Shown here piece after piece: positions 1-64,000 of a stretch of 64,000 nucleotides of DNA. Each line of letters opens with the position of its first letter. Position 1 is the stretch's first letter. Below the pieces are notes generated by a model. It did no database searches, was not told where the DNA came from, and saw only the letters and a list, made by a program, of their open reading frames with translations. Both the position numbers and the translations under genes were made by a program. Source of the stretch: Antedon mediterranea (lineage: Eukaryota; Animalia; Echinodermata); contig NC_092680.1 in assembly GCF_964355755.1 (NCBI RefSeq), forward strand, positions 15,757,045 through 15,821,044, read 5' to 3'.

Positions 1-9
1 TATGTTATG

Positions 10-340
10 TTTTTATGTCTTTAGGCACATGCGCCCACGGAATACCAAAAGTAAATTAATCACTGTCCTATCAGATTGGTGGTAATCTCCCGATATAGGG
101 GCTATTTTGTGAACCAGGGTAACACCCTACTTGAATGCTTAACTGGGTTCTTTAAAGTTCACATGGGCTACTTGTGTACACTGGACCTACGGTTTATAGT
201 ACTTATTTGAAATAAGTTGTTCCACCACAAGAACTAGGAGGGACTCACCCACAGACCCATCATGCCGATAATGTTGGCTAATAAAGTACAGTAAATGGTT
301 CCCCTGCCTTACTGCTCGGTTATTGACTCGCTCAATGGCT
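10..340 (-). mobile_element. Degenerate tRNA-derived SINE (Deu/Nin-domain family)
   Basis: Shares ttctttaaagt...tgtgtacactggacctacggtttatagt with the intact copy at 23205-23570. The first ~90 bp recur at ~19940-20030. Confidence 0.65.
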
Positions 341-409
341 CTGAAAAGAATTTACAAACGCATAAATCACTGTCAAAATAGATACTGGTCACATTATCAT
401 TTGTATTAC

Positions 410-3400
410 CTGTCAGCTAGGTAGGCATCAAATCGTTTCTCAGTGCTGATATGAACTGTGAATGGCTGAGGCTCCTGTACATTTTGCCAGTAGCTTTCTA
501 ATGGTGGCGCTGAACGCAGTTGAAATACGAATATTGAGCTGTCTTCGTTTTGTAAAATGTAATCCTTATCAGAATTTACCTTGTTAGCTGTAAAAGATAA
601 CATTGGTTCCAAAGTATCATTGAAATATTTGGTAATACAGCATCTCATTTATATCAGATAAAACATCACATGTGAAACACATGTGATGTTGTAATACCAA
701 ATATTCCTATGATACTTCAGAAATAGATACAGTACTGAGATTAGGCTGATATACAGTATGGTGGCCATTTTGAGGAGTTTTTGCCGTTTCTTTTAACCTA
801 ATTAATTATCTAGTTGTACCATACCTCTATGGGTATAATACACTCTTCATCTGTCCAGTATTGATGATATTTACCTTTCATAAACAACATCTGTCCCTCT
901 GCTCCTAGCGTTATTACTGGTGACCATGGTATGGACAGCTGATATGATTCCGGAAGAAGTATTTCACATATTACATCACCTTTCACTGCATCATATAACA
1001 TTACAGTTCCTGTCTTACACGCTGTTAAAATCTATATAAAACATGATTGATTCTTACATTATTAATTGATTGATTTAATTTGTATTAAAACAGACCAAAA
1101 CATAGAGAACATACATACAGTGAAATTAGAAATAAAGAATGAATGAATGAATACTGTACACATGGAGACACAATTACAAATGGAAGAAAAAATTTATTGA
1201 ATGCCTGGATAATCTAACTATTTCTAATAGGGTCCATAAGCAAAGGGAATCATTTTGGTCCCCCCCCCCCACCCTCCCCTTTTTAACTGCATGTTAATGT
1301 TTTGAACTGGGGTTGGGTCAACCGGCTTAGCTACAGTGATTTAGTTCACTAAGTTGACCCTGGTCTCCCCAAGCTAATGTGATTTAGTTAAGTAAGTTGA
1401 CCCTGGTCTCCCCAAGCTAATGTTTTTTTATAAAATATAAACAACCAAATGAAATATTTCCATTGTTTATGATGCTCTAAAGAAATGTTTATAGTTATTG
1501 TTATAGTCTAGTTGCTCTTGTTTAACCCATAGAACTACAGTACTGTATTTTGAGATTTACAATTAATAATCAGCAAAAATTTGATTCATGATTCTTCTGG
1601 TATTGATCGGTATTGATTTACTTTTATACAGTAGTAGCAAATCTTTATTCCAGTATTAAATTTTCTCTACTCTCTCGCAAAAAAAAATAGAACGTACCAC
1701 TTGAGGAATTAATGGAAAAGTCTGAATGAAGCAAAGCTTTTCAACCTCATAGGTAGACTTCTTCACAATGCTGACGTTCTGTGTTGTTTGTGTACCCCCA
1801 CATGGTATGCTTGTGAGTGAGCCATCACTGCACCCTACAAGGACAATACAAGGCTGTTTTGTGGCATAAGGTGCGTTGGTACCACCAGTGCTTTCACTCA
1901 GAACATTTGGGTTGAGGAACTTTATGTACGTGACAAATCCACTCGATGAAACCTTCTGTACTTTTAAAGGAATACCTACAATTAAAATATACACATTTGT
2001 TTATGATTGGAACATTCTTGTTGTACAGAAAATAGTAAAATGCATTATTAGGTCAAATCATGGAGTAATCAAATTGTTAGTTTTATGACCCCTCGATCAT
2101 AACATTTTGTTTAATTTATAGAAAACCTTATTTCTAATTTCAATTACGAAAGTCAATTACTGTACTGGCTAAAAAAAAAAAATCATAAAAAAAAAAATTC
2201 CCAAGACCAAAAAAATTGTAAGAACATTATTATCACAATAATATCTTAAATGGGATATTTTATTTCCCATGCATACATACCATAGAGCATATCCCATACT
2301 AGCAGCATTCCGTTCTGTAAGCCTATAGCAAGCAATGACGTGCATGGGGTTGTTGAAAGAACAGTGATAGGGCTAGAGTGTGGCCATACCATTTCAGGTT
2401 TATGTTCTATGTCTGAAAATAATTAAAAAAAAATCTTTCTGCTAGCAAATTAATATTATAAGGGGAGGGGTAAAGTACTACAGTATATAGTACTTTGAAG
2501 ACACCACTGTATTATTACATTTTTACATATTGGCCAAATTAGACGCTCAATGACAAGTTAAAGTTTGGTAATACTGTACAGTATTATAATGACAATTTGA
2601 TGAAACCTCCCTAAAAGAGGTTTTGAAACAGCAGTATCAATACAGTATCAAATACAGTATTTTATCAACAGGATACTGTAATAGGATATGCGGCAGAAAC
2701 AGACCCTTATTGTCCTTGCTTCAATATATTTAAAAAATTATCCAACATTTAAATAAATACAGGTCGGTTACAGTAGTAGACAAGCATTCAGTTTCACTAT
2801 AGGTTAACAATCATTCTAAAAATTCAAACTGACTTCAAGTTTGAAAAAAATTAAACAATTTAGAGGATAAATAAATCATTGTTGACGGGTAAATCAAGAC
2901 GAAAATGATTTTTGAAAACTTGTTAGCATTTAATTATCTCAAGTTTGACACTTTTATACATGAATATCAGATAAGTCATAAAGAAAATTGAGTGAGAAAT
3001 GGCAGGACTAGCTAAGCATATTTTTGATGAACATTCTCCACTGAGACACAAACAATGTCTACAAGGAATATTTTCTTATCTTATGTGTAAAAATACTGAA
3101 ATAATTTTTTTTTAAATAGGTCGATATGCAAGTGTTCTAGTTTTAGTAATCCATTTGGGAGGAACATAGGGCCCTGGGGTTGTTTTTGTTATGACCCCCT
3201 AAGTTTTATCAATGCCTAAAACATGCTTTACAAAATTTGTAGACCATTATATGTAGGGCTTCTTTAGAAAAACTAGTATTTATACATCAATGACGTTTAT
3301 GACATAGAACAACAACTAAAGCCGATTTTCCAATCGAAAGCATCAGATTAATACGCTTGTATTTTAATCTTCCAAATCCCTCTCTGTGACGAATTCTAGT

Positions 3401-6400
3401 TCCTTGCGTTTTTTGCTTTAGCAAAATTGATAGTTTTAATTGTTTCTACTCTCTTGCGAAGCGCACAATTCCACAACCAATCACAGTTGAGGACTTGAGC
3501 ACTCGTGCGAATCGAAAAGCTCAGAGCACTCGTGCGAATCGAAAAGCTCAGAAGATACGCAATGAACATGAAAATCACAGATATTAGCTCTTGTAGTGGA
3601 AAGGGTAGCACAATCAGTTTTGACCCCTCTTTGAAACAAAGGAAACATTGCAATATAACCAAAATACAATAATTAAATGTACCTTTTGCTTGTTTTAACA
3701 GGCTATAGTGGTATAGGTTTGTTGAGCCAGACCAAGCCACTGCAATGCTGTTTGGTCGTCCTGTGTTTGCTGGCAATTCTAATCCTACAGGTAGCATTCT
3801 GCCAGCATTCAGAAAGACGCATAATGATTGTGGTCTGTATTAAGATGAAAGTAATATTAAAGATTTATTGCCCCCCTGAAAAAATATTTTTTTGAAATTT
3901 GTTTATTGAATATGCCATTTTAATGTCACATAATGAAAAAACTGTAATTTAAAGCACAAAATAGTCAAACTGGATGCCAGCCAATGGGTTTTTGGTAGAA
4001 TTTAACTGTTTATTTTGTCATTTTATAAGTGAAAACATTATTTTTCGGGATTCTTTTTCTACGGAAGTGATTAACTTTGTTAAAAAAAACAAAATTACAT
4101 ACAGTATTCAAAGTCTGATTTTAATAATCTTCATTTGTCATCTTAAAAATTAAAATTATTTTTGTTGTTTAGCATTGCGATAATGATTTAGAGGAAGACA
4201 TTATCAATCATTGGAATCTCACACATAAAATGAAAATTATCCACTTTACTGTATGTGGCCGTGTACAATATGTTAGTTTGGTTAAAAGATTGCCTACACA
4301 TGTACTATTTGACTATCACATTCAGATTATGAAAGCTAGTAATGAGGGTCTACTGTAGTTTATCCATTTTCATATGGAATTCCGGGATTATTGTCATAAA
4401 GCTAAATTAAAAACATTCTCCACCTTGTTGGTGTTTTTGCTTCTTCATCTTTGCGCAAACATTTGAGATCTCTTTCATGAAGGTGTTGGAAAACAGTTGA
4501 CCTGAGGTCACAGTGAGCTTCTGTGATAAGATGTTTAGCTCCAGATCCAAGAATAACGCCATCATCAAGCTTGCTCAAAGCCACTTGAGGTGTACAGTTT
4601 GCAGTACCTTCATTTTTAAAAAGAAAATTGTTATAATAAATGCCATCATTACTCAAAAAACTGTAATTTGTATTAGTAATATATTTCATGACATATGCAA
4701 TGAAAGAAATAATATACTATCCATCCACACTATAACATAACATATCTCATTATTGGTATCAATTCCAGTAAAAAAAATAATATAAATGAAAAGCAATAGA
4801 CAGAATCTAAACCTTAAGCTCTGTCTACACTAGCAAACTTTATATCGTGTCCATATATCGACACGATGTCATATCAGTACCATATTTGGGCATATAACTA
4901 TCATATTTGGGCATATAACTACCATATTTGGGCATATAACTACCATATTTGGGCACATCACACTTTTTTGTCAAACTAGTGTGATAGTGTAGACAGAGCT
5001 TAACAATTGTGGCAGATACCTTGTAGTAGAAAAATAAGAAACATGGCACTGCAGTAAACCAAACATTATTCATGCACAATTTTACCTGTAAATGGTGGAG
5101 GTGGTTTTACTCTCAGAATGTGTACAGGTCTTGAGAGATTGCTTAGATTCATTGCTTTGGCATCTGAAGTCTTTGATTCTGTCACGATATCCATACTTTG
5201 AGTACGGGATAATGGAATCTGTTGATGTACAAAAACATTTTTAGCTGACTAAAGGCTCAGTACATTGAGACCATTTTGCAAAAAGCAGAGTTTTATTCAG
5301 TAGAGTTGGATAAGCTCTCTAAAGTAAGCTACTTTGAAACAGTTATCATTTAACTATGACTTTTGGGTCAAGTCAAGTTATACTGAGTTCCGAATGTATC
5401 CCCACCTCGGGTATAAATCCACCCATGACTTTAAGATCATCTTCTTATACAATCATATCCCCAGGTAAAGTCCCAGTGGACAGGGGTCATAGGCTGACGT
5501 TGATTTTGCTTTGATATATATATATGTATATATGACTTAAGGGCCAGTGTCGCCGGAAAGCTCTGCTAATTTTTCTGACTGTTTTGATTTAGCTTTTTTC
5601 TTATTTTATTTTATATCTCCATTGAGATCCAGAGCATTGTCATTTTTGTTTTGCCTTTGGATTTTAAAATATTATTTACCTTTGATTGATTCAACTGTAG
5701 CAAAAAGAGGAAACAATCAAAGAAAGCATTGTGGGAGTAAACTGCAGCTTCCACAATCACACCACACTGTTTGATTGATATATGATGTACTCACTTGTGA
5801 TTTGCTTGTTGACCTCTCCAACGGCACACCACTTATATGGTCCGAGGGATCACTTACATCAATAGGTTGGTCACCAACTGCATCCTATGGCATCAAACGA
5901 AATCAAGGATAAGTAAATGAATGCATGATATGCTGATATCTTGCAGCCTCAAATATTGACTACTGGCACAGTCAACTGTATACTGATTAAATAGTTATTT
6001 ACATGCATGGTTGACCATGCTTATAGATAGATTTATATGCACATGTCAAAAATAGCATATCAAACTGTAAAGCTCTGTCTCCACTATCAAATTAGTTTGA
6101 CAAAAAAATGTGATGTGACCAACTGGTAGTGATATGCGTAAATATGGTAGAGATATGACATCATCATGTCCATACTTATGGGCACATCACATTTTTTGTC
6201 AGAAAGTTTGGTAGTGTAGACAGAGCTTTAGTGTAAAATGTAACATAATTCTACTGTACATGTGCTTGTTCCATTCTAGTCTTTGCTTGGCTTCCATGTT
6301 TCAGTGCATTGTTGGCAGCTGTTTCCAATTCCTGTTGCCAGTTGTCTCTGGGAACTTTGTACACATCTAGCCATACCTCATCATTGCCTAACATTTTCAA

Positions 6401-8133
6401 AACAAATATGTTAAATAAATGCTTAAGTCTAAGTAATTGATTAATCAACGAGCATTTTAGTTGGTTTTAAAAAGGTATGAGGTACGTGTCTTAAAAGAAC
6501 CTAGTTCATCTTTCGGAAGAGTGATGGCTAAAACAGTGGCGACCCCACATCCAATAACAAGATGACATCTTGGATGCATCATCTGCTTGTGATATACTGT
6601 AAGCTATGCTGATCATCCTCTAGAATTTAGAAAGCTTTAAGATATGTTAAACTGAATTCTTCAAACATACAGATACACTATTCCCTCAAATAGGTTCAAC
6701 TCAATAACACACTTTTTTGCACAAAACATTTAAAACAATTAAAAATATAAAAGTTTGAAGGACATTGTGTTCAACTAGACAAAAATCTAAAACAACTTCT
6801 TCGTTTACCACCAGTCATAGATACAGCCATATAGTCTGCCTCATTTGATAGAGTTACTCCTGTTGCTTGCGCTTTCATTCCATCTTGATCATTTAAAATT
6901 CTGAATAAGTGAATGCCACCGAATGCATAAAAAAACATTCTCAGGATACCTGAAAGTTTAAAAAAAACATTGTTAAATATTTCATTCAAATTTAAATTTT
7001 GTAGGCCTTAATAGAAATTACCATTACTTTTTATTTTAGACTTTTTTTCCCAACATTCATGAATATTCTAACGCAACTCCAGGCCCCACTAATCAACTCA
7101 AAATTTGCCACAGAAGTTGAAATCGAACGGGCAATAAAATAGGTAAAATGTTTAGAGTTAAGAATTCTATATTTTAAAAGAAATATTACCTAATTCATCA
7201 ATAGTGGTAACTAAATACATTTGGACTCCAATCAGCGAGATTTCCAATACGCTAATCGCAACATCTTGTTCCCAATTTGCTAAAATAATATGTTGTGTTG
7301 CATCAAGGACTGCGAGTCCAGTAGGTAAACCAACAAATATATAGCGACCATCTGGGCTCTCTTTTAGACATGTTCCTTTTCCAAGATCCTATTAAGAAAA
7401 CACACACATTTATAAGAATATTATGCGAGTAGAGATCAGGTATCAACTGAGTTTTGATAGGTCAGTTAAAAAAAGGTCATGCATGCAACATACTTTTTGC
7501 AGTTAATTCAATACTGACTCATTTTAGCAACTGGCATAATGTGGTTAAGGATCTGAGGGTTATGTATTATTTTAATTTTCTGATTATTTTTCCTAATTTT
7601 TTTCCCCTTTTTTGAGAAACAAACAGCAGATCCGATCGTCTTTATTTACCGTTAATACAAACACAAACAGCGTGGTAGTTTTTTATCCTCATGAGGTCAA
7701 AATGAGGTTGAGCCCGGGAGAGCCATGATATTATGATGATCCATATATAAACAAACAGTACATGATCAGATGAAACGTTTTTTATAACAAACAAACAAAC
7801 AATATAATAAAAAATTGGCAATTTTCAATTTGGCCAAGTAACAAACAATATAAAACAAATACCAGTAGTAGGTACCTCTAATTGAATTGCATCCTCGCAT
7901 TGTGTTGGCTTATAACGAGCAGCTTCTTCGACTCTAACCTCTTCACGGATGCTAAGTTGCTCCCAGGCCCGGTCAAATATTTGCACCAATAGTTTATTTA
8001 TCAATCGAAACGGCTGAGGAAGTGGATCCCGTAACTGATCAGGATCGGCGAGGAAGTCATCTTCATCGCTTGATAAATTGGTCAAAGTATCAGGTGTTAT
8101 TGACATTAAATTCTTGCGAACGTAAACAGGCAT
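410..8133 (-). CDS. WDR93: WD repeat-containing protein 93 (multi-exon, 3' end beyond window start)
   Basis: Phase-consistent GT-AG exons read by eye: 8133-7876, 7388-7190, 6949-6809, 6387-6260, 5884-5795, 5218-5086, 4607-4424, 3834-3683, 2412-2281, 1975-1698, 1031-875, 587-410. Peptides recall WDR93: DPDQLRDPLPQPFRLINKL, WLDVYKVPRDNW, RVKPPPPFTG, LGSGAKHLI, PEMVWPHSSPI, LSIPWSPV, EKRFDAYL. Confidence 0.9.
1337..1422. repeat. Two-copy ~39-bp tandem repeat
   Basis: gtgatttagtt..taagttgaccctggtctccccaagctaatgt occurs twice in tandem. Confidence 0.8.
3498..3552. repeat. Two-copy 27-bp tandem repeat
   Basis: agcactcgtgcgaatcgaaaagctcag x2. Confidence 0.85.
4817..5000. mobile_element. MITE with internal 21-bp minisatellite
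   Basis: TIRs agctctgtctacacta / tagtgtagacagagct in a TA-rich context. Internal (accatatttgggcatataact) repeated ~3.5 times. Confidence 0.8.
6071..6227. mobile_element. MITE, same family as 4817-5000, opposite orientation
   Basis: TIRs agctctgtctccacta / tagtgtagacagagct. Shares the internal gcacatcaca..ttttgtca segment. Confidence 0.75.
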
Positions 8134-8794
8134 TTTCAGTTTAATATGTACGAAGACATGCAATGTAAGGTTTACCAGAAGATTGTTGATTTGAACTGCA
8201 ATTTTAGCTTAAAATTGTCTTACGAATCTGAAGTAAAGCTTGCTGTTGCTCGGCAGCCATCAACATTGCTTATTGTGGTGTCAAAGGTCATGCACTCAAG
8301 TTCAGTGATGCAGAACCACCATAACACAACTTTAGTTGAGTTGGAGTGTCTTTCCTCCTTTGTTTGTCATCCATGCAGCACAGCCTAGCAAATTTAATTA
8401 ATTTAAATAATTCACTGCTAATTAACTGATAAAAACATCGCTTAGTAGTAGACGCAAGCTAATTATTTGTAAGGCATGCGTTCTTATTCAGCTTCTTATT
8501 AGGCCAGCTAGGCAGGCCCCTCTCTACTCTTCTACTTTTTACTTTTCTAAGCAGCATGCACCAGCAAGGAGATTGCATGGGGGTGCTGGTCAACTCGTAC
8601 CCAAACGAATCCGTACTTCATTTACAGATAGAAACAAGATATTAGACACATAGCTACATCCATTACATGTACGATATTTACTTTCCCTATACGAGTGTCA
8701 AGAGCCTCGTTAGCAAATGTAGGCCTATACCATTTTAATTTTGTTGTACTTGGGCCTAACCAATAAATAACCTTATATTCTATTTTATTTACAG
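8134..8794. promoter_or_regulatory. Probable bidirectional promoter/5' UTR region of WDR93 and LINS1
   Basis: Divergent start codons at 8133 (-) and 8801 (+) are only 667 bp apart. The LINS1 ATG follows a splice acceptor (tttacag, 8794), so a non-coding first exon probably lies in this interval. Confidence 0.55.
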
Positions 8795-8800
8795 AATGTA

Positions 8801-11800
8801 ATGGATGAAATCAACGACATAGTAATCAAGAATGCATGCCTTGCCAAAACGAAAGGTTTACTTCTTCATAAATTTTCTGAAGCACTCAAAACCATCACCA
8901 TACCCCCTCAGCCATCTGAAAACACTAGTAACAATACATGTACCTCCAGAAACAGTAACTACCACCTTAAACTATTGGTGTTATCAAGCTTGGATATGCT
9001 AGCAAGTAGAGGTGGATGCAACTCAGCAGAGTCTATCTTGAGAAATCTCATTCAGGAACAAAAGCTTATTGAAATTTTGGTAGGTTTTAAATTAAGATAT
9101 ATTGCCCCCCTGAAATTGTTGTTGAATAATGCTAGACCAGGATGAAGTTAAGATGGGTGACATCCGGCTTTTTACATTTCTGTGACAAGCTATCCTTTGT
9201 GACCAATTTTCACCTACAGTACTTGTCAGTCATTCGATTCTGTTTCGAGCTGTCGCGTGTTTACATCAATCACATGACCAAAATAATGTTACGGCTTTCT
9301 TACTTTAGTAAAACATAAAGAAATGATAAGCCTGAAAATAATTAACTATAATTGCAATGTATATTACCTATACTAGCAGCGGTTTTTTGTCCACTCCAAT
9401 AGCCCGGATGTACACAATGATTATGGTACAAAAATGCTATCATTTCCGAGCCAGATTACACCAATCTTAATTTCCTGATCTATGCCATTTTAATGTCATT
9501 TAGTATAACTTTAACCAAAAACATACATCTTTAAAACTAATTCTTCAAACAAGTAAAGTAGATTAAATTAAGATTTAGAGTATCAAGGGTATGTCAGGTA
9601 GACAATCAACTTTGTATAAAAAATGTTAACAGTATACTGTTTCATTTATGTTGTCATTATCTTTAGTATTTTCATAATACAATGCTCATGATTGGTTGTC
9701 ATCATTATCAATCATGATAATACTATTTTCATTTTTATTATTATAAATATTATTATTATTATATTATTGTTTTCCATTTTAATTCTTTCAGATCAATTGC
9801 CTTAGTGACAATGATGCATTTGTGGCATATAGTGCATGTAAAGCAACAGCTACTCTTCTTTGTTCTCTGAAATCTCTGGTAATTATTTTATTTTTGGTAC
9901 ATATTTTAATGAAAAATTAATCTCTAATCTACTGCCAGGGTTGTGTAACTCATGACTTATTCAACTCCACTTTATAATAAGTGTGATAGATTATAAAATA
10001 GTTTATCCATCTTCAAATTGTTTAATTGTATTTTTTTTGTAGGATTTCTATAAGCTTGCTGATTCACTGATAACCAATTCATTCAACAAGTATAAGTCAA
10101 TTGAGATGTATGAATCATGTAAAGGTGAAATGCAAAAAAAGACTGTCTATCCCTGGGAAGTTGTGACCACTGTACTCAACAGAATCGGCACACAAGAAAA
10201 CAAGGCTAAGTCATGTTGCATGAATGATGGTTATCAGCCTGGTCCTGAAAATGGTCTAATAATATTTGCTTATATTTTGTCTTAAATTTAATGTGAAAAC
10301 ATTCTCAAAATGTTTACAGAATTACAGCAATATAAAATAAATTCATCTGGTTCCGAATATAACTGGAAAATTATTAGTTTTATACCAATTGTGTATGTAT
10401 TTTTTGGTTCAACATAAAATTAATAATTTTTCAGTTAAGAATTAGAGCACGTTCATTATCACCATTAGATAAGGCTATTCCCAATTGTCACACATGAAGC
10501 GTAATTGACATCGAGTTCGAACAATACCATGAAAGCCCCAGTGGTCTAATGGTTAGGACATCTGCATATCAAGCAGGCGGTCCGAGTTCGAGTCTCGGTT
10601 GGGGCGACTTTTTCTCATTCTCACAGATTTCCTCATCTTTATCGTTTCAAATTAATTAATTAAATTTCAGTATATCACCGGGCGGTTTAGAATTAATGTT
10701 CTTTGCCTATTGTGTTTATATATATAAAAGTATCTCTTCGGAGATCCCGTCTCGTGAATAAAAATACTGAAAGATGAGGGCGTATCAATTTGATCTCTGT
10801 TGCGCGTGCGTACAACTGAGGACTACTGCTGTTCCGCCGTACCACGCCGAGAATGTTACAGAGTCGTTATCCAATCGAGTTCGAACAATACCATGAAAGC
10901 CCCAGTGGTCTAATGGTTAGGACATCTGCATATCAAGCAGGCGGTCCGAGTTCGAGTCTCGGTTGGGGCGACTTTTTCTCATTCTCACAGATTTCCTCAT
11001 CTTTATCGTTTCAAATTAATTAATTAAATTTCAGTATATCACCGGGCGGTTTGGAATTAATGTTCTTTGCCTATTGTGTTTATATATATATATATACTTA
11101 CTTTTGAACCATAATAGTATTACAACATTTATGTTATTGTTTTAGGTTTTATAACTTATTGCTGTAAGACGGTGCTTGAATTACTTAACAATCCAGAAGA
11201 ATATAACACCATATGTTACATGATAGAGGATAGTAGCAAACAAGAGGATGAGAATGAGAACTGCTTAATGTCTATACTGTTACTTATTGAAGCGAGTCTT
11301 AAATACGCAATCAAGAATCTGACTGAAGATGTAGTATCCATCCTGAAAAGTTGTGAAAGCTTCTTTGCGTGTATCGCAGATAGTCTCAACAGATGTATCA
11401 ATCCACTTGTCTATAAGAAAATACTGGACATGCTAAATGTCTACCTTTTCAACATGAATGAAAATGAGAAACTCAAATGCACAGTTATATTATCAACCAA
11501 ACTGCTGTCTATGACCAAGGGTGACCTGTTTGAAAATGCTCCATACAAAAATGTATACATGGCGTTTGGTGGATCTGTTTTTAGTGATTATTCAAATCTT
11601 GGAGATGAACATCAAAAAGGAGATATGGAAATGTTGAGGAAGCTGTCTGTGCTGGTTGTTAAAAACTGTGAGGTGATAAACATGACATCTTCACTTACAA
11701 ACTTACATTCTGATGTAACTAAAAGTTTTAACAAACTTTCACGTTATGTAAATTCAAAATTAGGTTTCAAATCAAACACCATTTGTGATTGGCTATTCCA

Positions 11801-12998
11801 CCTGTATGCTGATAATGATGCTAGTCTTATTTGTATAATGTTCTTGCTGTTAAGAATACATAATCAGAGTTTATCAACTGACATTAAATCAGATCCACAT
11901 GAAGTGTTTCAAAGATTCCTAAAGACAGTTGCTTATGATCATAGCGTTTTGCTGGATCTGTTGATTTCAGATGAAACTGAATTTTTAGCTTATTTTGTGC
12001 AATATTTGCATACAGTTGTTTCCAGTTGGTCGGCTTTTAAGGAACTTCATTCAAATTTAGATTTACCAAGCACAGATAATGAAGTATATAAAACAAAACC
12101 AGAAGATATACCTAGTGTAAGTAAAGGAACAGTAATGAATAACTCATGGCAAAGAGAAGAGAATGAACCAACAGGAATTATAATTAAACCAGAAAAAAAT
12201 CAAAATATTGATAAAGATTTAGAATGTTTAAACAAAGAACATGAAACACTTGATTCCACACCATATAACATTGATGGTTTGATAAAAGAAAGTCAGAACG
12301 AATTTGAAGATGGAACAAAGCATTCTAAAATAGAGGCTTTGAAAAGAGATCATGATGATAATAATGTCATGAATGAATTAGGTGAAATGGATAAAAAAGC
12401 TAGATATTCAGTGAACTATGAAGGTAGTGGCTTGCCAATTGGTGATGCTACTACAGTTTCTTCTAAAGTACATTGTAGTGACAGTAAGCCTTCAAACCAG
12501 TGTACTGGTGACCTGGAGTTTGTAAACCAGTGTACTGGTGACATTGGGCCTGTAAACCGGTGTACTGGTGACATTGGGCCTGTAAACCAGTGTACTGGTG
12601 ACAGTGAGACTGTAAACCAGTTTACTGGTGACAGTGAGACTGCAAACCAGTGTACTGGTGACAGCAAGACTGCAAACCAGTGTACTGGTGACCTGGAATC
12701 TGGAAACCAGTGTACTGGTGACATTTTAATGAGTACTCCTCTGGTTCTTACCTCTAGCAATGATAATATAGATATCACCACAAAAGTTGACGTCATCGGC
12801 TTAAATGATAGCTCTGATAATGATAGCTTTGATAATGATTCAGACGATGATGATTCCTCATTAGATAAAACAATGACCACTTTGATAAGGTTAAGACTGT
12901 CGATTGAGAGAATGGTCAATCGGAGGTTATTTCCTTTTCATGTGAACTCACTACTGAAATTATTAGAGAATGTCGAAGGATTGTATGAAAATCAGTAA
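8801..12998 (+). CDS. LINS1: Protein Lines homolog (Lines_N and Lines_C regions), ~809 aa
   Basis: Phase-consistent exons 8801-9079, 9792-9878, 10043-10253, 11146-12998. Lines-like motifs: LRKLSVLVVK, WLFHLYADND, DPHEVFQRFLKTVAYDHSVLLDLLISDETEFLAYFVQYL, and C-terminal LIRLRLSIERMVNRRLFPFHVNSLLKLLE. Confidence 0.9.
10535..10606 (+). tRNA. tRNA-like gene, anticodon ATC (Asp-reading), copy 1; possibly repeat-borne or pseudo
   Basis: 72-nt cloverleaf: acceptor GCCCCAG/TTGGGGC, D stem GTCT/GGAC, anticodon stem TCTGC/GCAGG with loop ATATCAA, T stem CCGAG/CTCGG with loop TTCGAGT, discriminator G, followed by TTTTT. Confidence 0.65.
10899..10970 (+). tRNA. tRNA-like gene, anticodon ATC, copy 2 (identical)
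   Basis: Identical 72-nt cloverleaf 364 bp downstream of copy 1, also followed by a T-run. Confidence 0.65.
12464..12724 (+). repeat. Coding 30-bp minisatellite (NQCTGDxxxx x8) in LINS1
   Basis: aaaccagtgtactggtgac core every 30 bp from 12494 to 12704, plus a degenerate unit at ~12464. Confidence 0.95.
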
Positions 12999-13256
12999 TT
13001 TAATTATTTCTATCAACAGTTTAGAAGAAAAAATCAGAATTAAGTGAAAAAAATAATGATGGAATAGTATATAGTAGAGGGATTTTTTTTCATAAAATGG
13101 CCTAATTTCGACCTTTTTATTTTTCTGGTTACTAAATAGAATAATTGACATGCGTAGAACACATAATTTAACTCTGTGCATGTTAATTATGATATAGTAA
13201 AGCAGTTATGTAAAAAAATAAAATGGTTGAAAATGTTAACCCTTTTATTGGTCTGG

Positions 13257-13480
13257 TCTGCAAACCAGTGTACTGGTGACCTGGAGTCGGAAAACCATTG
13301 TACTGGTGACATTGAGTTTTTAAACCAGTTTACTGGTGACCTGGAGTCTGCAAACCAGTGTACTAGTGACATTGAGTGTGTAAACCAGTGTACTGGTGAC
13401 TTGGAGTCTGTAAACCAGTGTACTGGTGACTTGGAGTCTGTAAACCAGTTTACTGGTGACTGGAGTCTGTAGAACAGTGT
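13257..13480 (+). repeat. Second array of the same 30-bp minisatellite, 3' of the LINS1 stop
   Basis: Seven units at 13262-13442 plus a degenerate eighth. Confidence 0.95.
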
Positions 13481-13809
13481 ATTGTATCAATGGTTAAGAA
13501 TAAAAAATCAGGATCGGATAAAAAAATAATGATGGTATGGTTTGTCCATTAATAGTTTCTTTTAAATAAAATAAAGTCTTTGGTACAGTACAAATTTTTG
13601 TAATAAATGAAAAAAATGTGTACAATAGTGTTTTATTAACAAATTTGCATAACTTTATGCACAAAAAAATTACATTTACATTATATAAAACAATTTAATA
13701 GAGCTTGCCAATTAATGAATGTCGTAAGACTGTACTCCATCAGTAGGATATGCCTATAAAAAAACTGAGGAAGAATATGAGCAGTAAATACTGTACTTAT
13801 CAGCAGAAT

Positions 13810-14119
13810 ATCCAGGATGCATTATTTTTTTCGTCTATGAGGCTAATGCAGAACTCATGAATAATTTATGATTAATTATGACATTATAGGGTCGCTATAT
13901 AAAGCGACCCCGTGTCAACAGGTTTTGGAGGTATAGGCTTTAGACTACCTAAGCTCCCTGGATTCATCAACATCATCCGTGTTTTGTTTAATAGTTGAGA
14001 GAGATTTTTGAGAAGTTATATGTAGGAAGTAATTCTTTATCATAGAAAAACATTAGGGTCATGCATTAATCATGATTTCTGCCTTAACCTAATAGGAAAA
14101 CAAATACTGCATCCTGGAT
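13810..14119. mobile_element. MITE-like element with imperfect long TIRs
   Basis: atccaggatgcattatt...gaggctaatgcagaa at the left mirrors ttctgccttaacct...aaatactgcatcctggat at the right. Confidence 0.6.
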
Positions 14120-14300
14120 GCCATGCAAAAATGGTGAGGGTGAAAATAATGATGTATACACACTCATTGTTTAAGACTGGTGTACATTTCCATAAACTAT
14201 ATTAAATTAAAATGGCATCAATTTAATGAACTCTGTCCACTCAAACATGGCATCAGTATGACCAACAAATAACCTACATAACAGATCAATTCCCACACAC

Positions 14301-17300
14301 TTATCTTCTGTAGCGATATCTCTTAAATCTAAACCAAAGCTGGAATATACTGTTACTAAATTGACAGCGAAAGCCATGCCTGTGGCTGTATTCCCATTCT
14401 CTGTTCACAATCTTGAAAGCAATATCCTATGATAAGAAAACAAATATTGTACATAAATGAAACAACATACTGTATTCTTCCAACATTAGTTGTAGAAAAA
14501 AACCTTTTACTTTTACATCTCGCCCTGATTCGGTCTGGCACCCTGAGAAAAATTTTGCAAGCATGCTTTCAGATCGAGCACGAATTCAATTATTCATTAT
14601 CATGATCTTATGATTTCAGAAAACAAATGGTTTCTTGATCTACGTATTTGAAGCCCTAATAAGGAATGGATTTAAATCGTACGAGTTTGGTGTGAATGAT
14701 CCTATGCTTTACAACTAAACCCATTTTGAACGATATTTTTCTCAGGGCACCGGACTGAATCTGGAGCATGATGTAAAAGTGGGGTTCTACTCTACTAAGG
14801 TACACAACCAGGATACGTGCAAACAGTTTTCAGATTCAAGGTATTACAGCTAATGTTTAAAATAAATTAGATGAAACCAAGCATTTACCTCGTATGGTGG
14901 TCCAGCATTGAACCGCAACACAGCAAAATCTTCATTGGTGGTATCAGGAGTTACTGTGTACTCTGGTGCAGTTCTTTTGTCAATCAAATCAGGGTAAAAT
15001 ATCTGAAATTTGACAATTAAAAACATTAGGAATTACTAACACAGTTTGAAGCAGTTGATTTTGTACAGAAGAGACAAACAAATGTGCAGAATTATATTCA
15101 AACATGGGTGTTAATTTAATAAGTAATAAGAAGTTTACAATAATGCACTATTTTAGTTTATGAAGCGCCCTTTACCGGAGCCTCACAGTGCAACATGAAA
15201 AGAATAGCTACTGAAATAGGTGAGTTTTCAAGACAGATTTTAATTGAAAAGGGGATGGAGTGTGACGGATCGAACAAGGAAGTTACCAGTTCCAGATCTC
15301 TGGTGCTTGAGCAAAGAAGCACGGATTATAGGTTGGTTCTAGGTGGTGTTAGCATAAGAGGATCCGTTTCAGAACTTACTTCAGATAGTAAATTATATAT
15401 TGATGTTATGAAAGTACTCACATTAAACTTGTATCCTTGCACAACCTTTGGTGGTGGGTTGTCCATATCATAATGAGTCTGGTTATACTTGTTCCATTCA
15501 AAACCCTACATTATTAAACAAATAATATTTACTACAATATTGAACACACTGTTTTATGAATCAATACTAATGTATTAAAACAAATGAATTTATTGCTTCA
15601 CTAGTAACTTCAGTAAAAATTTATAATAATTACTTTTATTATTCTATTGTTAAATAATCAGAAAATCAATAATTTCTAGTACTTACTGTGTGGACACGGT
15701 TAAAGAAACGTGGTTTCCTGGGACGATATTTGTCAGACCAGAGGTACGGCTCCTGTTTCTTGATGTCCATCTCAACTGCAAAAGTTGCTTCATCTGACCC
15801 CATACCCATCCGTGCCTTCTTGATGAACTCACTTTCAGCTGTATCCTATAAAAAATAATAAAGAATATTGCAATGAAAAATGTTATCCCTTTTACACAGA
15901 CAGTGAAAATGAGGATTTGGTTGAGAATGTGTTACAATTTTAATACATGGAACACCGAATTGCGAAATTGTACATTGATGTTGCCTGCAAGATGGAATGG
16001 AGGCAGTGCACAGTTTATCAGAGGAAAAGGTGAAAGATACAAGTTCTGGTGGAAAGAAGATGATGGCTCTGCAGGTGGAAGAGTAAGAGCTTTCAGGTAA
16101 AGTTATTGTGAGGAGAAAGAGTGACAGAAATATTTTATTAGTGAGGTACAGGATAAGCAAGTAATTTTTTTTTTCATACAAAATGCACGAAATGCTTTAC
16201 ATAAAGCTAATCAAAAACAGTTTTGTGAGGAAAAACTGCCTTAAGCTGCTTTCTCATCACAACAGACACCCATGTTCATGCTCGACGTGAAAGCACACTT
16301 AACACTTGCAATATATTTCTCAGGGCACCCGACCGAATACAGGCGCGGTGTGGAAACTGCTTAAACGGGATTTGAACTCATGATCATTAAACACTTACCT
16401 TAGCTGATCCAGTGGCCATTAGCCTTTTACGTAGGACTTCCAATTTAGCCATGTCTTCTTCTGGATCAAAGAGGATAGTGTCTGGTGGCAGATCCCGTGT
16501 TCTCATTAGTGCTGGTGAATACCTGCCCTCATTGTAGTCATCATGACTCTGCTGTTGAAGATCTTCTTCTGTGATCAATGCTTCCACTCTAAAAAAAGTA
16601 AAAGAGATTCATTTAGTGCATCAAAAATTGGAATAAGTAAATCGAAGTACTGTCTTGTAACAATATACACTGTAGATTGGTAGTACCAACCAAAGCTAAG
16701 CTGTTCAACCCTTTTGTATCTTGTATCAAGACAAAAGCACCAGTCATGCAGGCTTGGCTGATGCTGGTGCAGAATGAAGGGAAATAATAGAAGCCTTATA
16801 ACAAAACTTAACATTATTTACCATAAAATATATTGTAGTATATAAGTTTTTGTTTCTATATATATATCTCATATGCCTAAATTATATTTAGTAATTGGTA
16901 TTACCATAAATCTTCTAATTGTAACCCTGGGTTATTATTCTTTGATTGTTTTTTTAGGGTGGGTTACTATTAGAAGGGGGGTTACTATTAGAGTAGTGGG
17001 TTACTATTACTAATCTTAATCTAACTTTATTTTATTATTAAACTCTTTATTTATTTTTTAAACTCAAAAACACTCAATCCTCCTCCCCCACTATCGAGAT
17101 CAACACGAATTATCTCCTTATTTTCAAAATATGGCTGCATCATAAGTTTTTGTGACTATTAGAGCAGTGGGTTACTATTAGAGTGTGGGTTACTATTAGA
17201 AGATTTACGGTATATTCTTTTTAACTGCTGCAGTATAATAGTAATGCAAATTTGACAAATAAATGTTAAAATAAACATACTCTTCATCTTCTGCATCATT

Positions 17301-20300
17301 ACTGGTAGAAGGCTGATCCTCTTCCTTTCCACCTGTCGCTCCTTCAGGTTTCTCCTCTTCAATGTCTTCATCTGAATCTGAACTGCTAAGTTCAATCTCT
17401 CCACTTCCACTAACAGCAGTAGGCTGCTGCTCAGATGAACCAGAAGGAAACATAGGTTCACTCTCGACCCCTTGCTGTAAAATAATATAGTATGACGAAT
17501 GTTTTCCATTTGTTGACAAAAGAAAGAATAATGACTGCAGTATGGTGGAAGCTTTACACAAAGGTACTCTTCATAGGGGATGAAAATTGTTGTATAAGTA
17601 ACTTTCAGTTTACTTCACTTTGAGATGGTTGTACTGTATAAAGCGCATTAGAAATATGTATCCATTAACCATTATAGAACCCTCAAAACAAAGGCTTAGT
17701 ATTATTCTGTAACTTGAAGAAACCTTGTCAGTGGCGTAACGTAGGGGCCAAATTAATTCTTCTGGTTTAACACTCATAAAGGCCCACCAACACTGGGTAG
17801 ATGCATTGGGGCTGCTTATGCTCTAGGCCCTGCAAGCTCTGAGGCCCCTTGATGTAGCCAGTGAGAACTCATAGCCGTTATGCCACTTTTTTTAATGCGA
17901 AAAAATACCAAAATGATAAGACAAGGAAAAATTAAACAAATAAGACACATTACCTGTTGTCTTAGCACTAGTAGTTTGTTTCGTAGCTTGGCCTGATGCC
18001 TTTCCTTTAACCTGGCTCTGGCAATATATGCTTTCAAATTTTGAAGGAGTGTCTCCCAGTACCCAATATCAACAGCGCCATCATCCCCATTTAATCGACT
18101 CATGATCTGCTTTTGAAGAAGCATCAACTGGCTATGCTGAATGAAGAAAAGACAATAAAATTATACTTAGAGAACAAACTCTTAATGGGATACTTCAAAT
18201 TAGTGGAAACACATTCCAAAAAAGGAGGAAATATATATTTTACGCTATTAAACTGTGTCGAATGTGTCCTCTTAAAAAAAGAAAAGTTGAGTACAGTTTA
18301 AAATCAAGAAGACATGGAGAAGTGATTTTCATCTATTTTTTTTTTTAATTAGAAAGTCTTATTATTTTTTTAATTTCGTTTTTATAATAACAATATAAAA
18401 TGTCAACAAACATATAGTTATATTGTTTTACTTACTGTTTTGCCTTTGAAGATTTTTTCAACTTCCGAGCTAACAGAGTTGTTGATTCCTTCTCGCCTAT
18501 CAGCACCATCTAAAAACACAAGGTATTATTCATAAAAAATAACTGTTCTAAATTGGAAATAGGTTAGAGTTAGGCATGTTTTGCCGGTCGTAGATTGCAA
18601 AGTGCAATAGAGTGAGGCAGTGATGTAGACCAGATCGAAAAATTTTAGATTGGTGGAAATGGCTAAAAAATAGACTTTGAGTTTGTTTAAAATATACCCT
18701 GATCTTCTTGGGCTTAATTTGCATAAAATAAAAATGGCTTATTTTGAGTATTTATTGTAATATAGTTGACATAGATTCCATAGATATAAACATAAGGTAC
18801 TTTGATTTTGATTGTTTCGGCTATATTAACCACCCTTGTAAAATTACAGTAACGTTTGTACTTGACAATTTATCTCATATTGTATGATCGTGTGATGTTT
18901 CATTGAACTTTATTTTTTTTTTAATGTACAAGAAAACAATATTAACTGAATGAACTAAGATAACCCAAGAAAGTTTAAGAAAAAAAACCTATTTCCATTG
19001 TCAGACAGTATTGCATATTCGCTAGCCATGCTCTAGCTAGCCTAGGTTGCTAAAATCACATAGTCTTATGATATCAACCAAACATGCCTTACCTAGGCAT
19101 TCAGGATCTATCTTCTTTAGCTTAGCCAGCTCATCATCTGTTATCAATGTTATGTCTTGCCAGTAATCTACATTTTTCTTGTCATCTAACTTCATATATA
19201 CATCAATGTCTACTAATAAATTTTCTAAATCCGTAATTGTTAAACCCTAGAATAAAAATAAAGATGTGTCAAACCGAATTAGGTATTTAAAATGTTACCA
19301 TTAAAATATAGAAATGCAAACAAAAAAGAAATAATACGATTACAATTTACTTATTTATTATTTCCAAAGTATTTTTAAGGTTTGTGAGACAAATATTAAA
19401 TTAAGTAAAACCACCTACCATTAGGACTTTATATGGCTCTTGTATTTCTAGAGAAAAATCGCCATCGTCATCCTCAGCGATGTACTGTGCAAGCAAGTCA
19501 ATAGGCTTAGCTGTGGATTAATTAAAAATATATATTGTAATATATTTTTCATACTAAGTAATACATACAATATTACAACTTATACATTTTAAGTTTTATT
19601 GTTAGCACACATGTACTACAAACTCTGGAAATGAAAGGTTAATGTGCAGTCAACAACATATGAAAATCAGAATAGAAATGGGTCCATTTTTCTTAAACGA
19701 TTTTAAATCGTCTCTCACGGTTACATTCATTGTATTACTACAGTACTGTATTTGGGCAAATAGTGATAACGTATGATTTATAAGGGAACAGAAGAGTAGA
19801 GATCTCTGATATTGATACTTCTACCAAAACAACTTTTACCTCTGCCATCTTTGATTCTAATACTGGAACGTAGCTTGGCTTGCTGAAGATGAAACTACAA
19901 ACAAAATTAAATATTATTAAATTTCTGTCAAATGCATTTTTATTTTATGTCTTTAGGAACATGTGGTCAAGGATGACCAATAGTAAATTAATCAGTGCCC
20001 TATAAGATAGGTGGTAATACCAGGACACAAAGGATATTTTTTTAGTAGGTTTATCATGCATCATGCAGTGTAATTAGTTGTGTTTTCAAACATCAGGAAA
20101 CCAAATGTCATGTTTGTTTGTGATCATGTCAATAAAGAATACTTATCTTATACAATGTTAAAGTAATACGAGAACATCATCTATGAGAGTGAGTTATACA
20201 AATGCAATTTGAATGACAATTTTGTAGTTTTATCGAAGTTTATCATTTAACAAAACATTTTTTTTATTAATTGTTCAGGTGGACAATATATCGTTAAGAA

Positions 20301-23300
20301 GTAAGATATGCTTGAATTACTAAGAACAATGTACTCAGATGGCACTTGAATCGTTTTTTGCAGAATCATTTTTTTTCCGGTGTGTTGGTCCTGTTTTTGT
20401 ATTGTTATTGATACCATGAGATAAATAAATAACAAAAAAAATACAAATGCTCTTTACTGTTAAAATAAATGAACAGAAAGTTCTGTATTTTGCTGGTAAG
20501 CCTTTAAATTGTTTACTTACATTATCCTCTTGTTGTTCCCATTCCTTAAAAGATTCTGCTTCCCTTTGTCGCTGCATTAATTCCTACAATTTCAAGGACA
20601 GATTTTGTTTATTACAAAATGTATAAGAACTCTAGTATACATTTGAATATAAAGCATAGTTTGCTCTGGAAAAATGTGTAAACAATTTACTATAAGAAAA
20701 AATTCAGAAAAAAAAACAGAAAACAATGTTTTGCAGAGTATAGCAACTAGACCATTAGCACTCAATAAAGAACTGAGCAGTGTTTTTATTACTACAATTT
20801 CAAAACATACACTAATAAGTTTGCACAGTTTTTAAGGTTGTTAAAAAAAAAACAAAGAATTTTATTATTATTTTTTTTTGTTTAAGATATATATTTATTT
20901 CTAAAAGTGAATTAAATATTTCGGAGACAGTTTGTTAAAAAAATGATTTATGAATATTAATTTTTAGAAAGGTACCCCTTCTTTATTTATTTTTCAATGT
21001 TTGTGTATTCTGTATACTGTATGCATATTTGATTATATTCTATATTTATCGGTTTTTATCATACTAATATTTGGCAATTTTTAAGAAAAATTAATATTGT
21101 TATTTTATTATGATAATGGACAAATAAAGCATTTTAGTATTCAATTTGTTTTATTAAATATCTATTAGAGCTACAATATTGCGACTTTCTTGAATGGTTT
21201 TTCCACACTGGTTAACTATTTTTCATAAAGTAAAACCATTACCATTTCTTTTTCTCTTTCTTCTCGTTCTTTTTCTCTTTCTAACCTTCTCTGTTTAACC
21301 TTTTGCAGTTCAAGCTGTAAATAAACATTACATAAGTAAGGAATAATTGGTCAGATGTTTGCCCTACTCTGACATAATTACGCTGTATGTGTCCGTCTGT
21401 GATCTAGACATAATTTGTACTTCATACTAAGTACATGGAGAATAATTTTGCAAGTAATTCTCGGGTAGGACCCACAAGCTCCAGGTCCGTGGACTGGAAA
21501 ATGTAACAATATTACGCTGTATGCATCTGTCTGTGATCTAGACAACCACAGTTAAAGAATCATATACATTTTTGGTGAATCTGGATAAGACTTTTTTCCA
21601 AAAACCAGCTTTGATAAAACTTTATTATTTATAATAAAATCAGTGTGCAGAAATACACTTACCCTGTTTTCAATCTGCTTATGTCGACTTAACTTCTTAA
21701 TTACATTCGCATCAGCATCTTTTAATCCAAGTTTGTCATTTTTCTAGATTGTAATGAAAATATGTTATAAAATGAGGCAATTTATCACTATAGTTGAGTT
21801 TAGATGTTGCCTGGTTAAGGCAGGTGTGCCACAAATTAAAATTGTAGCCATAAAAGTTTTCTCGGATAAGGACTAGAGTCCACTGTTCAATTGTACACAA
21901 TTTGCTATTGTGCACTTCAAAGAACTTTGTACTGTATATGATTTCCTGTTTATTCTATTGTGAATTAAAACTTGTGAAACATTTGTTTGTGCAAGGAGGA
22001 AAAAAATAAAATAATAATACTTGGTTTGTGAACACCTTTTATTTTATATGATTGAATAAATAAAAATATATTTGTGTCTTAGTATTCTTGACATGTCTAA
22101 GATATAATTGTCTTACCTTATGCCAAGTGAACATTTCTAATAGGTTTGGATCAGCAAAGGGATTGTCTTGGTTTGTGTAACCCTAAAAGTGAGAAGAAAT
22201 CAAAGCGTTAAAGGTTAAAGATATGACATTAAACATAATAATCTATACTAGCCACTATGGACCTGTTCTGCTGTGAAAAAAAACTTAAATACAATTACAC
22301 CTACAGGTAATTTAAAATAACCGGGTATGGCTTTTATAACAGTTATTTAAAAAGACCCAATTGATGTTGGAAATTGATATTGCTGTGTCACTGTTATTTG
22401 ATTGATTGTATTTTCATTTTGAGTAATGAAATGTTTTTTGTCAATGACCACCCATCAATTCACCGACTGTTTGGGAGCACAAACTTAGCTAAATATGCTA
22501 TATTAAAAATTATATTTTAAATTATATAATTGTTTTGTTATTTGGGATTATGCACCAGAAATAGGCCCTATAAGGGCAACAGATCCAGTCATCACAGGTC
22601 AAGTTTTATAGCATTTTACCATCATTTCTTTATCCCATCCCATTTTTTCTTTTCTTTTTCTTTCTTTAGCTAACTTCTTTTCTTGTCTTCTAGCCCTCTT
22701 TTCTTCTGGTGTTTCCAGGGCCTTCATCACTGACTTCTGCTTTCTGAAACAAATACAATGAATCCTGTCATACACAATTTTTATTTTAAAATGTTTCATA
22801 TCAGTAATAACACAAATCAAAATCACATACTGTTATTTTGTAGTTTTATAAAGTTAATCACTTCCATAAAAATTTTCACTTATAAATTGACAAAATAAAT
22901 GGTTATTCAACCAAAAACCCACTGACTGGCAGCCAATTTAACCATTTTTTGCTTTAAATTACAGTTTTTTCAGGTAAATACATTTTGTTTCGATCCAATT
23001 TTTGGTCAAAGTGGATAACTATATGTTACATTAAAATTGCATATTCAACAAAAATTGTGTTAAGAATTATATTTTCAGGGGGACAATACATCTTTAAGGC
23101 ACAAACATGAAGAAGTTAATGTACTACTGTATGTTGCTCTAGTACAATTCCACACTAGTATAATTTAAACAGAAGCAATTCAAGTACATACGCATGAGTG
23201 TTAATTTTTTAATTTTAATTTTAATTTATTCGACTTCTCACTAACTCAGTTAGTGAAGGATCTGGACCAACAGGTGGTAAACACCTCTAAAACGGTCCAG

Positions 23301-24271
23301 TCCCAATTTGCACAGTGGTTGTGTGTGACAGTGGCTGTGTTTGTGTGGACTAGTACACCGGGGTAACCCCCTACTCGTCTCGAAAGATGTACTAGGTTCT
23401 TTAAAGTGCGCATGAGCTATGTGTACACTGGACCTACGGTTTATAGTCCTTATCCGAGAAGACTCGTTCTACCACCAGAACCATGGAGCGAGTGAGCCTT
23501 GAACCCTTGCCGATGTTATGGCTACGTAATTACGGTTCCACTGTCTTAACCGCTCGGCCACTCACTCGCTTGTAGTCATGTCTCCTGGAAGTACAGTATG
23601 CAGTCTTAAGGCCAATTTACACATACAGGCTGACACACGCTAATGAATAAAAATATAGAATCTATGTAATTAATGTCTCTTCAAACACAAAACGCTTTTT
23701 TCTTATACCTTTTCTCTTCCTTTGTCATTTCTCTTGGTCTGGATGGTGGACTTGACTTTCTTCGTTCTTTTGAGGGTGAACTGTGCTTGTGTTTCCGCCT
23801 GATGGGGGATTTTGAATTTGAACGCCTAGAGTGCTTTCTGTATCTGTTCTCTGGACTACTGTTACTGCTACTGTCATCACTTGAACTGAAGTAGATGAAT
23901 TGAACATGAATATATTGCTTTCTCAAGCTCTGTATTTAATTTTTTTTAATATTTAATTTAAGAGTGTAAAATAGGGCCTAGTCTAGCCTAGGGCCTAGTT
24001 AGTAGTACTATTTAAAAAACCCACACAACAGTCTTACACAAAAAATATATTCAGCACGCAGGATCACTTCCTCAAATTTTACAGATATTTTGTTGCAGCA
24101 AAAAGAGTTCGATTTCCGGCATTAATTTATCAGATGGTTAAAAAGCATGTCTGGCCTAGCTTACTTGACCTACCTGTACCGTCGTTTCTTGGATTTTCTT
24201 TTGTATTTAGCTTCATCTCTTTCTCTCGACCGTGATCTGTGCTTTTTATGTTTCTTTTCACTTCTACCCAT
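14301..24271 (-). CDS. CACTIN: Cactin (spliceosome C complex factor), ~701 aa, 18 coding exons
   Basis: Exons 24271-24174, 23885-23709, 22743-22620, 22182-22117, 21743-21663, 21314-21243, 20583-20521, 19894-19840, 19510-19419, 19246-19093, 18509-18436, 18136-17954, 17474-17281, 16588-16399, 15845-15687, 15505-15422, 15002-14889, 14426-14301 sum to 2106 nt in frame. Hallmark motifs: ETPEEKRARR, GYTNQDNPF, FHLQQAKLRSSIRIKDGRAKPIDLLA, WSDKYRPRKPRFFNRVHTGFEWNKYNQTHYD, FRFKRYRYRR*. Confidence 0.97.
14509..14780. mobile_element. MITE-like foldback element in a cactin intron
   Basis: acttttacatc...ccctgagaaaaat mirrored by atttttctcaggg...gatgtaaaagt. A related end occurs at ~16315-16360. Confidence 0.6.
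15160..15400 (-). mobile_element. L2/CR1-clade LINE 3' fragment
   Basis: Broken minus-strand translation FFAQAPEIWN...KSVLKTHLF resembles the conserved L2 ORF2 C-terminus (APxLWN...LKTHLF). Confidence 0.55.
16960..17200. repeat. Short gggttactattaga tandem repeats in two clusters
   Basis: About 19-bp units at 16960-17010 and 17157-17200. Confidence 0.6.
23205..23570 (-). mobile_element. Near full-length tRNA-derived SINE with Deu/Nin-type central domain
   Basis: Minus strand: A box gtggccgagcggt, B box ggttcaagg, central ctcggataaggactataaaccgtaggtcc...ttaaagaacc...tttcgagacgagtagggggttaccccggtgt (recalled DeuSINE/Nin core), and an (aaaatt)n tail. Fragments at 10-340, ~6490-6530 and ~21860-21930. 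Confidence 0.75.
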
Positions 24272-24513
24272 ATCTATATAAAAACTGTTTTGACCTTTCT
24301 TAACGAAAATCTTGTCTGGGATATTTCAGAAAAAAAAAGCAGCAGCGTAAACAATACGAAAACAAAAACGCCACCTAACGGTTGGAGAGTTGTTTTTTTG
24401 GTAAAAAATAGATGGCGCTGTTTTATTTTTAAGTTATTAGAGTGTTGTACAGTACTGCAATTACAAATCAACATGAAAGAGTGAATTTTGATTAATAATT
24501 TTGAATTCTCTAA

Positions 24514-27500
24514 TTAGTTATCCGCTTGGTATACCAAGCGGATAACTCCTTGTTATTGTATGAGATCAACAGTTTTTTTCTGTATTATTAGTTATCCGCT
24601 TGGTATACCAAGCGGATAACTCCTTGTTATTGTATGAGATCAACATTTTTTTTCTGTATTATTAGTTATCCGCTTGGTATACCAAGCGGATAACTCCTTG
24701 TTATTGTATGAGATCAACATTTTTTTTCTGTATTATTAGTTATCCGCTTAGTAGCGGATAACTCCTTGTAATCGTCCTGTTTCATCATCTTTTTTTTTTT
24801 TTTTTTCTGTATTATTAGTTATCCGCTTAGTAGCGGATAACTCCTTGTAACTGTATGAAATCATCTTTTTCTGTATTATTAGTTATCCGCTTAGTAGCGG
24901 ATAACTCCTTGTAATCGTCCTGTTTCATCATATTTTTTTTTTTTTTTTTTTTCTGTATTATACTTCTTTCCTTCTGTCATTTTTGTGCGTCGCGTTTCTC
25001 TGAAACGTGTAAACAGAACAAATCGTAACTTTGTCAACATATCGACATTTACGTGAACTTGTGCACCTCCTATTTTTGAATGACGTCAGAGTTGCGCAAC
25101 GTGACTTACGCGCGATTTTATGAATTTCAATGATTGATCATAGACTAAAAACCAAACATAACTTTGTTTTGACACTTTGTGAAAATTTAAGTTACATCAA
25201 GCGCAAACTTTCTATGGATTAAAAATAGCATCTTTCACAAAAAGTTACGCGCGCACGCGCGTTTAAAATTTTAGAGTGCGAAAAATCAACTTCTAATCAA
25301 CTTTCTATGCGTTTCATGTCATTTTGAGCATGTCAAAAATTCCCACGCGCGCGAAACTTTTTACGCACGCGGTGCACACGTAGCGTTAAAAACATATTTT
25401 TTTCGCGTGATTTATGTTTTTTCAGCCTTTTATAGTAATGTTACCAACTTTTAAACAATTTCGACTTAAAATTACGTCATACGAGCACGTCGAATTAAAT
25501 AATTTGCACGCGTTTCTGGTGAAAAAGTTCAAAAATTCGTCAAAATTATGCCTATTTTTAAACAGTCATAGATTCTAAACTACATGGAGAACTTTTTTTT
25601 AATTACATATTCTGGAAGTTGATGAGTTGTAGATATCGAATCATGCATTAATATGGCTAACCGGACATTGTAACGTCATCGTATGGCCACGCAAATATAA
25701 AATATAGGATTTTTGTCTCTTTCGTCATAGTTCATCACATTTAATAGAGCGCATCTCCACTTATTCGTTGTCCATTTTCACCCCGATTTTAATATATTCT
25801 AGGTCAATCAACTATCTTTTGCATGAATTAAAAATTTTTTAATTTTTTCAACGTCATCATGCCTAAAAATTTAAATTACGTTGGTCATTAATTTCATCTT
25901 TACAGTAAATTTTAATCTGTTATAGCTCGTAAGAATAAAATGTGATAATCACGATTAAAACGTTTTCAGGAAGCTATTGTATTGTAGATACAAAATCATG
26001 TGAAAATTGCTCCAATCGAATGTTGTGACGTCATCATATGGCCAGTTAAATACAAAAAGTCGTATTTTCATCTTTTGCGTTATATTTCATTACATTTAAA
26101 AGAGCGCGCATCAATATTTCACGTATTCAAATTTCTTCTACACGTTAATATGTTGTTGCTGAGATAATTTCATTCTGAAATTTCTACTTTTGCATTTCAT
26201 TTTGAAACCGTCAAGATGTTCAAAATTACAATAAAATACGGGTCCCGTAATTTCACCTATTTTACACTGTTTGTGATATGTATACAGATTGTACTGTGTA
26301 TACTATGTATATGACACAAAATAACAGAATTCAGAAATAACAACATATCATATTCTTCAGTTCAGGTCATAATGCCTTAATATTTTTCTGTGTGCAATAT
26401 TCTAACGTATGACGTGCACATGGCGTTTGTCGAGCGGATAACTAACTCGTCATAGTGACGAGTTTCATGTCTAGTTCTTTCTTTCTGTCAATTTTGTGTC
26501 TTGCGTATCTCAAAAACTTGTAAACAAAACATTTTATAACTTTGTCAACATGTGGGCATTCACGTGAAATTGTGCACCTCCTATTGTGAATGACGTCAGA
26601 ATTGCGCAACGTGATTTACGCGCATTTTAACGAATTTCGCGTATTTAACATAGATCGAAAACCATATAGCAATTTAAATTGCAACTTAACAAAAGTTTAA
26701 TTTATATCTCGCACTAACTGACTGTGGAAAAAAAATGGCATGTTTCACACGAAGTTACGCGCGCACGGGCGTTTAAAATTTCAAAATGCGAAAAATCAAT
26801 TTCTAATAAACTTTCTACGCGTTTCATGTCATTTTGAGCAAGTCAAAAAATCCCATGCGCGCGCATATTTTTACTCGCACGGTGCGCACGTAGCGTTGAA
26901 AATAAATTTTTTTCGCGTGATTCATGTTTTTCCAGCCTTTTCTAGTAATTTTACCAACTTTTGAACAATTTTGACCTAAAATTACGTCATACGGGCACAT
27001 CCAATTGGATAATTTACGTGCGTTTTTGATGAAAAAGTTCAAAAATTTGTCAAAATTATGCCTTTTTTTAAACATTCATAGATTCTAAACTACGAGGTGA
27101 ACCTTTTTTTAAATTATATATTCTGGAAGTTGATGAGTTGTAGATATGGAATCATGCATTAATATGGCTAATCGGACATTATAAGGTCATCGTATGGCCA
27201 CGCGAATATAAAATATAGGATTTTTATATCTTTCGTCATAGCGCATCACATTTAATAGAGCGCATCTCCACTTATCCGTTTTTTATTTTCACCCCGATTT
27301 TGATATTGTCTAGGTGAACGAACTATCTTTCGCATGAGTTAAAAATATTTTAATTTTTATGACGTCATCATGTCGAAAATTGTAAATAACGTGGGTGACT
27401 TATTTTCATCTTTACAGTAAATTTCAATCTGTTATAGCTCATCAGAATAAAAAGTGATAATCATGATTAAAACGTTTTCTGGAAGCTAAGGGATTGTAGA

Positions 27501-30500
27501 TACGAATTCATGTAAACATTTTGCCAATGGGATGTTGTGACGTCATCATATGGCCAGTTGAATAAAAAAAGGCGTATTTTCATATTTTGCGTAATATTTC
27601 ATCACATTTAAAAGGGCGCGCATCTATATTTTACGTATTCAAATTTCTTCTACTCGCTAATATGTTGTTGCTGAGATAATATCCTTCCGAAATTGTTATT
27701 TTAGTGTTTCATTTTGATACCGTCGCCATGTTAAAAAATGGAATAAATGGCGGGTCCCGTAATTTCACCTATTCTACACTGTATGTAATATGTATACAGA
27801 TTATACTGTTTATACTGTACTAAATGACACAAAATTGATAGAATTCAGCACTAACAACATATTATATTCTTCAGATCAGGTCATAATGCCATAATCTTTT
27901 TCTGTGTGCAAAATTCTAACGCATGACGTGCACGTGGCGTTTGTCGTGCGGATAACTAACTCGTCAAAGTGACGAGTTTCATGTCTAGTACTTCTTTCCT
28001 TCTGTCATTTTTGTGCGTCGCGTTTCTCTAAAACGTGTAAACAGAACATATCGTAACTTTGTCAACATATCGACATTTACGTGAACTTGTGCACCTCCTA
28101 TTTTTGAATGACGTCAGAGTTGCGCAACGTGACTTACGCGCGATTTTATGAATTTCAATGATTGATCATAGACTAAAAACGAAACATAATTTTGTTTTGA
28201 CACTTTGTGAAAATTTAAGTCACATCAAGCGCAAACTTCCTATGGATTAAAAATAGCATGTTTCACAAAAAGTTACGCGCGCACGCGCGTTTAAAATTTC
28301 AGAGTGCGAAAAATCAACTTCTAATCAACTTTCTATGCGTTTCATGTCATTTTGAGCATGTCAAAAATTCCCACGCGCGCGAAACTTTTTACGCACGCGG
28401 TGCACACTTAGAGTTAAAAACATATTTTTTTCGCGTGATTCATGTTTTTTCAGCCTTTTATAGTAATGTTACCAACCTTTAAACAATTTCGACTTAAAAT
28501 TACGTCATACGAGCACGTCGAATTAAATAATTTGCACGCGTTTCTGGTGAAAAAGTTCAAAAATTCGTCAAAATTATGCCTATTTTTAAACAGTCATAGA
28601 TTCTAAACTACATGGAGAACTTTTTTTTAATTACATATTCTGGAAGTTGATGAGTTGTAGATATCGAATCATGCATTAATATGGCTAACCGGACATTGTG
28701 ACGTCATCGTATGGCCACGCGAATATAAAATATAGGATTTTTGTCTCTTTCGTCATAGCTCATCACATTTAATAGAGCGCATCTCCACTTATTCGTAGTC
28801 GATTTTCACCCCGATTTTAATATATTCTAGGTCAATCAACTATCTTTTGCATGAATTAAACATTTTTTAATTTTTTTATCGTCATCATGCCTAAAAATTT
28901 AAATTACGTTGGTCATTAATTTCATCTTTACAGTAAATTTTAATCTGTTATAGCTCGTAAGAATAAAATGTGATAATCAGGATTAAAACGTTTTCAGGAA
29001 GCTATTGTATTGTAGATACAAAATCATGTGAAAATTGTGCCAATCGAATGTTGTGACGTCATCATATGGCCAGTTAAATACAAAAAGTCGTATTTTCATC
29101 TTTTGCGTTATATTTCATTACATTTAAAAGAGCGCGCATCAATATTTCACGTTTTCAAATTTCTTCTACACGTTAATATGTTGTTGCTGAGATAATTTCA
29201 TTCTGAAATTTCTACTTTTGCATTTCATTTTGAAACCGTCAAGATGTTAAAAATTACAATAAAATACGGGTCCCGTAATTTCACCTATTTTACACTGTTT
29301 GTGATATGTATACAGATTGTACTGTGTATACTATATGACACAAAATAACAGAATTCAGAAATAACAACATATCATATTCTTCAGTTCAGGTCATAATGCC
29401 TTAATATTTTTCTGTGTGCAATATTCTAACGTATGACGTGCACGTGGCGTTTGTCGAGCGGATAACTAACTCGTCAAAGTGACGAGTTTCATGTCTAGTT
29501 CTTCTTTCCATCCTTCTTTTTTGTGGATCGCGTTTCTCTAAAATGTGTAAACATAACATTTCATAACTTTGACAACATATGGGCATTTACGTGAAGTTGT
29601 GCACCTCCTATTTTTGAATGACGTCATAGTTGCGCAACGTGACTTACGCGCAATTTTATGAATTTCAATGATTGATCATAGATTAAAAACCAAAAGTCAT
29701 TTAGTATTGACACTTTGACAAAATTTAAGTCATATCAGGGGCAAACTTTCTACGGATTAGAAATGGCATGTTTCACAAGAAGTTACGCACGCACGCGCAT
29801 TTAAAATTTCAAAATGCGCAAAATTAATTTCTAATCAACTTTTTATGCGTTTCTTGTCATTTTGAGCATGTCAAAAATTCCCACGGGCGCGCAATTTTTT
29901 ACGCACGCGGTGCGCACGTAGCGTTAAAAACATTTTTTTTTTCTTGAATTATATTTTTCAAGTCTTTCCTAGTAATTTTGAAAACAATTTAGACCTTTTC
30001 CAATTTAAATAACGCCACACGAACACGTTGAATTAAACATTTCATGCGCGTTTTTTATGAAAAAGCTTAAAAAATCGTCAAAATTTTGTCTTTTTTTAAA
30101 CAGTCATAGTTTCTAAAGTAAACCGTGAACCGTTTATTTTTATTACAAAATCTAGAAGTTGATGAGTTGTAGATATCGGATCATGCATCGATAAGGCTAA
30201 AAAAACATTGTGACGTCATCGTATGGCCACACGAATGTAAAATATAGGATTTTTGTCTCTTTCGTTATTGCTCATCACATTCAATGGAGCGCATCACGCT
30301 TATCTGTTTTCCTTTTTCTCCTACATTTATTTATACATTGTGTAGGTCAATCAACTTTCTTTAGCATGAGATAAAAATATTTTAATTTTTATGACGTCAT
30401 CATGCCTAAAAATTTTAATTACGTGGGTCATTAATTTCATCTTTACAGTAAATTTTATTCTGTAATAGCTCGTAAGAATAAAATGTGATAATCACGATTA

Positions 30501-33500
30501 AAACGTTTTCTGGAAGCAATTGGATTGTAGATACGAATTCATGTAAACATTTTGCCAATCGGATGTTGTGACGTCATCATATGGCCAGTTGAATAAAAAA
30601 AGTTGTATTTTTATATTTTGCGTAATAGTTCATCACATTTAAAAGGGTGCGCATCTATATTTTACGTATTCAAATTTCTTCTACACGTTAATATGTTGTT
30701 CCTAAGATAATTTCCTTCTGAAATTGCTATCTAAGTGTTTCATTTTGATACCGTCGCCATGTTAAAAATTGGAATAAATGGCGGGTCCCGTAATTTCACC
30801 TATTCTACACTGTATGTAATATGTATACAGATTATACTGTTTGCATGTATATACTATATGACACAAAATTGACAGAATTCAGCACTAACAGCATATCATA
30901 TTCTTCAGTTCTTGTCATAATGCCATAATCTTTATCTGTGTGCAATATTCCAACGTATGACGTGCACGTGGCGTTTGTCGTGGTGCGGATAACTAACTCG
31001 TCAAAGTGACGAGTTTCATGTCTAGTTAGTTATCCGCTTAGTAGCGGATAACTGCTTGTAATCGTCCTGTTACTTTTTTTTTTTTTTTTCTTATTTCTTT
31101 CTCCCTCATTTTTGTGTCTCGCGTATCTCAAAAACTTGTAAACATAACATTTCATTACTTTGTCAACATATGGGCATTTACGTGAAGTTGTGCACCTCCT
31201 ATTTTTTAATGACGTCAGAGTTGCGGAACGTGACTTACGTGCGATTTTATGATTTTTTATGATTGATCATAGACTAAAAACCAAGCATAAATTTGTTTTG
31301 ACACTTTGTGAAAATTTAAGTCATATCAAGGGAAAACTTTTTGTGGATTAAAAATGGCATGTTTTACAAGACGTTACGCGCGCACGCGCATTTCTCCTCT
31401 ATTTTTGTGTCTCGCGTATCTAAAAAACGTGTAAACATAACATTTCATAACTTTGTCAACATATGGGCATTCACGTGAAGTTGTGCACCTCCTATTGTGA
31501 ATGACGTCAGAAATGCGCAACGTGACTTACGCACAATTTTATGAATTTCGCGTATTTAACATAGATTTAAAACCATAGAACAATTTAAATTGAAACTTAG
31601 CAAAAGTTTAATTTATATCATGCGCTAACTTTCTGTGGATAAACAATTGCGTGTTGTACACAAAGTTACGCGCGCACGCTAATTTAAAATTCAAAATGCA
31701 AAAAATCAATTTCTAATCAACTTTCTACGTGTTTCATGTCATTTTAAGCATGTAAAAAATTCCCACGCGCGCGCTTTTTTTTACGCGCGCGGTGCGAACG
31801 TAGCGTTGAAAACCATTTTTCTCTCGTGATTTATGTTTTCAAGCCTTTTATAGTAATTTTACCAACTTTGAAACAATTTCGACTTCAAATTACGTCATAC
31901 GGGCACGTCGAATTGGATAATTTATGTGCGTTTTTTAGGAAAAAGTTCAAACATTTGTCAAAATTATACCTTTTTTTAAACAATCATAGATTCTAAACTA
32001 CGAGGTGAACTTTGTTTAAATTACATATCCAGGAAGATGATAAGTTGTAGATAAGGAATCATGCATTGATATGGCAAACCGGACATTGTGACGTCATCGT
32101 ATGGCCACGCGAATATAAAATATAGGATTTTTGTATCTTTCGTCATAGCGCATCTCATTTAATAGAGCGCCTCTCCACTTATCCGTATTCCATTTTAACC
32201 CAGATTTTGAAATTTTCTAGGTCAATCAACTATCTTACGTAAGAGTAAACATTTTTTTATTTTTATGACGTCATAATGTCTAAAAATATAAATAACGTGG
32301 GTCACTTATATTTATCTTTACAGTAAATTTTAATCTGTTATAGCTCATCAGAATAAAATGTGATAATCACGATTAAAACGTTTTCTGGAAGCTATTGGAT
32401 TGTAGATACGAATTCATGTAAACATTTTGCCAATCGGATGTTGGGACGTCATCATATGGCCAGTTGAATAAAAAAAGACGTATTTTCATATTTTGCGTAA
32501 TAGTTCATCACATTTAAAAGGGTGCGCATCTATATTTTACGTATTCAAATTTCTTCTACACGTTAATATGTTGTTCCTGAGATAATTTCCTTCTGAAATT
32601 GCTATCTAAGTGTTTCATTTTGATACCGTCGCCATGTTAAAAATTGGAATAAATGGCGGGTCCCGTAATTTCACCTATTCTACACTGTATGTAATATGTA
32701 TACAGATTATACTGTTTGCATGTATATACTATATGACACAAAATTGACAGAATTCAGCACTAACAGCATATCATATTCTTCAGTTCAGGTCATAATGCCT
32801 TAATATTTTTCTGTGTGCAATATTCTAACGTATGACGTGCGCGTGGCGTTTGTCGAGCGGATAACTAACTCGTCAAAGTGACGAGTTTCATGTCTAGTTC
32901 TTCTTTCCATCCTTCCTTTTTGTGGATCGCGTTTCTCTAAAATGTGTAAACATAACATTTCATAACTTTGACAACATATGGGCATTTACGTGAAGTTGTG
33001 CACCTCCTATTTTTGAATGACGTCATAGTTGCGCAACGTGACTTACGCGCAATTTTATGAATTTCAATGATTGATCATAGATTAAAAACCAAAAGTCATT
33101 TAGTATTGACACTTTGACAAAATTTAAGTCATATCAGGGGCAAACTTTCTACGGATTAAAAATGGCATGTTTCACAAGAAGTTACGCGCGCACGCGCATT
33201 TAAAATTTTAAAATGCGCAAAATTAATTTCTAATCAACTTTTTATGCGTTTCTTGTCATTTTGAGCATGTCAAAAATTCCCACGGGCGCGCAATTTTTTA
33301 CGCACGCGGTGCGCACGTAGCGTTAAAAACATATTTTTTTCTCTTGAATTATATTTTTCAAGCCTTTCCTAGTAATTTTGAAAACAATTTAGACCTTTTC
33401 CAATTTAAATAACGCCATACGAACACGTTGAATTAAACATTTCATGCGCGTTTTTTATGAAAAAGCTTAAAAAATTGTCAAAATATTGTCTTTTTTTAAA

Positions 33501-36500
33501 CAGTCATAGTTTCTAAAGTAAACCGTGAACCGTTTATTTTTATTACAAAATCTAGAAGTTGATGAGTTTTAGATATCGGATCATGCATCGATAAGGCAAA
33601 AAAAACATTGTGACGTCATCGTATGGCCACACGAATGTAAAATATAGGATTTTTGTCTCTTTCGTTATTGCACATCACATTCAATGGAGCGCATCACGCT
33701 TATCTGTATTCCTTTTTCTCCTACATTTATATATTGTGTAGGTCAATCAACTTTCTTTAGCATGAGATAAAAATATTTTAATTTTTATGACGTCATCATG
33801 CCTAAAAATTTTAATTACGTGGGTCATTAATTTCATCTTTACAGTAAATTTTATTCTGTAATAGCTCGTAAGAATAAAATGTGATAATCACGATTAAAAC
33901 GTTTTCTGGAAGCTATTGGATTGTAGATACGAATTCATGTAAACATTTTGCCAATCGGATGTTGTGACGTCATCATATGGCCAGTTGAATAAAAAAAGTT
34001 GTATTTTCATATTTTGCGTAATAGTTCATCACATTTAAAAGGGTGCGCATCTATATTTTACGTATTCAAATTTCTTCTACACGTTAATATATTATTCCTA
34101 AGATAATTTCCTTCTGAAATTGCTATCTAAGTGTTTCATTTTGATACCGTCGCCATGTTAAAAATTGGAATAAATGGCGGGTCCCGTAATTTCACCTATT
34201 CTACACTGTATGTAATATGTATACAGATTATACTGTTTGCATGTATATACTATATGACACAAAATTGACAGAATTCAGCACTAACAGCATATCATATTCT
34301 TCAGTTCTTGTCATAATGCCATAATCTTTATCTTTGTGCAATATTCCAACGTATGACGTGCACGTGGCGTTTGTCGTGGTGCGGATAACTAACTCGTCAA
34401 AGTGACGAGTTTCATGTCTAGTTAGTTATCCGCTTAGTAGCGGATAACTGCTTGTAATCGTCCTGTTACTTTTTTTTTTTTTTTTTCTTATTTCTTTCTC
34501 CCTCATTTTTGTGTCTCGCGTATCTCAAAAACTTGTAAACATAACATTTCATTACTTTGTCAACATATGGGCATTTACGTGAAGTTGTGCACCTCCTATT
34601 TTTGAATGACGTCAGAGTTGCGCAACGTGACTTACGTGCGATTTTATGATTTTTTATGATTGATCATAGACTAAAAACCAAGCATAAATTTGTTTTGACA
34701 CTTTGTGAAAATTTAAGTCATATCAAGGGAAAACTTTTTGTGGATTAAAAATGCCATGTTTTACAAGACGTTACGCGCGCACGCGCATTTCTCTTCTATT
34801 TTTGTGTCTCGCGTATCTAAAAAACGTGTAAACATAACATTTTATAACTTTGTCAACATATTGGCATTCACGTGAAGTTGTGCACCTCCTATTGTGAATA
34901 ACGTCAGAAATGCGCAACGTGACTTACGCACAATTTTATGAATTTCGCGTATTTAACATAGATTTAAAACCATATAACAATTTAAATTGAAACTTAGCAA
35001 AAGTTTAATTTATATCATGCGCTAACTTTCTGTGGATAAAAAATTGCGTGTTTTACACAAAGTTACGCGCGCACGCTAATTTAAAATTCAAAATGCGAAA
35101 AATCAATTTCTAATCAACTTTCTACGTGTTTCATGTCATTTTAAGCATGTAAAAAATTCCCACACGCGCGCTTTTTTTTACGCGAGCGGTGCGAACGTAG
35201 CGTTGAAAACCATTTTTCTCTCGTGATTTATGTTTTCAAGCCTTTTATAGTAATTTTTCCAACTTTGAAACAATTTCGACTTCAAATTACGTCATACGGG
35301 CACGTCGAATTGGATAATTTATGTGCGTTTTTGAGGAAAAAGTTCAAACATTTGTCAAAATTATACCTTTTTTTAAACAATCATAGATTCTAAACTACGA
35401 GGTGAACTTTGTTTAAATTACATATCCAGGAAGATGATAAGTTGTAGATAAGGAATCATGCATTGATATGGCAAACCGGACATTGTGACGTCATCGTATG
35501 GCCACGCGAATATAAAATATAAGATTATTGTATCTTTCGTCATAGCGCATCTCATTTAATAGAGCGCCTCTCCACTTATCCGTATTCCATTTTAACCCAA
35601 ATTTTGAAATTTTCTAGGTCAATCAACTATCTTACGCAAGAGTAAACATTTTTTTATTTTTATGACGTCATAATGTCTAAAAATATAAATAACGTGGGTC
35701 ACTTATATTTATCTTTACAGTAAATTTTAATCTGTTATAGCTCATCAGAATAAAATGTGATAATCACGATTAAAACGTTTTCTGGAAGCTATTGGATTGT
35801 AGATACGAATTCATGTAAACATTTTGCCAATCGGATGTTGGGACGTCATCATATGGCCAGTTGAATAAAAAAAGACGTATTTTCATATTTTGCGTAATAG
35901 TTCATCACATTAAAAAGGGTGCGCATCTATATTTTACGTATTCAAATTTCTTCTACACGTTAATATGTTGTTCCTGAGATAATTTCCTTCAGAAATTGCT
36001 ATCTAAGTGTTTCATTTTGATACCGGCGCCATGTTAAAAATTGGAATAATTGGCGGATCCCGTAATTTCACCTATTCTACACTGTATGTAATATGTATAC
36101 AGAAATACTGTTTGCATGTATATACTATATGACACAAAATTGACAGAATTCAGCACTAACAGCATATCATATTCTTCAATTCAGGTCATAATGCCTTAAT
36201 ATTTTTCTGTGTGCAATATTCTAACGTATGACGTGCGCGTGGCGTTTGTCGAGCGGATAACTAACTCGTCAAAGTGACGAGTTTCATGTCTAGTTCTTCT
36301 TTCCATCCTTCCTTTTTGTGGATCGCGTTTCTCTAAAATGTGTAAACATAACATTTCATAACTTTGACAACATATGGGTATTTACGTGAAGTTGTGCACC
36401 TCCTATTTTTGAATGACGTCATAGTTGCGCAACGTAACTTACGCGCAATTTTATGAATTTCAATGATTGATCATAGATTAAAAACTAAAAGTCATTTAGT

Positions 36501-37815
36501 ATTGACACTTTGACAAAATTTAAGTCATATCAGGGGCAAACTTTCTACGGATTAAAAATGGCATGTTTCACAAGAAGTTACGCGCGCACGCGCATTTAAA
36601 ATTTCAAAATGCGCAAAATTAATTTCTAATCAACTTTTTATGCGTTTCTTGTCATTTTGAGCATGTCAAAAATTCCCACGGGCGCGCAATTTTTTACGCA
36701 CGCGGTGCGCACGTAGCGTTAAAAACATATTTTTTTCCCTTGAATCATATTTTTCAAGCCTTTCCTAGTAATTTTGAAAACAATTTAGACCTTTTCCAAT
36801 TTAAATAACGCCATACGAACACGTTGAATTAAACATTTCATGCGCGTTTTTTATGAAAAAGCTTAAAAAATCGTCAAAATTATGTCTTTTTTTAAACAGT
36901 CATAGTTTCTAAAGTAAACCGTGAACCGTTTATTTTTATTACAAAATCTAGAAGTTGATGAGTTGTAGATATCGGATCATGCATCGATAAGGCTAAAAAA
37001 ACATTGTGACGTCATCGTATGGCCACACGAATGTAAAATATAGGATTTTTGTCTCTTTCGTTATTGCTCATCACATTCAATGGAGCGCATCACGCTTATC
37101 TGTATTCCTTTTTCTCCTACATTTATATATTGTGTAGGTCAATCAACTTTCTTTAGCATGAGATAAAAATATTTTAATTTTTATGACGTCATCATGCCAA
37201 AAAATTTTAATTACGTGGGTCATTAATTTCATCTTTACAGTAAATTTTAATCTGTAATAGCTCGTAAGAATAAAATGTGATAATCACGATTAAAACGTTT
37301 TATGGAAGCTATTGGATTGTAGATACGAATTCATGTAAACATTTTGCCAATCGGATGTTGTGACGTCATCATATGGCCAGTTGAATAAAAAAAGTCGTAT
37401 TTTCATATTTTGCGTAATAGTTCATCACATTTAAAAGGGTGCGCATCTATATTTTACGTATTCAAATTTCTTCTACACGTTAATATGTTGTTCCTGAGAT
37501 AATTTCCTTCTGAAATTGCTATCTAAGTGTTTCATTTTGATACCGTCGCCATGTTAAAAATTGGAATAAATGGCGGGTCCCGTAATTTCACCTATTCTAC
37601 ACTGCATGTAATATGTATACAGATTATACTGTTTGCATGTATACTATATGACACAAAATTGACAGAATTCAGCACTAACAGCATATCATATTCTTCAGTT
37701 CTTGTCATAATGCCATAATCTTTACCTGTGTGCAATATTCCAACGTAAGACGTGCACGTGGCGTTTGTCGTGGTGCGGATAACTAACTCGTCAAAGTGAC
37801 GAGTTTCATGTCTAG
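24514..37815 (+). mobile_element. Nested array of eight non-autonomous Helitron/Helentron-like elements
   Basis: 5' heads TTAGTTATCCGCT..AGCGGATAACT start at 24514, 24588, 24662, 24736, 24815, 24879, 31026, 34422. 3' ends GCGGATAACTA-ACTCGTCAaagTGACGAGT-ttcatgtCTAG end at 26474, 27988, 29498, 31025, 32897, 34421, 36293, 37815. Bodies are ~1.5 kb, with no TSD and no long ORF. Confidence 0.85.
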
Positions 37816-38256
37816 TTAATTTTAACATTTCTCTCGTTCCATTTTACAATACTTTTAGTATTTACAAATTTTGTAGTGATTTTATTTATTTTTTCATATG
37901 GGAATAAGGGTATAATTAATTTGTAACTAATTAAAATCACAGAATTGACAATAATGATTGTAGTACTTTATGTGTTATTTAGGTGAATCTTATTTACAAT
38001 TATTATAATAGAAAGTAATTCAATGTAGGAAAGTTAAAAGATTTCATTAACTATATTAAAATCAAAAGCCCGAAAGGGAAATAAATAAATTAAAAACAAA
38101 GTTTACAATATACATCAAATTATCCTTTATTATTGCACAACTGTAAAATTCATAAAACAAACATATTAAATAATGTATCCTTATCGTAAAAATTAATATT
38201 GAAATGATTATAATTAGTCCATTGTAAATATAATTCAGCAATTGTATTGATCTGTC

Positions 38257-39589
38257 CAGGGGCGCAGCCAGTGGGGGGGTCACGGGGGTCCTGACCCCCC
38301 CTTTTTTTTAGAAAAAATAAATAAAAACATGAGACAACAATACAGATCAAATCATCCTGGAGATACTGTGGAAGATTACTACCGAGCAGTATTACCAAAT
38401 CAACTTCTTGATCCATTTACAAACCGAGTTAAAAACCCGTTTTTCTGCCGATAACAGGCCATGCTTTAAAATATTTGGCGTAGCACCCGAGTCTATCGTG
38501 AAGTGTAATGTTGAAGAAGTCTTCAAGGAACTTGAATTTGGTACGATGATCTGCCAAGACACGAACATCTTCATTCCGAGCTTCAGTGATGGAAGCGACT
38601 GTGTAAAATTAGCGGATCCAGATGTGTTCCCGAATGTGCGTGCACTTCTTCTAATCGCGTAGGCCTATGCCCGTAACGTCTGCTGAAGCTGAGCGGAGTT
38701 TTTCGACGTTGTGGAGAACGAAAACCTGTTTGCGAAATCACATGTCTTATGAGCAGCTTTCGGGACTGTGCCTCATGAACATACACTTTAACATGAACAT
38801 TAATACAGAGAATGTCATTCGCGAATTCTGTCTCCAAGCCAAGAAGAATGTTCCAAACTTATGTGTTTAAAGATGCATCACGCGATGTCTAGAGCGCCGT
38901 TATAGTAACTAACGTAAAATGTATGATAATAATTTAGAAGTTAGTTATTACAATTATGTATAAGCTATCACCTACTGTATACTATACATTCGAACAAAAT
39001 AGGTATAATTTTTAACAAAATATTGTACGTACTGGGTATGATAAGCGTCTCACATACACACGGAGCCAAGATAGCTTCTTGGACTTGCACAGTGTATGAA
39101 CTCTAAACTTACGGTTCTCATTTAATAATATCACTCCATGCTATCATTCTAATTTCTTTTTTCAAACTTTTGTAACTCTACGTTCATTTCATGCAACTTT
39201 TTTATTGGTGAAAAGGGAGGAATTCAAATAATTCCTCCTCTGAGTTTACAGCCTCTCTACACAAATCAACAAACAAGCAAGAAAAAAAGTGTTTGTCTGT
39301 GGCAGCCTGGAATATAAAAATGTTCTGTAATGAAAATGAGAGTTGTTTTTTGTTTTCTTTGTTTCAGTTTATTAGTGTTAACATTGTCATATTTGTGTGT
39401 GCGTAAACCGATTCAAATGATCTAGATTGCGCTAGACCGCCAAAGCTTCCAGGGGGCTTCGCCCCCTGGACCCCGACCGGGGGCCCTTGGCGGCCCCCTG
39501 GCCCCCAGCCCATGGTTGCTCGCTTCGCTCGCAAAATACTCACATATTTGGTTGACCCCCCCTTTAATTCTTTGTTGGCTGCGCCCCTG
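38257..39589 (+). mobile_element. Internally deleted hAT-superfamily DNA transposon, 14-bp TIRs, 5-bp TSD
   Basis: TIR CAGGGGCGCAGCCA / TGGCTGCGCCCCTG, flanked by CTGTC on both sides. Confidence 0.9.
38357..38870 (+). pseudogene. hAT transposase C-terminal remnant (dimerisation domain), frameshifted
   Basis: EDYYR...HLQTELKTRFS...FPNVRALLLIA* then PVTSAEAERSFSTL..KTCLRNHMSYEQLSGLCLMNIH, the typical hATC motif. Confidence 0.85.
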
Positions 39590-40719
39590 CTGTCGTAGCA
39601 TCATGATCGGTTAAGTTTGGATCATCATCTGCTGTCATGTCAGCCAGTGATGTCATGTCAACTACTATTGGTCGGCAATTTGTTTCCTCATCATTGTCGA
39701 CGTCTTGTAGCTCGTGTTGGTCTAAACATTAAAATGAATGAATATTTTTAGTACTCGTGAGGCCCAACTAATAGGGAAGAATTTTTAAAGCATAGACAAA
39801 CAAATCAGCTTTTTAAAAATAAAAATAAACTTACCTGGATTAATATTTGATGATTTCATAGCAGCCTTAGCTGCTAATCTCTGGGCGATAGCTCTCTGCC
39901 TTATCCAGGCATCTGGTACTCCATTGCTAGGGTCTGTAGGTCCCATGTCTATCCAGTCATAGTCACTTTTCACTCCATACTTATAAAATGCTTCATCCAT
40001 TTCGTCATTTTGTTCCTGGATGATTTTGCAGAGCAAAAACAAATTGGATTAGTGATATGTTATAATATAGATTTCTCATTGTTAACAAAATATAACAGTA
40101 TAGGAAATCGGTGGTTAGGAGGCTTAAATGAAAAGTCATATTGTACCTTTCCTCTGATCTTTCTCTACTGTATCCGTGTAGGCTGTTGCAGTTGGCTGCT
40201 GTGCTTTAGTTTGCTGCTGTGCTTCATTGTTATTAACGGTGGCAAGATTTTCCAGCACTAGCTTGGTCAAAACATCCTCAACAAGACTTGTTGCCAGATT
40301 GTCAAGCTCGACATCCTCATCAGAGGTGGAGGATTCAGTTGACTGTTGTGCTTCAGTTGACTGTTGTGCTTCAGTTGCCTTGTCTATAGATATTATTTTT
40401 GATAATTATTACAATTACTTTGAAAATGTCAAAAATTATAATCAATTATTAGACAATTCTTTTATGATTATGATAACAAAAAATGAATGTTTATTTTTTT
40501 AAATTTAAATAATCGTTATTCATCATCAAATTCTTCATCTAAAAACAAGAAAATGAAATTAAGATATGAGATGAAAAGGAAACAGAAAAAGATGAGCTAT
40601 ATATTTTGTCACTCAACTGCGAAATATAAAAGAGAAGAGAATCTAACCAAGTAAAAAAAACAAAAGATGAAAGATTGATTGGTCTATTTAACGAGGTGGA
40701 CTGAGGTGGGTGTTGGGGG

Positions 40720-42850
40720 AGAGGTTGGCTTTAGGTACACATGCTCCACCTGTGCTTAAACTACTTTTGGATATCTATTATGCTAGTGGTAGGCCTATCA
40801 ATTTGCTAGGAATGATGGTAGTGTATGTTATTACTGTCAGTGTTGTTCTCATCTTGTTCTATGGCTTGACATTTTGCAACTGCAGTGGCTAGGACATCTT
40901 GCACAAATGTATCTGCACGCTGTTTTAGTTGCGCATCCTCATTGTTGGTGCTCTTGGCTGCAAGTTGCGATGTCTGGTAGGTGGACGTATCTGGTTTTAA
41001 TGTCAATCGCAGATCTTTTGCGATTGTTAGTTGTAATGAGTCATTCAGGCCAGGAGCGAGTGAGTTGCCTGTGATAACAGTTTTTTAAATTAATCTTTAA
41101 TTCTACAGAGGTTGGCTTTAGGTAAACATGCTCCACCTTTAAGTGCTTAAACTACTTTTGGATATCTATTATGCTAGTGGTAGGGTAGGCCTATCAATTG
41201 GCTTAGGAATGATGGTAGTGTATGTTCTTACGTCAGTGTTGTTCTCATCTTGCTCTATGGCTTGACATTTTGCAACTGCAGTTGCTAGGACACCTTGAAT
41301 GATGGTAGCTGCACGCTGTTTTAGTTGCACATCCTCATCATTGGTGCTCTTGGCTGCAAGTTGCGATGTCTGGTAGGTGAACGTATCTGGTTTTATGTCG
41401 ATCGCAGATGTTTTGCGCTTGTTAGTATAGTTGTAATGAGTCATTCATGCCAGGAGTGAGTGAGTTGCCTGTGATAAAAGTTTTTCAAATTAAGCTTGAA
41501 TTCTACAGTAATAATATTCCAACAGCACAGCATTATATACTAACACATCTGTGGTGTTCTAAAGAAAATAGTAAATGATAGGCTATTATGCAAGGCTGGC
41601 CTACCTGCAGCGGGTGAAGATAATGATTAATTATTTGAACCTCCATCTATTGGTCTATAGGATTCATCTTCTTCATCTCCTGTTGCTGCTGCTACTACAG
41701 GGGCCGGGGGTCCTGCTGGTGGGACTGCTACAACTAAAACAAAAGATACTACTATTAAACAATGCAGGGCCGTAGTTCTTCATGAGGAAGAAGAGGCGCT
41801 CGCCTCATCTCTGACAATTTCACAACCCAATTTCTTACTGTCAGTGTTGTTCTCATCTTGCTCTATGGCTTGACATTTTGCAACTGCAGTTGGTAGGACA
41901 CCTTGAATGATGGTAGCTGCACGCTGTTTAGTTGCGCATCCTCATTGTTGGTGCTCTTTGGCTGCAAGTTGCGATGTCTGGTACTGTAGGTGGATGTATC
42001 TGGTTTTAATGTCAATCGCAGATGTTTTGCGATTGTTAGTTGTAATGAGTCATTCAGGCCAGCAGGAGTGAGTGAGTTGCCTGTGGTAAAATTTTTAAAA
42101 ATTAATCCTTAATTCTACAGAGGTTGGCTTTAGGTAAACATTCTCCACCTTTGAGTGCTTAAAGTACTTTTGGATGTCTATTATGCTAGTGGTAGGCCTA
42201 TGAATTGGCTTAGGATAAGTAAGTAATATTTATTGCTTTCCAAATACAGTACAAATATATAAAACAGTATAATGTAAATGAAATAAAAAGAGAAACATTA
42301 AATATAAAAATACAAGACTAGACAAGAAAATAAGCATGGAAAGCAGGGGATGGCCCTTTAAGCCCAGAGGCTTGTTTCCAAAGGGGTCCCCAGCCTCCTA
42401 GCCTCTAGTGTAGTAGTAGGCCTAGCTAGACTAGGCCTATAGCTTATCTAGTCTAGCCTAGTAGTAATAGTAGGTCTACTAGGCCTAGCTAGGCTAGTAC
42501 CACGTCCACAGCCAGACCGGCGTACCGGATGATGGTAGTGTATGTTCTTACTGTCAGTGTTGTTCTCATCTTGCTCTATGGCTTAACATTTTGCAACTGC
42601 AGTTGATAAGACGTCCTTGAACGAAGGTAGCTGCACGCTGTTTTAGTTGCGAATCCTCATCATGGGGGCTCTTGACTGCAAGTTGCGATGTCTGGCAGGT
42701 GGACGTTTTTCAAATTAAACTTTAATTCTACAGTAATAATATTCCAACAGCATAGCATATACTAAATGCTACTATTAAATAATGTAGGGCCGTAGTTAGC
42801 ATGAGAAAGAAGAGGCGCTCGCCTGATCATCTCTGAAAACTTCACAACCC
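40720..42850. repeat. Four dispersed-tandem copies of a ~230-400 bp exon+intron segment
   Basis: Copies near 40835-41068, 41232-41468, 41839-42080 and 42552-42706 with shared flanks. 42397-42530 also duplicates ~43198-43343. Confidence 0.85.
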
Positions 42851-42899
42851 ACCCCACTCGTCATATTTATATAATATAATTAAAGCATTGCCTTGTTTT

Positions 42900-43310
42900 T
42901 AACCTCTCACTCAACTAGGCTAGCAAGGGCCCAGCCTAATAATACTAGCCAGGCCTCCTAGAGTTAGGCCTAGGCTAGGCTCTGGGAGGGCTAGGCCTAG
43001 CCCTAGCTTAATTAGGCCTAGCTAGGCTAGTATTACTATAATATGGTCGCGCGCCTCACTCACTAGTAGGAGGCCTCGCTAGTAATACTATTTAATACAA
43101 ATATTAATAATAGCCTAGCCTAGGCTAGTAGGCCCTAGTAACACAGGCTAGCCTACCTAACTAGGCCTACCTAGTAGCTAGTCAGCCTAGCTAGAGGCTC
43201 CTAGCCTCTAGTGTAGTAGTAGGCCTAGCTAGACTAGGCCTATAGCTTATCTAGTCTAGCCTAGTAGTAATAGTAGGTCTACTAGGCCTAGCTAGGCTAG
43301 GCTAGTACCA
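42900..43310. repeat. CTAG/AGGCCT-rich low-complexity tract
   Basis: Dense ctag, taggccta and gctagc words. Confidence 0.8.
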
Positions 43311-45124
43311 GTACGTCCACAGCCAGACCACCGGCGTACCGGATCCAACCCCGACCGACCACCACCGGCGGCTGTTTGCGTCATGCCTCCGCCGCCGCTC
43401 GACGTACGACGTACGTCACGTATCACGATTTTTAAAAGTTTTCTTATGACGTAAATAAGCGCCTAACTTTCCACCAATAGCATTGTGATTTAATACAGGC
43501 CACGCCCAGCAATTCAGTTTTTGCATACGTCACACCGCTTTTTGTGATCTCAAAACACAACAGGAGGTCAACCGAAACCACGCGCGCGCGCTGCGGCTGA
43601 TGTTCTTTTACGCGACAATTGTTTACGCACATACGCAGGTTTGTGACGCGTGCTAGCGTAGAATGATTTTCACAACATGCGCGCACGCGATACTCAGTCA
43701 TCATCTTCTTCCCCACTACAAGTTCAGTAACTATGGTTACATTAACATACATTATTGCAAAGATAATAAAAGGAGAAGATACAACCTATTTATATTCCTT
43801 GATTATTGTAATAATAATGATGCCATTTTCCCATAGGTTTTAATACTTTTAACCATATCTTTTTAAAGTGTAGATACCAAAAAAATGTAAAGAAAACAAC
43901 ATCATTACAAATTAGGGGGGGGGGGGGCAGATCATTATAATAATATATTCTAAATTAGGCATAATGCCTAGTAGATAGGAAACCTATGAATCAACTTGCC
44001 TATTCTTGTTCTATGTAAACATTTGGGAAGGCGGAGTTTAATTCCACAACAAAGAGAAATAGGCATATTTATTATTTCCGAAAACGGTTGTAAAGACTGG
44101 AAAGTCGACCGAAATTTATCGGGCTATTCACCAGCCATCCGGCACAAGGCTGTCAATAGTTGCCATTTGAGGTTTTGTTTCGTGCGTACGTTTACATTTT
44201 TATCCATGGTGATTATGTGACGTCATGCAAAGCGCACCGACAAGTCATACGCATACCCCAAGTGCGCCACAAAGGATTATATTTTTTGATATTGTTGTTT
44301 ACTTGAATTCTTTAACTCAGTGGTCTTTGTGTTATTTGTCGTAATCTCTGTTGTAAACCCCTTTTATGTTCAATTTTCTCGTGTTAATGTTTGTACGAAA
44401 ATGGTGTGTTCTAAGTCTACGCTATAACTTATAAAATCACAGTTCACTGATTTTTATGGTACTATGGCATGGTAAACAGTGACAATTATCTACGTTTTTC
44501 CCTGAAGACTGCCTATAGTGACTTATTTACCACATTTAATATACATTGGAATGAATTTTAGATTTTGATGTAGGCCTAAACACTTCATTCAAACAGAATA
44601 GAAATTTCGGGATTATTCTTTGCTTTCAAATACCATATCTGTCAATTTTGAATACTTTAGTTTCTCCTGTATATTTTGTATTTTACTGAAAGCGGGGGAA
44701 AATTTTTTAATTGATAATTTTCTAGTATTAAAAAATTGATGTATAGAAAAAAAAAATAAAAAAAAAGAGAAATAATAAAGATTTCATACAATAACAACAT
44801 GTGAACTTTTAATTAAACATCACCTAATAGAAGAAAAAGTATGTGATGAGAGCGCCCTCATTCGGTAGCTTTAGAACGTACAATGTGGCTATGTTTCTAT
44901 ATAAAATTACTGTATTAAATCTAAAATACAATAGTGCTATACTAGTTAGGAAAAGTAGCACCTAGTTTGGGCTTGGGGTAACTTAATTACCTACCTATGT
45001 ATTTTGTACAGAATCATATACAAATATATATATTATAGACTATGATGTACTGTAATTTGTATTTGAATTACACTACTCATAAAACCTTAGCAAGAAGCTC
45101 ATAGTTCTTTTTTAGAACACTTAA

Positions 45125-45647
45125 AGATGTATTGTCCCTTGAAACACAAAAAAATGAAAGTCAAGATATTGTAAATTTGAATTGGCCATATCAAAGTAAT
45201 ATTAAAGTTATTCACTTTAAGTCGAAAATTAATTTACGTAATTAACAGGTAAATTAGTTTGATTACATTTTGTCTGGAAAATCGTCACAGCAAAAGTAAA
45301 CAAAGATTTCAAACCACGAGTGTGCATTATGCATGATGCTAATTAGGATTGTTTACAACTCGTCACGGTTGAGAAGGTGTTTTTACACAGATCGCAAGGA
45401 AAGTTTTATGATTATGCATACAGAGTAGCCAAACAAGCGCGTTGCATTATGAGATATGTTTTGATCGAAAACTTTGAAAAGTTATTTTTTGAACAAAAAA
45501 ACGTCTGTATTTCAGTTAAATAATTTTTTTTTCCAACTAATTTTTGGTGAAAGTTAATATCTATTATAATACTTCAAAATTACCCACTTTTTTTTTAAAG
45601 ATTTTTGTAAAATTTTTTTTGGAATTAGTCAAAGGGACAATACATCT
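45125..45647. mobile_element. Non-autonomous DNA transposon with TTAA TSD (Kolobok-like)
   Basis: TTAA|AGATGTATTGTCCC ... GGGACAATACATCT|TTAA. Related solo ends at ~3858, ~9092 and ~23080. Confidence 0.75.
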
Positions 45648-46044
45648 TTAAGGGGTTTTTTTCAGTTAGTACACCCTGCAGTTTAGAACACGTGATTTTA
45701 TTTCCGTACATAAATGGGGACCCCTCACAAAATAAACATGAATATTCATTAATGATATCCATAAGGTGTACGTGTAACGCAAGAATTGAACTACAATTCG
45801 CTAATGCAAATACTTTCCGTTGAGCCGTCTAATGGATTAAATTAGAAAGTCCAAACTTATGTACGAAAACAAAAATCGTTGCTAGCACAGTACCAATACC
45901 ACCCATTGCCCACATTTATTTCTGTTAATTAAAAGCTTTACAAGTTGCTCTAATCACCAAACTGTCTGCTCTGTCAATAAAAGTAATAATGCATGTAGTC
46001 ATTTTACATTAAACCATTTCCTTAACAGAAAACGAGTTTAGTAA

Positions 46045-46543
46045 TAGAGAGGTTTCGCAATCTTACGAATACGATAACGAAAACGTCATGCACACGTATT
46101 TGTTAAACCACGTAAGCAATAAAAAAATCTGTTTCGCACGGCAACGAAATATTGAGGCGCGTCCAAAATATGACTGTGGTAAATTTGAGCGAAGCGCAGG
46201 TACGTGTTGCTTGGTGCTTGGCTGCCTAGGCCTAGCGTAACATCAAAGCGAGTGAGGACTTTAAAAACTGCTATTTATCAAAATTGACCTGGCATTTTAG
46301 TAAATTACTTTAGTAAATTACTTTCAATAAATCTAAAATTATATTATAATTATGAATCATTCCAGATTCAAATGCAAAATAGATCAAAAACTATACTCGT
46401 TTTGTAGTTATGAATATGACTGGTGATATTCGTCAACACGAATACGCTTTACGAATATGAAAAGGGGATCAGCTCAAAAGTTTCACAAATGTATGACGTA
46501 TCCGTTTTCGTTATCGTATTCGTAAGGTTGCGAAACCTCCCTA
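46045..46543. mobile_element. MITE with ~40-bp TIRs and TAA TSD (PIF/Harbinger-like)
   Basis: taa|tagagaggtttcgcaatcttacgaatacgataacgaaaacg ... cgttttcgttatcgtattcgtaaggttgcgaaacctcccta|taa. Confidence 0.85.
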
Positions 46544-46859
46544 TAATCATGGCAGTTTCACTATTCTTTCTTTACATGTATTTATGACTGGTCAGAATGA
46601 TACAGCAGAATCCTACATTTATTTCTTGCTATGTAGTCGAAATTACACCAATAAAAACAAAGAGACAACACAACTCACTGGATAGCCTTTTTTTATTTTC
46701 CGTTTTACATATTATTTCACATTTGGGCACACCTAGAGAGTAACTGCATAACTCTGTGGTTGGTACAAAAACACTTGCGCTTTATGATCTTCAGTATATA
46801 CTTGATGTTTGTTAACCACCGATTGTGCCAGGGCCCTGTTTCTCTGCAGTAAACCTAGC

Positions 46860-49853
<2,994 letters not shown>

Positions 49854-49867
49854 GATTGTAAGGTTGA

Positions 49868-49880
49868 CTCAAAAGGAAGT
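49868..49880 (-). promoter_or_regulatory. TCT/5'TOP polypyrimidine start of RPS17
   Basis: Minus strand cttccttttgag lies ~25 nt upstream of the ATG, typical of ribosomal protein gene starts. Confidence 0.75.
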
Positions 49881-52800
49881 TTAATGGGTTGATGGGAAGG
49901 AAATTCGTCTAAAGTACAGAGGGCGACAAACTATCTATTTGTTTAAACTGTTTCAAGTATTATCCTTAATAATAATATTATTTCCTCCATGATTAAATTG
50001 TGTAAACCTTACTGAGGCATTCTTTAAATTTGATTTTATGTTTCGAAGAATATTCCTTTTTATATGCACGCTGTACAATGTTTCACCCGTATTATTTCGA
50101 TTTTGATTAGTTCTTTGTGCACTTTAGAGAATGACTTATCAGTATTATTTTTGTTTCAAAATAAGTCACTCTACCTAGGCCTAATTGTTTGTTGCAATTG
50201 AAAATCAGCATGAATTTAGCATAATTCTGAATTGTCATGGAAGTTTCTTAATCATACATCATACTTCTAATTATGATCTTAGTTAGGCCTACTGTAGGCC
50301 TACATCAGACAAAACATCAACACTATTTAAAACAGTTCATTGTGAACTAATTAATTATAGTAGGACCATTTAATTAACTATACGATCCGACTATTGTTTG
50401 ATTTGATTTACACTAAAAAGAAGCGCTTGTAATTTATCAGTTATAGAAAATGATATGAACGAACAATTATGGCCTAAATATTGCAGTATGTCTCACTTGC
50501 TTTCATTTAAAACTGTTTACAATGTATAATGTTTGCAACATATGTATTGTCATGTTTCCCCATTTGTTTTCCCACCCATCAAATCGGGCATCAAATGCAT
50601 ATGTTGCCTTGGCAACTAAATATACAAAATAATAGTAGTAGAACCTCTCTTGTGGAACGAATGAGGAGCAATGTATGTTTTAACTATTGAACATTTTGCT
50701 GGGTCCCGATGGTGTCCCCTTACAACTACTTTTTTATTTATAATTATTTATATTATAAATGATTATAAATAATGACGACCGCCCCTATATTATAAATGAT
50801 TATAAATGATGACGACCTCCCCTCCCCAACCTCAAAGCACATAGTTTAGGTCAATTAAACCAACCAAAGACCAATCTAATGTGTTGATTTAAATCAAATC
50901 AAACATTATTTATCTATATATAAATTTACGTAAGGACAAAATTCGGTAAATCGCGCCTTACTTCTAGAATTTTTACTCGATGGTATATAAAGTTGGTTCG
51001 TACTTTCGGTACTGATTTTAACCACCTGATGTAACCCTGTTTACTAATTAAATTAAGTTAGATAATTAGTTATTGACGATTAAAACGAATTTAGGTTCAA
51101 CGATTTGCCCCAAATAGGGGTGTTTTCTGATCGTGGTATACACTGTCTAATGGATGTCCATCTTGAAAAATACCCGCCACAAAAATGCGAGGAGGCTTCG
51201 CATTTTCCTATCTCCTCCTACGATAATTGTTTTTAATAGCTGAAAACCGGTTGAACAGCTAGAGTACAGCATCATAATGTTGAAGACAGGCCGATTGTCT
51301 TAAAAAAATACTATTTTGATAGATTTAATATACGATTATATAAATGTATTGATTTGCGATGAATGGAATATCCCAATCTCTCAGTCTGCCAGAGTTTGGT
51401 TTAACACAAGTAGGTAAATTTATGATCCCTTGGTTTAACACATACGGTAGGTAAATATATGGGCGCGGCCCTTTGAGAATAAACTTGCAATACTGTAAAT
51501 ACCTATTAACTATATTTGGTCCTCATTTGAATCGAGCATTTCTTACTGTGAATGTTCGTACTGTTAGATGTAATATAAAAATATATACAAATAAACTTTA
51601 TTACTGAGACTGTGGATAGGCTCTACTGTTAGATATATAAACACATTACAAATAAACTTTATATTGACAGTTCCTTCTCACAGTTTGTATTAATTAATAA
51701 TTACCACAAATATAAACGTCGTAGTGGTGTATCGTGACCTGTACTTTAATATTTCAATCGATTATGACAGTGACAGTTTTAACAAAGTATTACATCGCAA
51801 ATGTTTTACTGTATTTAGAGGTATATTATTTATAGGCCTATAAAACATGAAAAAAATATTTCGTTACTGAGTGGATAAAGAATATATTTAAAAATTGTTC
51901 CTCTTTGTACCTATCCGCTTTCCCATCCCTCAACCCTAATGTTACATACAAAACACAAATTGGGTTTCTTTAAATGAGTCCAAATCAAAAATTTGGACTC
52001 ATTTTGTGATAAGTTTCTCCTTCGGAAGTAATTCCCAGGGTGCTAATTTTAGTTGACTACATAAATCATCGTGTCTATTATTCGTTTCTGTAAACGACAA
52101 TGTATTATAGTCCCGCGGTACGTACATTTGAAATCGCCAGTTTTGTTACGCTGAAATTACTGTGGGCACGACCTAGATGGTCCGCGAGCATTATATCTTG
52201 CAGAATTTTCTTTTTTTTCAGACAAATATTATAATAAATCATAATGCATATGGACAAAAGCAATTGAAAATGATAACATACTTGATACTAGATATGATCT
52301 GAGAATACTGCAAAATGGGTAACACGCCCCACTCCTCCTCTGAATCACAGCATGGAGTCAGCATACCTCAGCCTTATTGTAAATTTTGTGGAAAAGATAA
52401 CCCACATAAAATACTGGCTACGGACATTTATTTAGGCATGTATAAAAAATGACCACAATCAACCCAAATTACCCATTTTCTCACTTTTCAAACTTAAAAA
52501 ACAACGGAAGCCCTTGAGAGCACGATCAGGATCTCCGTAAAGTGGGTTCTGTGTTTTAATTGTTTTTTATTCATAACAGAGGCATAGATGTCATGAGCCT
52601 ATTCATAAAAACTTATTCATTCACAAAGAAAAAATGGTGTATGTTACAGTTGCAACAACTAAGAGAAAACTAATATTACATCGTTAAATGTGTTATTAAT
52701 TCTTTTTCTACAAACATTGTGCTTTTGAATTCTTATAATAAATTGGCTTCCAACGCGTATTGTGACCTATTATACGCCGATACTCGTTTTATTTTATTTA

Positions 52801-52996
52801 CAAACAAGTTCATGAATACAGTGTTTATTGCAACAAACCATGCGTAAATAATGACATTTGTTTTTCATTCATCTTCTTCATCTACTTATTTTATAATAAT
52901 ATATTACAATCTAAACGTACGGTAGTTATTAAGGCCTGTTTAATATGCGGCACAGCCCAAACAAATTACAATTCGTATAATTATAATTAGAGGCCC

Positions 52997-53278
52997 GTTT
53001 ATACTAGGACGATAACGATCGACGATAAATAGATAGTTAATATACATTTTCTACATAAAAACAAAAGAAGAATATTTCACCTTAGAAGTATAATCAATTT
53101 ATTGTCTTTATAAAAGAGTATTTTCAAAAGTCAAAAAGTGTATGCTCAATAAGAACAATAGCTTTAATATATTGTTTTTATTTATTATGATTTTATTTCT
53201 TTGAACTTAAAATTTATTTTTTTTTTCAGTAGGAAAATGTACTTTTATCGTCTATCGTTAGTATCCGTAGTATAAACG
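52997..53278. mobile_element. Degenerate MITE-like element
   Basis: cgtttatactaggacgataacgatcgacgataaa mirrored by tttatcgtctatcgttagtatccgtagtataaacg. Confidence 0.6.
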
Positions 53279-54949
53279 TTATTACTGTTAGATGTAGTCT
53301 TGTACAACATAATAAATATTATTTAAAAAAATACATTTAACATTATTCCATTTTGATTAATACTTCCCAACATATATACTTATTAGTCACAAAATAAACT
53401 AATGAAGAACACAGGTTTAAATATTGTAATAATCTACAACATTAGGCCTATTGTTTTATAACAACCAAATGCATTGCTATTGCTTCTTGTACGAAGCCTC
53501 CTATTGATTAATATTCTCAGGGAAGAGTTAGGCCTAATTCTTCCCTGATATTCTCGAGGGCAACGGTTCTCGAGTGACTCACATTCGAGTGACAGGATTT
53601 CATTTCTCCTCGCGTGTATCATCACAAGCGAGGCAATTAAAGTAAATATTGTTGGTCCTGTACCAAAAATAAAAATGATATAGTGAATGTTGTTGGGTAT
53701 TTTAGCCTTTAAATCTTACATTCAAAGGGCCTACGTCTATTTTAATACAATATATTTAGTGTTTTTGAAATAGTAATTAAAATTATTTTTTCAAAAACAC
53801 TAAATCTAATGTCTTGCATAGGAAAACATTTTCTTCATAACAATAATAATAATAATAATAACGTACACGGTACAACCATGGACAACATATTATGAAATTT
53901 AACATTATACGTGAACTAACATTACTTATAATATGACATTACGTAATTATATGGCTTAATGAAAAGATCAACACAAACTTTAGGAACCATGAAATTATTC
54001 AATTTCAATAGTAACTTACTTAATATTAACGCTTTTGTTGATGGGGTGAGGGGAGGAGGGCTACCCCAAACATTAAAACAAACTAACAATGTTAATGCAG
54101 TAAAAAGCGTAGTTACTGCAGTAGATGTAGAAGAAAAATTTTAACATGATCCCTTAATTGAGTCAATAACTATCGAGTTCAACTCTTTTCTGACAAAACC
54201 GAATCATGCATTTTTAGTCGCAAGCAACCACAGCAATGGGCGCTTTTTCAGAGTTATAGAAAAAATGTAAAATAGAAAAGTATACGGAGATATATGGCAA
54301 AACTATTATATACAATCATAATGCAAATAATGTAATTATGTCAAAATGTATTATGACAAAATTTAAAAATATTTCTTTAGTTCTCTTAATGTACCGGTAC
54401 ATAACAGATATTGACGATCAACGTACCTTGCAAATGTAGGTTTAACTTATTTACTTTACTTTAAAGTATTATACACCTAAACGATTGTTAATTGCATTAA
54501 TAACAATTATTATTATTTTCATATAGGCCTAAACTATATTCAGATTCAGCCTATACAAGAATAACAAAACATTCATTATTTGCTTTTCTAACAAAGGTTG
54601 TTTATTAATTATGTAGTTTATGGGTAATAGAAATGTAATTATTTAAACCGCATTATTAATGAGCTTTGTGCTTTTACATATCCGATCATGGTATTTTGAG
54701 AACAATTGATTGATTCAAAACATTTGGTTTTGATTTGCACGCTTCCTATTTTTAAGATTAATTAAGATTTCAGATCTTTTGTCGCAAACATTGTAGGCTT
54801 ATAATCCCATGCAGAATTTTAGAGCATTTATAATAATCATACAGTAGACATACTTTTTTAGTAGATAACATTGTTTTTCCAAAAGGAGTCACGCAACTGA
54901 AATACTGAAGTATATAGACACAGTACCGATTATTGGCTACTTATTTATA

Positions 54950-57946
54950 TCACAATTGATAATCAACATTGTCATAAATACTTTCGCCTGTCGTTGGATC
55001 AATGTCTTTGGCTACATCTTCTGCTGTGCTCTTTTTCGGTAACTCTTCGTAACTGTCCTCTGTTTTACTTTCACGTGAACTATTAGATCCATTATTTTTT
55101 CTAAAGCTACGCGGAGTAGGCGTTGGTTTAACTCGCATTGTCGGCTTTGATTGCTTTGTACTGCCTTTACCGCCAAACTTTACTGCATTACCAGAACTAT
55201 CTTCTTTCGAGTCATTTAATGGTTTGAGATCAGTGTTCTCATAAACAGGTATATCATCAATAATTCTCATTGGTGCAACTCTTTCTGTAGGTTTACTTTC
55301 TTCCGTATCAAATTCATCGTCTGAAAAATCATCTGTCATATAAGCTGAACTTTCACTAACGCAACTTTCTTTTTCATCAAGGTTTTCATAAGATGGAAAA
55401 TCTTCTATAACTCGTTGATGAACCGCCTGTGGTCTGTTAGGAACAACTTCATGGAATGACTTAAGCAATGTCTGACTCATTTCATTTTCAAAGTTTATCG
55501 ACTGCCGATTTTTGACAACTTCTACGTTTCCTGTCATGTCATTGCCTTTGTTGCCGAGAGGCACAAAATGAACAATGTCATTTTTGTCAATTCTACGTGA
55601 CACACGTAAATCAGGCGTAGATCCACGACCATCAAAACCACTTATTCGCCGTGATAGACTGCGCCTTTTTACGTTTGCCAGTATGTTATCTAATGTATGA
55701 CTACTTCGTCTGCTTGATGTATCCGACTTCGCTGATGCGCTTTTCAATGAATCGACTGCGGTTTTGCGATTACGTCGCATCACAGGTTTATCAAAGGTGT
55801 CTTGCTCAGAAGGAAGGCTAGGAATATCATCCGACTCCTCTTGAGCAACTTCTGTATTGTCAACTTCAACTTGTTGAACTTCGACCTTTGATTTTTCTAC
55901 ATCTTCCTCTACTTTTACAACTTCTGCTTTTGATTTTGTGACCTCGTCAATCTTTTTTTCCTGTGTATCATTTTCAATGTCGATGTTCTCAGACTGTGTT
56001 GGAACATCGTCGACATTAACGGCTATATACTCTTCCTCCTCAACCGAATCCTCTTCCTTATCTGGTTTATTCTTTCTTTTTGGAACTATATGAGTTCGGA
56101 GCCTTAGCATACTTTCAGCAAATGTCCTTGTCGGTTTTTTCGGCCGAAGATCACTTATAAAAGAGCTAAATTTTTCTGTAGGAAGCTTGGCATATATAGA
56201 TCTCAAAAGACTCCCAGTTTTGCTTGTTTCACTTTTATTGTCTGTGGATTCCTCTTCTTTATATACAATGTCAATCGCAATTATGTCATCTTCTTTATTG
56301 GTATCCGCTTCACAGTCTACATTTGGTTCATCCGACAGATCAACATCAATGTATCCACTGTTAATCGCAATGTGTTCTGTTGTCTTACTGGTTTGACCAT
56401 TTCCTTCTTCCGGTGTGTCAACATCAGTTGATTCTTCTACAGCACATGAGGTGCCATCTGTAATTTCTTTCTCCTTTTTCTTAGATACTAATCGTGGTAA
56501 GACAGCAGGCTGACTTAAACTGTCGTCAGCATCATCATTTTTTAGTTGCCTACTGTCTTTCTTTTTCTTTATTGGTTTTGCATAAAGGACATTTTGTTCG
56601 TTAGTGTGTTTAGATGTGTTAACGGCTGATTCATCATTCGAGTTCGATTTAGTTGATACAAATTGCATGAAATGAGCGGATATACGTTTTCCAGATTGAT
56701 TGATTTGATTATTGCGTTTGTACAGAAATATTGCAAGAACAATGACCAATGCTAATAACACAAACATGGAGAGCACTATGCCGATTACAGTTCCTGTTGA
56801 TGAATCGTTCTCTCCAATTTCTCCCCTTGCTTCAGCATCGTTACCGAATTCTGACTTATCATCACCACCATTTACATACTCTCCACCTGTTTCATTATTA
56901 CCTGATCCGACTGTTACAGCAATATTAATATTTGTAGGAACAATTTCAGGTTCACTGACAAATGCAGTTGTCTGGCCGTAATGTATGTTATTGTCATCTG
57001 GATTCTTGGGGTCTTTTTTACCTGTCACACGACACACGATCTGTGCTTTATTTAATACTTGTGTAGCCCAAAGTATTTTGAGTGTTTTTCCATTATGTTT
57101 AATCCTAAAATGAACGTCTTCTGTTAAAAGTAATGATGGGACTTTACCATTTATCCACCACTTATACTTTAGAGGCCCATCTATGTCATTGCCTTCACAT
57201 ACAAACTTCCCAGTTTTATTTAACATCATAGGTTGCACACCAGGATCAACGGAGACTTTAGGTTTTATTGGTACAGGAGTCAAACTGCACGACGGAGGTT
57301 TCCTAACTTTAGGATAGGCAACTACGCAGGAAAAGGTGCTACCTCTCTCGTTCTCTGTAATATTCCAAGCCATATTGTTTAAAGAAGAACGTGGAATGTT
57401 GTCTTCAATAGGAATTCCGTTTTTTTGCCACACAATTCGAGGGATTGGAGTCCCTGTGCTGGTGCAACGCATTGTAGCAGCCTGGTTGGGTATTGCAGTA
57501 TTTTGCCAAACCAATGTACATAGTGGTGTTTTAGGAGGATCAAGTACCACCAGTGATGCTACAGGTGTTTTATTTGGCCCTGTTGGCTTAGACGGATAGA
57601 AAAAACACTTGTAGTCAGCAGCATCCTCTGCTGATACGTTTCTTATTTGTAAAAAGTACTCTTTGTTGGTCGTATCTCCAATTATTGAATATCTATTCCG
57701 CTTTGATTGAGGTAATGAACTTTGAATAACATTGTTATTACTAATCCACCCATCGATCCTCCCAAGCGAGTAATACCAGTATACCCTTTCAACGTCGTTT
57801 GTCACAGAACATTTCAATACAACCGTCTCTCCTTTAACAATAGACTTATCGGTAGGCTCCAGAATAAATGAAGAGTTAATAGTTCTTGATGAAAATAATA
57901 TATACAATAAAACAACATATGACGTTGTGACTGTTAAGTAATACAT
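54950..57946 (-). CDS. Type I membrane Ig-superfamily receptor (3 Ig-like domains, TM, ~590-aa Tyr-motif-rich tail), ~998 aa
   Basis: Uninterrupted ORF; first in-frame ATG at 57946 (the track start at 57958 is TTG). Hydrophobic leader; V-like domain (LKC..VYW..LQIRNVSAEDAADYKC); two further Ig domains (MRC..IVW..FSC; FVC..YKW..IVC); TM VIGIVLSMFVLLALVIVLAIFLY. A splice acceptor at ~58026 indicates a 5' UTR intron. Confidence 0.88.
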   Translation of the reverse strand: MYYLTVTTSYVVLLYILFSSRTINSSFILEPTDKSIVKGETVVLKCSVTNDVERVYWYYSLGRIDGWISNNNVIQSSLPQSKRNRYSIIGDTTNKEYFLQIRNVSAEDAADYKCFFYPSKPTGPNKTPVASLVVLDPPKTPLCTLVWQNTAIPNQAATMRCTSTGTPIPRIVWQKNGIPIEDNIPRSSLNNMAWNITENERGSTFSCVVAYPKVRKPPSCSLTPVPIKPKVSVDPGVQPMMLNKTGKFVCEGNDIDGPLKYKWWINGKVPSLLLTEDVHFRIKHNGKTLKILWATQVLNKAQIVCRVTGKKDPKNPDDNNIHYGQTTAFVSEPEIVPTNINIAVTVGSGNNETGGEYVNGGDDKSEFGNDAEARGEIGENDSSTGTVIGIVLSMFVLLALVIVLAIFLYKRNNQINQSGKRISAHFMQFVSTKSNSNDESAVNTSKHTNEQNVLYAKPIKKKKDSRQLKNDDADDSLSQPAVLPRLVSKKKEKEITDGTSCAVEESTDVDTPEEGNGQTSKTTEHIAINSGYIDVDLSDEPNVDCEADTNKEDDIIAIDIVYKEEESTDNKSETSKTGSLLRSIYAKLPTEKFSSFISDLRPKKPTRTFAESMLRLRTHIVPKRKNKPDKEEDSVEEEEYIAVNVDDVPTQSENIDIENDTQEKKIDEVTKSKAEVVKVEEDVEKSKVEVQQVEVDNTEVAQEESDDIPSLPSEQDTFDKPVMRRNRKTAVDSLKSASAKSDTSSRRSSHTLDNILANVKRRSLSRRISGFDGRGSTPDLRVSRRIDKNDIVHFVPLGNKGNDMTGNVEVVKNRQSINFENEMSQTLLKSFHEVVPNRPQAVHQRVIEDFPSYENLDEKESCVSESSAYMTDDFSDDEFDTEESKPTERVAPMRIIDDIPVYENTDLKPLNDSKEDSSGNAVKFGGKGSTKQSKPTMRVKPTPTPRSFRKNNGSNSSRESKTEDSYEELPKKSTAEDVAKDIDPTTGESIYDNVDYQL

Positions 57947-60900
57947 TGTGTAGTTCAATCAAGTGTCCAATCTATACTGTCCACGCTGACGTCGTGTTTT
58001 TGGCCGTTCCTTATTTCATGCGTCCTGGAAGACAAAAAAAAACAACATATGACATTCAGTTATGGTAGAAAATTGAGTTCATACATTTAGTAGGTTGAAA
58101 CTCTACGGTGCATTACGGACGTATACAAATCGATTATATTATAAACTTGTACCAATTCATTAATGTAGTGAGTTTTTAAAATGTAATGCCTTCATAGGCC
58201 TGGCGTTTATCGTATACAATGAACTGGGTGTTTTATACGCATCATAGGTCTATACATATAAAAATAGCGGAAATCATATATCCGCAATTTAGGCGGATAT
58301 CCTTAGATTCTGTTAGCTTTATAGGCAATACAATAACAAACTATGAGTATACCATATTTGAAATTTATGCTAACAATTTATCATCAGCATTGTATCATTT
58401 ATTCAATCAACAGTTAAAGAATCATTAGTATCTGAAATAAATAAAGTTGAAGATGAAGAATACTTTCCGATGGATCCACTGAAATATCAATAAGTCGCGA
58501 TCTACTACACTGAACCAATCAAAAAAGAAATAATAATAATAATAATAATAACTTGGCCATTGTTAAGTTGTAAAACATTTTTACACGCCCTCGTTTTCTA
58601 TTTGGTTACTGTACACACTCTGAATTCATCACAGTTTAAGGTAATCACAAAACTGTGATGTATCATTCATTAACAGCTCCCTTTTTTCAACCAAGGCAAT
58701 CAAACAACATTATGCCGAGCTCCGGAGAGATCAAAGGCGTTATCTGTGACTGCGACACGATCAGTTCCACGCGGGAAAATATGTACATAGTTTACAGTAT
58801 GTGTGTATTGTCGCAGCCAGACATAATATCAAAGGACTGTCACGAGTTCCTATCGTGGCAAAGCGAGCTTAGTGTTCTGTTGTTTCAACTAACTTCAGTT
58901 AGCGTATAAGTACGCCGTAATAATACACTAGGCCAAAATATTCTGTGAACCATGTGTATCCATTCATTCGGTGTATTAGATTCGGGATTATTCAGTTAAA
59001 ACAATAAATTAAACAAAAAGCAAGAACATGTGGTGTATATACTCATTGTGTAAGTTTAATTGTGTGTAAAGAGTTAGCACCAAGTAACAATCGTGTTTAG
59101 CTAACAATTAGTTATTAATTAATGATCCTGAAACGTCGGTTAAAACAACAATTACAAATGAATTGTTCAATATTAATATTATCATAATATTATAATAAAA
59201 TAAATGGGAACTACGGTCATTTTTATTTTATCTCGAGAAGACCTGTAGTGGTAGGATGGGCCGAATGACCGACACATGAACTGAAAATGTACAAACATAA
59301 TCGTCAAATGTACAGTAATAATATAGCTATGTAATTTAAATCAATACCATTGTGTATATTCTTATAGCGTTCTCTTCTTAATGCAATGCACACAAATTAA
59401 AATTAAAGTAATTTGATTAGGCCCACAACATTTCTATTGGACTGTGATAAGTAACATTTATCTTTAGTTATTCTTATGGTATATAATAGTATTGTCATTA
59501 TTTTATTTATATTTATTTGAAATAATATTAGAATACTCTTTCAAATAGTAATTTTAATCTAACCAAATTGTTACCATAACCTCATTGTTTGAAAGACAAT
59601 TTGGCCATCTTTTTCTTTAAATTACAGTTAAATATGATTAAATACCTTTTTTCCGAACCAATTTTGGTCAAAGTAAATAGGTAGTATAAGACATTAAAAT
59701 AGTATATCCAACAAAGATGTAAGAAAAAATTGCTATCTTGATTCTCTCATGTGTAACATTAATGAATAAGGAAAATGAGAGGGTGAAAAATAAATAAAAT
59801 AAATAATAAATGTAAGAAAGAAATATAGTGTCATGCATTTTTATAAGGTCTTTTTATTTAATTTTATTCAATTGCTTCGTTCTAACGTAGTCCTTTCTTT
59901 ATAATTTTATTACGAATAGTCTACCTATTCAATTATATGCATGTATTTTTGCTTTGTAATTAGTATCTATTTTTTAATAAATAGTTATTAATACGTTTGA
60001 AGGTACGTGTTTAAAACATGCCGGGTAGGGCAGGGGGAAATTGCCGAGGTATGATGCGACACACCCGGTCCACTTAGGGAAAACCCCTAAACTGATTACA
60101 AAGTGCCTCTATTTGCTAATCACTATATTATGTAGGTTTATAAATATATGCCATTGCATAAAGTAAGATGAAAATGAATGTACTAAACTATGTCTAACCC
60201 GTATTAGTATGTGGACACGATCGAAGAACAATTTGACATGAACTTTCTGCAGCAGTCCAGATCATCGGAAATACTCAACATAGCTCAGCCTTGAACCAAC
60301 CGTCCTCCCAAAAGGAAATGGATTAGCTAGATAATATCTCATTTTAACACACATTTTAAATTTCATGTAGATTATTAACATTCTAGATAATGTATGCAAG
60401 TTCACGTTGATTAGCAATGTGGCCCGGAATAGATATAGTAGCCTACCCAGTGTCTGATGAAATAAGGCACACACAACGCAAAACTATTTGATTCAATATC
60501 ACAATCACATACAAATTACAAAATTGAAGAAAAAAAAAGTATAAATATAGGCTACACAAGAGTAATTAAAATAAAATGTTGAGCTTTAAACAAAATTAAA
60601 ATATCAGTAATATTATTTCAATGGGCTCTCCGTGTATGTGTGTGATTACCAAACAAAGATTATCATACAAAACAATTCAACAAACACATTATAATAATGT
60701 AGCCTACTATAACCATAGAGATATTATAATACTCTTCTATAACGTATCAGAATATACGTACCAAAAGACCTACAATACAACGGTCATGGCGTGATATATC
60801 TCTACCAGCTGATATTAAACCAAGCCCACAAAGCTGCAAATCTCATCGTTATTGTCTGTGCGTAAAAGACTATCCTCCTTTGTTCATTTCCAGACGAACT

Positions 60901-63900
60901 ATGGCATAAACACGACAATCTAGTGGTATATTAACTTATAATATAAATTTGGACATTTAAATGGTCTGAAAACACTCAACAGATGCCGAAACCATTGGAA
61001 GTAAGTCTATATCAACACAGCGGCTGGTAAAACTACTTCGCTTTGAACGTCTGGAAATGAAACTAACTATTGTCTATTACTCATTATAGTACAGTATTAT
61101 AGTATCGTCTGTACTAGATATACTTTATTTGTAGTCACACATTTAATAAGGGGTATTAAAACATTGCAATGAAAATTATGTTTGATAAACGGTAAATGTC
61201 ACTTTTCTTGTAATACATTTTCCCATTCTAATTTTCTAAAAGTTGAAACTTAATCATCAATTTTGGAAGTGTTATTAATTAATATTATGTAATTGTATTA
61301 TTATTATTTGATTATTTTCATTAACTTTTGATACATAAACACATTAAACTTCATTTTCTATTTTCTGTACCGTATTATATTTACTGTTTAGAAATGACAT
61401 GATTTCTGACAGATTGAATTCAAATTCTAAAAATCCTCACAATTATTAATATTATTTATTCTAAATAAAAATTAAGGTAACAAATACTTATACATTATGA
61501 AGAATTTTATGATTATGTTGACCCATATGTTACATCAGGTGTACAGTAGGGCCCAGAGGGGGAAGTTTCTTCCCAGAGCCAATTATATTTACACTATAAG
61601 GACATACCTAACTAAATCAGTACACAAACACATTCAACATACACACAACATAATCAAATAAAAATGGAAATAATACTTACAACTTCAGGCCTACAAAGCG
61701 CTGTATAGTAAATGAGATTTATGATAAACTAAGCAGAATACACTTATGAAAGGAAAGTACTGTGGCCCCGGGGTGAATCATTGATGACGTATTCGTCACG
61801 TGACGTTGGATTCCCTTCGGTCTTTTTTCTGACTAAGAATTTTTCAAAAACATGTCATTTATCATTAATTATGATAAATAATTATGTTACATTATCATAT
61901 TAGTGTATTGAACGTTTAAATAAAATGTGTCAATTTGTCATGTTACTTATGTTATTACCTATCTGAGTTCTATATTATAAATAACTTCTACATTTTTAAA
62001 AGTGGCCAATTATTCAAGGTTTTTATTTTCAGTGTTTTTAACTGAAACAAGATGATATAATCAAGTATTTTGGTAAGTGTTTTTTTTAGGGTTATGAATT
62101 TTAATTAGTTCTTTTTAACTTATTCTATTAACAAAAATGGTTCAGCAAGTTCATGGTGTAACATTATTCGTATACATGGTATCGACTTTACCATTGAAAA
62201 ATGATGAAATGAGACCCCTGTTCATACTTACGTTTAATTCCCACGTAGACGTAACGCAGGCGAGTTGAACAATGACAAACGACTGTTTGAATAATCCATC
62301 GCTTGTTATTGGTCAAATCCCTTACGTTGCGTTACGTCCTTGTGCTGCGTCTCTAGTGGTAACCAAGTATTATTTATTAAATTTTGCACTCATAAAACAA
62401 TACATTTATTAAACAATCTGACAGATGTGTGTTCAAGTTTGTGTGTCAAAAATATAAATCCTAAATATATAAATGCCACCCTAAGCCGGGATGGGATCAT
62501 TCACCTAATTATCACTATTTTAAAAGAAGTTTGAATTTGTTTTATTTACTTGAAAACGGAAATCAAGTCGGGGTGTGATAACGATAGTTTTTGGTTGGAC
62601 GGAAACCTAATTAAGAATGGTTAGTGAATACGTTCAACAATCATGCAAAAATTGAACTAAACACAATGGAAAGCAGCAATGGGTTTCAATAATGGGCCCA
62701 AAATGAACTTTAGTTAGCCTTTAATATATATAAATAGGTCTTATATTAAATAATGATATTAATCTGTTTTAATTAATTCTAGACAAAATATCATTAAATA
62801 GTTTCTCTGGCTCGTTGATTGTTAAGGGTTTTAATATTTACGTACGATATCAGACAAGCATAACATACAGTCAACTTAATTGACCTTTATTATTATCCAT
62901 TCTTTACGACATTTATTTAGAAAATCGATCTTAGTCTAATTTAAATGGATTATTAACAAATCACCTGCAACTAAACAACCTAAAAATGTAAACTAAATAC
63001 GTGCACGTGATATGCGTAAAGTAATGTAGGCGCGTTACGTTACGTTTGGAACCTGTCAATGCAAGGACAACCTGCGTATAATGCCACGTCCTTCAGACGG
63101 GACGCTACGTCATTGGTCTTGTGTAACATTTAACCATTCTTTAATTTCACTCATAGGTCTACATATATATCTTTTCATATTTACCATCATTAATGTAATC
63201 TAAATAATAGCGTTGAATTTCTGTCTTTGTTTGAAGCATTATTTAAAACAATAGGCCTAACCTAAGATTCTTAGATTCTTAGACCAAAGTAAAAAAACCG
63301 ATAAGTTCCTTACTCGTTATCAAATTATCCTGAGCGTGTGTCATAATTCTCCGTTTGACGAGGTGATATCGCCAGGGTTCAATTTGGCACGATGAAGTAA
63401 AATTGAATGTACATAATTGTGCCTAATGGTTCAGTGTAAGCTACTTCGACCTCGCAAGAGACAGTTCTTAAGAGGCCTACAGAAAACTTTCGTTTTGTAA
63501 CTGAAATTATACATATTGAAAAAAACCATCGTAAAATAATTATTGTAAAACACAAATAAATAACTAAAACGACTTTCTGTTTTTGCAGTATTCATTTTTA
63601 TACAGTACAGTATTCAGTTTTCCAGGGACACCCCTATAGATTAACGGGATACTTACCAGTGACAAGATCGAGGGGAAATATATTATGTTCAACAAGTATA
63701 CTGAACTGAGATTTAGAAAAGCTAGCTGCTACATATAATTCACTTTAAATCTAAACAAAAAAGCTGAATGTGTTGATAAAACCAGAGCAATTGCTCTGTG
63801 GTCTAATAGTTTTAATCAGCCGCACAGAAAAAAATTATGACGTATATCTTTAATTGCCAGACATGATTCATCTTTTTAAAAATAGGACGATTCGTGGATA

Positions 63901-64000
63901 TTTGGTTCAATAGAGATAATAAAGTACTTTATTAAGATTATTGGTTGGCATGAAAATAAAGAAATTTGCCGTGTTTATATGATTTTCAATGTCAAGAGAT

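Follow-up and report, generated by a model that had tools for sequence, protein, structure and literature searches.

A 13.3-kb block in the genome of Antedon mediterranea is, with a probability that we put at about three in four, a stack of eight transposon copies that encode no protein, belong to one family and share one internal site of nesting, likely through repeated self-insertion with a rolling-circle transposase supplied in trans, and likely also through copying of nested units. The observations behind this reading are the element termini, the bracket structure of the block, a clean empty allele and nested junctions that reach high depth in contigs from the same sample. The block lies in a stretch of 64,000 nt (GCF_964355755.1, NC_092680.1, 15,757,045-15,821,044, forward strand), here called the window, and all positions given below are those of the window (Table 1).

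Bracket order of heads and bodies

Between 24514 and 37815 the window sequence contains equal numbers of 5' segments (heads, n = 8) and 3' ends (tails, n = 8), which form the bracket string (((((())))())()). A sequence-only reading had already described eight heads and eight tails in this order, with like heads paired with like bodies at every level. All 16 of its coordinates match the re-derived ones, and the pairing is borne out by the bodies, which run in exactly the reverse of the heads' C,C,C,A,B,A (a match given by one of the 60 possible orders), and by the divergence between bodies, which is 1.18-1.79% substitutions within a type and 9.2-14.1% between types. Excision from the inside out, proposed as a check of that reading, restores an element at each step: the six nested copies come to 1596, 1578, 1589, 1601, 1598 and 1596 bp, and both D copies to 1872 bp each. 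Every body begins at the base where a head ends.

The stack is six levels deep and comprises four non-autonomous subfamilies (A, B, C and D). The D copies are siblings, not layers, and each follows an inner tail and precedes a C body; hence, five insertions are directly behind a head and two behind a tail. Both carry an extra copy of about 300 bp of the body start and a head without CTGTATTA. The strictness of the nesting is not significant by itself: a depth of at least 5 among 8 elements has p = 0.058 in a simulation in which every site stays usable, and the idea that only unfilled sites serve as targets is unsupported by this result. If 0.2-0.3 of the sites in the genome were filled, about 0.1-0.6% of loci would be predicted to hold stacks of 8.

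Table 1 Features of the nested block, in window positions.
Feature	Positions	Strand	Remarks
Nested block: outermost element E1 (type C) and all contents	24514..37815	+	13,302 bp; empty allele joins 24513 to 37816
E1 head (C, G at 24572)	24514..24587	+	partner body 36294-37815
E2 head (C)	24588..24661	+	partner body 32898-34421
E3 head (C)	24662..24735	+	partner body 29499-31025
E4 head (A)	24736..24814	+	partner body 27989-29498
E5 head (B)	24815..24878	+	partner body 26475-27988 by bracket position
E6, innermost intact element (A), 1596 bp, non-coding	24879..26474	+	
E6 5' subterminal repeat within hairpin with 11-bp stem	24879..24906	+	likewise in A, B, D; C stem 14 bp
E6 unfilled internal target site: T tract, then CTGTATTA^T	24931..24962	+	
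E6 3' subterminal repeat, 9-bp stem-loop, terminal CTAG	26434..26474	+	layout common to 8/8 tails
E5 body and tail (B)	26475..27988	+	
E4 body and tail (A)	27989..29498	+	1.79% from E6 body
E3 body and tail (C)	29499..31025	+	
D1, complete, 1872 bp, sibling of E3 inside E2	31026..32897	+	extra ~300-bp body start 31093-31393
E2 body and tail (C)	32898..34421	+	
D2, complete, 1872 bp, sibling of E2 inside E1	34422..36293	+	1.44% from D1
E1 body and tail (C)	36294..37815	+	

Termini and internal target site

The family is of the non-autonomous Helentron/Helitron2 type (HINE, HLE2), the ends alone not separating Helentron from Helitron2. A 12-bp repeat at the 5' end recurs as its reverse complement at 26434-26445 in the innermost element, where it begins 41 bp and stops 29 bp before the 3' end, and the repeat is present in 8/8 heads and 8/8 tails, in line with the short, asymmetric subterminal inverted repeats (11-15 bp) of HLE2 elements. 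An inverted repeat folds back on the 5' subterminal repeat, and the resulting hairpins, with stems of 11 bp (A, D) or 14 bp (C), have z values of -7.2 to -8.3, with 0/200 shuffles as stable; B and A are identical over the first 36 bases. A stem-loop separates the 3' subterminal repeat from the 3' end, with a 9-bp stem in both folded tails (81-nt pieces, z -2.0 and -2.8) and its motif in 8/8 tails. Target-site duplication is absent, both in the empty allele (4/4 runs) and when the intact and the split A are compared. The elements also have no coding capacity: the longest stop-free frame is 63-83 codons in the four subfamilies, the block has no ORF of 120 aa, and an autonomous partner (RepHel and endonuclease domain, matching ends) was not found within the 64-kb window.

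A canonical Helitron (HLE1) was rejected because the elements start with TTAG or TAG, not TC, and have subterminal inverted repeats. The 3' hairpin with CTAG is common to the block elements and HLE1. Centrally, there is a weak 355-bp period, with a decayed motif that recurs every 175-204 bp, and TRF found no tandem array in the bodies. The head pattern was absent from viral and metagenome contigs (0 loci each), and the tail pattern from metagenome contigs (0 loci); the one locus among prokaryote contigs, a 32-bp match to the hairpin with the body absent, was dismissed as chance.

The internal target site is located just past the T tract behind the 5' hairpin, in agreement with the ~65-80 bp estimated from the sequence alone: it lies 64-82 bp from the 5' end in every C, A and B copy, so a guest entering there would leave its host as a short head in front and a long body behind. 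The break in the outer A falls on the base at which the intact A reads through, and here too the earlier claim of a split without duplication is confirmed by the junction comparison and the empty allele. The cut had been placed at A^T. That there is one fixed site stands, but the boundary is ambiguous by one T, which is assignable to either side, so that A^T and T^T are both valid readings; with a right shift of one base, 7/8 junctions read T^T and one reads T^A. TNAT^T/A fits 6/8 junctions as they stand and 8/8 if D inserted first. Including the used site, an element has 61 similar TNAT^T/A-type sites. The used one may be set apart because the strand behind the 5' hairpin is exposed and unstructured when the transposase engages a resident copy, a candidate cause to which we give nearly even odds. 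A plain sequence preference for the T tract and TTAT^T is a further candidate, plausible at odds somewhat below even. As proposals, we favour hairpin exposure over sequence preference.

Alleles, divergence and rival histories

Public contigs of one sample were compared over 4 runs, with X1 and X2 (shares 0.07 and 0.05) left out. An empty-allele contig lies on 24452-24516 in 4/4 runs, and its loose end in run X4 is the right flank at 37819 (0/27 mismatches). The flanks join without duplication, and the whole block is therefore a presence/absence insertion. Among the contigs shown, only the empty-allele contig is seen at 24483-24503, with no filled left junction of the stack, and the bases private to E6 at 25849 and 26221 have no depth in the runs. 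Since such contigs drop rare paths, neither absence was weighed as evidence, and this particular stack is seen in the window assembly alone.

The family is high-copy, with single contigs at depths of 1659 and 2324 in X3. Head-into-head junction contigs have a depth of 321.7 in X3 (24560-24601) and 333.3 in X6 (24555-24599), compared with medians of 11.9 and 26.3 for presumed single-locus contigs. Such junctions, at about 8-27 times single-locus depth, do not count independent targeting events, given that a single two-headed master or an array of heads alone could have supplied them all. A next head also follows head variants that the window does not contain (loose ends before 24573, 4/4 runs), and in X5 a tail is joined to the body start of a subfamily not in the window (behind 26479, 2 contigs). 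The high-depth head-head junctions and the foreign tail-to-body junction together indicate that elements are nested at this site elsewhere too. Linkage of heads and bodies in solo copies is weakly shown: the loose end after the C head is 3/30 letters from the C body start and 4/30 from the A start, the intact C-like head that is most frequent continues into another body start, and no head-B-to-body-B joint occurs among the 15 of 43 joints listed, where B-like heads enter longer T tracts.

The claim that the stack records insertion order holds only as topology: private substitutions (innermost A 12, outer A 9, C3 9, C2 6, C1 9, D1 5, D2 15) gave no outer-to-inner age gradient, and of each D and its sibling either may have come first. 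The three C heads follow one another in tandem with 99-100% identity, and the odd one (24514, G at 24572) has the odd C body (36294-37815) as its bracket partner. Against this body the other two share 4 derived sites, and alternative pairings have no clean shared derived site. C and D are 0.7-1.3% apart over alignment columns 1051-1350 and 20-26% apart in several other 150-column windows; this patchiness (mosaic subfamilies) means that recombination also shapes the subfamilies.

A stack could also result from few real insertions and much copying, with growth mostly through transposition, local duplication or gene conversion of units that were already nested (for example, head C + D + body C), with the site no recurring target. 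D lies at the same place in both outer C elements, the D1-D2 (1.44%) and C1-C2 (1.51%) pairs are equally diverged, the other allele is without the whole block, the age gradient is absent, and chimeric multi-headed copies of FoHeli (see below) are described as transposing as units. In X3, furthermore, filled copies make up ~78% of the depth of the G-variant C head (321.7 of 410), and an abundant sister head continues into a body with no branching, at depths of 829 (X3), 1139 (X5) and 929 (X6), which suggests copying of pre-nested units besides fresh insertions. The original self-insertion reading keeps true nesting, the lack of duplication and use of the site beyond this locus, with such copying to be added to it. 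As the main history, however, copying is improbable, given that, beyond the nesting of C in C, four subfamilies 9-14% apart call for at least four separate nestings (A in B, B in A, A in C, D in C). Body C2 groups as sister with C3, which is without D, rather than with C1 (shared derived sites: 4 versus 0 clean), the opposite of what duplication of a C[D] unit predicts, and a simple duplication of this kind was accordingly rejected. Moving the whole stack would also need read-through of seven intact 3' hairpins, which are terminators in Helraiser.

Independent tandem amplification of two arrays, with slippage producing a 74-bp head satellite and rolling-circle over-replication a 1.5-kb array of truncated bodies, the two adjoining by descent from one element, would account for the near-identical C heads, and plants are known to have truncated Helitrons in tandem arrays (Xiong et al., as summarised in PMC12628747). 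This explanation is nearly refuted by the equal head and tail counts with types matched one for one in mirror order, by bodies that come from four subfamilies 9-14% apart where over-replication would copy one template, and by each body starting at the base where a head stops. It is just as hard to credit that an assembler wrongly joined dispersed copies into one block. The high copy number invites such an error, and only the empty allele is seen at the locus in the compared runs. Yet all eight copies are 18-27 substitutions, with few indels, from their nearest twins, the same kinds of junction occur in independent contigs, and misjoining would not leave five elements broken at one shared internal base with the mirror order intact.

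A possible insertion cycle and related elements

Repeated self-insertion could begin with the putative RepHel of an autonomous partner, which would copy the element from its 5' end to the CTAG past the 3' stem-loop. The copy would then be joined, without duplication, into a T(N)AT^T/A site, and the old copy would be divided into head and body with the guest always in the same orientation. The site would persist on the head side and could be re-used, which explains the D siblings if D entered first. The displaced head keeps its hairpin and so would still start transposition, and multi-headed or composite units would be copied to new loci. With more sites per stack, more insertions would be attracted. 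Chlorella Zepp and Dictyostelium DIRS-1 also insert into their own earlier copies and build clusters, but these are retroelements with a different chemistry, unlike the rolling-circle DNA element of the block.

Multiple 5' termini are known from FoHeli1 and FoHeli2 (Helitron2/HLE2) of Fusarium oxysporum (Chellapan et al. 2016, PMC5148889; PMC13342296). These elements target TNAT^T or TNAT^A and have 5' duplications of 31, 65, 73 and 85 nt, and self-insertion near the 5' end has been proposed as the cause of their multiple heads with one tail (PMC5148889); as an idea, self-insertion is therefore not new with the sequence-only reading. FoHeli and the block are alike in their HLE2-type ends, hairpins at both ends, TNAT^T/A target and stacked 5' segments of <200 bp (31-85 nt, up to five, in FoHeli; heads of 64-82 bp in the block). 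However, FoHeli are autonomous elements with several heads for one tail, for which self-insertion was inferred and one nested copy reported, whereas in the block each head retains its body and tail, over six levels and four non-autonomous subfamilies, with a constant site, an animal host and an empty allele. With 8 tails for 8 heads, the block is the proposed precursor of a FoHeli-type chimera, not a chimera.

The accessible parts of reports on HINE/DINE-1 (Thomas et al. 2014, PMC4067079; oyster Cg_HINE, PMC7492417) describe a similar 5' subterminal repeat with a nested inverted repeat and a low-complexity tract behind it, a 3' subterminal repeat with a stem-loop, a lack of coding sequence and a T-rich target without duplication, and in those parts ordered nesting at the 5' tract is not described. 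Cg_HINE and DINE-TR carry a central satellite array; in the block, the centre shows no clear young array but a decayed period of ~175/355 bp. Maize Helitrons also insert near or inside other Helitrons, and nested intermediates were proposed as the source of multi-terminus copies, but these are canonical HLE1 with mostly extra, decayed 3' ends and hypothetical intermediates, and the part of PMC3288121 available to us describes no fixed insertion site. Ordered nesting does not appear in the accessible parts of PMC13085455, PMC4683698 and PMC8268682, and a complete bracketed nested intermediate was not found in the literature searched.

More tentatively, and with the odds against it, HLE2 chemistry may itself be self-targeting in both fungi and animals. 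A transposase at a resident 5' hairpin would expose the strand at a distance of 30-85 nt past the hairpin, where incoming copies would be joined. The guest would take the host's head and orphan its body, subfamilies would compete by head theft, multi-headed copies would spread, and stacks would grow by preferential attachment into satellite-sized blocks.

Target choice of Helitron-like elements and the origin of multi-terminus copies have so far been inferred, not shown. The locus preserves, at single-base resolution and with an empty allele, the full nested intermediate required by the self-insertion model of multiple 5' termini, and it defines a 30-base site that is directly testable with RepHel protein. 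Repeat annotators would record such blocks as two satellites, and the locus offers a route to tandem-looking DNA by insertion instead of slippage or over-replication.

Bracket structure and element class

The block at window positions 24514-37815 consists of an outermost element of subfamily C and all copies nested inside it; the short 5' piece before the insertion site is termed the head, the remainder the body and the 3' end of the body the tail. Heads and tails were located by script after a full reading of the block sequence, and the parse bore out the sequence-only reading of eight heads and eight tails in bracket order, giving the string (((((())))())()), with no further copies of the family found elsewhere in the 64-kb window. 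Excision from the inside out, which that reading had predicted would succeed, restored whole elements of 1578-1601 bp at every step: the C elements measure 1596, 1598 and 1601 bp after removal of the inner spans, the rebuilt A 1589 bp, the intact A 1596 bp and the rebuilt B 1578 bp (the complete D copies, 1872 and 1872 bp). Bodies of the same type are 18-27 substitutions apart (1.18-1.79%) and bodies of different types 9.2-14.1%. The body order A,B,A,C,C,C mirrors the head order C,C,C,A,B,A, a match that 1 in 60 orders gives. The outermost C head is the odd one (G at 24572), and the brackets pair it with the C body that is also odd: the other two C bodies have 4 derived sites in common that set them apart from it, and neither of the remaining pairings has a clean one (33 variable sites compared, 8 with mixed outgroup states). 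The mirrored order and this match confirm, within the block, the pairing of like heads with like bodies.

Heads start with a 12-bp repeat that forms part of a hairpin with an 11- or 14-bp stem (z -7.2 to -8.3), followed by a type-specific short stretch, a T tract from 5 to about 20 long and CTGTATTA, the last being absent from D. In the tails the 12-bp repeat returns in inverted form, followed by a 9-bp stem-loop and the terminal CTAG, and the longest reading frame in the elements has at most 83 codons. This layout is of the HINE/DINE-1 type (HINE, non-autonomous Helentron), described in PMC4067079 and PMC7492417 and placed in PMC11417382 within HLE2, the Helentron/Helitron2 class of rolling-circle transposons. 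We assign the family to HLE2, the choice between Helentron and Helitron2 depending on the autonomous partner. D is a chimera with an extra body start of ~300 bp (31093-31393 and 34490-34790), 88% like A and C, ahead of a full B-like body, and the 3' part of its body is nearly identical to C. The subfamilies are mosaics, and segments are exchanged among them. On a bacterial MAG contig (L001:3000-3031), 32 bp agree with the 5' hairpin, but no body accompanies them and the match was taken as chance.

Nested elements and other features in the window
Feature	Position	Strand	Remarks
Heads (n = 8)	starts 24514, 24588, 24662, 24736, 24815, 24879, 31026, 34422	+	
Tails (n = 8)	ends 26474, 27988, 29498, 31025, 32897, 34421, 36293, 37815	+	
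Lines-family gene	8771-12998	+	Pfam LINES_N 1.8e-26, LINES_C 3.2e-12 in 626-aa frame 11118-12998
Decayed coding-like stretch	about 38300-38830	+	stops and frameshifts
MITE-like element	46044-46544		42-bp inverted ends, 95% complementary
Two adjacent MITE-like elements	48079-48427, 48773-49093		terminal inverted repeats 56-65 bp
Uninterrupted 1002-codon frame	54950-57958	-	immunoglobulin domains, hydrophobic stretch, long charged tail

Insertion site, empty allele and junctions elsewhere

Five insertions lie directly behind head CTGTATTA and the heads are 64-82 bp long, which upholds the proposal that the family carries its own target site close behind its 5' end. Both D copies have an inner tail on their 5' side and a C body on their 3' side. 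The terminal T is ambiguous, and a one-base right shift turns seven of the eight junctions into T^T and one into T^A. As they stand, 6/8 junctions match TNAT^T/A, a motif common to the block junctions and the targets of FoHeli1/2, Fusarium oxysporum Helitron2 elements with multiple 5' termini (TNAT^A in the text and TNAT^T in the legend of PMC5148889, section 6); the fit rises to 8/8 if each D went into C first and its sibling then in front of D. Over both strands, 61 motifs of this kind occur in the intact A, and the chance of five independent insertions at one of them is ~7e-8, a figure that is too strong if part of the units came in already nested.

Six public sequencing runs have words in common with the region, and four of them (X3-X6; assembled contigs from one sample of one study, which may or may not be the source of the window) hold 0.70-0.85 of its words. 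Their contigs were compared with two stretches, 24662-26900 (listed: 15 of 43 joints, 24 of 601 loose ends and 32 of 26591 pieces) and 24420-24625 (24 of 47 loose ends and 32 of 707 pieces). In 4/4 runs a left-flank contig runs up to 24516 and then departs, and the loose letters listed for X4 align to the right flank at 37819 without a mismatch over 27 letters. Because this contig continues into the right flank, the block is a clean presence/absence insertion without duplication, as the reported lack of a target-site duplication had implied. The empty-allele contig has depths of 4.8, 163, 13.6 and 8.1 in the four runs, at most half the depth found for other single-locus contigs, a level that would be consistent with heterozygosity; no contig among those listed from X3-X6 covers the filled left junction of the block.

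The family is high-copy, with single contigs at depths 1659 and 2324 in X3 and a C hairpin depth of 1250. Contigs through a C head into the next head reach depths of 321.7 in X3 (24560-24601) and 333.3 in X6 (24555-24599), or 16-27 and 8-13 times a baseline of eight contigs per run that were picked by hand as presumably single-locus, where depth gives no exact copy number and the contigs include just 12-14 letters of the second head, fewer than the 31 required to count as bridging. Summed depth rises across 24574-24601 in 4/4 runs, and head variants not present in the window join at the T tract, with loose ends before 24573, again in 4/4. One X3 contig has a related head within the T tract, behind 24579, a few bases ahead of the usual site, and contigs over 24540-24600 reveal more head variants with other hairpin loops. 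Behind 26479, two X5 contigs continue from the tail into a body start absent from the window; this body start belongs to an intact C-like variant that is abundant (depth 829, 1139 and 929). With head-into-head, foreign-head and tail-into-body contigs all present, bracket-type junctions therefore also occur outside this locus.

Other features of the window

Two neighbours of the block, the Lines-family frame at 11118-12998 and the frame with immunoglobulin domains at 54950-57958, mark the host as an animal. Lines is an animal gene, and the copy here contains, at about 12400-12780, a coding minisatellite with a 30-bp unit, which recurs in a second array past the stop at about 13200-13520. Just 5' of the large Lines frame lies a 217-bp direct repeat of 100% identity (10510-10726 and 10874-11090, 364 bp apart), due either to recent duplication or to an error in the assembly. 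The 1002-codon frame looks like a single-exon receptor gene, and the decayed stretch has a presumed similarity to hAT transposases in their C-terminal part. Diverged repeats spaced 400-1000 bp at about 40720-43300 are possibly a second, older compound repeat block.

Order of insertion, mechanism and known systems

Private substitutions number 12 in the innermost A, 9 in the outer A, 9, 6 and 9 in the C elements from inner to outer (C3, C2, C1) and 5 and 15 in the D copies D1 and D2. They hold no age gradient through the layers, so the layers appear similar in age within noise, at about 0.3-1% per copy, and the suggestion that the stack records insertion order draws nothing from them. For solo copies, a link between head type and body type is faintly indicated by a loose end behind a C head that differs at 3/30 letters from the C body start and at 4/30 from the A body start; no B head-to-body joint occurs among the 15 of 43 joints listed for 24662-26900. 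When every site remains usable, a nesting depth of at least five among eight elements has p = 0.058, and the neat order is therefore no proof that insertions go solely into empty sites. The G-variant C head is filled in ~78% of its depth in X3 and its sister variant continues unbranched. This pattern suggests a two-headed or composite master as the ancestor, and the outermost element may therefore have carried its load on arrival. The sister relationship of C2 and C3 disfavours simple duplication of a unit of head C, D and body C. The block is real and goes well beyond chance, and we put the probability at roughly 0.75 that self-insertion of a non-autonomous HLE2 at one internal site explains it.

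For the Helraiser transposase, PMC4778049 and PMC5876387 describe nicking of the 5' end, peeling off of one strand and a stop at the hairpin before CTAG; the terminal hairpin can be bypassed, circles form, joining of the copy to single-stranded target DNA is proposed and local hopping made up 0/701 events. By analogy, this chemistry of a canonical Helitron (HLE1) might carry over to HLE2. Behind the 5' hairpin, the DNA is unstructured by fold prediction through the T tract and the site, and a copy joined at the site would break its host up, leaving a head of 64-82 bp and a body. Since the split-off head would retain the start signal, the following round would be expected to yield a copy with two heads that stops at the first tail, the scheme depicted for FoHeli in PMC5148889 (section 16). 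Every new C, A or B copy would bring one more site, so that big stacks would draw more insertions; stacks of at least eight are expected at 0.13-0.58% of loci if 20-30% of insertions enter existing copies, and the filled share of C-head depth is at least 18-26%. We lean towards site choice by exposure at the engaged 5' end over sequence alone, because the head lengths match the fungal 5' duplications of 31-85 nt.

Maize Helitrons insert near or inside Helitrons, with nested intermediates already in print as a source of multiple termini (PMC3288121), self-insertion has been proposed as the origin of the multiple 5' termini of FoHeli (PMC5148889), and over-replication arrays and TE dimers are summarised in a review (PMC12628747). 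FoHeli copies have up to five heads (PMC13342296, section 7). A literature search, mostly of non-subscription text without figures, did not find an HLE2 stack bracketed in full over several levels at a single site. The element class and the idea of self-insertion are already known, and what seems new is a complete ordered intermediate together with its empty allele.
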